64,000 nucleotides of DNA from Callorhinchus milii (Eukaryota): contig NW_024704742.1 of the NCBI RefSeq assembly GCF_018977255.1, positions 78,742,001-78,806,000 on the forward strand, read 5' to 3'. The position numbers and the translations under genes are program-made. The notes under the pieces were generated by a model. That model was not told the DNA's origin, made no database searches, and was given only the letters and a program-made list of their open reading frames with translations. Shown here in pieces: positions 1 through 64,000 of this stretch (its first letter is position 1; each line of letters begins with the position of its first letter).

Positions 1-3000
1 TGAAATATAAATGATGTCAGGACACAGACTTATGTAGGAAACAGCTTGATGCAGTGGAAGGACAATAGGTGGGTATTCTTCAAGAATGAGATCAAATGGG
101 CTGAAGGGTCTTCTTCTGAACCTCTCTTGCCTTCGTGTCATATGTGTGGATATTGAGTGAGGTGAGCACTGAGTTTGTGTGTGATCCACACACTGTTTAC
201 TAGTCTGGTAACATTAGGTAATCTCATGAATGAAGAATGACCACTCAAGTAATTCTGGAGTCCTACCAACTGCTGTAGAGCTTCATAAGTCACTGCCTGC
301 AGAGAGAAGGGGGAGATGGATATACAAGCGATAAAGCTTTTCCTGGTTCTTAGTTTTAAGTAAATAAATGTATTCAAACCACTAAAGTGCTCCCTAAAGC
401 TTGAATACTTTATTGGGCATAAAGGTTTTACCACCCAACACAACTGAAAGGGGAAGGACAGTGCATCGGGATTAAAAATATAGGAAGATCTAAAAAAAAC
501 TGGAAGAGCAGGCTCGATGGTCTGAATGGCCTCCTCCTTTACCTGTTTTTCCTAATTTACCACAGTGATGGAATCTGTCATGAATCAGCCTCTATCTTAT
601 AAAATGATGGATCATAAAATCTGATCCATAAATCAGATTTCCATTGCAAAATGTTATGTTCTGCAAACCTGGGAGTACAACTTGTCAAAGTGAAACTTTT
701 GCATTCGCGCTCCTTCAGCTTTTTTGTAGACATAATGATAGGCTCCCATGCCATTCTCGCTAACACTCCCTCATTAATAAAATACACCAATATAAAAAGA
801 GTTTGTGAAACTCTTGTAAACCAACACATTTTCCCTTCCAAAGATTTCTTTCTGTCTGTGCCATTGGTGGTCTTATCATGCATTTTGTTTAAAGTCAGCG
901 TATTTATTGGTAGAAAGTTTGTTGTATTCCCTTCCCACTTGTTCAGTGGTTACATCCTATTGCAATACAGAAACTATTTGCAATTGCTTTGGGATGAGCC
1001 TTTAAGCTTTAATGGATAAGAAAATTAAGTGCTTGCTGGCCCTAGAACAGTGGAGCAAATATTCAATACATTTTTGTTCTTTCATGAATGTACAAATGTT
1101 GCACTGTTGCCTCAGCAATAGATCTCCTCTCAAGGGAATTCCTCTTAGCATCAGTCAAGTAACTGATAACTATTCAATATAACTGACCAAGATAACTGTT
1201 CTCTTTTTTGATCAGTGACCAATGCCCAGAGCTTTAATGACCATCTGAACAAGGAGTTAAGACCTCGGCTTAATGTCTCATTTGAAGGATGGCACCTCTA
1301 ACAATGCAACACATCCCCCGAGTGGGAGTGTCTGCTTATGAGTTCAACATGAATGGGCTTGAACCCAACTTCTAACCTTACAGTAAGAGTATTGCCAATC
1401 AAATCAGACTGACAAGAAGCCGAAATAAAACAAAAAATATAGAACGTTCATATAAATAAATAAAATGAAACCATGTCAAGTGTAATAATGAGCAGTGTTC
1501 ATAAGAGCTATATATGTCATGAAGTAATAATATTACACTCACCATCATCCTTTATTGTATGATTGAAACATTGCTAAATACACATTCAAATAATAAGTAT
1601 TGGAGACATAAGCTTGGGGCTGACATGCTAAGAGAAAAATGTAATGACAACCTCTTACCATTGCTGTCATAAACATAGTTTTTCACTTTTTATTGTCTTT
1701 GTGAATGTACATCTGCACGGTATATGCAGTTAGACATGGAAAGCAATAGCAATTTAAGAGGACATCTAGCCTGTTTAAAACATTTTACATTTTAGTCGAT
1801 TAGCCACAAATAAATTGTTCATATATGAACCATCACAATAAATGACTGTTTTATGAGTCAAATATCCTTGACATGTTGTACAGCAAAACTATAGAGCACA
1901 CAGCATAAACACCAATGTCAGGTTAGCAATAATGTACTGCGGGAAAGAGCAATAATGGCATTCCCATGGCACTGAACATATCTTGATATATGCAAGGATG
2001 TGGAACATAAAACCAAAGAGGCAATGCTAAACTTACATGAATCATTAGTCAGCCTGGAGTTAGAATATTGTGGTTCTCGCCCAATAGTTGAGAGCAAGGT
2101 CCTGACCCTTACATACAAATTCCTTTGCCCTATCACCTCCCTATCTCTGTGATCTTTGCCTGTCCCACTCCTCTGATCTCGCCCTTTGGGTCAGCTAACA
2201 AAGGCCTGCCTTGGGTCCTCCCTGTCCTTGCCACCATGGTACAAATACTACATCCCTAACCTCTGAACTCCCTCCCTCTAACCCTCCACCTCACTCCACC
2301 TATTTATGTTTAAAACACACCTAAAAACCTTTCTCTTCAACTGTGCCTATGGTCACCTCTCCTTCCCAGTGCTTGTTGTTTGACCCTGTCTTTGTGAAGG
2401 GCACTGATACGTTATCCAACGTGAAGGGTGCTATATTATTGCAATATTAATTGTGTTGTGTCTGCGAGCACATGTGGGAATATCTTTTCTATTTGAGACA
2501 AGAAATCAGTGTCATCTAATTTCACAATTACCTTCCATCATGTTGTACAGTATCAGATTGCTTACCGAGTCAAGTTGAACTGTTTGCAGGGTCAGGGTTC
2601 ACTTATGTATTAATCGTTCTACCATTTCCATTGTAACTAACTTTTCCAGGCAAATGTGCTGGATTTCTGGCCAGTTTGACAAAAGGGAATAAAAATTATC
2701 TTTGTATTGTCTTCAGTTGCGAAATCCAATTTCTATTTTTATTCCATCCTTCGTGTTAAACCATGAACCCATCTGCCTGTTCACGTGCATGTTAAAGATC
2801 CCATGGCACTATTGTGGAGTCATGTATCTCAGTGGTTAAAGTACTCGCCTCACAAGCGAGAGGAACTGGTTTTGATTTCTGGGCAGAGCAAAATGTTGTG
2901 CGGGTTTCCTTACTCCATGCACCTCTGTTTATAAACAAACAAATAAATAAATAATAATTTTTTAAAAAATTTCACTCAATCCACGGCTGTCAGTGATACA

Positions 3001-3339
3001 CTGCTGTGCGCAATTGGCTGCTGCATTTCACCCACAAAATATACAGTCAATTTACTTCAATTTAAATGCAAGGATTGTCATTATTATTACTATTCAAAAA
3101 GAGAAGGGAGTTTTTCCCGGTGTCCTGGCCAACACGTCCTACAAATAAAATTGGTCACTCGCTCAATGGCTCTTGTGGGACACTCAATCTATGACTGTCA
3201 GCTTGACACTGCTGTGTGCAAACCGGCTGCCATGTTTGCCCACAAAATACACAGTTACTCCACTTTACAGTATATCCTGTAAAGCATTTTGAGACATCTC
3301 AATGATGTGATAAAGTGTTATATTAAATGCAAGAATTAT

Positions 3340-3800
3340 TATTAAATGAATCCAGTGTCGTGGCCTCAACCACCCTTCTCGCCAACCTGTGCCAGTCATT
3401 AATCATCCTCTGGATAAAAAAATACTTCCTGGATATTCCAGTACTGAAATTGCCCTTTGAAGCCTGAAGGGAACACAAACAACTTTCTGCCAATAAATGT
3501 TCTCTTGGTCTGCTGTCTTGGTGCATCTAAAAGTATTGTTCTAAGTTTACTTTCTCAATCCCATTAAAAATTCTTATTTTCCTTTATTAGATCCCATCTG
3601 AGACATTTGCTTTCAAGATTGAAAAGTTCCATCTTGTCTCCGCCCTAGCTTGTTCCTTATAGCTCATTCTTCAAACATTGGGGATCATCCTCATTGCTCT
3701 CCTCTGCACTGCCTCAAGGCTCTGGGTAGTCCTTTAGACCAGAACTGTATAAAATACCCTGGGTGTAGTCTGGCTTAAGCACTGTGTGACTTGGACTATC
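3340..3800 (-). mobile_element. Degraded CR1 3' fragment
   Basis: KYFFIQRMINDWHRL...VVEATTLDSF. Confidence 0.7.
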
Positions 3801-4795
3801 AAGACTCAACTACATGCTTTGTTTTAATGGAGGTTTTCAGTAGGTGGCAGTAGTTCTTTCTGTTTCACATTTGATGATGGAAGAACGTTCATTGATGAGT
3901 GATGTACAGACATTCGCATCAGTATGTGGCAGCTACTAGTATTTATATGAAAATAATTAAGTCAACGCAAGCTATTCTGATCTGAAATGAATATTTACAG
4001 GAGTCCATCATGCACTTTTCAGGGATGCAAGAAATATGTGTTTTTTGCACTTAGAATTTCTTCACAAACTTGCAATATAAAATTAGTTAACTTAGAGTGC
4101 ATGTCACACCCTGCAGAGTTGAACTCAGATTATGAAATTAGGAGTGTGAAAATGTGGAATCATTGACTGGAAAGCTGCGGAAACAGAATCAATTGAAATG
4201 TTTAAATTGGAGATTGAAAGATACTTGCGAAGTAAAGGTATTGAGGGGTATAGAGAAAAGGCAGAGAAATGAGAATAAATGGTTAAAAAATCTGGCATGA
4301 TCTAATAAACTGACAAGACAGACTTGATGGGCTAAATGGGGCTCTTCCTGTTCCTATGTAACTATCTGATTTTAGTTGTAGACATGATGAGAGGTGAGAT
4401 ATGATTTAGGTCTTTAAAGATACAAGAAGATCAGATAACTTATACCTAGAACATAAAACTTTTAGCACAGAACCAATGGATGCGGTTGAGATTAATGAAC
4501 CTCAATTGAAACACATAGAATGTTGCCCCCCACTGCCAGAGCAATAGATTTGAGGAACAAACTTCAATGGACTGAAGCTTTCAATGAACCGAGAGGAAGC
4601 AAACCCCATGCAATTCACTTCTCACAGGATATACAGTAAAGTGAAGTGACTTTGTGTTTTATGGGCAAACCCGGTAGCCAATTAGCACAAAAGTGCTCAA
4701 CTTGAATTTTGAATGTTTCCTAAATGATAAATATTTCTCTTTTTTTGAAAAAGAATAACAAGAATAGGATATTTGCACAGCAGTCACATCATTGT

Positions 4796-5151
4796 GGAGT
4801 CTTGTAGCTCAGTGGTTAGAGCACTCGCCTACCAAGCGAGAGACCTGGGTTGATTCCCGGCAGGGTGAAACATTGGGCAAGTTTCCTTACTCCACATCAT
4901 TCTGCTTACCTAGCAGTAAGTAGGAACCCAATCATTAGCCAATTGGCAGATCGCTTTTTCGGGGTAAATAATCCCTTAAAAAAATGTGGTCACTCAATCC
5001 ACGACTGTGGGACACTGCTGTGCACAATTGGCTGCTGTGTTTTGCCCACAAAATATACACTCAATTCTCTTTACAGTATATTCTGTGAAGCGCTTTGAGA
5101 CGTCTAGAAAATGTGATAAGGTGCTACATCAAATGCAAGGATTATTATTAT
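4796..5151 (+). mobile_element. tRNA-Ala-headed Deu-type SINE, long subfamily
   Basis: A/B-box head, core TGTGGGACACTGCTGTGCACAATTGGCTGC, L2-like 3' end and (TTA)n tail. Confidence 0.88.
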
Positions 5152-8100
5152 CATTGAAATCCATTTACTACGAATTATATTTTATGAAGGAAAACAATAT
5201 TTTGAGCAGAACAATTAGCACATTTGAGTACTTACAGGTTGAAAGTGGAAGTGACTAAATAAAATTGGTCATTCACTTAATAGCCGTTTGTCGCACATTG
5301 CTGTGAACAAAATGGCTGCTGTGTTCGCCTACAAACTACAATGACTGCATTTACAGTCACTTTCCTGTGAAGGGCTTTGAAATGTCCTTCAAACATGAAA
5401 GACACTGTATCAATTGCGATTATTATTATAAGTGTTCACCTTTAGTTCATTTGGTTTACATAATCCAAGTGCTGCAGCCCAACAAGGGCAGCGGTAATAT
5501 GCTGCAATAATCTTTGACATATGCCTGAGTGTGAGTGGGCTGACTGCCTCTCCCTTGATAGTTTGTCAGTACAACTTGGCACAATGATATTGGCAAGCAT
5601 GCTTTCTGCTGCAGTTTTGGAGCAATGGGAATTGGACTCTGTCAGTGATGATTTGAACTGATAGCTGAGGAGAGCTTCATCTAAAAATAGATCCAGCTGC
5701 TCTGATGACTGCTGTTTCCATGACAGAAATTGCCAATTTAACACTGTCAGATCAGATAAAAGAGGTGAGGTAGGTGGAATGAGCTGTGAAACTTTCTCTA
5801 CCCACAAATTCATCTGATTATAGGTTGACAACACCTGCGAATATTCTCTTTATTTATATATATAGTTAGTAAATGTTATGCTTATCACAGTGAAGCTTTG
5901 GGAATGAAACTTTTCAACTTTTTGCATTGAGTCTCAGTTTCGGACACTTCAAGTTCACTTACAGGATAGGGTTGGAGGCAGGATCCATTTTCCACTCCAT
6001 TCAATCTTCCTGATAGAAGAAATGGAAGAGGGCATTTTTTTCCTGGATGGTTCTGGATTGTATTTCTTCAGCTGTTCAGATAGGTGTTAAAGATCCCATG
6101 GCATTATTTGAAAAATAGAAGGGAATTTCTCCCTGTCCCAATCCTCTAGATCAGTGGTGGCCAACCTTTATGATCAGCCAACAAAATATATTTTCTTGAT
6201 TGAATATTTCTTGATTTGTGACATAAATTTATGTTCATGGGCCACAGGTTGGCCACCACTGCTCTAGATAAATTGGTCATTCACTTAATGCTTGATGTGA
6301 GTCATTGCTGTCCACAACTCAACATGCTTTCCTACAAAATGCACACTGTATTCATTGCACAGTAAAAAAATCCTGTGAAGATCTTTGAGACATTTTAACA
6401 TTTGAGACTCAAACCCAGTTGATAAGTGTTGACTGTCCAGCGCTTTGGGACGACCTCCTGATGTGAAAAGCGCTATACAAATGTGATTGGTTGCTGTTGC
6501 TTAAAGGCCTTAAGAGCTAACAATAATCCTTCCTATTTTTCCAACTCGCTGAACCGATGCCTTGTGGATCTAAAAGGACTAGTTCTATTTTGACTCTGCT
6601 TGTTATATTAGAGATAAAATGACTACACAAGATTTGATTAATCATTCAATTATACTCCACTTCATGACATGTGTCAGAGACTAATCACAATGGATCTATT
6701 TGTGTAATTCAATTTACAGTAATTAGATTGAGATGAATAATTGATCAGACTGCCTTTTATCCGACCCAGTAAATCAGCACTTAACTGATTCCTTCTCGTT
6801 TTACAGTTTGCCCCTGAATTGTACACTAGGAATCATTGTGCCTTGTAAAGTTTCTCCCACTTGTGCTAGTGGAATGGATTAGGACTATAATAATAATAAT
6901 CCTTGCATTTGATATAGTGCCTCATCATGTTTTCATATGTCTCAAAGTGCTTCACAGAATATACTGTAAAATAGTTGAAGATTGACATGCCATTTTCACT
7001 ATCACTGAAGTACTACAATACAATTTACATTTATACATCGCCTTTCATGTTGGGAGCACGTATCAGAGTTCTTGACACTGCTGGCTGAGCACTCAAGCTG
7101 GGTAAAGGGGTCTTGAGACTGTCCTTGAATGAGGGGAAGGGTGATTCAAAGGAACTCCAAGATGGAGTTCCAGAAAATGGGGGGATAATACTAATCTTTG
7201 TCTTTGATGTGGCGTCTTATTACGTCATTGAGCCATCTTAAAGTACTTTAAGAATATATAGGATATACTACATAGTTTGACTGAATATTGGATGAGGTGT
7301 TAAACTGAGGTCCTTGGCAGCCTGCTAAGATGGGTGTTAAATGTCCCATGGCACTATTTGAAAAGAGAAGGGATTTTCCTTGTCCTGACCAACAATCCTC
7401 CAGATAAAAAAAATGGTCATTCATTTCTTGGCTGTTTGTGGGTTATTGCTGTGAGTAAAGTGGCAGCTACATTCACCTACAAATACATAGTCATCACACT
7501 TTACAGCAAATCCTGTGAAGCACTTTGAGATATTTTGACAATGTGATATATCCCTAGAAAAAATGCAAGGAGTATTATTATTATTACTGCGCTGCTGTAG
7601 CAGCCGGGGCTATAAGCTTCAGGTCTTACATAAACCCCAAACCTTTTGACCACAGGTGAGATGTTAATAACCGAGCCAAGCTTACAAATAAATAAGGAGG
7701 AAATATACCAAATGCCAGTAATATTATTTTTATTTTTTTGTACACCTGGTTTAAAAAGAGATCAGTCTATAAAATTATAAGCCTATATATCAAAACATTG
7801 CACAGAATGCAGTAGGTGTTTTGCTGTTGGATTGATAGAAATAAATGATCTTCTTCAGCGTGGGTGGTCAGGAAATGGATAATGTTGATTGTAATGTTGG
7901 TCCTGAAGCTATTCCTGACCAATTTAGAGATTCACTGAGATCTTTAAATAACGTAATCTTCCTGGAAATGTTGTGCCCACTTGTCTTGCTTAGGAGATTT
8001 GATGAATTGCTAGCTGGAGTCCACAATAGTTAACTCAGGTTATGTACACTCCTTTAACACAAATGGGCTTAATGAGCCAAATGTCCTTTTCTTGATCCTT

Positions 8101-8187
8101 AGGTCATTTTCTATAAGCTTCTTTACCTGGTCCATTCTGAGCAATAGCTCACAGTGATGTAATTCATCATCCTATGCAACTGTCTTC

Positions 8188-8476
8188 AAAATCTGGTTTA
8201 GCAAGAAAAGTTATGCCTTAAACACAATTAAACCAATTCTTGATAAGCATGCTCAATCTGACCAGGCATTGTAATTTGGATAAGTATCTCAGTCTAATGC
8301 CACTGAATGGGAAAATTATAATAATAAAATAGAGAAAATCTGGTTTAGCAAGAAGAGTTACATATTCAATACAGTGTAACCAATTATTGCTAAGCACGCT
8401 CAATTTGACCAGGCATTGTAATTTGGATATGTGTTTCATTCTGATGTCACTGAATGGGAAAATTATAACAGTAATC
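8188..8476. repeat. Two-copy 147-bp diverged tandem duplication
   Basis: AAAATCTGGTTTAGCAAGA...TGACCAGGCATTGTAATTTGGATA...CACTGAATGGGAAAATTATAA starts at 8188 and again at 8335. Confidence 0.9.
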
Positions 8477-9899
8477 GTTGCATTTGATTTAGCAGCTTCA
8501 AAATATCTCAAAGTGCTTCACAGGATTTACTGTTAAGTGTAGTTAATGTGCACTTTATAGTCAAGCGCAGCAGTCAATTTCAACAAACAATGTCCCACAA
8601 ACAGCCACAAAGTGAATGATCAACTTTACCTGGGGGGTTGTTGGCCCAGGCACTGGGAGAAACTTTTTCAAAGGTTTTTACAATTTTTTTTGCAAATAGT
8701 GGAATGGAACTTTAAAAGTCCACTTAAGGAGGGAGATAGGACCTCAGGTTAATATCTCAGTTGAAGGATGACACTTTTGACAATGTAACACTCCCCCGTA
8801 CTGAATCGGAAACTTGACTTGGAGCTCAAAGACTCAAAGTGGAGGTTAAAATTAAACCCTCTGACTGAAAGGTGAGAATGCTATCACTGAGCCAGGTTGA
8901 ATGCAAATTAATTGCGTTGTAACTTTTTTCACTTGTCTGAAATGATACCAGAGATTTGAAAAAAAGGGAAGAAAAGCACATTTCAGTTGGTCTCATTGCT
9001 TTCTGATAAATTTAATTGCATTGAATTTTTGCAGATTGCATAGAATTACATAAAACATCACAGGCCATTCGCCCTAACATGTTCTTGCCTCCACATGAGC
9101 CTCCAACCCTCCAATACCCCTCTCCCTACTATACCATTATCCTTCAAACTGGATTTTACATTTGCAACAAATGTAATAACATTTTAAACTTCGACAGAAG
9201 CCTGGAATACAAAATCAAAGGTGACATGGAGACTTTGTTCGGCTTAAAGTCATTCATATTCCCACAGAAGCTATTGTTGCTACGTTATCAATGTTAGCTT
9301 AGTGGTTGTATTCCTTCCTCTGGACTGGGAGGTTGTAATAACCTGTACCGTGAGTAATGCTGCATTGTTGGAGATCCCATCTTTAGGTCAAAGTATTAAA
9401 CTGAGGTCCTGTCTGCATCGTCAACTATTAAACACCAATTGAAAAAAGGGACGTTTTCTTGGTCAACATTGGCCCTTGTATAAGTTCATTTTTAAAACAA
9501 TCTGATTGAGTTTAGTTGTTTATCTCATTGTTGTTTGTGGGGCATTGCTGACACAGATTATCTGTTTGATTTTTCCCATAATAATAATTTCAAGATAGAC
9601 TCATTGGGAACTTCTGCTCAAATATCAAATGAAATTGCTTTAATGATCTTTTCCTGCCACCTGCTGACATTCCACAGAAGTGCAAGCACTGTCGTGAACC
9701 TTGTTTTTTTAATTTCTTCAACTATAATAATCCTTACATTTGGAAAACGTCTTTCACGTCGGGAGGATGTCCCAAAACACTTCACAGGGTATAGGGTAAA
9801 GTGGAATAACTGTGTACCTTGTGGGAAAATGGAGCAACCAGTTTTGCACATGGTATTGTCCCACAAACAGCCAAGAAGTGAATCTGTGGCCAGGACACT

Positions 9900-11760
9900 G
9901 GGACACCTTCTCTGAAAGAAGGGAGATAGAATTGAAATACTATGATGGAACTGGAGGCCCTAGCGGTAATTGATGATTTTGACCTGGTGGGGATCACACA
10001 GACGTGGCTAATTCAGGTTGGTGTAAGTGGATATGGGCTATTCAGGAAAGTTTTGAATAATAGGAAAGGTGGAGGGATTTCTATATATGTGAAGGACACT
10101 TGGGAGATTAAGATGGTTGGGCCAACATCAGAGGAATAATTTTAGTGTGAAATTCTCGGGTGGAAGTGCTCCACGTGGGAAGAAGTAAAATTCCATTTGT
10201 GACTAGATTTACTATATTAGTGTAGAATTTCAGGTCAATGTAACAAATTCTTAAATGCAGTCTTAATTTTCAAGCAATTTTTGAAAGTGGCTACAGAAAC
10301 TACAATGTAGTGCACTTTGTGACTCAGTGTGTTGGATCACACAGGTGCGCTCCCTCCATGACTTAGTTGTAGTCAGTGACTCAGAAACTATTTAGTTAAT
10401 CCACGAGGCGACAGTGCCTGCAGTCCAATAACATTCAGTTTGAGTTAGGAAAGGCACAGGTACGTAACCAACTCTAGTCTACAATATTAGACGGACAAAA
10501 TTGAGGAGAATGAGGGCTGAGCTAAATGACATAGAATGGGAGGCATTCCTCAAGGACAAATAGGTTCAGGATAAATGGACATCCATCAAAATATTATGTA
10601 AACCTTGCAGGATAAGCACATGCCCAAGTGCAACAGAGGCAAAAGAAAATAGGGAAATAAAAAGCGAAGACAAAAAGGATAATAAACAAAGCTTTTAGAG
10701 AGAAAGTAAAGGGTGACAATTGAGCTGACTATAAGACTGTTGGGAAACAGATAAAAAGTGAGAATAAGACAGTCAGGAAAGAAATAGAAAGGGATACAGC
10801 AGCATATGGAAAACATAATGCCAAAATTAATGGCAATATTATAACAGCATTCACCTCGCAAGCGAAAGGACTGGGGTTCGGTTCCCGGGCAGGGTGAGAC
10901 ATTAGGCAAATTTCTTTATTCCACATGCCTCTGTTTACCTAGCAGTAAGTAGGAATATATTAACACCCTAAGGAACTTGGTGGGGGTTGGGGGTCTGTGG
11001 TGAGAGAAGGAATTGGACACAGTGAAAGGACTACTTCCCGGAGGTTTATATGAAGAAGGACATTAAAAACATATTGTAACATTCAGCAAACATGAGTTGA
11101 GCTCCAGAACTATGATACAAGTGAGGCAAACGGTTCTGCATAGACTCAAGGGACTCGAAACCAGCAAATCCCCAGGGTTAAGTGAATTGCACTCCAGTAT
11201 ACACAGGGAGACAAGCATAGGATTTGTGCATCACAGACAGACGTTATGAATGAGTCACTTCCCACTGTGGCTTAAGTGGTTAGAGCAATCACCCTGCAAG
11301 CAAGGGGATCGGTATTGTATCCCCGGACCGGGGTGAAACATTAGGCAAGTTTCCGTACTCCACATTCCTCTGTTTATCTAGCAATAAGTAGGAACCCGGT
11401 TGTTAGTCAATTGATGGCTCCTTTTCCAGTGGTAATAATCTCTGTTTGATAATAATTTGGTCACTCAATCCATGACTGTTTGTGGGACACTGCTGTGTGC
11501 AATTGGCTGCTGGGTTTCACCCACAAAATATACAGTCAGTTCACTTTACAGTATATTCTGTGAAATGCTTTGAGACGTCTTGAAGACATGATAATGTAAG
11601 GATTATTATTATTATCATTATTGGTGAGGTCCAAAAGCCTAGAAGCAAATAAATGTGGTTTTCAGATTCAAGAAGGGTGACAGAAGCATACCTGGTAACT
11701 ACAGACTCATTAGCCTGACCTCAGTAATTGGAAAACAAAGTACGGCATGAAACATCTGTC
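9900..11760 (+). mobile_element. Fragmented CR1-clade LINE ORF2 (endonuclease to RT), interrupted by other insertions
   Basis: ELEALAV.DDFDLVGITQTWL...GYGLFRK...KGGGISIYVKD, then KSPG....LH and KKGDRSIPGNYRLISLTSVIGK remnants. Confidence 0.75.
11265..11620 (+). mobile_element. tRNA-headed SINE, long subfamily
   Basis: Same architecture as 4796-5151. Confidence 0.85.
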
Positions 11761-11909
11761 ACAAGCTGATGTCACTGGATATAAAGGGTAAGACATGATA
11801 TGGATTATTGAATTATTGTACTGCTTGAGATTTAAATTAAGAATACTACTCGTGTGATAGCTGCTATATAAATGCATGTTGTTGTTGTTGTTGCTGTTAT
11901 TGTAAATTT

Positions 11910-12520
11910 CTTAAGGTTAACTGAAGTCATCCTGGTCGGCTATCATCAGTGTCTTAATATCTCTGGATCTTCTCTCAGTCGCTTATCCTGATCAATGCTT
12001 ATTCTGTGTCCCTCTTGGTATGAGGTTCATTCCTTAGCTTTGGTTCAAAGCCTGAACCCAGTCCTTGACCAAGACCAACTTTCCCCATTTAGAAAGTTTC
12101 TTGACTAGGCCTTTACCTCACCCCAAAGCAGCCAAACTCCTCATTCATGCATTTGCCATCTCAAGACTAGATTTCTTCAGCTTCCTCATTGCTAGCCTCT
12201 TTAGCTCCAACATCCATAACCTCCACCTCATTCAAAACACCACAATCTGTAATCTTCTCCAGCTCTATTTTCCTGCTCATATCTTGCGCTCCTCATTTTC
12301 GGCCTGCTACTTGTCTTTCGCTCCCTCTGTCCATGTATTGGTGGCCAAGATTTTAACCTTTCCATCCCAGTTCTCTGGTATTACTTCTCCAAATCCCTTT
12401 CTCCCTGTCTTCAACCCCCCGCTGGAAGCCTCTCTCTTTGCTCAAAATCCTCAAACCCCTCTCCTTTTCCTACCTTGTTTGGTGATCCGCTCTGTCTTTG
12501 AAAACCTCACAAATCCTGTA
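11910..12520 (+). mobile_element. Degraded L2 ORF2 3' fragment
   Basis: AAKLLIHAFAISRLDF...LHLIQN. Confidence 0.7.
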
Positions 12521-14119
12521 AGAGTGCAATGTGTTGTATTCAACCTATGCAGTCTAAAATACATTTACCAAGAAGCTGTCGTATCTGAGTCTAAGATGCA
12601 AGATTTCTAAAGGGATTCTTTAATAAGGAGCTCAAGTCACCAAATACTTGCTCCTCAAGGAACTGGGTGGCCCTCACTTTGATCGATGAGAATCTATCTC
12701 TGCTGCAGATTTCTTTATTCAGAAATCCCATTAGAAATTCCACATTTTAGACCAATATCTAACATTTTGGTAAAACAACCAGAATAACGGATAATAATAA
12801 TCGTCACATTTTGATATAGAGCTTTTCACGTTGGTAGAATGTCTCAAAGAGCTTCACAGGATATACTGTAAAATGTACTGACTGTGCAATCTGTAGGCAA
12901 ATCCGGCAGCCAATTTGCACACATTAATATATTTTGAGCAGTTCTGAAATGCTCAAGGATACAAACTAATTCTGATCTTGACTATTGCCCCATCATTCCT
13001 TTGCAATGCCTTATGTTTCCAGTGGAAAGAATAAAAGGGGGACTTAGCAGCAGGAGGCTGTAGTTGTGCCATAGACACTGGGGCTGATTAACCTCCTTCT
13101 GTATTGAAAACAAATCTGTTTTTCTTGCGTTCAGATAGGTAATAATAATAAGTGCTCTGAACACTGCCCGGTGTGGAGGGCACTATATAAATGCAAGTTG
13201 TTGTTGTTGTAATAACCCTTTCATTTGATACAGTGCCTTACCAGGTCTTCGTGACGTCTCAGAATGCTTCAGAGAATATACTGTCAAGTAAATTGACTGT
13301 ATATTTTGAAGGCGAAATGCGCCAGCCAATTGTGCACAGCAGTGTCCCACAAACAGTCTTGGATTGAGTGATCAAATTATTATTATATTATTTTTTTCAA
13401 AGGGTTTATTACCCCTATAAGGTAGAATGCTTTTAAAGTGCTGCAGATGACAAATAATCATTGTTGATTATAAATGTAAATTTCTGCCTACGCAGGGTTT
13501 AGGGTAGGAGAATCATCCATATATCACTCCATTTTACAACATTACAATTCAAAGAGGGAGTATTCTGAACTCAGTGCAGTGTGCCTCACTAAAGCTATGT
13601 GGCCGGAAACCATTTGTGCTTCAACTTGACAGGATGTATACAATGACTACTCTGCTCCCAAGCAAGGTGACTTTCCAATTTGCACCACCACATTTAGGTT
13701 AGGGTATCATCATGCTATATTACTGCCATCTTCTGTTTTGTCTCTAAAAATGACAATGTATTTTTGTTTGGTAGGGTAGGAATAATGGAACAGCATTAAA
13801 ACTACACTTATCTTTGAGTTGATTTAGATACTATCTTTTGATTATAGTGTTCACGAGGGAGAAGGAAATAATGAGGTGGGTATTGGAGGGCTGGAGGTTC
13901 TTGTGGAATACAAGCACTGGCATGCAATAGTTGGCATGTTTTTGTAAGATAATGTTTTATGGTTCTATGTAATTCTATGTAGTACCAGATTTAGAAGCAA
14001 CCCCACCAACTTAGCTCGTACATATCTTTATTACTTTTAACTTTTGTCAGTCTATTAATAATAGTTTTATTAATTTGACCCACAACCCCACATTCTGCTG
14101 TTTTTTCAATGAGGAGCTC

Positions 14120-14930
14120 AGCTCTCAGCGCACCATTTGCTCTCTCTCCAATAAAGCCCTCACAGTTCACAACCTCATCGTCAACGAAAACTTGATACCC
14201 TCGCCCTCACTGAAACTTGGTTCATCCCAGGTGTCAGTTTTCCCCTCACTAGGGCCACTCCAGCACTGAGGACATCCTATCAGGTTATATCTTCAATCAT
14301 ACCCCACAACCCAACCGTTGTGGTTCTCATCTCCAGATCTTCACTCAGTCTATCCCCTTACTTCTCTGGATTCTTCCCCTCCTTTGAGCACCTCAGGCTT
14401 TACCAATCTCTCATCTATTTTAATCTATTGTCCCCTAAACCCTTTTGCAGTTTCCTCTCCAACATCTCTTCTTTTCTATCTTCTCTCGGCCTCTGTTCTG
14501 AACGCCTCATCTTGGACGAATTTAACTTTCACTTCACCTCCAACTTGCTGCACCTTTGACTTCTCCCTTCTCTCATCTCACAACCTTTCCCTCCACATTA
14601 ACTCTGCCAACCACATCCATGGTCACCGTCTAGACCTGGTGATTACCAGGAGCCTCATGGTGTTAGACATCACCATCACTGATAAAGGCATCTCGGACCA
14701 TTGCTTCGTCTCAGTTCACTCCCTGCCATCCAACTCACTTCTATCCCCCACCTTCCTGGAAAAAAATCACCCTCCACACCCTCTCTGTCGCCTTAGTCAT
14801 CTGAACTCCTAGCCCTTTTTGGGCCTCTTCCTGCAAAAAGCTTACCTCCTTGGTCACTCTCATTCAAAACTACCTCTCTGATATTTTCACTACCCTTGCC
14901 CCCGTCACCTCCCACATTGCTTTGAACTCC
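14120..14930 (+). mobile_element. Degraded L2-like LINE endonuclease (APE) fragment
   Basis: Remnant motifs LILDEFNFH, HIHGHRLDLVITR and ISDH. Confidence 0.75.
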
Positions 14931-15371
14931 GATGGGATCTTTGACGTCCATCTGAAGAGGCAGACAAGACCTGTGTTTGACAGTTCATAGGAAGAAGGCA
15001 CCTCTGACATTGCATACTTTCCCAGCGCTGCACTGGAACAACCTGTGAGAGTGAGTGAGACAGAGAGATTGAGAGTAATAATAATAATAATCCTTATATT
15101 TGATATAGCGCCTTATCACGTCCTCGAGACGCCTCAAAGCACTTCACAGAATGTACCCTAAAATGAATTGACTGTATATTTTGTGGGTAAAATGCGGCAA
15201 CAAATTACCAGTAAGGAGCTGCGGCCAGAAATAAAAATACATTTGTAGCCTAAAGTTTGGTGGACTTAACACAGTCACTAACTACACTTTACAGTATATT
15301 CTGTAGAGTACTTTGAGAGAATGGTCTCAGCGACCTGATAAGGTGACATATCAGATGTAAGGATTATCTGT

Positions 15372-15690
15372 GGAGTCCTGTAGCTCAGTGGTTAGCACAC
15401 TCGCCTCGCAAGCGAAAGACCTGGGTTTGATTCCCAGCAGGGGAAACCTTGGGCAAGTTTCCTTATGTCACACGCCTGATAATAATCCCTCAAGAAAAAA
15501 ACAATAATAAAATTAATCACTTCAATCCACGACTGTTTGTGGGACACTGCTGTGCACAATTGGCTGCTGTGTTTCGTCCACAAATATACAGTCAATTCAC
15601 TTTACAGTGAATTGTGAAGCGCTTTGAGATGTGAAAAGTGCTGTATCAAATGCAAGGATTACTATTATTATTTATTATTATTTATTTATT
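15372..15690 (+). mobile_element. tRNA-Ala-headed SINE, short subfamily
   Basis: GGAGTCCTGTAGCTCAGTGGTTAG head, core and (TTA)n tail. Confidence 0.9.
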
Positions 15691-15965
15691 CTTGTTTGGC
15701 CTCCAATGGGCAGCAGATTGGCTGATTTCAATCTTGAGCCAATCTGCTCAAGATCTTTCTCTTTGACTATGCCTTCAGCTCCCCTCTCGACTCTCTACCC
15801 CCTCCTCGCTCCCTCCCTCCCTTCCCTCCCCTCCCCCTGACCATTTCCCCCCAATGCTCGGGTCCTGACCCAACTGTACAGCGCCTTGGGACGTCCTCCC
15901 GACGTAAAAGGCGCTCAATAAATGGAAATAAATGGAAATGGAATGATTTAGGCTCAGTGCTTTTG

Positions 15966-17900
15966 AAACAATAACAACAACTTGGATTTATACAGCGCCC
16001 TCCACGCCGGACTGCGTCTCAGAGCACTTTACAGTAACGGATCCCGGGGCCGGGCCAGGGGGAGGGGGAGGGGGAGGGGGAGGAAGGTGACCAAAGGTGC
16101 GGTCGAAAAGAAAGGTCTTCAGCAGAGACCTGAAAATAGGAAGAGAGGGGGTGAGGCGAAGGGAGTGAGGAAGGCAGTTCCAGAGCCTCGGGGCGTAGGG
16201 CTGAAGGCACGGCTGCCGAGGGTGGAGCGGAGGACTCAGGGGACGAGGAGGAGGCCAGACCCGGAGGAGCAAAGGCAATGGGCAGTGTTTTGAGGAGAGA
16301 GGTCAGAGAGGTCGGGGGGTGCAGAGGAGTGGAGGGATTTGAAGACAAGAGTGAGGATCCTGAAGTCGATCCTCTCTGGGACAGGCAGCCAGTGCAGTCT
16401 GGCAAGGACTGGGGTGATCGGGGAGCGGAGTTTGGTGGGTGTGAGAATGCGGGTGGCAGAGTTTGGTGCGGGTGAGAATGCGGGCGGCAGAGTTTGGTGG
16501 GTGTGAGAATGCGGGCGGCAGAGTTTGGTGCGGGTGAGAATGCGGACGGCAGAGTTTGGTGGGTGTGAGAATGCGGGCGGCAGAGTTTGGTGCGGGGGAG
16601 AATGCGGGCGGCAGAGTTTGGTGGGTGTGAGAATGCGGGCGGCAGAGTTTGGTGCGGGGGAGAATGCGGGCGGCAGAGTTTGGTGGGTGTGAGAATGCGG
16701 CGGCAGAGTTTGGTGCGGGGGAGAATGCGGACGGCAGAGTTTGGTGCGGGGGAGAATGCGGACGGCAGAGTTTGGTGCGGGGGAGAATGCGGGCGGCAGA
16801 GTTTGGTGCGGGTGAGAATGCGGGCGGCAGAGTTTGGTGCGGGGGAGAATGCGGGCGGCAGAGTTTGGTGCGGGGGAGAATGCGGGCGGCAGAGTTTGGT
16901 GCGGGGGAGAATGCGGGCGGCAGAGTTTGGTGCGGGTGAGAATGCGGGCGGCAGAGTTTGGTGGGTGTGAGAATGCGGGCGGCAGAGTTTGGTGCGGGTG
17001 AGAATGCGGGCGGCAGAGTTTGGTGCGGGTGAGAATGCGGCGGCAGAGTTTGGTGCGGGGGAGAATGCGGGCGGCAGAGTTTGGTGCGGGGGAGAATGCG
17101 GGCGGCAGAGTTTGGTGGGTGTGAGAATGCGGGCGGCAGAGTTTGGTGCGGGGGAGAATGCGGGCGGCAGAGTTTGGTGGGTGTGAGAATGCGGGCGGCA
17201 GAGTTTGGTGCGGGTGAGAATGCGGGCGGCAGAGTTTGGTGCGGGGGAGAATGCGGGCGGCAGAGTTTGGTGCGGGTGAGAATGCGGGCGGCAGAGTTTG
17301 GTGCGGGGAGAATGCGGGCGGCAGAGTTTGGTGCGGGGGAGAATGCGGGCGGCAGAGTTTGGTGCGGGTGAGAATGCGGGCGGCAGAGTTTGGTGCGGGG
17401 GAGAATGCGGGCGGCAGAGTTTGGTGCGGGGGAGAATGCGGGCGGCAGAGTTTGGTGCGGGGGAGAATGCGGGCGGCAGAGTTTGGTGCGGGGGAGAATG
17501 CGGGCGCAGAGTTTGGTGCGGGGGAGAATGCGGGCGGCAGAGTTTGGTGGGTGTGAGAATGCGGGCGGCAGAGTTTGGTGCGGGGGAGAATGCGGGCGGC
17601 AGAGTTTGGTGCGGGGGAGAATGCGGGCGGCAGAGTTTGGTGCGGGGGAGAATGCGGGCGGCAGAGTTTGGTGCGGGGGAGAATGCGGGCGGCAGAGTTT
17701 GGTGCGGGGGAGAATGCGGGCGGCAGAGTAGTGAATGCTCTGTATGTTGTGGATGGTGGTGGAGGGGAGACCGGGGGAGGAGGGTGTGGGAGTAGTCCAG
17801 ACAACAGGTGACAGAGGTACGGACCAGGGATTCAGCGGCTTTTGGGGAGAGGTATTGTCGGAAACTGTGTAAGGAAAGGTCTGTGGGGGGGGATAACACT
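15966..17900 (-). mobile_element. L2-clade LINE 3' fragment (ORF2 C-terminus and tail) hosting the 31-bp array
   Basis: Translates as YLSPKAAESLV...LDYS, NSAARILTRTK and PITPVLARLHWLPVPERIDFRILTLVFKSLH; ends in a (TTG)n tail. Confidence 0.9.
16425..17729. repeat. 31-bp G-rich minisatellite (~42 copies) inside an L2 element
   Basis: Unit GGCAGAGTTTGGTGCGGGGGAGAATGCGGGC, with tgcgggtgag and tgggtgtgag variants. Confidence 0.97.
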
Positions 17901-17944
17901 TTTGGGGGTTTAAAATATTTTTTATATTTAAAAATATGTTTTTA

Positions 17945-18367
17945 AACCGCGGGCGGCGCCCAAAGGCATTTCAAACCCACGACAACAACAACAACAACAA
18001 CGACAATACCGACCCGCCCACCACCAGACCTGGTCACGTGGGGGAGGGGCGGTGCTCGGCGCCTTCTGGGAGTTGTAGTTCAGCGCCGCGGGAACGCGAT
18101 GACGACAAAGGGAGGCACGACTGCAGATCCCAGAGGGCGCCGCGAGGCGCGCTCCCGGGCCCCAGAGAGCGGAGTCTGACTTGGCCTCGGGGGGGGGGGG
18201 GGGGCGCTTGAATGACCTCCAGCCACAGGCGGCGCTGCACAGGGCGGGCGGCGGTGCAAGTGCGCAGGCGCGGAGAGCCCAGCGCTCGGAGCCCGGAAAT
18301 GACAGGGAAAGTGCGCGAGAGAGGACAATAGAGAGAGAGAGAGACACACAACCACAGCAGAGCTGAG
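17945..18367. promoter_or_regulatory. CpG-island housekeeping-type promoter of the HMG20 gene, probably bidirectional
   Basis: CpG/GC-rich island in AT-rich surroundings. Motifs: E-box GTCACGTG 18033-18040; GC box 18046-18052; ZNF143/THAP11-type ACTACAACTCCCAGAAGGC on - at 18061-18081 and a similar copy on + at 18120-18138; G16 run 18189-18204; NRF1-type TGCGCAGGCGC 18261-18271; ETS CCGGAA 18293-18298. Confidence 0.85.
18290..18367 (+). other. HMG20B: Probable non-coding exon 1 of the HMG20 gene (5' end approximate)
   Basis: Strong donor GAG|GTGAGT at 18367/18368 at the edge of the CpG island. Its only ATG closes after 10 codons. Confidence 0.65.
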
Positions 18368-18400
18368 GTGAGTGAGAGCATCAAACACAACAACAACAAC

Positions 18401-21400
18401 ATACACTACACTGCACACAGAGCCCAGTGAGTGATAATACACTACACTGCACACAGAGCCCAGTGAGAGATAATAATACACTACACTGTACACAGAGCCC
18501 AGTGAGTGATAATACACTGCACTGTACACAGAGCCCAGTGAGAGATAATACACTACACTGCACACAGAGCCCAGTGAGTGATAATACACTACACTGCACA
18601 CAGAGCCCAGTGAGTGATAATACACTACACTGTACACAGAGCCCAGTGAGTGATAATACACTACACTGCACACAGAGCCCAGTGAGTGATAATACACTAC
18701 ACTGTACACAGAGCCCAGTGAGTGATAATACACTACACTGCACACAGAGCCCAGTGAGTGATAATAATACACTACACTGCACACAGAGCCCAGTGAGAGA
18801 TAATACACTACACTGTACACAGAGCCCAGTGAGTGATAATAATACACTACACTGTACACAGAGCCCAGTGAGTGATAATACACTACACTGTACACAGAGC
18901 CCAGTGAGTGATAATACACTACACTGTACACAGAGCCCAGTGAGAGATAATACACTACACTGCACACAGAGCCCAGTGAGTGATAATACACTACACTGTA
19001 CACAGAGCCCAGTGAGAGATAATAATACACTACACTGTACACAGAGCCCAGTGAGTGATAATACACTACACTGTACACAGAGCCCAGTGAGAGATAATAA
19101 TATACTACACTGTACACAGAGCCCAGTGAGTGATAATAATACACTACACTGTACACAGAGCCCAGTGAGTGATAATAATACACTACACTGTACACAGAGC
19201 CCAGTGAGTGATAATACACTACACTGCACACAGAGCCCAGTGAGTGATAATAATACACTACACTGTACACAGAGCCCAGTGAGAGATAATACACTACACT
19301 GCACACAGAGCCCAGTGAGTGATAATACACTACACTGTACACAGAGCCCAGTGAGTGATAATACACTACACTGCACACAGAGCCCAGTGAGAGATAATAC
19401 ACTACACTGCACACAGAGCCCAGTGAGTGATAATACACTACACTGTACACAGAGCCCAGTGAGAGATAATAATACACTACACTGTACACAGAGCCCAGTG
19501 AGTGATAATAATACACTACACTGTACACAGAGCCCAGTGAGTGATAATACACTACACTGCACACAGAGCCCAGTGAGTGATAATACACTACACTGTACAC
19601 AGAGCCCAGTGAGAGATAATAATACACTACACTGTACACAGAGCCCAGTGAGTGATAATAATACACTACACACAGAGCCCAGTGAGAGATAATAATACAA
19701 TACACTGTACACAGAGCCCAGTGAGAGATAATACACTACACTGTACACAGAGCCCAGTGAGAGATAATACAATACACTGTACACAGAGCCCAGTGAGTGA
19801 TAATACACTACACTGCACACAGAGCCCAGTGAGAGATAACAATACAATACACTGTACACAGAGCCCAGTGAGAGATAATACACTACACTGTACACAGAGC
19901 CCAGTGAGAGATAATACACTACACTGTACACAGAGCCCAGTGAGTGATAATACACTACACTGTACACAGAGCCCAGTGAGTGATAATAATACACTACACT
20001 GTACACAGAGCCCAGTGAGAGATAATACACTACACTGTACACAGAGCCCAGTGAGAGATAATACACTACACTGTACACAGAGCCCAGTGAGTGATAATAC
20101 ACTACACTGTACACAGAGCCCAGTGAGTGATAATAATACACTACACTGTACACAGAGCCCAGTGAGTGATAATAATACACTACACTGTACACAGAGCCCA
20201 GTGAGAGATAATACACTACACTGTACACAGAGCCCAGTGAGTGATAATACACTACACTGCACACAGAGCCCAGTGAGTGATAATACACTACACTGTACAC
20301 AGAGCCCAGTGAGTGATAATACACTACACTGCACACAGAGCCCAGTGAGTGATAATACACTACACTGTACACAGAGCCCAGTGAGTGATAATAATACACT
20401 ACACTGCACACAGAGCCCAGTGAGAGATAATAATACACTACACTGTACACAGAGCCCAGTGAGTGATAATAATACACTACACTGTACACAGAGCCCAGGG
20501 AGTGATAATACACTACACTGTACACAGAGCCCAGTGAGTGATAATAATACACTACACTGTACACAGAGCCCAGTGAGAGATAATAATACACTACACTGTA
20601 CACAGAGCCCAGTGAGTGATAATAATACACTACACTGTACACAGAGCCCAGTGAGAGATAATAATACACTACACTGTACACAGAGCCCAGTGAGTGATAA
20701 TACACTACACTGTACACAGAGCCCAGTGAGTGATAATAATACACTACACTGTACACACAGGCCAGTGAGTGATAATACACTACACTGCACACAGAGCCCA
20801 GTGAGAGATAATAATACACTACACTGTACACAGAGCCCAGTGAGTGATAATAATACACTACACTGTACACAGAGCCCAGTGAGAGATAATACACTACACT
20901 GTACACAGAGCCCAGTGAGTGATAATACACTACACTGTACACAGAGCCCAGTGAGTGATAATACACTACACTGCACACAGAGCCCAGTGAGAGATAATAA
21001 TACAATACACTGTACACAGAGCCCAGTGAGAGATAATACACTACACTGTACACAGAGCCCAGTGAGAGATAATACAATACACTGTACACAGAGCCCAGTG
21101 AGTGATAATACACTACACTGCACACAGAGCCCAGTGAGAGATAATACACTACACTGTACACAGAGCCCAGTGAGTGATAATACACTACACTGCACACAGA
21201 GCCCAGTGAGAGATAATACACTACACTGTACACAGAGCCCAGTGAGAGATAATAATACTACACTGTACACAGAGCCCAGTGAGTGATTAATACACTACAC
21301 TGTACACAGAGCCCAGTGAGAGATAATACACTACACTGTACACAGAGCCCAGTGAGTGATAATACACTACACTGTACACAGAGCCCAGTGAGTGATAATA

Positions 21401-21696
21401 ATACACTACACTGTACACAGAGCCCAGTGAGTGATAATAATACACTACACTGCACACAGAGCCCAGTGAGTGATAATACACTACACTGTACACAGAGCCC
21501 AGTGAGAGATAATACACTACACTGTACACAGAGCCCAGTGAGAGATAATACACTACACTGTACACAGAGCCCAGTGAGTGATAATAATACACTACACTGT
21601 ACACAGAGCCCAGTGAGTGATAATACACTACACTGTACACAGAGCCCAGTGAGTGATAATAATACACTACACTGTACACACAGGCCAGTGAGTGAG
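18401..21696. repeat. 36/39-bp minisatellite (~85-90 copies) at the start of HMG20 intron 1
   Basis: Unit AGCCCAGTGAG(T/A)GAT(AAT)1-2ACACTACACTG(T/C)ACACAG. Confidence 0.98.
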
Positions 21697-22904
21697 AAAA
21701 TCTGATACACAATAATAATATAATATAATGCAGAGAGAGAGGCCAGTGAGTGAGAGATACTATAATAATAATATAAGAAGAATTATAACAATATAATAAT
21801 ATACTGTATACACTGTTCTGTGTGACAGATAATAATCTATATTTTTATGGTGAGCCGGGTGTCTGACACATGCAGAAACCCATCACCATGCTTGAGTGGA
21901 TTCAAACCAAGCTGAGAATTGCACGCCTCCCGCCTACACATGGAAATCCCACACATAGATCGTTGGAATGAAATGCACACTCTCTTCTTGCTCGGCTAAT
22001 TCCGTAAAGTACTTGGTGCAGGTTGCAAGAGACGAGGTTTGGGGACCGCAGTGTGTGCGTTGTGGTAACTGTTGAAGTCTAACCAGCTGGAACCACATCA
22101 CTTGCCATTGATATCACTGTCGGGCAAGTTTTCCCGCTGCTTGTCCAGCTGGGACCACCCTCGTCGCCAGGACTTTGGCTTGCAGGGTTAGTAGAATATG
22201 AGTGGGATGTTTCTCTGCCCTTCCGAGTTCTGACGATGAGCCAGGCTGGCTGTGCGGTCTTCAGCAGTGGATATTGCAGACCCGCCTGGCTCAAGAACCG
22301 CATTACAGCAACAACAACCAAATTACATTTGTAAAGTGCCTTTCATGTCAGGACCGTCACACAGGGCTGGCACGATTGTAGTTCAGCTCCAAGGAGACCC
22401 TGTTTGCCTTGCTTTCTCCTTCACCCAGGAGGATAGTGACTGGTTTGTCTTGACATATGACAATCCGACATCGGGTTTAAGCTCCCACGAGGTGGATGGT
22501 ATGTATCAAGAACTCTCTGTCCCTGTGAGCTTCCCGGTGGGCAAAACATCTCAGCTACCACCTTCCTTTCCTCCTTCAAGGCCGGTCTCAAGACCTTTCT
22601 CTTTGACCGTGCCTTCAGCTCCCCTCTCGACTCTCTACCCCCTCCTCGCTCCCTCCCTTCCCTCCCCTCACCCTGACCATATCCCCCCTGCTCGGGTCCT
22701 GACCCAACTGTACAGCGCCTTGGGACGTCCTCCCGACGTGAAAGGCGCTCTATAAATGAAATCTTGTTGTTGTTGTTCCTGTTCGCAACTCAGGCACATG
22801 TTTCTTCCCATTGAGCGATGGAGTTGGGGAGTTTGAGCAGCAGCTGCTTGTCTCTCTATAGGCCGATCGAGGTGTATTCTGGGGGCTGGATGTACGAATG
22901 TGAA

Positions 22905-23950
22905 TACATTGTACTGTGTGATAGAGAGAATATACTGTACTGTTTGTTAGCAAGAGTATATAGTGTACTGTGTGATATAGAGAATATATACTCTACTGTG
23001 TGACAAAAAGTATATACTGTATTTTTTGGGGGTCAGCTGGGTATCTGACACATGAGGAGACCCATTACTATGCTTTAAAGTATCCAAACCAAGCTGAGAT
23101 ATCCATGCATCCCATGGAAATCCCAGCGATAGATTTTTGGAATATACTGTATTGTGTGACAGAGAGAGAACATACTATACAGAGTGACAAAGAATATATA
23201 CTGTACTGTGTGCAGAGAGAGTATATCTACCGAGAGTATATCTAGAGAATGTACTCTACCGCCCGCATACCTACCCGGACCGAATCCGTACCCACATCTC
23301 ACCAGTTCTGGTCGGGCTCCACTGGCTCCCCATCACTGAACGGATCGACTTCAAGATCCTCACACTCGTGTTCAAATCCCTTCACTCTCTGGCACCTCCC
23401 TACCTCTCCGACCTCCTCACTCCCCAATCCACCACCCGGCGCCTCCGCTCGCCTGGCGCCGGCCTCCTGCTCGTCCCTCGCATTCTTCACCCCACCATCG
23501 GATGTCGCGCTTTCAACTACTACGCCCCGAAACTCTGAAACACTCTCCCTCAATCCCTCCAACTTGCCCCCTCCCCTTTTTCAAGTCCCACCTGAAAACT
23601 TTTCTCTTCGACCGTGCTTGTGGCCATGTTCCCCCGCGCCACCGGCTCAGAGTCAGGCTCCTCTACTGTTAAGTGCTCTGAACTCTCCCCTGCATGGAGG
23701 GTGCTATATAAGTGCAAGTTGTTGTTGTACTGTGTAACAGAGAGTATGCACTACTCTGTGAGAGGGAGAGAATATGCTGTACTGTGTGATAGAGACTATA
23801 TACTATACTGTGTGATAGAGAGAGTATACACTGTGCTGTGGGATATAGAGAGTATACACTGTGCTGTGAGATACAGAGAGTATATACTGTACTATGTGAT
23901 AGAGAGAGTGTACACTGTGCTGTGTGACAGAGAAAGTATATACTATATAC
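22905..23950. repeat. Degenerate ~28-bp tandem repeat (GAGAGTATATACTGTACTGTGTGATA-like), split by an L2 insertion
   Basis: Repeated motif at 22905-23245 and 23728-23950. Confidence 0.75.
23246..23728 (+). mobile_element. L2 3' fragment
   Basis: HISPVLVGLHWLPITERIDFKIL-type sequence, tail hairpin region and (GTT)n. Confidence 0.88.
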
Positions 23951-24139
23951 TCTGGAGTCCCGTAGTAGGACCTGGGTTTGATTCACAGACAGGGCGAAAC
24001 CTGAGGCAAGTTTCTTTACTCCAAATGCCTCTGTTTACCAGCAGTAAGTAAGAACCCGGTCGTTAGTCGATTGGTACATCGCTTTCGTGTGGGGTAATGG
24101 TTTCTGCCAGTGTGGTTAGCAAGCGGTCTCTGGCCTTCT

Positions 24140-24472
24140 CAGATATTCCTTAACACCGGGTTCCCCAATCCACCACCCGGCACCTCCGCTCAACTGACAC
24201 TGGCCTCCTGCTCATCCCTCGCACCCCCCGCCCCATCGTCAGAGGTGGTGCTTTCAGCCACTATGTCCTAAAACTCTGGAAAGCTCTCACTCAATCCCTC
24301 CGCCTTGCTCCCTCTCTCCCCGCTTTCAAGTCCCGCCTGAAAACTTTCCTCTTCGGCCGTGCTTACGGCCACCTCCTGCCTCCCCCCGACTCGGAGTCAG
24401 ACTCCGCCACTGTTAAGCGATCTGAGACGCTACCCTGCAAGCAGGGCGCTATATAAGTGCAAGTTGTTGTTG
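24140..24472 (+). mobile_element. L2 3' fragment
   Basis: Homologous to 23246-23728, with a (GTT)n tail. Confidence 0.85.
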
Positions 24473-24834
24473 TAGGGAGAGGCTGGTGAGTATGACAGAA
24501 AATAAAAAAAATTATGCACACATACTATTGTGATACAATGCACTGTCATGTATGAGAGAGTGTAAGCGTGTGTTCTGTGTGCGATACAGTTAAGAGTGTG
24601 AATAATAGAGGAGAGAGGCAGTGAGTGAGAGAGAGAGAGTATGATAGAATATTATAGAATATATTATAATAACAAGAGGTCTTTCAACAGTCAGAATGGT
24701 GTTTTGGAGGGATGGAATTAAATGGGCCAAAGAGCCCGGATCCAAACGATTTTGTGATTGCTGCTGGAAAGTGTGCAGCTTGAAAGGGTGACACAAGTCA
24801 AGGTTTGGTTCGGTGCTCCTTTTCTCGCTTTCTT

Positions 24835-25052
24835 TATGGAATTCTCTCCCCCAGAAGGGCTGTGGATGCTCAGTCCTTGAACATATTCAAGACTGAGATT
24901 GATAGGTTTCTAAAGGTTAGAGGGATTAAGGGATATGGGGATAAGGCGGGCAGATGGAGTTAGGTTAGAAGATCAGCCATGATCGTATTGAATGGCGGGG
25001 CAGGCTCGAGGGGCTGAATGGCCTACTCCTGCTCCTAATTCCTGTGTTCCTA
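24835..25052 (+). mobile_element. CR1 3' end
   Basis: WNSLPQKAVDA-like remnant and 3' tail GGCTGAATGGCCTACTCCTGCTCCT. Confidence 0.85.
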
Positions 25053-25479
25053 TATGTACATAAGCACAATTGAACAGCTGCTGTCATTCACTATCTACGT
25101 TCACACATGAGCGCTTTTCTAGAGTACGTCTGACTCTTGTTGAACTTTACTGCAGCATGAGCCACCTCTTTCAGGAAGAGAAGAAAATGAGGAAGGGAGA
25201 AGCTCCTTACACTGTAATTGCAGTGAATGATGTACAGTAGATCCAAAGTTACAAATTGTTTACCAGAATTTACCGTAGCCTGAGAAACCCAGGGGAATTT
25301 TTAAACCTGTGTTATATTGTACTGTTATACTGTAGTATGCAATTCCCAACTAATTCTTGAACTTGTTTTTAGAATTCTAGATGTTGCTGTAAAATAAAAA
25401 CAACGAACATTACTGGATCTTCTTAAATTTGCTGTGTGGTCAGGTGATGGACTGCGCACCAGATTCTGGGTATGTACTC

Positions 25480-25803
25480 ATAATAGTAATAATCTTTGCA
25501 TCAAAGTGCTTCATAGAACATATTGTAAAGTGGATTTACTGTGTATTTTGTATGCAAAAAACGGCAGCCGATTGCGCATATCAGCGTCCCACAAACAGCC
25601 GTGGATTGAGCCACCATGTTTGTTTAGGGATTATTATCCCCTGAAAGTGATCCGCTAATCGACTAACAACTGGGTTCCTACTTACTGCTTAGTAAACAGA
25701 GGCATGCAGAGTAAGGAAACTTACTTGTGGTTTTGTCCTGCCCAGGAATCAAATCCAGGTCGTCTTGCTTGCTAGCGCGCTAACCATTACGTTATGGGTC
25801 TCC
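25480..25803 (-). mobile_element. tRNA-headed SINE, long subfamily
   Basis: Reverse-complement copy of the family. Confidence 0.85.
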
Positions 25804-26012
25804 ACAGATGTAGAATATAAATCAGGGGATTGCAAGTATTGTCATTGCGTGTGCATTCTTGGAAGATTCAAATCATTGTGTTTTGTGAATTCTTTTGACA
25901 TTGTCTCATGTATTTTTTTCTGTGAAGTCAAACAATCTCATTAGCCTACTTAGCAACAGTTGTACATCATATCTTTGCTATTTAGCCATTTTGTTTTTTA
26001 TATATATATCAG

Positions 26013-26045
26013 GCCCATGATGCATAAAATATAGAAAAATGTGAA
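26013..26045 (+). other. Candidate first coding exon of HMG20 (contains an in-frame TAG)
   Basis: Acceptor ...atcAG and donor AA|GTGAGT. The ATG at 26017 ends in phase 2, matching the next exon, but reads M-M-H-K-I-stop (TAG 26032-26034). Confidence 0.3.
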
Positions 26046-26089
26046 GTGAGTCTCTTTGGGAGCAAAAATGAAGACCACAATAAAAACCT

Positions 26090-26500
26090 TAACCGTAAGG
26101 GGCAGAGGTGCAAACGGATCTAGTGATTCTGATTTACAGAGCTCTTAATATTAGCAGCACAGGTGGACAAGACAATAGACAATGCAAATTGAGTTCTTGG
26201 CATTATATCCAATGGAATTGAGTAGAAACTTAAAAGGAAGTAATGTTAAATTTATATAAAAACTTGGTTAGATCATTTTTGGGGAACTAGTCAACATATT
26301 ACTAGTAGGATATTGCAGCATTGCAGAGAGTGCAGTGTAGATTTACAAGGATGTTACAAGGAACCAGAAGATAACAGCAATAAAAAAAATTAGACAGGTT
26401 GGAGCTTTTCTTTCCAGAGTTGAGGCAATTCAGAGGGGATCTGATGGAGGTGTTTAAAATTATGGATTTGAAAAGGTGGATGTTAATAAGCTGCTTCCAG
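26090..26500 (+). mobile_element. Degraded CR1 ORF2 fragment
   Basis: LYKNLVR...VQCRFTRML...FRGDLMEVFKIM remnants. Confidence 0.75.
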
Positions 26501-26993
26501 TTATTGGTGACAATTCTCCAGGGAGGGAGAGGTAAGCAAAGTCTCCTTGGTGCTGAATTGGCTCCTGGGTTACATGCTTGGCAACAGAATGTCAGAATTG
26601 AGTCTACCTTCTGTGGAGGTCTTGGTAGCCCAGTTCCTGAGCCAGGAGGTTTGCAGTAGACCCTGCTATTGGCATTTTGTTACATTTCTTTTTGCCATAG
26701 TTCAATACTTTGGCTGAATAGATTCAATGAAAAACTTCACAGCTATAATTTCAGATTTATATGAGTTTAAATGGCATTTATCAAATGGGCCCTTTTAGGT
26801 GTGATGTGAAGCTCCCTTATAATAATAATACTTGCATTTGATATAGTGCCTTATCGCATCTTCGAGACGTCTCAAAGCGCTTCACAGAATCATCTGTAAA
26901 GTGAATTGACTGTATATTTTGTGGATGAAACGTACTGTGAAACCTGATTTTGAAATTATTTGATTGCGTCTATTGCATCGTATTACCTTCTAG

Positions 26994-27111
26994 ATCTTCA
27001 ACCACCCAAGGATCACCACATTTAGGGAAACAAGAAGGAAGCGAGTCAGCTGAAGTCCAAGATACTTACAATGGATCACAGAAAAATGAAAAACATGTCG
27101 AAAAAANCGAG
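26994..27111 (+). CDS. HMG20B: HMG20 family, N-terminal low-complexity exon (SSTTQGSPHLGKQEGSESAEVQDTYNGSQKNEKHVEKXE)
   Basis: Acceptor ccttctAG and donor GAG|GTAACA. Open from phase 2 to phase 0 and joins the HMG-box exon in frame. Ambiguous base N at 27107. Confidence 0.7.
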
Positions 27112-28147
27112 GTAACATTAGCTTAAGATTTGGATCCGTGGGTGACTGTTTTCCTGCTGTTCGGGTTGGAGCTTAGCACAAACCCTGCTTCTTTCATTTG
27201 GTTTGTGATGCTGAGACTCAGCTGTGTACAATCTGTGATCTCCGGTATATGGCTCTGTCCTGGCTAGGAGTTGCACAGCAGAGGTCCGTGGATTACACTC
27301 CCTGTGGTTTTTCCCGCTTTCCTTGTGGGGGAGGCATCTGGATTTCACTTGGCACTGTGCCTCAGTGACTCAGATTGGGAACCAACATCCCACTACTCCC
27401 AAGGCACAGCATGTTGGTGCTCTGTGCTGTCCCAGGATACTGCCAGAAACTCCTCATGTAGAGAGGTGGGTTATTTTTCTGGGGCATATGGGATGAAACA
27501 TTTTCAAATTCAATATATGAGGATAATTAGTCCAGCATTCCATGTCTTTCAATGCCAGGGAAGGATTTTCTATCCAATAATTTGTCAGTTGTGACAAATG
27601 CCTTTCATAAACCATACCTGGGTGGACTTGGATTGCTCAGTGATTTTTTTCAGTTAGTAACTGAGCCATTCGATCTCTTGAGTTAACTGATTTAAGCCAA
27701 GATGAAACTAATGCTCCTTCAATTGGCCTCAGGGGTTATGGGTTCAGCAAGTGAAATTCAGCTACAGGTATCCCTCCTCATTGTTATTCAGCAGTCCCTG
27801 TTCAAGGTAGGCACAGGATTGCACTCTGCTGCATTTCTATTTCCCCATAAACCCACGGTCAAGTAATGTACTGCCAGTCCCTGTGGAGGATCACACATAA
27901 ATGCAATTGAGGAGGTACTTGAGTACATTGGAACTGCTCCTAGAAATTTAATCAAACATCTTTGGCAGAGGAGCGGGGAAGGAGAAGGTTTGTGAATGTA
28001 AAACAAAACATGCTGCTTGCAGTGATTGTCTTCGATCACTTTAAATGAATTGCTTCCTTTTTAATAGAGTCCAATGTTTTTGTACTCTGTGTGACGTTTC
28101 TTATGGATATGTTGTGATTACCAGGCGGTTGGCTTATTTTTGTCTTT

Positions 28148-28457
28148 GGAGTCCTGTAGCTCAGTGGTTAGAGCACTCGCTTTGCAAGCGAGAGACCTGA
28201 GTTCAATTCCAGGCAGAGGGCGAAACCTTGGGCAACTTTCCTTACTCCACACAGAGCCTAATAATAATCCCTCCAAAACCAATAACAATAATAAATTGGT
28301 CATTTTCAATCTACGACTGTTTGTGGGACATTGCTGTGCGCAATTGGCTGCCGCGTTCACCCACAAATATACAGTCAATTCACTTTACAGTGTGTTCTGT
28401 GAAGCGCTTTGGGACGTCCTCCCGACGTGAAAAGCACTATATCGAATGCAAGGATTA
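28148..28457 (+). mobile_element. tRNA-Ala-headed SINE, short (young) subfamily
   Basis: Near-intact head with anticodon arm CTCGC-TTTGCAA-GCGAG, Deu-like core and tail GGGACGTCCTCCCGACGTGAAAAGC. Confidence 0.93.
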
Positions 28458-28671
28458 ACATAATTAATTAATGTAATGTAAACCACAGGATTGAATTATG
28501 AACAAATTAAAATGTCATCTAAAACCTAAACTAGAATTGTAGACCTGAAATCACTCCCAGTTATATCTGACCATGTGAGATGAGCATTGGTTTTGGGTCA
28601 GACTTTCTGAGGAGCTGCAATGGCTGAATTTGTGCTATCCACACCAGTTTATTAATTGATGGTAATACTAA

Positions 28672-29085
28672 TACAACAACAACCACAAAATTACATTTAT
28701 AGAGTGCCTTTCACGTCGGGAGGACGTTCCAAAGCGCTGAACAGTCAGATGTTGGGGTCCGAACATGGGGGAGGGGTGGTGTAGGGGTGAGGGAAGGCAG
28801 AGAGGTGGGAGGGAGACCAAAGGGATGATCGAAGAGGAGGGTCTTGAGACCGGCCTTGAAGGATGCAAGGGAGGAAGTGAGGCGAAGGGACCGTGGGATG
28901 GAGTTCCAGAGTGTGGGGCAGAGAGGCCACCAATGGTAGGCCGGGTCGGGCGGGAGACATGGAGCAGGCCGGAGCCTGATGAACGGAGGGAGTGGGCAGT
29001 TTGGTAGGGAGTCAGCAAGTCAGAGAGATAGGAGGGAGCAAGGCCATGGATGGCCTTAAAGGTGAGGACTTGGATCTTGAATTCT
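28672..29085 (-). mobile_element. L2 3' fragment
   Basis: FKIQVLTFKAIHGLAPSYLSDLL plus tail. Confidence 0.88.
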
Positions 29086-29777
29086 AAATCGTTACACTTG
29101 TTCTGGAGCCTTTCGCTTTGGGAGGATGTCACAGGATGCACTGTAAAGTGCAGAGACTGCATGTTTTGTGGATTAATGCAGCAGCCAATTTGATACAGCA
29201 ATATCCTACAAACAACTATGAAGTGTGTGACCAATCTTATTTGGATCAAAACACCAGGAGAAACTTGAGTAGTGGCATGGGATCTTTAACATCCACCTCA
29301 AAAGGAAAATCGAACCTTGGTTTATCATCTCATCTGAAGGCCAGTACCTGCAACAGTATAGCAAACCCCCAGCACCACATTGGAGTGTCACCTTAGACTA
29401 CATGAGTTCCAAGTCCCAACATGGGGCTTAAAACCATGACTTTCTGACTCACACACAAAATGATCACCGCTGACGTACTGAATGATCACTGCTGATTTCT
29501 AAAAAATACTGAGCTTGTGTGATCAGTGAGATAGATACTGCAGTAGGCACCGTGTTTGCAATGAAGAGGGATTTGATCAAATCCAATACCAACTTAAATT
29601 TATATAGCGCTCCTCACTACTTGAAACCTATTCTAATACCCACAATAATTCCCCAACTTTGTAAGCAGTGGAGTTTTTGTGTCATATAACTGTAAATTAT
29701 ATTGTATTGCTAACTGTTCTTAGAGGAAGCATTTCATACCAATTAATCCAAATATGCCCTTTCATTTTAATCTGCAG

Positions 29778-29984
29778 CGTGGGACCAAGAAGAGAGGTTG
29801 GCCAAAAGGAAAAAAACGCAAAAAGAATATACCCAATGGCCCGAAAGCCCCACTGACTGGATACATGCGATTCTTAAATGAACGGCGTGAACAATTACGA
29901 GCACAACATCCACATTTATCTTCTCCCGAAATCACTAAGATGCTGGGAAGTGAATGGAGCAAGCTCCCACCTGAAGAAAAGCAG
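29778..29984 (+). CDS. HMG20B: HMG20 family HMG-box exon ([69 protein letters not shown])
   Basis: Characteristic HMG20/BRAF35 basic region and HMG box. Acceptor ctgcAG, donor CAG|GTTTGT, 207 nt, phase 0/0. Confidence 0.95.
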
Positions 29985-30482
29985 GTTTGTGTCTTTAATG
30001 TAACTGGGAAAGTGCATTGTGCTGCCCAGCAGAAGTGTTTAAAGTTGATTCAGGTCTGTTGTTTGTATTACTGGCTGTATGTCTCCCTCTCATTTTCTGT
30101 GAAGCGCTTTGAGAAGTCTAGAAGAGTGATAAAACGTTATATCAAATGCAAGGATTATTATAAGTGCTTTATTCCACTTGTCCCTTTCCATCTCATTTTT
30201 ATTCTTCCTATTGAGGAGAGATGAATTTGTTTACGTTTCTTGCACCATTTTGCTTTAATTCGCTGTGTGACTGATCTAGAATGTAAATTTGGTTTGAGCA
30301 GATTTATTTTTCTAATCTGTATTGCTGTTTTTGCTTCTGCCTCTGGTCTCTGAAGCTGAGCATTGTGCTTTTAGCTGCTCTTAGATTTAAAACAAGAAGT
30401 CAACAATTTGTGTTGCTTGCAGTCTTTGACCTCCACATATTTGTGATTTTTTTTTAACTTTTCAATTTGTCTACCTTTGAAG

Positions 30483-30603
30483 TGTTATCTTGATGAAGCT
30501 GAGAGGGAAAAGCAGCAGTACGTAAAGGAGCTCCAGGCATATCGGGGAACTGAAGCTTACAAAATGAGCACAAAAGTAGCCCAGGAAAAGAAGATGAGGA
30601 AAG
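30483..30603 (+). CDS. HMG20B: HMG20 family exon, end of HMG box ([40 protein letters not shown])
   Basis: [12 protein letters not shown] matches HMG20B. 121 nt, phase 0 to 1, donor AAG|GTAGCC. Confidence 0.93.
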
Positions 30604-30845
30604 GTAGCCCTGCTTTTGATCATTAATTCCGTGTTCGAAGCAGAAGTGTTTGACTAATTTAAGCACTGGATTACTAGTAGCAAATTAAAAAAAACTTACT
30701 GATATATATCTTTTCATTGTACATCAGATTGCAAAGAAAAAAACCTAAGGTACAGTAAGATACTAGTAGAACTTTTAAGGATTAATGATTTTCTGCAATA
30801 GTGTTTTTCTAAATTAACTTTCATTCTGTGCCTTTTACTTTTTAG

Positions 30846-30883
30846 AAACTACTTATTCAATGTCAAATGGTGTACATGCTGAG
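30846..30883 (+). CDS. HMG20B: HMG20 family short linker exon (ETTYSMSNGVHAE)
   Basis: Acceptor cttttacttttAG and donor GAG|GTAAGA. 38 nt, phase 1 to 0, which is needed to join the flanking exons in frame. Confidence 0.8.
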
Positions 30884-32506
30884 GTAAGAAGTTTTGGGAT
30901 ATATTAGGTAATACTGTAATAGAAGATTTGTCTTGTTTTCTCCAGTTGCTTTTACATATACTCTTTACACGGTTTACCTAATAGGAACTTGATTGTTGGT
31001 TGAGTGACATATTGCTTTCCGTGAGTAATAATACCTTCAAAAATAAAACAATTTAGTCATTCAATCCACAACTGTTTGTGGGACACTGTTGTGTGGAATT
31101 AGCTGCCGCGGTTCACTCATAAAATATCCAGTCAATTCACTTTACAGTATATTCTGTGAACACTTTGAGACGTCTCAATAACGTGATAAGGTGATATATT
31201 AAATGCAAGGATTATTATTATATTACAGTAGCATCTAATTTGTCAGTGTGATTCAAGCACAGTTTCAACAGAGCATCCTAGAGCCTAGTTAAATGCGTTA
31301 CTCTTTCTGTAGTGGCAAGATATGTCGAAATTAATCTTCTTAGTCAGGCAGACGTAAACCACCGTCCGTTCAGTAAACCCAGCAGTAATTGGTAGTGCAC
31401 TGCAGAGAACTGACTCCAGGTGGCTCTATAACCTAAGTTAATGTCATCTTTTTTTGGGGAAGAAAGGGTCCAAACAAAGAGATGTGCAAGCTAGTTTATG
31501 GATTTGTAACCGTTTCTAGTCTAAGCGAATCCTTAGAGAGGCTGTAGGACACTGACCATAAGTAAACTGATCGGCAGTGGCAACAGGCCTTTGTGATGCC
31601 TGGAAGAACTGGAGGCTCTGCACAACCGATGGGGGGCATGGCTCCGGCTCCTTAGAGGAAACAGCATAGAAAGGCCTTAAAGGTGTTATAGGCCTCAGTC
31701 AAGGTGAGTCTGACTCAGTCAAACACATGCAGCAGAAGGAGCCAGATCTGGACGTTGATGTACAAAGGATTTCTAAAAGAACCCAGGTCCTACATTTTCA
31801 GGCGAGAAGCCAGCTTTCAGTGCTTAAAGTGAGTCTGTGATCCTTTATTGAATAATAATTTATTGTATTCACGACCATCCTTTCATACTCAATCCTTCCA
31901 TTCATTCCAGTGCACGTTCCCATATATGCACAAAATGTCGATGTGCAGGTAGAGTCTCAACAGCAAGTTATTCAAATCTAGGAAAAATAGAATTGCAATG
32001 TAATTAGATTTAGAAGTAAAATACCTAATTTTCTATCAAGAACCAGCTCAGATCTGTTTATATGTATTTGCCCAGTGTGAGGGAGAAAGAATTTTGCCAG
32101 AATCCTTTAACAAATAATGTACGTCAATATTTTGATAATCACAACAGCAATTGTTTCCCAAAATTCAAGAAGCTTGCAATTTGTAATCAAAGCAAACTGT
32201 GAATGAAAACATATATGGAATATATATTTCTTTAATTCTGATTAAAACTTTTCATTTATTAATAATAAAAAGTTGCCTTCCTTCTTACTCAGTTAATTTA
32301 CGCTCTCTGGAATTAGATGTGTCCCTCCAGTGCGCATTCCATTCTAGACACAGGGAAATTTCATGTGTAGGTGGCAAATGTGTGGAATTCTTGTCTGTTT
32401 TCGGTACTCTTAAGCATGGTGATGGGTTTCTGTTTTTTGTCATAAATTGGGTTGACCACATAAAGAAAATTCTTGCAGGGTTGATTTATCTATTTTACTC
32501 CCACAG

Positions 32507-32588
32507 AATAAAAGTGACGAGAAACAAGGAAAGATGTCCATGTTTGATATTCCTATATTTACAGAGGAATTTCTCAATCATAACAAAG
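32507..32588 (+). CDS. HMG20B: HMG20 family exon (NKSDEKQGKMSMFDIPIFTEEFLNHNK)
   Basis: Hallmark FDIPIFTEEFL motif. Acceptor cccacAG, donor AAG|GTAAAG, 82 nt, phase 0 to 1. Confidence 0.93.
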
Positions 32589-33820
32589 GTAAAGAATGTT
32601 TGCTTTTCAACTAAATATTTGACCTACTACAAATGTGCCGCAACACTCAAATAATAATAATAGTCATTACATTTTATTTTAGTGCCTTTCATGTTGCAAG
32701 AAGGTCTCAAGCTGCTTCACAGAAATATCCTGTAAAGTGTAGTGACTGTATTTTATGGGGAAACCTGGCAGCCAATTTTTCACACAGTCCCACAAACAGC
32801 CATGGAGTGAATGGCCAATTTTATTTGGGGGATTGTTGGCCAGGACACTGTGAGAAAATCACTTCTCTTTTCAAATAGTATTATGGAATCTTTAATGTCC
32901 ACCTGAACAGCCAGATCCGGCCTCGGTAAAACATCTCATCCAAAGGACCAACATCCAAATGCAACACACCTCCAGCACTGCAACAGAGTGTCAGTCAGAG
33001 GGCCCAAAATTTCTGGGTTGAAGGCCCCCCATAACATTAGGCATTGTGACTGAGGACCCCACACAATAAATCCATGGAAATTTAGTACCTTTAATTCCAA
33101 CATTTTAAAAGAATTAAAGAAAATAAGTAAGAAATAATGCTTTGCAATGTTAAACAAACTCTGGGGTCTGCATTCCTAACAAGTAAGACTTACCTCACTT
33201 CGCGCCTCTCACGCCATCCGTCATTGGCACCGCCTGATCCGATTGGAACATACAATATGGGACCTGTTTGATTAATTCTTAATTTATGAGGAAGACCTTA
33301 CAGAAGGGGAGATTTGGGCATAGAGCAGAGCCGTCTTATAACAAGCTTTTTTATATTGAAAAGTTGAAAACCCATTGCTAGATGCAATTGAGAAGATGTG
33401 ATCAAAACAATACTTTCAATGAGGCAAACGGAATAGAACGAGAAGGCACAGGTTTAAGAGCTGAGATGCTACCCTGCATGGAAGGTGCTATATAAGTGCA
33501 AGTTGTTGTTGTTCAGGGATAAAAAGGGCAGTTTCAGGAAGTATTTTTTTTTACACAGATAGTAGTTAATAACTAGAACAGGTTACCAGGAAGGGTGGTA
33601 GAGACCAGGACCCTGGACTCGTTGAAGAAATGGCTTGATGCTGCGTTGAAGGATGAGGTCAGGGAAGCTGAAAATCTTCTTCATCCGAACATCCCTTGAT
33701 CTGTATTGAACTGTATTGTCAAGGCCATGTGCATATCCTATCCAGTCTCATCAGAGCTTGGACAAAAACAGTAAACATATAATGTCCAAGTATTTCCTGT
33801 AGTCCCAAGTATTTCCAAAT

Positions 33821-34183
33821 GGAGTCCTGTAGCTCAATGGTTAGAGCACTTGCATCGCAAGCGAGAGACCTGGGTTCAATTCCCAGCAGGACGAATCTTG
33901 GACAAGTTTCCTTACTCCACACTTCTTTTTACCTAGCAGTAAGTAGGAAGCTGGTTGTTAGTCAATTGGCGGATCGCTTTTCCAGTGTTAATAATTCCTT
34001 CAAAAAAAAATAATAGTTGGTCACTTCAATCCATCATTATTTGTTGGATACTGGTGTACGCAATTGGCTGCCGCATTTCACCCCAAAAAATATACAGTCA
34101 ATTCACTTGACAGTATATTCTGTGAAGTGCTTTGAGATGTCTTGATGTGATAAGGCGCTCTATCAAATGCAAGGATTATTATT
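33821..34183 (+). mobile_element. tRNA-Ala-headed SINE, long subfamily
   Basis: Full-length copy with the TTTACCTAGCAGTAAGTAGGAA internal segment. Confidence 0.9.
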
Positions 34184-34414
34184 TCAATTTAATGGTTCTA
34201 AACTAACTGGAACTGGAGTAGGCTATTTAGCCAGCCTTATTACTGGAACAAAAAAAATATTCTATCCCTAATACATGCAATAAAATAAATTTCCTGTGCA
34301 TATGTCCTCTTTGATGAATTTAACGTGAAATAAGCTGTATAAATGTAAATTTGTTGTCAACATAGAAGATGTTGTTGACTTTAGAATGAGATGATAAAAT
34401 ATTTTGTTTTGCAG

Positions 34415-34630
34415 CTCAAGAAGCAGAGCTGAGAAAGTTACGAAAAGCTAACATTGAGTATGAAGAGCAGAATGCGGTCCTACAGAAGCACATTGACAAC
34501 ATGAAAAGTGCCAAGGAAAAGCTGGAGGAAGAGTTGTCGGAAGAGCAAAACCAAAATTCAGCTATCCAGAAGCATCTCGAGAGTTTACGGCAGATGCTAA
34601 CATCTAGCTTGGCTAATGTCTCTCTTCCAG
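34415..34630 (+). CDS. HMG20B: HMG20 family coiled-coil exon (AQEAELRKLRKANIEYEEQNAVLQKHIDNMKSAKEKLEEEL...LTSSLANVSLPG)
   Basis: EAELRxLRKxN.E.EEQNAVLQKH coiled-coil motif. 216 nt, phase 1/1, canonical splice sites. Confidence 0.94.
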
Positions 34631-35931
34631 GTCAGAAATAAAGATGTACAGTTTGTAAAACTGCCCTCCCAATGAACACGGACTGCATGTAACTTAGAAA
34701 ATATCAACAAGCTGGGATTCATTGGTCTCATTAATTATATAGACCTTGAGCAGAAATCTTGATTGGCTTAGTCGGCAGCATTTGTTTGGCCCTCGTGCAG
34801 ACAATTGTGGGTTCAAGCGGTTTATCGGGTCTTGAGTTCACAGCCTTGGCTGACACTCCAGAGTCCTGCTGTGGGTAATGCAGCATTGATGGAAATGTCA
34901 TTGTTTGGATGCCAGGTTCTGTCTGAATGTTTCTTAAGGTGGATATTAAAGATCTCATATCACTGTTCAAAATGAAAAGAGAGTTTCTCCTGGTGGTCTG
35001 GCCAACAAGACTCCAGATAGGTTTGTAGTATAATAATAATAATCCTTGCATTTGATATAGTGCTTTATCAGGTCTTTGAGTTGTTTCAAAGCGCTTCACA
35101 GAATATACTTTAAAGTGAATTAACTGTATATTTTGTGGATGAAAATGTTGACAGTTTCCATCATAACTCTTTGATGGGACATTACAAAAAATGACTGGTG
35201 CATTTATCTTTAAAAACGCAATAGCTCTTTATGTCCTGTGGTGTTTTTTCTGAACGCTTTTCAACTCCACACTCTTTATGGCCACTTTCTACAAATACTA
35301 AATTTGACTAGTTTTCAATCCCACTGATTTTTTTTTTTTCGTAACAACAGTTTTTGATATGATGATCTAACATGTTGATGTGAAAAAATTACAAAAAGAT
35401 AGCAAAGAAATTCTGGAAAATGCTTGGAACAAGTCATAAGGAATGAATTTATAAATCTCGGGTGGAAGTGCCACGTATAACATCTTCTGCAAATGTTTCA
35501 CAAACCATAGTTTAATACTAGTGTGCTTTACTGCAGCCCATACAATCTACCCAAAGAAAAACACAATAAAATTTGTCAGGTGGTGGGTCCTGGACTCAGA
35601 ACTCATGTTCTGACACTGTAACATAGTTCTGGGGGTGTGCTGCATTGCTGGAGGTGCTGTACTTTGAATAAGATGTTAAACTGACCCAATCTGTTGAAGT
35701 GGATGATAAAGATCCCATGTTACTATTCATAAAGAGGAGAGTTTTCTCCGCTCCTTCCCAACAATCTCTCAAAAAAATTGCTCATTTGCTTCATGACTGT
35801 TTGCAGTACATTGTTGTGCGCAAATTGGGTGCATTTGAGACATCCTCCTGATGTGAAAGGTGCTATATTCAATGTAAAGACTGTTATTATACAAACATCA
35901 TCTCACCTTTTATCTTTTCTAAATCTCTCAG

Positions 35932-36067
35932 GTAGTGGAGAAAACGCAACGTTAGACACAGTTGACTCCTATTTGACCAAACTGCACAGTATTGTGGTGG
36001 ATGACGCGCGGCAGAATGACAAACTTGTGAAAAAGATACAGGAGATATTAAGCAAGCTGGAGAACAG
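35932..36067 (+). CDS. HMG20B: HMG20 family C-terminal exon (SGENATLDTVDSYLTKLHSIVVDDARQNDKLVKKIQEILSKLEN)
   Basis: GE.xT..T.D.Y..KLH motif. Acceptor ctctcAG, donor CAG|GTAAAT, 136 nt, phase 1 to 2. Confidence 0.92.
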
Positions 36068-36092
36068 GTAAATACATGCGATATGTAAATGT

Positions 36093-36410
36093 AATAATAA
36101 TAATCCTTGCATTTGATATAGCGCTTTTCACGTCTTCTAGATGTCTCAAAGCGATTCACAGAATATAATAATAATAATCCTTGCATTTGATATAGCGCTT
36201 TTCACGTCGGGAGGACGTCCCAAAGCGCTTCACAGAACACACTGTAAAGTGAATTGACTGTATATTTGTGGGCGAAACGCAGCAGCCAATTGTGCACAGC
36301 TGTGTCCCACAAACAGCTGTGGATTGAAAATTTGACCAATTTATTATTGTTTTGTTTTTTGGAGGGATTATTATTAGGCGCGCAAAGTAAGGAAACCTTG
36401 CCCAAGGTTT
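36093..36410 (-). mobile_element. Tandem SINE tail plus a 5'-truncated short-subfamily SINE
   Basis: Two successive (TAA)n-TCCTTGCATTTGATATAGCGC tails at 36093 and 36167. Confidence 0.88.
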
Positions 36411-36537
36411 TTATAGTTTAATTAAACTAATTTTGTGAGAGACAGACATAGGAAAATTAGCCCTTATAAGCAGAGCCAACAGAAAATTGCACAAATATTT
36501 GCCAAAAATTGCAAGGAAATTTGATTTGACAGTTTAC

Positions 36538-36870
36538 AACAACAATAACATTACGTTTATAGAGCACATTTCATGCTGGCAAGATGTTCCAAAGCCCTGA
36601 ACAGTCAGGTGTTGGGGCCTGAGCATGGGGGAGGGGTGGTGTAGGGGTGAGGGAAAGCAGAGAGGTGGGAGGGAGACCAAAGGCATGATTGAAGAGAAGG
36701 GTCTTGAGACCGGCCTTGAAGGAAGGAAGGGAGGAAGCGAGGCAAAGGAACCATGGGATGGTGTTCCAGTGTGTGGGGCAGAGAGGCTGAAAGCCCGACC
36801 GCCGATGGTAGGGTGGGTCGGGCGGGGGACATGGAGCAGACCGGAGCCCGCTGAACGGAGGAAGCAGGCA
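36538..36870 (-). mobile_element. L2 3' fragment
   Basis: Closely similar to 28672-29000. Confidence 0.85.
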
Positions 36871-36936
36871 GTTCTAATTTAGTCTTAACTGAGGGGCTCT
36901 AGGAGATCACCACTCCTGATTCCCAGGGTCAGCCAC

Positions 36937-37322
36937 CGCACACACTCACAGAGAGAAAGAGAGAGAGAGAGACACACACACTCACAGACAGAGACAGAGA
37001 GAGAGAGACTCATATACTCACAGACACAGAGAGGCACACAGACACAGAAATGTACAGGTGTTCACAGACACACACAGAGACATACTGACAGACATTTACA
37101 GATACTGAGAGACACACACACACATTCACAGACCCACAGAGTCACAGAGACACACACTCAGACACACAGAGAGACACACAACACACACACAGACCCATAC
37201 ATACAGAGAGACATACACAGACATTCACAGACACACTGAGTCACAGAGACACACACTCACAACCACACAGACACACGTACAGAGGAGAGATACACATTCA
37301 GAGGAGAGAGACACACAGACAA
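36937..37322. repeat. (CA)n/(GA)n low-complexity tract
   Basis: Mixed CACA/GAGA repeats. Confidence 0.9.
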
Positions 37323-38578
37323 TCTCAACAGCGGGGCATTGGGGTGAGCGAAGCCCATTTCCCGCCGCACCACTCATGCAAGCCCGGAGCTGCTCTGCCC
37401 ACAGTTGCGCCATCGAGTAAACAGCCAGCAACAGCCGCAGAGGGCTGGGCCGAGCTCACTGGGTTTACAGGTCTGTAGCAGACGGGGGTGTTTGTAGTGG
37501 ATTTTGCTGAAAAATTGTGGCTGTACTTTTAGCCCAGTTTCTAAGCATATTCTGATGGAACTATTTAGAGAATCACCAACACAACCCATTAATATAAGGT
37601 ATCATATGTTGTATAATAGTAAGATCCTAGGCACTGGGAGAATAATGTGTGAAATAGAATGATTATTGTGACTTTGTTTCATAGGACAGGGAGCCTGGCC
37701 AACAGGACATTAAATGTTGAGGAGAAAAAGTGGAGAAATGGGATCAAATGGTCAAACTTGAGGAATGAGCTTGACAGGCTGTTCCGAAGACAAATAGTGT
37801 GCATGATGCCAAAGACATCATTGGGACTGCCTATTTAAGAGTCACTGAACCAGATCTATAAAAAGATAGTTGAGAAAATGAGGCTGTGTTCAGTATGCTG
37901 TGGAAGTACCGCTTAGGCTGCTTGCGAATCTCAGATGGCATAATCTATTTTCTGACATTTGAAAGAATGAGGAGTGATCTATAGGAAGCTATAGCTAATA
38001 AAATAAAATGAAAGGAACTTGATTAAAAATCTTGTGCAATGATAGAGGTCCATTGCATTAACTTGTTGGAGTATGAATTTATTGTATATGGGTTCATGTC
38101 AGCGATTTCTACATTTTAAAGATGAAGGTGATGGAGCCCAGATAGTTTATAGAGATGATTCCCAATTCAGATATCCGCAGATATCTGTGTTTTTTGTTGG
38201 ATATCGCAGCTTGAGAAGGCTGTTGGTTTAAGCTCTATATTAGTACTTGAGCTCACAGTCCAGGCTAATGCTCCAGTGCCACACCGATTCAGTGCTGTAT
38301 TGTTAGATAACTATCCTTCAGATGACATCTTAAATCGAGGTCCCAATTCAAGTTGATATTAAAAGGTCCCATGGCGCTATTTAAAAAGAAAAGGGAGTTT
38401 CTCCTGGTGTCCTCACCAAGCATCCCCCAAATAAATTTGGTCATTCTCCCAGTAGTTTGTTATGTGTGAAATGGATTCCATGAATCCCTGTTTACGTACC
38501 TTTTTTTTGTTCCTTATGTAGATCATATTTACAATCATTGTGAGTGTTCATGAACTTAGTAACGTTTTTCTGTTTCAG

Positions 38579-38591
38579 TGACAGGCCTTAA
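38579..38591 (+). CDS. HMG20B: HMG20 last coding exon (S-D-R-P-stop), followed by 3' UTR
   Basis: Acceptor tttttctgtttcAG. The phase 2 join gives SDRP*, comparable to HMG20B SEHL*. Unique AT-rich UTR follows. Confidence 0.7.
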
Positions 38592-39148
38592 AACACCATA
38601 ATCTTCAGCAAATCAGATGATGCACAGATTCCCAAGGAGGCTGAAGAGTGGATTAGTTACAAATGCTTAGTTCCTCTTTTTTAAACTCATACAAGGCATT
38701 GCTGCAACTCCCTGAAAAAAAATGCAGTTAGTCTTTTGGATCCAGGGACATGGCAAACAGAATTAAAGGTCTGCTTCTCATTCAAGATTAAAGCAAAGGG
38801 ATTTGGATGAAGTTGAAGATTACACTATACAATACTTTGAAACAGAAAGCTGCAATGTGTCTAAAATTAAATGCTAGTTTGTTCAAAATTTAGTGACGAG
38901 TGCTAAACTAAGCTGTTAGTACTTTCATCATTTTTTCTTGTCAACGATGGTTTCATGCAGGCTGTGAATTCTGAGTTGATTCAGTAGTTTTTATTAACCT
39001 TTGTATATCTTTGTGTGAATTCATTCTATAGATGTAGATTTTTTTGTAAAGTAAGTTGTATATGACCATGACATGCTTGAGTTACATTGGTGTACAAACT
39101 TCAAAAGTAGTGAGAGCCAGGTTTTAATGCAGCTATTACACTTAAACA

Positions 39149-39154
39149 AATAAA
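39149..39154 (+). terminator. Probable polyadenylation signal of the HMG20 gene
   Basis: AATAAA ~560 nt after the stop codon, followed by a GT/T-rich tract. Confidence 0.55.
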
Positions 39155-41307
39155 ATCAATGCTACAATTTGTTGTTTAGACAGGGTTAAGGGGATATCAT
39201 TTTCAAATGGATGTTATGTTATTGATCACAGGTAACAAAAAAAATCTGATGGCTGTCAATTCTGTTATTTACAGCAAATTAGTACAAAAGTGTTTTTTTT
39301 TACAACTTAGATAAATTCTGTTCAAGTGAAATCCATCTTTTTTTTATAAATGATTTACCAATCCTCAAATTTCAATTCTGAGAAAATTAATTCCTTGTTA
39401 ATACATTTTTTCGTTGGGGAAAATAGTTATCAAATTCTCCTGTGCAGAGGGTGACATTTGTGTGTCTATGTGTGCGCACATACATACGTCTATTTAGTAG
39501 TTGCTCTATACTGTGTACAGGGTAACTCCTAAGTAGAAGTATTTTACAATACAATTTACCTTTTATCTAGTCCTTTGATGTCAGGTGGACGTCTCAAAAG
39601 TGCTTCACGCTGCTGATCGGGCACCTGAGCTGGGGGTGGGGGCCAAACTGTTGCAGAAAGAAAAGGTGCAGTCAAAAGAGAGTCGTCTTGAGAAGGCTTT
39701 GAATGAGGAGAGAGCAAGTAGGGACTTTGAGATGGAGTTCCAGGGAGCGGGTGCAGAAGGCTGAAAGGTGAATCGTTGGTGGTGGGACAGATAGGGTGGG
39801 GGAGAGGTTTTCCGAACCAATGTACATCAAGAGATTGAGATAACTTGCTTCAAGTTGGAATGGTTTATCAATATTGTCAAAGCAACCTTCATCAGAAATG
39901 TATACAAGCAGAGATACCGTACTTATATTTTGAAATATCTATAACACAGATGGCTGATAAGTGACACATAAATTTCTATGTTTCTAGAAGTGTGATATCA
40001 ACTTGCTGTTTGAGTTGCAGCTTTTACAAGTGTTGGACTTTTCATACATTCACACCTGCATAGAAGACTTATGACTACTTCAGATTGCCATTGGTCTTCC
40101 TTAGTTAAACAAAAACTGTTTGATTAATGAACTAAGAATGTATTTGTATTAATGAACATATGACTACTATGTATCCTGTGGCTTGTGTTTTATGCCGTTT
40201 TACCACATGATTCAAATTGCAGTTATGTACTTTTAGAGCACTGGATTTTACCACTTACCTTGCAATGGATCGGAAAGCTATTACACAATTGATTTGGTTG
40301 TGAGCAAAAAGGGAGATGAAAGATTAATTGGTTCGCGTATTCATCAGTGGCTTGGGATTGTGGTGTAGCCATTTGTATGTGCGCAAATAGTTGTTTGATT
40401 TCATTTCTACAACAGATTTTGAAGAACTTTATTTGTCAAAAAAGTTTATGTTTGCTGTGCAGCAAGCTACTGATATCAGCGGAGTTTGCAAAGATCGGCA
40501 GATGAGAAGCAAAGGTTGATATTTCAGCTGAGGAAAGGAAGGTCACTGAACGTTGACCTGCTGTCTCGTACCTCATAAGGCCAAAGTGGCGAGATATCAA
40601 AACAATAGGGACAGGTGACCCTAGAATGCTTTTTGACCTCAATGCAGCGAGTAAGCATACCCCTGGGCACAGATCACTTGTAACTTGATATATGGCCAGA
40701 GGAGACCAAGGAGAATTGAAGTGAAGCTACAATGATTTCATGAGCTAATACAACACTACACAGATGTTCTTACATATTGCACAGCATTGCAATGAACGAC
40801 AGTAAAAATCTTACATAAGTCGTATCAGGTGGAACCGTACATTTAATATGACATGCAAAGTATGAGTTATATCAGTTGTATCATACATGACTTGTGTAAA
40901 GTTATGTATAAGTTGGATTTTATAAGACTTACACATAACAAATACACAGTATTGAACTGGCTGGTGACACTTAAGGCAAAGTTTCAATATGGAAATTTTC
41001 AGAACCATCATTTCCCGGGATAACCATTTTCATCTTGTTTTATTATCTGTAAATGGTTTATTTGAATGTTCCTGTTGCCTTCCCTGATTTTATTCTGCTT
41101 TTCTTGCAGTGGGAGATGGTACAAATATGTGAATTATTTTAAGAGTTGAAGGGGGTTGTTAAGAGTCAACTTAATTGTCTTAGTTATAAAGGGAGATGTG
41201 TGTAGTCTCATACCTTACACAGCTGTCAGTTCGAGGAAACCTGAAAGCAGACAAGTGAGTACAGCACTGCTTTTGTAGCCATGATGCTGTGCTCCAGTCA
41301 TGGCGTG

Positions 41308-41855
41308 AATAATAATAATAATTGCATTGATTTAGCGCCTTATCACGTTGTTGAGAAGTCTCAAATTACTGTAAAGTGGATTGACTAATTTGTGGGAGAA
41401 ACACGGCAGCTAGTTGCGCACAGCAGTGTCCCACAAACAGTCATAATAATAATAATAATCCTTGCATTTGATATAGCGCTTTTCACGTCGGGAGGACGTC
41501 CCAAAGCGCTTCACAGAACACACTAAAGTGAATTGACTATTTGTGGGTGAACGCGGCAGCCAATTGCGCACAGCAATGTCCCACAAACAGTCGTAGATTG
41601 AAAATGAGCAATTTTATTTTTGTTTTTGGAGGGATTATTATCAGGCGTGTGGAGTAAGGAAACTTGCCCAAGGTTTCGCCCTCTGCCTGGAATTAAACTC
41701 AGGTCTCTCGTTTGCAAACCGAGTGCTCTAACCACTGAGCTACAGGATGGATAGAGAGACCAATTTATTATTTTTTGGAGGGATTATTATCCCTGGAAAG
41801 TGAACCACCAATCAACTTAACCAGGTTCCTACCTACTGTTAGGTAAACTGAGGTA
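41308..41855 (-). mobile_element. Short-subfamily SINE (~41444-41746) nested inside a long-subfamily SINE
   Basis: The older copy breaks after CCCACAAACAGTC and resumes at ~41747. Confidence 0.85.
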
Positions 41856-42071
41856 AACAACACTACACAAACATCCTCACATATAGTATAAAATTGCTTA
41901 AGAACTAGTTTTTTAACTGGAATGCTGTCATTGGCTATGCTTTGGGCAGTGACATTACGAAAACCTAATATAAAGTTGAGTTATTTCTTTTCCTTCAGTA
42001 AACAGCTGTAGATTGGGAAATATAGTGGTGTAAATATTGTTTTTAAAATATCTATGGATGGATTAATAGAG

Positions 42072-42940
42072 CAACAACAGCAACAAAATTACATTTTAGA
42101 GCGCCTTTCACATCAGGAGGACATCCAAAGGCGCTGGATAGTCAGGGCTCAGAACCCGAGCATGGAGGAGAGCTGGGGTAGGGGTGAGGGAAGGCAGAGA
42201 GGTGGAAGGACGACCAAAGGCACGATCGAAGAGGAGGGTCTTGAGACCGTCCTTCAAGGAGGCAAGGGAGGAAGTGAGGCGAAGGGACCATGGGATGGAG
42301 TTCCAGAGTGTGGGGGCAGAGAGGCTGAAAGCCCGGCTACTGATGGTAGGGCGGGAGACATGGAGCAGGTTGGAGCCTGATGAACGGAGGGAGCGGGCAG
42401 GTTGGTAGGAAGTCAGCAGGTCAGAGAGGTAGGAGGGGCAAGGGCATGGATGACTTTGAAAGTGAGGACGAGGATCTTGAACTCGATCTACTGGGGGATG
42501 GGGAGCCAGTGGAATCGAGCAAGGATGGGAGTGATGGGGTCGTGGAGCCTGGTGCGTGAGAGTACACGAGCTGCAGAGGTTTGGATGATCTGCAGCTTGT
42601 GAAGGGAAGAGTTGGGAAGGCCGATGAGGAAAAAGTTCCCGTAATCGAGCCTTGAGGTGACGAATCCGTGAGTGAGGGTTTGGGCAGCCTGAGGGGTGAG
42701 GCAGTGGCGGAGTCTTGCAATTTCGCGGAGATGGTGGTAGGCAGTGCTGGTCATGGCGCGGATGTGGGGGAGAAAGGACAGTTCAGGGTCAAACAAGATA
42801 CCCAGGTTCCTGACTGGCTTAGTGAGGTTGAGTGTGCAGCTGTGGAGGCTGATGCTGCCAGCGCCCGAGGTGCGGAGGCGATGGTGCGAGCCAATCAGGA
42901 GGGCCTCGGTCTTGCTGACGTTGAGTTGGAACTTCAGCAG
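42072..42940 (-). mobile_element. L2 3' fragment (ORF2 C-terminus)
   Basis: FDPELSFLPHI...HLREIARLRHCLTPQAAQTLTHGFVTSRLDYGN...HWLPI. Confidence 0.92.
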
Positions 42941-44228
42941 AATATTCGTATCATTTTATAAGTAGATACTTGGTTCACATGACATGTGCAGATGTATTGA
43001 AACATTGCAGTAGGTATAACAAATTATAACAATTTGGCCTGGTGTTGTATAAACAATATTCTGCAGGAATATCTATCAGTTTTTCATTGTGTACCCTTCT
43101 ACAATACACATGTTATTGTTTTACCTTGTGTCAATGAGTTTGCCGCTTTCATATTTTCTGTTATCACTGTTGAGACAGGGGTTGGGGTTATGTATTCTGT
43201 CACTGTTACTACGTTTTGCCATTTTTTGGTTTGAATCCACTGTGCCACTGTGTGTTTGGTTACGTGCAACTTCAGATCAGTCAAAAGGAACATTTGTGAC
43301 AAGTGCCCTGGATGCACTCAGACTATGTAACAGCAGATGTTTTTGTTGCAGTGTACTCCAAGTGACTTTATTGTGACATGTGAGCTATCGTGGTAGAGAA
43401 AGCTTGGCTAGGTAATAAGGAGTTGCCTCGAATGCTTGCTTGTGTGAACACTGTAATCTTTGGGATCAGTTTTATTATCTCCAAGATGAATTATGATCTG
43501 TTACATAGTTTATTCTGGTATTTGATGTATTGTTCTAGGAATGTAGTGATTTGGATTAATTTCAGTAAAATGAATTTTGTACGTCAAGCTTACTGGTCGC
43601 TTCCTTGACAAAATACATCAGCAGTACTTTTTAAAATGTTTTTTTCATATCTTTATGTGGATTTGGTGACCATCAGCTTGTTTCAAATCAAAAAAGGAGC
43701 AGCCATGAAAATATGTTCTGAGAGAGTGAATTGGTAGGATCACCGAGATACCCAAAAGGTGAGGTTCTACTGTATGTTTTTTTTAAGGAAGTATAGAGAT
43801 TTAAGGAACCTTAGCTTGTACTGATAACAGTGACTGAATTACAAGACTTTTTATCTGCAAAATACAGTCACTGAACTTTAAAGTATATCTTGTTAAGCAC
43901 TTTGAGATGTCCTCCTGTTGTAAGGAGAACGTCTATCAAATGTGAAGTTTATTATTATGGGTTATTAACATACTTATCCCCAAATCTTGTGGCTCATCCT
44001 CCCTCCGCACATTCAAAGTCAATTTCAAGTATGTACATCTTTCCCTCAACTTCCATCTTGTTGGTTTGGAACCCAGCCAGCAGTGTGATGCACTTTGAGA
44101 TGTCCTTCTGATGTCGAGGTGCTATCTAAATGTAAATTGTGTATTTGGAGAGTAAGATGCTCCCATGTGTAAAGGTTGATTAGTTTACACTCATGGTTTG
44201 AGATTTGACCCCCAGAATCCCAGTTGAA

Positions 44229-44455
44229 ATAATAATAATAATCCTTGCATTTGATAAAGCGCCTTATTATGTCTTCGAGACGTCTCAAAGCGCTTCACAG
44301 AATATACTGTAAAGTGAATTGGATTGACTATATATTTTGTGGGCGAAATGCGGCAGCCAATTGCGCACAGCAGAGTCCCACAAACTAATGTGGATTGAGT
44401 AACCAATTTATTATCTTTTTTTGGAAGCAATTATTACCCCCGGAAAAGCGATCTG
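44229..44455 (-). mobile_element. 5'-truncated SINE, long subfamily
   Basis: Family core and tail. Confidence 0.85.
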
Positions 44456-44867
44456 GGAACTGGTCTGTGCACAGTTTCTGAAATGAACCACAGAGATCCC
44501 ACTGTTCAAAAAATACAGTTAGAGACCTGAGCAAAAAAGAAGTAAAATAAGTATTGCAGCCGCATTTGCTTCTTATCGATTAACAGGACACTACATGATC
44601 AATTGGCACTGCTCAGTAAGGTTTACACAGCAAGGTTCACTGAGCAATTAATTCTTCACATTCCCCTCAATGCCCAGTGGTCTGCAGAGCATCCTGTATT
44701 ACATGTTCTGAATAAAAGTATGGAATGAGAGATCCACAACAGAAACATAGTGTAAGCCTACATCTGATGGAGGCCAAATTTGTATTTTTTTCCACCTTTT
44801 ATTAAAACACTGATCATACTGGTTTCAGATTCCTACAATGGAAATTGCTCTTGCTCAAACATTTTCA

Positions 44868-45560
44868 TCAACAACAACAACGACAAGATTACATTTGTAT
44901 AGCACCTTTCACGTTGGGAGGATGTCCCAAGGCGCTGGACAAAGTACAGCATTTCAGACCCGAGCTGGGGTCAGGCAGTGAGAAGGGAGGGGAGAGGAAG
45001 GGCGGTGACCTTGGTTGAAGAGGAGAGGAGAGTTTTGAAGTGGGACTTCAAGGATGTGAAGGAGGGGGCGAGGCAATGGAGGGCTTTGTATGCAAGGACC
45101 AGGATCTTGAACTGGATCCTCTGAAGGATAGGGAGCCAATGGAGTCGGGCGAGAATGGGGGAGATGGGGTCACGGAGTTTGGTGCGGGAGAGGACACGGG
45201 CTGCAGAGTTCTGGATTATCTGCAGCCTGTGGAGAGAGGAGTTGGGAAGGCCGACAAGCAGAGCATTTGCACATTCGAGCCTGGAGGTGACGAAGGCATG
45301 AACAAGAGTTTCAGTGGCCTGAGGGGTGAGGTAGTGGCGGATTCGAGCGATGTTACGAAGGTGAGGGAAGGCAGAGCGGGTCATGGGTTGGATATGGAGA
45401 AGAAAAGACAGTTGAGGGTTGAACAAGACCCCTAGGTTCCTGACTGTCTTGGTGAGTTGTAGTGTGCAACCATGGAGGTTGATGCTGCCAGAGCCTGAGG
45501 TGCAGAGGTGGAGGCGTGACCCAATCAGGAGGGCCTCAGTCTTGTTCACATTCAACTGTA
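44868..45560 (-). mobile_element. L2 3' fragment with internal deletion
   Basis: FLQLNVNKTEALLIGS...VRNLGVLF...QNSAARVLSRTK...LHWLPI. Confidence 0.92.
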
Positions 45561-45952
45561 GAAAATCAGAGCCCGGATAGCATTTGCAAATTGGGAAATA
45601 CAAAAGGGCAAGCAAAAAATCAAACCAGACATAACATATATTTTCAGCAGAAGTGCGAACGTAAAAATGGAGAGGAAAATATGCATTGAAACGGAAATTT
45701 TCAGAATGGAACGAGATCATTTAATCCTCGAGTCTGCTATGGAGGTTGCTTTTTTTAAAATATAATCTCCTATTTCCCTTAAGTTCCCCCCACCCCTCCA
45801 GTGTTTATTCAAAGAATGGGGGATTCCGTAAATGTCAGTAAATATGTTGACCTCTGCGGCTAAGTTCCTGTTATCTGGTCAGTAAATTAACTTTAACTGT
45901 GTGAGCTAATGATGGATTTTGACAGTGAGCATTTATAATGTAAGATTCTTAT

Positions 45953-45969
45953 TAGCACCCCCTGCTGCG
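45953..45969 (-). promoter_or_regulatory. Candidate CTCF site between the two convergent genes
   Basis: CGCAGCAGGGGGTGCTA, close to the CCAGCAGGGGGCGC consensus. Motif match only. Confidence 0.4.
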
Positions 45970-47336
45970 AAAGGACAGTAGATTTTATGACCAGTTAAAT
46001 AATCACAAACCCTCTGCTCCTCCAAGTCCTACCAAAGAATCAGACTGGCTGGCCTGTCATTCACAGTGTTCTGGAGTACTGTGGACCCACATGGCTCAGA
46101 AACCAGACTACCGTGACCGCCACAGAGGGTTGACCTGATAAACATCTGTTGCAAGCCTATCACTTTGAGTCAGTTCAGTTCCAAGGAGACCCCACTTACT
46201 GCCGCCCCCCCCGCCCACCCCACCCCACACACCCAGGAGCATTGTCACTAGTCGGTCATTTGACATCTGACAAAAGCAAGTTTGAGCTCTCACTCGGTGG
46301 ATACCAGGTACCAAGAACTCTGCGAGCTTCCTGATCAGCAGGGAAAGTACGAGAGGATTGCCACCATCCTGCCCACAGCTCGAAGACAATCCATTGATTG
46401 AGTGATGGTTCTATCATTTGGAGGTGAGGGAAATTGTTTCCTAAACTTCCATTGGCGTGCACTAAAAGCTCATTAAAACTCATTGCGGGTGAACTATGGA
46501 AAAGAAGGTTCATTATATTTCAGGGCACTGATGAACATGTGATTAGATGAATAATATAGGAATGGTTGTAAATGTTAATGTCCTTTTGGATAATTCCATT
46601 AACTAGGTTAATTTCTAATCTTTAAGCAAGATAAGATGCAACAGTAAATGTTAAATATTTGACAATTAGAATTATATTGAAAGATACTTAGAATCAATTC
46701 TTTACAAGCAAAAATATGAACTGCAATACTATGTCAATATATCTCCTTTGGAGTGAAAAGGCATTTGGTGCACATCAAGAACTGACCAGAGAGGGGTGAA
46801 CAGCTTTCTGTGTAGAGTGTCTGCTGCAGCAAAGGAATCAATGATCGGTGGGGGGGTATCTAATTATTTCTGCCTCTGTTGAGCAGGACAGCACAAATTC
46901 AACCTTTGGGGCTGACTTAATTCAACTCAGTGAAGCACTAACCCTGGCATTTCAAGTATTGACATCTTTAGATTAAGTTTTGTACGGAATTACACAGAAT
47001 GATATGGTACAGAAACAGGACAATTGGCGCAACTCATCCATGCCAGTGTTTATAATCCATATGAATCGCCATCCCTCCTAATCCCCTATCCCATACTCCT
47101 CTATTCCTTTCTCCCTCTTGCATGCTAAAGGATAATAATTTTGAATTGCTAAGGGGTAATGATTTTGAACTAGAGGGCAATGTTTTTGAATTTGTAAGGG
47201 GCACTGAATTTGAATTTTGCTGCACATGCCAGGATGAGTGTTGTGTATGTAATATCAGGATTATTTTAATATGCATTTTAACTTTTCAGGATTATTTAAA
47301 AACAAATACGATTTGGTGCATGCGTGAAAAAAATCC

Positions 47337-47342
47337 TTTATT
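47337..47342 (-). terminator. Probable polyadenylation signal of the laminin-alpha-like gene
   Basis: AATAAA on - strand ~175 nt past the stop codon. Confidence 0.5.
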
Positions 47343-47517
47343 TGCATATTATTATTATACTATTACTCCTGTGTACACAGAGGGATAGGACATCCTACAG
47401 AAAAAAGACTCACTCCATGAATGAAGCAAAATGAGATCAGTCTGTCACGTAAAAATCACTATTGTAATCCATTTTAAGATGTTGACCAGTGTTCCTACAA
47501 ATCTAACACCCGCTAGT

Positions 47518-47648
47518 CTAACTGGGACATCCTCTGGAGACATTGATTCTTTCTAAAGAACCAGAAAGAAATGAAGTTTCCTTTCCGTTAATAAACATGG
47601 ATAATATGCATCCGGTGAAGCCACGGCTTTTTGCTGGACTATGCTGAC
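47518..47648 (-). CDS. Laminin-alpha-like terminal exon (QHSPAKSRGFTGCILSMFINGKETSFLSGSLERINVSRGCPS*)
   Basis: FTGCI...V..GCP-stop is the typical laminin-alpha C-terminus. Acceptor tgtcttttcAG. Confidence 0.92.
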
Positions 47649-48089
47649 CTGAAAAGACAAAGAAATGTATTGTGAAGTGTACATTGTGCTTCCCCCTTGG
47701 TTCATCACCCACAGGCATTGGATCAACTTTTTGCTGTTCATATTTGTGCTGATAACACACAACTTTCTACCTCCCTCCCTCCACCTTCAACTCTAGGACC
47801 ATTGCTGTCTTGACATCAAATCATTGCTCTTAACATCTGAATGTTAAGATAAATTAAACCATCCTGTTTTGGCTCCGGCCAATTTCTGCCACCCTCTGGC
47901 TTCAATATTAACCTCCCTCAAGTGCTGCTCATTCCTGCTTATGGAGCCACTCAGCAATCTTGGTGTTTTGTTTTACCGTCTGGTTTCTTTTAAACTGTAT
48001 GTCCCAGTGACTTGGGATGTCCTCCTGACGTGAAAAGCACTACACAAACATAATTTGTATCGTATTGTACTTTGGGTAACTCCTTTCCA

Positions 48090-48510
48090 GATGTCAGACT
48101 GGTAGCACTTTCTGCTCTGAGTCATGTGTTGTGGGTTCAAGCCCCACTTCGGGACTTTGAACAAACAGTCTAGGTTGATACTCCAACACCATGCTGGGGG
48201 AGTATTGTATCGTTGTCGGTTTTGTACTTTGCATGAGAATTAAACTGAGGCCGTCTGCCTGTTTAAGTGGATGTTAAAGTTCCCATGACAGTAGTCAAAA
48301 AGAGTAGGGAGTTTCTCCCAATTTTATGGCCAACATTTCCCCCAAATAAAATCGGTCATTCCCCTCAATAGCTATTCTGGAACGTTGCTATGTGCAAAAT
48401 AGCAGTTACATTGTGTAGAAAATACAACTTTACAGTAAATAATATGAAGTGCTTTGAGACAACCTGCTGTCATGAAAGGTGCTGCATGAAACAGAAGAAT
48501 TAGTTACAAT
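48090..48510 (+). mobile_element. Older Deu-type SINE (different tRNA head); similar decayed copies at ~1185, 7280, 8470, 9290, 29080, 32650, 34790, 35580, 38205 and 52195
   Basis: Shared blocks TGGTAGCAC...TCTGAGTCA...GGTTCAAGCCCCAC, ATGAGATGTTAAACTGAGG and GATCCCATGGCACTATT. Confidence 0.7.
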
Positions 48511-49520
48511 ATCTGTCTGCTTTGCTGCCTCCTTCATCCATGACATGTCTACCCTCTGGAATTCTCTTCCTTAAATGTTTTCATCGTGCTTTATTTTTCT
48601 CTGCTTTCAAAGTCCACCTAAAGTATTATCTTTTCAAATCAACATTGTTGACGCTCCCTGCTCGGTGCTCCCCAATCTATTTCATTGCTCATCACGAATA
48701 ATGCAGGATCCTTAGGAGGGTAATATTTTCACAAGCTGCCAGATATGACTGGTAATATTGATTTATAACAGTATTGTTCCATTGTAAGCATGCATCAAAA
48801 GCACCTTGCATGTAGCTAGAGACAATCATCTTATTCCTCTAGACTGGATATAAGCCTTGTTACATGAGCTTGGCTCTTTTAGTCGCACAAGGTTGTGAGC
48901 TCATAATCTGTGCTGACACTTATAATAATAATCCTTGCAGCAAGGATTATTATTATTATTATTATTATTATCACATCTTCAAGACATCTAAAACTCTTCA
49001 CAAAATATACAGTAAAGTGAATTGACTAAATTTGTGGGCGAAATGAGGCAGCTAGTTGCGCACAGCAGTGTCCCACAAACAGATGTTGATTGAGTGGCCA
49101 AATTATTATTTTTTTTGAAGGCGTTATTACCCCCAAAAAGCAATCTGCCAACTGAGATATTAAACTATTTGCCTGTCTTGCTTATTCAGAACTTTCAAGT
49201 CGTATTGCATGATACTAATTGAAAGAAAAGGGAATTTCTTCCGGTGTCCGGGTCAACAATCCACCAGAGAAAAAAAATCCCTCAAATCATAACTGTGAGA
49301 CCACCTGCATACAAAGTGGTTGCCATGTTGCTTAGAAAACCAGTCACTACACTTAACTGTAATTACTGTAAAGCACTTTGAGACTCTCTGATATGATAAG
49401 GCGCTATGAAATTGCTAGTTTTCTTTCCTGAAAAGATATGCTGACCGATCCTACCAACTTGTCCCATGTTCTCCCCGTTATGGAAACCATTAAAATGTTA
49501 AGAGCGTTTTGTTTTATTAC

Positions 49521-49749
49521 CTGGTGCTCCACCAAAATACACATCCATGTCCATTATTTCTTTGAAGAAAGCCGCAGGCATGGGTGAGGCTAGCAGAATA
49601 CTTGTATCCACACGTATCTCAAGCCCCACATTTTCAAGCAGTCGGACCTCAATGCTGTGAGGCTTGTTGTCACAGATCCTGTATGGGTTGAGCAGTGAGA
49701 ATTTGATCTCGGGAAGTGGACTGAGATTGTAAGACATGCTGACAGCAAT
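49521..49749 (-). CDS. Laminin-alpha-like LG5 exon (IAVSMSYNL...ICDNKPHSIEVR...MDVYFGGAP)
   Basis: ICD..H.I and VYFGG.P motifs of laminin LG5. 229 nt, phase 0 to 1. Confidence 0.9.
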
Positions 49750-51698
49750 CTGTGTGGAAATAAACAGGCAAGTTACAAATTGTGACAACCTCACTAAGCA
49801 AAAGCATTCATTCGGTAATTGTAGAACTAATAATAACAACTATGTTATAGTACGGATGTTATGTGAACTGTGATTGGTTCGGATGAAGAAGCCCTTCGGT
49901 CCATTTGCTCTTATCCTTCCAGAATACTCACCCTCCCTTCTTCCATCACAGTGTCAAGCTGATTCCTAAATTAATGCCTTACCCAACCTACCTGACAACC
50001 TGCTCCAGTCATTAATTAAGAAATATTTAAATGAACGTTGCCTTTACTTGCCAGTGGTTAACAGATGTGGGCAATTCTGACATGCACTTAATGATTAGAT
50101 AGGCTAGGGCTCTTCAGTCTTAAAGGAAGACAAATCAGAGGGGACTAAATAGAGATGCATAAAATGTTAAATGGGATTGAAAAAGCCACTGGCAGCATTT
50201 TAAAAAAACAGCTTGACGCTTTGATGTGAGAACAGTAAGATAGATATTCCGAAGCGATAAGATCTGTTGGGCCGAAGGGCTTATTCATCTAAACTAATCT
50301 TGTAATCTTGTGAGGTCTTAAGTACCTGAGCTGCAACCATGTTAGTGTGAGCCTTCTTCTTTACCCATTGATCATCGATAACATATATTACCCCAGAGGA
50401 TGCTCACTCCATAACTCTCTCACCCTTGGAACTGCACTCCAGTATACAGAGGTGAGGGGCAGAAGCATATACCATTGGGGAGAAAATTAGCAAATAAATG
50501 GACAAAACTAAAAACAAATAAACAGTTTTCAGCCAATGGGGCCATAAATCAGTAAAGTTTGACTTGGTCGAACTATCAGAGTGACACATTAATTACACAC
50601 TGCAATTCAACCTACATTTAGATAGCACTGTTTACATTGGGAGGACATTGCAAGTTTCTTAACAATAATGATTTGGGATCCGAGTAGGGAGTGGGAGTTG
50701 AGAGAAAGGGAGTGGAAGATCAAAAGGAAGTTTTCATGCTTTTCTGCTGCCCCCAGAAATGCAGAGTGGAAGATGAGATGAATTACTGTCAGCATAGGTA
50801 CTTTTGCTTTAGAAATATTCAAGCACTCCAGGTTTCTATCATATTATGCCTAGTATTACTATCAAGTATTACTCCTTCAACTAATGAAAAGGTCATAACT
50901 CACTTCCTATAGCGAAGACTATGTTGAAAGAAAACATCTTGTTTTCCTCCATTACCTTTTCTTTGTTTTTAAGAGGTTGTATTTGCTCTGTACTGTATTA
51001 GCTACTATGACAAACCCAAACATATTTCTGTATACTCCGATCTTCCTCATATGTCTTGCTTTCTAATTAATAACATATAAAAGTCCCTTTCATCTATTGT
51101 TGTATCTCACAACAGAAGAGGGGTTCTCCCAGTGTCCTAGTCAACAGTCCTCCAGTTAAGTTAGTCATTTCACTTCATGGTTCCATTTTGGACATTACGA
51201 TGTATAAATGGCTAGTGTGATGATCTATAAATGAAGTCAATACACTTACCAGCAATTCACTGTCAAGCTCTTTGGGGCATTAGGAGGTCTATATTCAAAT
51301 GCAAAGACTATTATGACATTATTATTATCATCCATCTGCAGTAGCTGCCGGTTGATTATCACAGTATAACCTGCCCTTCAGTGAGGAAGCACCTAGCCTC
51401 CAATCTGTGCTGCCTTCCAATGACACATCTAAGACCAGACACTTGCCATATAGGAAACTGGAAATGTCATACTGTGTTCTATACAACAGCATTCCAACTA
51501 GTGCACTATCAGCACACCACTACTCATTTAACTTAACAAAAGTTTGTAACTTTTTTTAAACTCCATTTCTTCACCATGTGTGCTGTACACATCAATGCTG
51601 TAAGTAGCCTTAGCTTGCATACTTGTCTGTTTTTGTTAATAGTAAGCAAATATGCCATTGTTATAAATTGTGCTAAGCTCTGGCTAGCAGGTTCTCAC

Positions 51699-51826
51699 CT
51701 GTCCTTCCTGGAATCCTACTGACAGTTCTTTGTCACTAGAGGGCTCCAACAACTGCAGAAGTAAACCACTTCTTTGATGAGTTTTAATGGAGAGAGAAAT
51801 AGTAACATCATTGGCAGCAAATTTCC
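51699..51826 (-). CDS. Laminin-alpha-like LG5 exon (KFAANDVTISLSIKTHQRSGLLLQLLEPSSDKELSVGFQEGQ)
   Basis: I.L.IKT....GLLL LamG motif. 128 nt, phase 1 to 0, donor CAG|GTGAGA. Confidence 0.9.
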
Positions 51827-52569
51827 CTGCAAGACAAAATTGGCGTCCGCACATCAGTATACTAGTGAAAGAAATCACAATGGACCACATGTTCCTCTCC
51901 TATTAAAACCAGATTCATATCTTAATATGTAAGGGGCAGCTGAAACCATCAGACTGTCCCTTGAATTGTTTCCAATGTAGCCATCACTGGGGACACAATA
52001 GCCCCTTTTTTATATCTAGCTTTACTTTTCCTTAACCCTGATGCTGTTTGACTGCTTTTCTTCTGAGGTAAGGTTCCATTGGTGGAAGTCTCTCTCCAGT
52101 ATTTCGAACATTTGTCAGTGTTAGCAGACTATTCAAATGAGGCGGCATTGGGGTGGGGGTATGGCAATATACTCTCATTGTCTGCTGATGCTGAGGCCAA
52201 TTGCTCCACACCAGGATGTTGAACTGATAATCTAGACTGCCATTGTGTTCAGCACTTGGGCAGTGTTGCATTGTCAGATGAGATGTAAAACCAAGATCCT
52301 GTCTGCTTGTTCAAGTGAACATCAACAATCCCTTGACACAATTGGAAACAAAAAGGTAATTTCTCCCAGTCTCTTAGCCAACAGACAAATTGGTCATTCA
52401 CCTTATGACTGTTTGTGAAGCTTCCTGCGTACACATTGATCTACAAATCCACAGTCACTACATAAAACAGCAATTACCTGTGAAGTGCTCTGGGATGTTT
52501 TCATCTGCTAAGATATTATAGAAATCCAAATAGTTTATTTCCCTACTGCAGTGCAACAAAAAAAATTAC

Positions 52570-52658
52570 CTAAATGGATGTATCCATGGCCCTGGAAAAA
52601 AGCACCTTCAGTTACTGCAGTAAAACAAGGCCCTGTTCCCACTGCTACCTCTGAGGTC
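52570..52658 (-). CDS. Laminin-alpha-like LG4/LG5 junction exon (TSEVAVGTGPCFTAVTEGAFFQGHGYIHL)
   Basis: C-x5-EG-x-F-F-x-G-x-G-Y junction typical of laminin alpha chains. 89 nt, phase 2 to 1. Confidence 0.9.
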
Positions 52659-53288
52659 CTGAAAATATAATAAACAGTAAAGATAATTAAAAATAGTTTT
52701 CTTGTGCTGGGTTTTATCACTAACATTTTAAGGACATCTTTATTGGGCTGTCTCAAAACTTCTTGGGTGTTGGTGATATCATTGTTAGTTGCCAGCTCAG
52801 TTGGTAGCACTCATGCCTCTGAGTTAGAAGATTATGGGTTCATAAGGAGGTCACAGAGTTTGGTGTGGGAGAGGACACGGGCTGCAGAGTTCTGGATTAT
52901 CTGCAGCCTGTGGAGGGAGGAGTTAGGAAGGCCGACAAGCAGAGTGTTTTCATAGTTGAGCCTGAGGTGATGAAGGCATGAACAAGAGTTTCAGCGGCCT
53001 GAGGGGTGAGGTAGTGGCGGAGTCGGGCAAGCACTGGTGTGATTTGCCCTCCAATAGTCTGCCCAAGTGAGTGATAAGAGATTATTGGCCAGCTATTTCA
53101 CTATGCATACTTTCATAGCCAAGTACAATCCTGCCCTCACCTGAAATTCACACGAATGGGAGAGGGAGCAGGTAGGGGGGTTAACTCGTAATTGTAAAAG
53201 AATTAACAACAACAAGAACTTGCATTTAAGTAGCGCCCTTCATGCCAGGTGACATCTCGGAGTGCTTGAATTAAGTGTTAAAACTTAC

Positions 53289-53371
53289 AATAGAAGGAAG
53301 TTCACTGCTGGAATGTCTTGATTCGCACTGATTTCCAGCTTCTGAATACATCCCTGGAATCCACTTGGTAA
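53289..53371 (-). CDS. Laminin-alpha-like LG4 exon (LPSGFQGCIQKLEISANQDIPAVNFLL)
   Basis: FQGCI LamG motif. 83 nt, phase 0 to 2, donor GTAAGT. Confidence 0.87.
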
Positions 53372-53959
53372 CTAATAAGCATATAAGTTAAAAATGACTA
53401 TATCAATAGTTACAGTTATATCAAATTATTACTGGGTCAGAAGGTTGTCTGTTCAAGACCCACTTCTGGATTTGAGTTAAAGTCATACTCTCGTTCAGTA
53501 CTGGCGAGTGATACATTGAGTGATATGATATGCCATCTTTCACTGTTCTGAGCAATCTCACATTGCTCTTTCAGTATAGCAGGGGCATTAGAGTAGCTGG
53601 TTCACCATTTGTACCAGCATTTTCTGATCAGTAACATGTTGTTATGCTAGATATAGATATTCTGAAATTTTAATTTGAAAAACTTTGGTGGGGTTAAGAA
53701 GAAAGTGAAAAAAAAGTGTTCTATATGAAGAAAGCACATTATTTGTGGCTGGTGAAAGGAAGAGGATTAATAGAAATGGTCTTTTCTTGTTCCCTGCTGT
53801 CTTATGTTGGCATCAATTTGCTGTACTCAAGGTAGTTTAGTATATTTGCTGATAATTTAATGAAACCAGCCATTCCTTAATTGTTAAATGGTCCTGTTAA
53901 CTGGTTTCAAATTAACCTTGGTGCTGGCTATGTTTGGTGATCTGAATGCCTATCATTAC

Positions 53960-54139
53960 CTGACAGCCTTGCAGTTGTTGGAATAAATTACGTGGAACAC
54001 CTCCAACATAGAAAGGTGTTATCTGAGATCCTTGCAGCCGGATATAGGTCACCCGTGACGAGCTAGCCTTATTATTGGTGTAATCTCGCCGTTCTGTGTT
54101 CACAATGGCTAGGAAATCATTAATCCTCAACACCAGGAT
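53960..54139 (-). CDS. Laminin-alpha-like LG4 exon (ILVLRINDFLAIVNTERRDY...TPFYVGGVPRNLFQQLQGCQ)
   Basis: FYVGGVP LamG motif. 180 nt, phase 0/0, canonical splice sites. Confidence 0.9.
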
Positions 54140-55209
54140 CTGGGAAGTGATGAGAAAAATATATTAAATCATGAGTTTATGCCCTGTATGTTCTTCAGCA
54201 ATTCACACCTATCTCACCAACAAATCAAAAAGAAAACACCCACCTCTGGGCCAGAAGGTTGAGGGTTCAAGCCCCACTTTAAGACTTTGAGGTCACAGTA
54301 TATTGCTGGATTTTATCTTGGGATTTGGAGCTCACAGACACATGCGGAGTCCCGTAGCATAGTGGTCAGCATGCTTGCCACAGTTCCTCCGGCTCGCCCA
54401 CTCCCTTGCCTCCTTCAAGACCTTCCTCTTACACCGTGCCTTCGGTCACCCTCCTACCCCTACCCTCCACCCCTCCTAATACCAACCACCAGCTCGGGTG
54501 CAGATCCCTGACTGTCCAGTGCCTTGGGACATCCTCCTGACATGAAAGATAGTATACAAATTGAAAATACAAAGAAAAGTGAGAAAACCGGGGTTCGATT
54601 CCCAGGTTCCCCACTGTTTACCTAGCAATAAGTAAGAACCCAGTTGTTAGTCGATTGGCGGATTGTTTTCCAGGAGTAATAGACCCTCCTCCCAAAAAAT
54701 GTGATTATTCAATCCACAATGTATGTGGGACATTGCTGTGCACAATTGACTGCTGCGTTTCACCCACAAATACTCAGTATATTGTATACTGTGAAGCTCT
54801 TTGAGATATCAATATGATGTATATCAAATGCAAGGATTATTATTATTATTGTTGCTGTGCACAAAACTGACTGCCATGTTTGTCTGTAAGTACACAGTTA
54901 CTCCACTTGACAGTAATTTCTTATGTAGCACTTTGAGATGTTTCGATTTTATAGGCCCTATATCAAATGGATGGATTATTTATTCAAACTCCAATAAAAG
55001 GTTTAAATCAAATAAAGGAAATTGCAACACTCTGTAGTAATGACAGTCACAAATAGATGTGAAATCTCATACAAAAGAAAAATCCCTAAAATTGCTGATT
55101 GTGATCGATTCTATTGGCAACAACTTTATTTGTTTGTTATTACTAGAAAAAGTGCAGTCAAAATTGGATAAAATCTGATAGTATACTTACATTTTTATTT
55201 TACGATTCT

Positions 55210-56030
55210 ATGGAGAGGTCAGAGTGCAAGTGGGAGGGAGCGTTGAAATGGTAAGAAACTGGAAGCTTAGGGTTGTGCTTGCGGATAGAACAGAGATGTT
55301 CAGCAAATCGATCGCCCAATCTGTGTTTTGTCTCCCCAATGTAGAGGAGACCACATCGTGAGCAGCGAATGCAGTGAACTACATTGGTGGTAATGCACGT
55401 AAATCACTGTCTCACTTGAAATCTGTGTTTGAGGCCCTGGATAGTAGTGTGGGAGGAGGTGAAAGGACAGGTATTCCACCTCCTGCGCTGGCATGTGAAA
55501 GTGCCGGGGGAAGGAGAGCAACTGTTGGTGGTGATGGAGGAATGAACCAGGGAGTCATTGGAGAGAAAGGTCCCTTCGGAATGCTGAGAAGGGAGGGGAG
55601 GGAACAACAAAAACAACTTGGATTTATATAGCGCCCTCCACGCCGGACGGCGTCTCAGAGTGCTTAGAGGGAAAGATATGCTTAGTGGTTGGATCATGCT
55701 GGAGGTGCCAGAAATGGCAGAGAATTATTTTTTGGATGTTGAGGCTGGTGGGTTGGAAGGTGAGGACTAGGGGACCCCATCACGGTTCTGTGAAGAGGGG
55801 TAAAGGGTGAGGGCAGAGTTGCGGGAAATAGGGCAGACACGGTCAAGGGCCCTGCCTACCACAGTGGATAAGCATCCTCAGTTGAGGAAAAAGGAAGACG
55901 TTTCAGCTGCTCTGGTGTGAAAGGTGGCATCGTCAGAGCAGACGCAGCAGAGGCAGAGAAACTGGGAAAAGGGAACGGAATCTTTACAGGAGATGAAGTG
56001 GGAGGAGGTGTAGTACAGGTAACTGTGGGG
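55210..56030 (-). mobile_element. Penelope-like element fragment with GIY-YIG endonuclease remnant
   Basis: Minus strand reads ...CITTNVVHCIRCSRCGLLYIGETKHRLGDRFAEH. A short L2-type tail is inserted at ~55603-55667. Confidence 0.85.
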
Positions 56031-56159
56031 ATAATAATCCTTGCATTTGATACAGAGCCTTATATATTTGAGATGTCACAAAGCACTTCACAGGATTTAC
56101 TGCAAAGTGGTGTATCTGTGTGTGCGAGAATGCTGGAGTACTTGCTGTAAGACCATTAG

Positions 56160-56582
56160 ATTACCAGTCCTTGCCAGGCTCCGCTGGCTCCCAATTACCG
56201 AATGGATCGATTTCAAGATCCTCACTCTCGTTTTCAAATCCCTTCATGCCCTCACACCTCCCTACCCATCCGATCTGCTTACCACCCACTCCATCTCCGC
56301 TCAGCTGGCTCCAGCCTCCAGTCCCTCGTCCCTTCCGCTCCACCATTAGTGGCGGTGCCTTCAGCCACTACATCCCGAAACTCTGGAACTCTCCCTCAAT
56401 CCCTTCTGCCCTGCCCCCTTCCTCACCTTTCAAATCCCACCTAAAGACCTTCCTTTTTGATCATGATTACGGTCCCCTCCCCCCCTCTCCCCCTTGTCAG
56501 AGTCAGACTCCCCCACTGTCAAGCGCTCTGGGACGCTACCCCACGTGAAGGGCACTACATAAGTGCAAGTTTTGTTGTTGTA
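56160..56582 (+). mobile_element. L2 3' fragment
   Basis: PVLARLRWLPITEWIDFKILTLVFKSLH plus (GTT)n tail. Confidence 0.88.
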
Positions 56583-56712
56583 ATGAAACAGAATTCCTGT
56601 GGAACACTGATTTTTCAGGCAAGTTCCTCTGAAAACCCGACAAGCAAGTCTACAGGTAGTAAATTGATACAGAAAGCACCTGTTGGTTGTTTGGTGGTTG
56701 CATTGCACTCAC

Positions 56713-56926
56713 CTCCCACCACTGTCCATTGTTATAGCGGAATTTGGTAATAATACTCAACACAGTGAAAGTCTGAGCATCCGCCTTTTCTGTCGAAACT
56801 TTAAACTCGATGTAACCATCAACCAAATAGAGGGCAACGTAAGCCCGAGGATCAGTCAAAGAGTCAGCCACAAAACACAGGATGCCATCTGCTGCGTGTG
56901 TTCGGAACTTCATCGAAATAATGAAA
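56713..56926 (-). CDS. Laminin-alpha-like LG4 exon (FIISMKFRTHAADGILCFVADSLTDPRAYVALYLVDGYIEF...YNNGQWWE)
   Basis: LamG motifs FRT...DGIL, YVALYLVDG and NGQW. 214 nt, phase 2 to 0, donor GAG|GTGAGT. Confidence 0.92.
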
Positions 56927-57547
56927 CTAAGAGAAAAAAAACTAAAGTCATTAAAAACATTATCAAGAATCATCCATCAAGTTGGGTTTGATGTTTATCT
57001 ACCAGATGGTCTAACAATACTGTGCTTGCAGCCAAAGTGACCCATTAATGAGGACAGATGTTTTATAGATAGCGTTAATGATTGCTGAGAGTATAGAAAC
57101 ATCTGGAGAAATTGTGCATGTGGTGCCTAAAGATTTTGAAGATCTATTCTAGGCTGACATAAATGGTTTAGCAGGTGGTGTTCACTCTGCATTTGAACTT
57201 ATTCAAACAAGAAACAGAGCACTGTAGGGATGAGGTACCGTGAGGGAAAGTTCATGCAGATGATTTTGGATTGATGTAGAATTTTGTTCACATCTTCCTG
57301 ATTGAGAAGACTGAACTGTAGACTAGGATATTCCATAACACATTAAAATAATAATAATCCTTATATTTGATATAGTGCTTTACCAATTCTTTGAGACGTT
57401 TCAAAGCCCTTCACAGAATAAAGTGAATTGACTTCTTATATATTTTATGGACGAAAAGCTAAATATGTTAGCTACAGGCTTTGTAGGATAGTGTCAGCCT
57501 GGCTCAGCTGGTAGCATTCTCGCTTCTGAGTCAGAAGGTTGTAGGTT

Positions 57548-58812
57548 AGGAACATAGGAACTGAAGGAGGCCATTCAACCCTTCGAGCCTGTTCTACCAT
57601 TTAATTAGATCATGGCTGACCTGTACCTCAACTAATCCTTTCAATTCCAATTCCCGCTTTCTTCCCATATCCCTTAATACCCTAACCCAAAAATCTACCA
57701 ACCTCACTCTTGAAGGTGTGGATGGATCCAACATCCACGGTCTTTTGGGGGAGAATTCCAGATTTCTACCACCCTTTGAGTGAAAAAATGCTTCCTGATT
57801 TCACTCTTAAATGGCCTGGTTCTAATATTAAGACTATGCCCCTTGTTTTGGATTCCCCCACCAGAGGAAATAGCTTCTCCGTATGGACCCTATCAAATCC
57901 CTCCATCATCTTAAATACCTCAATCAAATCACCCCTCAACCTTCTAAACTCAAGGGAATACAATCTAAGTTTACACAGCCTTTCCTCATAACTTAACCCT
58001 TTTAGCCCTGGTAACATTCTGGTGAACCTGCGCTGCACCCCTCCAGGGCCAATATATCTTTCCTGAGTGTGGTACCCAAAACTGAATGCAGTACTCCAGA
58101 TGGGGTCTGACTAATGCTCTATACAGCTGAAGCATCATTTCTTCCCCTTTGTATTCCAGGCCTCTTGAGATAAGGCCTCTTTGCAAGCGAGAGACCCGAG
58201 TTCAATTCCAGGCAGGGCGAAACCTTGGGCAAGTTTCCTTACTCCACACAGAGCCTAATAATAATCCCTCCAAAACAAAAACAATAAATTGGTCATTTTC
58301 AATCTGTGACTGTTTGTGGGACATTGCTGTGCGCAATTGGCTGCCGCGTTCGCCCACAAATATACAGTCAATTCACTTTACAGTATATTCTGTGAAGCGC
58401 TTTGGGATGTCTAGAAGATGTGAAAAGCGCTATATTAAATGCAAGGATTATTATTATTTTTATTATAAAGGCAAACATTCCATTCACCTTTTTGATTACC
58501 TTTTGCAGCTGGGAACTAGTTTTTAGTGATTTGTGGAATCCCTTTGCTCCTCCACAGTTTTTAATTTCTCCCCATTAAGAAAATATTCTGCTTTATTTTT
58601 TTCGGTCCATAGTGGATGACCTCATACTTCCCTGCATTGAATTCCATCTGTCACAGCTTTGTCCACACACTTAATCTGTCTAAGTTCCTTTGTAACTTCC
58701 TACTCCCATCTACACAATTTACTGAGCCTCCTAGCTTAATGTCGTCTGCAAATTTGGATAGAAAACCTTCTATTCCTTCATCCAAGTCATTTATATATAT
58801 GGTGAACAGCTG
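57548..58812 (-). mobile_element. CR1 3' ~1 kb, interrupted by a SINE
   Basis: SKFADD, LYRALVRPHLEYCIQFW, QRRFTRMLPGLKGLSYEERL...RGDLIEVFK and a (TTCCTATG)-type tail. Confidence 0.92.
58177..58466 (+). mobile_element. Short-subfamily SINE inserted in CR1
   Basis: Family body flanked by ATAAGGC and ATAAAGGC, a possible target-site duplication. Confidence 0.9.
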
Positions 58813-60372
58813 ATGTTCAAGCCCCAAATTGGGATTTGGAACTCACGTAATCTAAGATGAGACTGCAATAGTATGCTGCATTGTTAGAGGTTCCATCCTT
58901 TGGATGAGACATTAAAACAAGATCACATCTGTCTGAAGACCCCATTGTACTATTCAGAAAGGGAAAGGAGTATCCTATGGTGTCCTGGTCAACAGTCACC
59001 CAATAAAATTAGTCAATAAATTATATCTAGACCCAGGTGGAATTTCTACCCACACAAGTTGTAATTTTAACCTCGTGATTTCCTTAAAGTACTTTATAAG
59101 AATTGTTTTCTCTGATGCATTTTTTATCACCATTGCCAGTGTTTCCATTTCCCTTGAGGGGACAGGCCAATCTGAAAGCATTCCTCGGATATTTGGCCTT
59201 GGGCTCGAAGGGAGATTTACTAATGTCATTTGCTGGTTTTGCAATCAATGGATAGAACAAACATAGGAATGAATGCCCTTTTATGTTCAATGCACCTGTA
59301 GCTCAGATTATTGTTATTCATGAGATCTATTTTCATAATCATACAGTGATAAAATACAGATATAAGCTTAAATGCATTTATTTATGATGATTAACCATAA
59401 TGTGCAAATCTAACCTGATTTCCTTCCAATGAGTCTTTGATCTATGTAAAAAAAACAGCTATCTTCCTTAGCTCGTTACTTTGGAAAGGATTTTTTAAAA
59501 AAACCTCATTACTTTGGAAAGGATTTTTAAAAAAGCCACAAACATAGTTGACAAGGAACATTTTGATCTATTTGATCAATGCAAAATGAGTCTGTTACAA
59601 ATTGTGAAGGGGTTCAGATGTTTGAAAGCCTAAAGCAGTCATGTTTTGAATAAATGTGTTCAAAAATACATTTTCGTTCTTTGATTCTGTGCAAAACCTG
59701 ATAAATATTTATCTGCCAAAGGGTGAAATATGGATCAAAGAGAATCTAGCTCCTTCAAATGGATGGATAATACAATGGGAATATTACACTAATGATAGTA
59801 AATTAAAGGCTGAAACGTGCACTATGTGACTTTTCATCTCTCACCTCTATTTGTGATATCATTGTGACTATTTTGGCTGTTTATGATCAGGTGAGAAGAA
59901 CATTAAGCTGAAAAAATCACCAGTGGTGTGTAATCCAGTGTTGTTACTGAAACACAAGTTCTTTGCAAATTTCAAAATATTGTTCTTCCAAAGAGGTGAC
60001 CGGATTAGAAGAGCAGAACCATAGAAAATGATAGTCCAGAAGGCCATTCGGACCATTATGTCTATGCTTGCTCCTTTAAAGAGCATTTCTATCAGTCCAT
60101 TTACCTGGCCTTTTCCCATACACCTGTAGTTTCCTCCTTTTAGATATGAATCTAGTTTTCTTTGAAAGCTAATATGGATACTGCTTAAACTACCAACCTC
60201 AGTAGGGCATTCCATATCCTAACTGGTGTGCATGAAAATAGTTCCCCTAACCTCCCCATTTGTCCATTTGCTACTTACCTTAAATTGAAGCCCTCCAGTC
60301 ATTGATCAAAATATATCTACTAAAACCTTCTTTTTTTTTTGACATTTACTTGGTCATTTGTTTGTCACATAC

Positions 60373-60612
60373 CTGGATAAAAGATGCCTCTGCAATGTGG
60401 CGTCTACATGGTACTGCAGAAAGCTTTCGTAGTTCAGCCCCATTTGGACTCCAGCTGGATCAATGAGGAGGTCCAAAGGAGAACAGCTTGATGTATGAGG
60501 AAGGAGCGAGACAATCGGGAGTGGAGCTGCCTGGGTGGGAGGAGGTGAAACGCCAGCTGAGGAGATGCTCCGTGCGGACATTAAAATAGATGGCTTGTAG
60601 TAATCCACAAAT
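60373..60612 (-). CDS. Laminin-alpha-like LG3-LG4 hinge and start of LG4 (FVDYYKPS...SPPPTQAAPLP...SCSPLDLLIDPAGVQMGLNYESFLQYHVDATLQRHLLS)
   Basis: 240 nt, phase 2/2, donor CAG|GTATGT. Pro-rich hinge followed by a C...GxQxGL...S pattern like the start of LAMA1/2 LG4. Confidence 0.85.
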
Positions 60613-61045
60613 CTGTTACAAACACAAGAGTCATGGAGATATTGTAGACTAGGAAGCAGCGGACAGGAAAATAAGTGGGTATTGTATAAGATGTTCAGAT
60701 GAGATGTTAAACTGAGGATCTATCTGCCTGTTTAGGTTTATGTTAAAATTTCATGGAACTATTTGAAAATAAAAAGGAGTCTCTCCAGGTGTCTGCCCCC
60801 CAAATAAAATTTGACATTTTTGACTTTTTGGCTATTTGTGGAACATTGTTTTGGCAAATTGACTCTCACACTTTCCTACAACAAGAAACACTACACTTGA
60901 CAGTATATCCTGTGAAGTGCTTTAAGATATTCTCCTAATGTGAAATAGGTATATCAAATGTAAGGATTAGTAGTATTATTCAATCATATATGCCTGAAAT
61001 TTTTAGTAATATTTGTAATTCATATTAATCTGTTTGCACATTGAT

Positions 61046-61283
61046 GGATAGAATTTCCACTGGCCTAGATTTACTCTATTAATGTAACATTTCAGAGGGT
61101 CCAGAAATTGTCAATTTCTTTAAAAAAAAGTCTTTAACTTTGAAGCCAGGTTTCTGTAAAGTTCTCTTAAGAACCACATAAAATGGATTTCAAAGTAAAA
61201 GCTGAAGTTAATAATTTGTCAATTCTGCACATTGAAACATGCTGCATTTAATAGAGAAATCTCGACCCAGGTGAAATTCCATC
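61046..61283. mobile_element. Palindromic MITE-like element; second copy at 63186-63760 (split by a SINE), partial copy at ~10183-10300
   Basis: Long imperfect terminal inverted repeats (GATAGAATTTCC...AGATTTACTCTATTAA / TTAATAGAGAAATCT...GAAATTCCATC) and shared interior AGTCTTTAA.TTTGAAGCC...TTTCTGTAA.GTTCT.TTAAGAAC. Confidence 0.7.
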
Positions 61284-62194
61284 ACATACATTGTTTGCAT
61301 AAGGTGTTGGAATTGATTTATTTACTCTTTGTAATAGGGTAGACTTGGCTCTTTCCCATGAGGTTATAACAGATTGCTTCAACCATCAAAACATGCTGAG
61401 CATGCAACCTTTCCATATGGCAACAGAAATATCCATGTTGTAAACAACAAAACCAGCTTGTTACACTGCAAGTCATCTTTACGAGGAGGTGATTTAACAA
61501 GTATTTAATAGGAGTAAGTATACAAACAGGTGCTAGCAAAGGTTGAAGGGTTACACTTGAAGGATGGGTACTTGGTGAAGGTCTCAACAGGTACCTACAT
61601 AGGCACCAGTCAATGCCTGAACTGGTAGAATGGAGAGACACTGACTGGAAGGTGATTACTAAATATTCGTAATACAGGTAGATTTGTTTATTATCATTGA
61701 TTAAATATCAGGCTGCTGGATGAAAACTGTCAGATTAGGGCTATGACATTGAAGATATTTTTACGAATGAAACACAATGGACGGAGATGATAATAATAAT
61801 AATAATCCTTGCATTTCATATAGTGCCTTATCTGTACTCTGTACCTCTGTTCCCCATCCTTTTCAAACTTGATTGGCTTCAATCCCTTCATCTTGGCCCC
61901 TCTCTTCTTATTTTCAGGTTGTGCTTGATGACCTTCCTCTTTGACCTTGCCTACAGTCACCTTTCCCCTCCCCCTGGCTCGGCATCAAGCTCTGCCATTG
62001 TTAAGTGTTTGGCGTCTGGCGTGAAGGTCTTTATATAAATGCAAGTTGTTATTGAGACATGTCAACAAGCTTCACTTGATATACTGTAAAGTGTATTGAC
62101 TGTGTATTTTGTGGGTGAAACTAATTCAGATATTAAGCATTGTGAGAGGATAACTGTACCCAAAGCCACAGATCACAAGAGAGGTTCAGATGAA

Positions 62195-63040
62195 AAACAA
62201 CAACAAAATTACATTTGTATAGCGCCTTTCATGTCGGGTGGACATGCCAAGGCACTGGCCACTCAGTGTTTTGGACCCGGGCTGGGAGGATAGAGGGTAG
62301 GGGGGAAGGAGGGTGACTGAAGGTACGGTTGAAGAGGAAGGTCTTGAGATGGGTCTTGAAGGAGGCAAGGGAGGAGGCATGCGGAGGGTCTGCAGGATGG
62401 AGTTCCAGAGGGTGAGGGTAGAGTGGCAGATGGTCCGCCCGCCAATGATGGGACAGACGAGCCAGGGGAGGTGAGGCAGGCCGGAGTCCCTGAGAGGAGG
62501 GAGGGGGCAGGTTGGTAGGGGTTTAGGAGGTTGCAGTGGTAGGGGGAAGCAAGACCATGGAGGGCTTTGAAGGTGAGGACCAGGATCTTGAACTGTATCT
62601 TCTGTGTAATGGGAAGCCAGTGGAGTTGGGCGAGGATGGGGGTGATAGGGTCGTAGAGCCTGGTTTCGAGAGTGGACATGGACTGCAAAGTTCTGGTTGA
62701 TCTGCAGCTTATGGAGGGAAGCATTGGGGAGGCCGACAAGCAGGGAGTTTCTGTAGTCAAGCCTGAATGTTATGAATGCGTGTATGAGGTATTGAAGGCA
62801 GCAGAGAGGTCAAGGAGGATAAGGAAGCAGAGGGAACCCTGGTCGCAGATGGACAAAATGTCGTTTGTCACTTTGACCAAAGCTGCTTCTGTGCTGTGGG
62901 CGGCACGGAAACCCGGTTGAAGGGGTTCGTGAAGGGAGTTGCGGGAGAAGAAAGAGCAAAGCTGGGAAGCAATGGCTTTTTCCAAGACCTTGGAAAGGAA
63001 AGGGAGGTTGGAGATGGGACAGTAGTTGGAGAAAGTCTTT
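62195..63040 (-). mobile_element. L2 fragment including part of the RT domain, internally deleted
   Basis: QPGFRAAHSTEAALVKVTND...LILLDLSAAFNT joined directly to the LHWLPITQKIQFK region. Confidence 0.9.
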
Positions 63041-63405
63041 CAACTCATTTGATCACTTCCTTCCAGAACACCCATCCTACTATCCTCCCATTACAGTATC
63101 CAGCTCAAAAGAGACCAACGTCCTGGGCTCAACCATCCTTCTTGGTGACCTATTCTTCTTGCAGTAGAGCCCTATCATACCTATAGGGTAAAATTCTACC
63201 CTAGTGTAGATTTAACTTATTATCAGAACACTTCAGAGCATCTAGAATTTCTCAAATCTGTATTTAAATACAGTCTTTAATTTTGAAGCCGTTTTTCTGT
63301 AAGTTCTTTTAAGAACTTTTGAAGAACCGTTCTGAAAGTTTAAAAATGAATTCAACAAGTTGGCAAATTCTGAGCACTCTGAAATGTGACTTTAATAGAG
63401 TAAAT

Positions 63406-63724
63406 ATAATAATAATAATAATCCTTGCATTTGATATAGCGCTTTTCACGTCGGGAGGACATCCCAAAGCGCTTCATAGAACACATTGTAAAGTGAATTG
63501 ACTGTATATTTGTGAGCGAACGCGGCAGCCAATTGCGCGAAGCAATGTCCCACAAACAGTCATGGATTGAAAATGACCAATTTATTATTGTTTTGTTTTT
63601 TTGGAGGGATTATTATTAGGAGTGTGGAGTAAGGAAACTTGCCCAAGGTTTCGCCCTGCCTGGAATTGAACTCAAGTCTCTCACTTGCAAAGCGAGTGCT
63701 CTAACCACTGAGCTACAGGACTCC
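63406..63724 (-). mobile_element. Full-length short-subfamily SINE
   Basis: Near-identical to 28148-28457 in reverse complement. Confidence 0.92.
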
Positions 63725-63878
63725 ACAGGTGAAAATATGGTCCCAAGTGAAATTTTACCCATCGTCATTGCATAGCTTGACTCTATAATGTTTGTGTTTT
63801 AAGGTTTGTCAGATAGTGTAATCATCCTCATCTGCATCTCTTGTTTTTTCAGACCTAAGTGTCTGAGATGGGACTTAC

Positions 63879-64000
63879 TTTGAGTTAATCTTGATTTCCC
63901 TGATATCACCTTTGAAAGATTCAGTGCCAGGGAATCGGTGGTCTGATCCAATCACACGTATGATGTCAGCACTGCCACCTCCAACAAAGGCAAAGAGTCC
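63879..64000 (-). CDS. Laminin-alpha-like gene, end of LG3 (GLFAFVGGGSADIIRVIGSDHRFPGTESFKGDIREIKINS), truncated by the window edge
   Basis: LamG-type FVGG and F.G.I..I.IN motifs. Donor AA|GTAAGT in phase 2 joins the exon starting at 60612. Confidence 0.8.

Follow-up and report, generated by a model that had tools for sequence, protein, structure and literature searches.

What kind of chain is encoded by the laminin alpha-like gene at this locus of Callorhinchus milii? Its 3' part lies on the minus strand of the stretch of DNA analyzed here (64,000 nucleotides in full, hereafter the window), and it had initially been annotated as an extra, highly diverged gene possibly of the LAMA1/2 lineage, or alternatively as an LG-only secreted protein. 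We suggest, with a probability of about 0.7, that the window holds the 3' part of an intact, spliced and transcribed laminin alpha gene of a third ancient subfamily. This subfamily, here termed T3, is distinct both from the alpha1/2 lineage (LAMA1, LAMA2 and wing blister) and from the alpha3/5 lineage (LAMA3-5 and LanA). To our knowledge, the clade has no published name.

Exons in the window and the complete LG1-5 module

The features of the gene within the window are given below with the evidence for each. Part of this evidence comes from contigs of sequencing run X1, which was taken as RNA from its spliced contigs alone, none of the matching runs being recorded as RNA.

64082-63879 (in-window part 64000-63879), minus strand: last strands of LG3, ending ...KINS plus 2 bases; AG/GT sites and phase, X1 contig record 6
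60612-60373, minus strand: end of LG3, Pro-rich hinge and first strand of LG4, 240 nt; splice sites, exact span in X1 contig record 6
56926-56713, minus strand: LG4 core FIISMKFRT...GQWWE, 214 nt; Laminin_G_2, clade profile, X1 contig record 5
54139-53960, minus strand: LG4 exon with the clade signature ILVLRINDFLAIVNTERRDYTNN, 180 nt; clade profile (36 bits), splice sites, motif
53371-53289, minus strand: small LG4 exon with the 'FQGCIQKL' strand, 83 nt; splice sites and phase, present in the existing gene model P0001
52658-52570, minus strand: end of LG4 (GTGPC) and start of LG5 (EGAFFQGHGYIHLG), 89 nt; splice sites and phase
51826-51699, minus strand: LG5 exon, 128 nt; splice sites and phase
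49749-49521, minus strand: LG5 core, ending ...VYFGGAPG plus 1 base, 229 nt; Laminin_G_2 (E 1.2e-4), X1 contig record 1
47648-47518, minus strand: last coding exon, end of LG5, FTGCILSM...SRGCPS, stop codon at 47520-47518; X1 contig record 1, splice sites
47517-47318, minus strand: 3' untranslated region, at least 200 nt; X1 contig record 1 continues to 47318

The initial annotation had spliced nine exons in phase into the end of LG3, the hinge, LG4 and LG5, and this structure is borne out by AG acceptors, GT donors and compatible phases in all nine, by an open frame that ends in ...SRGCPS*, and by three RNA-like junctions. The splice sites also uphold the exon ends at INS(K), at GQWWE, before the GCI strand and after GGAPG, as well as the lack of an intron in the hinge between LG3 and LG4; one correction to the earlier exon account is that the GCI strand is carried by the small 83-nt exon. 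When the eight open stretches were scanned singly, two reached Pfam Laminin_G. The open reading frame at 56926-56713 matched Laminin_G_2 on its own (E 1.3e-7) and scored highest of all exons against the clade profile (69 bits), and the one at 49749-49521 also matched Laminin_G_2. The motif in the 54139-53960 exon is common to clade members only, and LG3 ends in the 60612-60373 exon without its usual closing cysteine.

The gene is transcribed and spliced, as seen in the RNA-like contigs of X1, which support three junctions as well as an additional donor. In record 6, 63879 is spliced straight to 60612, and the contig extends 410 nt further upstream; record 1 joins 49521 to 47648, and record 5 stops exactly at donor 56713. 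The acceptor used in these contigs is 60612 and not the higher-scoring 60648. Read depth in X1 is low (about 5). Contigs from run X2, which is DNA-like, align colinearly to the genome.

Nine further exons lie upstream, which brings the total to 18 AG/GT exons and an open frame of 2967 nt uninterrupted by stops. This frame encodes a complete LG1-5 module of 988 aa, in which LG1, LG2 and the first part of LG3 come from the upstream exons, and it matches the T3 profile over LG1-5 in one piece (563 bits, E 4e-173). The existing annotation is thereby corrected: model P0001 (563 aa, with three Laminin_G stretches in Pfam, E 1.5e-39) is a fragment of the gene with a spurious first exon, which sits in repeat-like sequence.

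The AF2 model of the protein has a mean pLDDT of 81, falling below 50 in the linker (hinge; residues 163-182) and reaching 86-96 in LG4. Its best fold matches in Foldseek are the LG4-5 pairs of laminin alpha2 and alpha1 (1dyk, E 4e-22, TM 0.72 on the target). As modeled, the protein would thus have the same two-domain fold and pairing as alpha2 and alpha1 LG4-5 (PDB 1DYK, 5IK4 and 2JD4), and in both cases a Pro-rich linker precedes the tandem LG domains. However, identity to these structures is only about 20%, they belong to another clade, and the LG4 position that a weak alignment pairs with an Asp of LAMA2, which we take to be a calcium ligand, is Ala in our protein and variable in T3. Because of this substitution, alpha2-like dystroglycan binding appears doubtful on the sequence. 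The section of PMC6450144 consulted on this point names no residues.

Membership of a third laminin alpha clade

The best relatives are full-length laminin-alpha-like proteins from a crinoid, an amphioxus, a hemichordate, a nemertean, an annelid, a priapulid, a bryozoan and a snail, with 28-31% identity over LG3-5 and E values of 1e-40 to 1e-67. In an all-against-all HMMER comparison, eight proteins were recovered at E<=1e-30, namely the query itself and seven clusters, six of them invertebrate by name and the seventh (P0007) without a name; the next match stood at 2e-28. Identity to LAMA1/2 is about 20-25% and other alpha loci exist in the genome, so that the gene is indeed an extra and highly diverged one, as had been proposed.

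We inferred a mixture-model maximum likelihood tree (IQ-TREE, LG+C20, 40 rows by 673 columns, unrooted), in which the named vertebrate alpha1/2 rows are teleost LAMA1/2 only. The protein belongs to T3, a clade supported at 100/100 and recovered as monophyletic with crinoid, amphioxus, hemichordate and spiralian members; its terminal branch is long (1.58 versus a median of 0.84). Row P0049 was left out of the trees because of its terminal branch of 5.2, P0055 was relabeled because it grouped with wing blister, and FastTree and quick trees were used as first looks only. Wing blister and LanA of Drosophila, which stand for the two invertebrate alpha types of the textbooks, have the same overall laminin alpha architecture, and neither falls in T3, as wing blister groups with alpha1/2 and the insect 'Laminin subunit alpha' with alpha3/5.

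The residues agree with this placement. Our protein retains 62 of the 77 near-invariant T3 columns (other members, 60-92%) and carries the T3 signatures, that is, 'GDI' replacing 'GCI' in LG3 and 'RINDFLAI..ERRDYxNN'. The LG3 disulfide is missing from our protein and from the five T3 rows displayed, whereas it is present in the three alpha1/2 rows displayed. Members of the same clade, invertebrate proteins auto-named 'laminin subunit alpha-like', include XP_033120753.1 from the crinoid Anneissia (2901 aa), XP_078587501.1 from amphioxus (labeled 'uncharacterized'), XP_070542660.1 from the hemichordate Ptychodera (3094 aa), XP_064620727.1 from the nemertean Lineus, CAH1795786.1 from the annelid Owenia and XP_014662548.1 from Priapulus. 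Signatures shared with our protein are the lack of the LG3 disulfide, the RDYxNN motif, the hinge and a C-terminal GCP. These relatives are single chains of 2800-3100 aa with a signal peptide, LN, LE, one Laminin_B, a heptad-rich rod and five LG domains. Pfam does not list Laminin_N, Laminin_I or Laminin_II for T3 proteins, even at E<=5, and a first reading of them as 'LN-less' was dropped because BLASTP and PDB sequence matches showed the LN domain. We know of no experimental study of the invertebrate T3 proteins.

T3 is distributed across amphioxus, echinoderms, acorn worms and several worm and mollusc groups. A vertebrate orthologue was not found in the protein collections searched, nor was any insect sequence of T3 among the top 150 clusters tested against 12 references. 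The literature searched yielded no description of a third laminin alpha type.

The upstream short arm and alternative explanations

At 0.85-1.0 Mb upstream, within the 139-Mb contig (C1) that contains the gene, there is a short arm of the same type, with an LN end and LE repeats; it shares the strand of the gene and is correctly ordered relative to the LG exons. Residues 463-1502 of the crinoid T3 protein have their best genome-wide matches at C1:79.743-79.779 Mb on the minus strand, and the LN domain end is found at C1 79.7865 Mb. Nine of the ten short-arm exon reading frames best match T3 proteins, colinearly and including the crinoid protein, and these exons look intact, with regular cysteine patterns. 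The idea of an 'LG-only' protein is therefore not supported as stated, since the LG module extends upstream through the first part of LG3, LG2 and LG1, and an LN/LE short arm of matching type is found beyond it, although a transcript confined to the LG tail is conceivable. Of the laminin domains expected there, LE exons and the LN end were recovered, but the coiled coil was not.

Between the last LE exon, near C1:79,742,800, and the first LG1 exon, at C1:78,898,833-78,899,007, there are 844 kb. In the 147 kb upstream of LG1 (window-continued coordinates 157-304 kb), a scan by local profile, laminin-EGF regular expression, cysteine-richness and heptad heuristic found no coiled-coil or LE exon on the minus strand. 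The heptad scan gave two minus-strand versus six plus-strand chance matches, and there is no Laminin_II match within 15 Mb of the gene. In this respect the genome differs from the T3 relatives: their chains are continuous, whereas here no rod was located in the 147 kb scanned and the halves are 0.85 Mb apart. Other genes could lie in the 844-kb interval, or it could contain a rearrangement or a misassembly, and because the coiled coil was not found, the two halves may belong either to one giant gene or to a split gene. Elsewhere in the genome there are five Laminin_II loci and two alpha1/2-type loci, at C2:115.82-115.90 Mb (up to 80% identity to fish LAMA1) and C3:30.60-30.69 Mb (up to 76%); alpha1/2-type genes thus exist apart from this one. 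The HMG neighbor recorded initially is confirmed, as an HMG-box gene adjoins the laminin alpha-like gene.

Membership of the LAMA1/2 lineage, as a fast-diverging extra paralogue, is now very improbable. The best solved-structure matches are LG4-5 of LAMA2 and LAMA1, and the spacing at the LG4 start and the LG4/5 junction, from which this membership had been argued, does resemble alpha1/2; however, the junction spacing is common to T3 as well and is not specific to alpha1/2. Moreover, the 100/100 support for T3 is accompanied by an AU test that rejected union with the alpha1/2 clade (all 20 rows; p-AU 8.2e-8, delta lnL 78), LG3 has GDI, not GCI, and lacks the disulfide of the displayed alpha1/2 rows, and the matches to T3 far exceed those to vertebrate LAMA1 (E 1e-23 or weaker). 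We give hardly any credence to foreign DNA, whether from invertebrate contamination or from horizontal transfer, even though all nearest relatives are invertebrate. Each shares only about 30% identity with our protein, the gene sits inside the 139-Mb contig, and its introns contain repeat families also present in other parts of the window and in the loci read. Furthermore, four DNA-like runs from the same organism carry 71-76% of the stretch's sampled words, and another contig (C10) bears a retrocopy, an intronless three-exon copy (94.5-97.4% identical) that is a processed-transcript fragment.

It could also be supposed that a rearrangement cut a T3 gene and left a truncated or decaying remnant, whose LG1-5 tail is transcribed by itself or behind a foreign first exon, yielding either a secreted protein of LG domains only or no useful product. 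The distance between short arm and LG1, the lack of coiled-coil exons in the 147 kb scanned, a sole existing model that is a fragment with a repeat-like first exon, the long branch, the low read depth and the absence of the gene from every other vertebrate in the collections searched are all in keeping with such a history. We nevertheless regard it as unlikely, because 988 codons across 18 exons are open, the retention of T3-invariant columns is within the range of the family, the short-arm exons look intact, and both halves share strand and order. In addition, the exons are free of the variation found in flanking DNA: between two copies that are 99.3% identical, none of 712 exon bases is changed, where 3.6 changes would be expected. 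Note that there is an assembly fault nearby, a 36-kb tandem copy adjoining a 30-N gap.

Implications for laminin alpha evolution

If the gene is an intact T3 laminin alpha gene, its LG1-5 globule would form the cell-surface-binding end of a laminin-like chain, and the short arm together with the unlocated coiled coil would allow the chain to join beta and gamma chains. We propose the latter because the full-length invertebrate T3 proteins appear to be built for it, and it would hold here by analogy. Other vertebrates in the protein collections would either have lost the gene or carry it unannotated.

In the accepted account of the basement membrane toolkit (Hynes 2012, PMC3308698), bilaterians have two laminin alpha types, from which the five vertebrate alphas descended. 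A third type, found in both deuterostomes and protostomes, alters this count. One scenario, to which we would give even odds, is that the bilaterian ancestor had three laminin alpha types, the third of which was lost in flies, nematodes and nearly all vertebrates and survives here as a working gene. If true, these losses would explain why the third type has escaped study, and the vertebrate would possess a sixth alpha chain of independent origin, arising outside the LAMA1-5 expansions, and might form laminin trimers of a type not known from vertebrates. A vertebrate that expresses T3 would then be a tractable system in which to identify the beta and gamma partners of this chain, the receptors of its LG tail and the tissue in which it acts.

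The LG1-LG5 tail and its surroundings

The peptides quoted in the initial annotation are present in minus-strand stop-to-stop frames across 47518-64000, and its nine in-phase exons ending in a stop are borne out by splice-site and phase analysis of the minus strand and, for some junctions, by spliced contigs of sequencing run X1, tentatively taken to be RNA. X1 contigs are spliced at 63879|60612 and 49521|47648, one ends at donor 56713, one extends 410 nt further upstream and another spans 200 nt of 3' UTR; X1 depth over the gene is low (~5). Contigs of X2, a DNA-like run, are colinear with the genome at this gene. An existing 563-aa model in the protein collection, P0001, already has the nine-exon junctions and contains three Laminin_G stretches (E 1.5e-39). 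Upstream, where the initial annotation proposed to build the full gene, a profile made from five full-length relatives located exons of LG1, LG2 and the start of LG3.

Exons of the laminin alpha-like gene (coordinates continue beyond base 64000; C1 position = 78,742,000 + coordinate)
156807-157013, 147626-147805, 146401-146598, 142282-142518, minus, LG1 exons, by profile
119351-119683, 80083-79917, 76259-76136, minus, LG2 exons, by profile
70442-70299, 69011-68857, minus, LG3 start exons, by profile
64082/64000-63879, minus, exon 1 of nine (this and the next eight by AG + GT and phase)
60612-60373, minus, exon 2
56926-56713, minus, exon 3
54139-53960, minus, exon 4
53371-53289, minus, exon 5
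52658-52570, minus, exon 6
51826-51699, minus, exon 7
49749-49521, minus, exon 8
47648-47518, minus, exon 9, product ending SRGCPS-stop

Joined, the 18 exons, all with AG/GT, form a frame of 2967 nt that runs through 988 codons to its stop without interruption, and its product aligns in one piece with profile positions 1944-2936 (563 bits, E 4e-173). An intronless copy of three consecutive exons (parents 76134-76261, 70294-70444 and 68857-69012) lies at C10:20838088-20838512 (L036 1588-2012), with 94.5-97.4% identity and an open frame of 150 codons, abutting a SINE-like repeat. This copy is a processed-transcript fragment and gives independent proof of the junctions between its parent exons. 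P0001 is a truncated artefact: its 'MTECVV...' first exon, at C1:78811858-78812052 in surroundings that look repeat-like in an ORF listing, is contradicted both by the C10 retrocopy and by the position of the true LG3 exon, C1:78812299-78812442, and this start is rejected by the AF2 model (pLDDT 37).

Four of the exons are doubled by a 36-kb tandem repeat, in which 82894-119047 recurs at 119149-154544 (C1:78824894-78861047 at 78861149-78896544) at 99.1-99.4% identity; the junction itself coincides with a run of 30 Ns. The repeat probably represents two haplotypes placed in tandem by the assembler, and since we read it so, LG1 and LG2 exons are counted once. Between the copies 0 of 712 exon bases differ, against 3.6 expected from the flanks (P 0.028), which is a weak sign of constraint.

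Downstream of the gene and convergent with it, a plus-strand neighbour has an HMG-box exon (29724-30221, Pfam E 3e-14) and a coiled-coil-like exon (34390-34638), features consistent with the HMG20 named in the initial annotation. Two large minisatellite arrays, one at 16428-17729 (42 copies of a G-rich 31-bp unit, with a 247-bp higher order) and one at 18401-21695 (89 copies of a 36-bp unit), account for the spikes in GC and skew between 16 and 22 kb. A SINE-like repeat of ~290 bp (for example, 63409-63694) occurs in dozens of copies with 77-97% identity in the 304 kb examined, occupies much of the introns of the laminin alpha-like gene and dominates read depth in every run examined.

Relationships of the encoded protein

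Among solved structures the protein matches mouse laminin alpha2 LG4-5 best, at an E of only 1.7e-14. An exhaustive HMMER search of 1.84 billion representatives returned 269 matches at E<=0.001, eight of them at E<=1e-30: the protein itself, followed by seven clusters at 2e-67 to 5e-40 and, after a gap, the next at 2e-28. Six of the seven carry names (P0007 has none).

Named top clusters (HMMER)
Crinoid Anneissia, 2901 aa
Amphioxus, 2797 aa, 'uncharacterized'
Amphioxus, 585-aa piece; cluster includes a 3457-aa form
Nemertean Lineus
Hemichordate Ptychodera, 3094 aa
Priapulus

These relatives belong to a third laminin-alpha-like clade (T3), with additional members from a bryozoan, the annelid Owenia and the snail Lymnaea. 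Within the best 150 clusters, 15, plus 5 used as references, score higher against T3 than against alpha1/2 or alpha3/5 references, and none is nearer to our protein than to an invertebrate T3 member. In word-index searches of proteins of 309-986 and of 987-2815 residues, no vertebrate protein surpassed LAMA1 at 24-26% identity; proteins >2815 residues were covered by the exhaustive HMMER search.

The initial annotation had tentatively placed the gene in the LAMA1/2 lineage, a placement that phylogeny overturns. An unrooted IQ-TREE analysis (LG+C20+F+G4) of 40 proteins over their last 640 residues (673 columns), in which our protein was represented by the LG3a exon plus P0001 residues 14-563 and the rogue row P0049 was left out, recovered three groups. 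The T3 clade, including our protein, has support of 100/100. An alpha3/5-like group (100/99) holds an insect 'Laminin subunit alpha', a hemichordate alpha5-like protein, an octopus laminin alpha and a lamprey protein; an alpha1/2-like group (94/96) holds teleost LAMA1 and LAMA2, amphioxus and hemichordate alpha2-like proteins and wing blister. Constraining our protein with all 20 alpha1/2 rows cost 78.1 lnL units (p-AU 8.2e-8). It might be supposed that T3 is a fast-evolving orthologue, but the amphioxus, hemichordate and crinoid lineages each supply both a T3 and an alpha1/2 row (from different species in the latter two), and so T3 is an additional gene; a hemichordate also supplies the alpha5-like row. 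Long-branch attraction is made less likely by the shortness of the T3 branches (0.38-0.45).

The LG4 run 'RINDFLAI..E.RDYxNN' is common to our protein and the T3 rows displayed, as are a similarly worded hinge and a terminal GCP; in all of them the 'GCI' strand of LG3 is replaced by G-D/G/A-I/M/F, so that this LG3 lacks the disulfide. Of the 77 columns that hardly vary among the nine remaining T3 rows, our protein keeps 62 (81%), against 60-92% for other members. An AF2 model from a 26-row alignment (mean pLDDT 81; LG4 86-96) is closest to the LG4-5 pairs of laminin alpha2 and alpha1 (1dyk, E 4.4e-22, TM 0.72 on target).

Full-length architecture and the other alpha loci

Pfam assigns T3 proteins 6-16 laminin EGF repeats and five LG domains, plus a single Laminin_B domain in each of the five scanned full-length proteins except that of amphioxus, and finds no Laminin_N, Laminin_I or Laminin_II in P0002, P0003, P0006, P0007 or P0016 even at E<=5. 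These blanks may lie behind the erratic automatic names in the clade ('GspB-like', 'epi-1', 'alpha-1-like'). T3 N-termini match the LN domains of LAMA1 and amphioxus alpha1/2 by BLASTP (31% identity, E 1e-60) and, in PDB sequence searches, solved LN structures (laminin alpha1 8dmk_A, E 1.8e-22; netrin-4, E 9e-26). Ahead of LG1, four of five T3 proteins have 340-490 residues that a simple heptad heuristic picks out, much like the 404 and 412 of canonical chains. Together, the LN matches and heptad-rich stretch indicate that T3 proteins are full laminin-alpha-like chains.

Searched genome-wide, crinoid T3 residues 463-1502 matched best four minus-strand exons at C1:79,742,860-79,779,012 (best E 3.7e-34, 41% identity), which outscore the canonical LAMA loci. 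The 30 kb examined there hold ten exon-like frames with regular laminin-EGF cysteine patterns that match the profile; for nine, a T3 protein is the top match, colinear with crinoid residues 429-1497. The crinoid N-terminus located further exons up to C1:79,786,705, corresponding to the LN end and LE1-2. On these matches the LG tail is preceded, 0.85-1.0 Mb upstream, by a T3-type short arm that shares its strand and has the expected order. A search of 147 kb upstream of LG1 turned up no coiled-coil exon, and the distance from LG1 to the short arm is 844 kb. The arrangement may reflect a single giant gene, a gene that has been split or an assembly error.

Loci elsewhere in the genome marked by Laminin_II, each by its score alone
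C2:115.84 Mb
C2:117.97 Mb
C3:30.54 Mb
C3:35.08 Mb
C18:14.95 Mb

The nearest Laminin_II match to the window is weak and ~15 Mb distant. Teleost LAMA1 matches C2:115.82-115.90 Mb (<=80% identity) and C3:30.60-30.69 Mb (<=76%), two alpha1/2-type loci elsewhere in the genome. A 774-codon repeat-built open frame at C51:343695-345047, with many weak Laminin_II matches, probably encodes a repeat protein of coiled-coil-like character that has no relation to laminin. With five canonical loci elsewhere, the gene is a sixth alpha-like locus, and the initial annotation was right to propose an extra alpha chain.

Bilaterians typically have two laminin alpha subunits, according to passages of Hynes 2012 (PMC3308698), and parts of a 2023 echinoderm matrix review (PMC10381214) give 5-8 laminin genes per class with alphas unsorted. 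Full-text literature searches gave no description of a third laminin alpha type; Fahey and Degnan 2012 may mention such genes. The LG1-5 tail is intact and expressed, and the full-length gene is putative. The gene most likely belongs to a third laminin-alpha subfamily, ancient in origin, and has survived in this genome.
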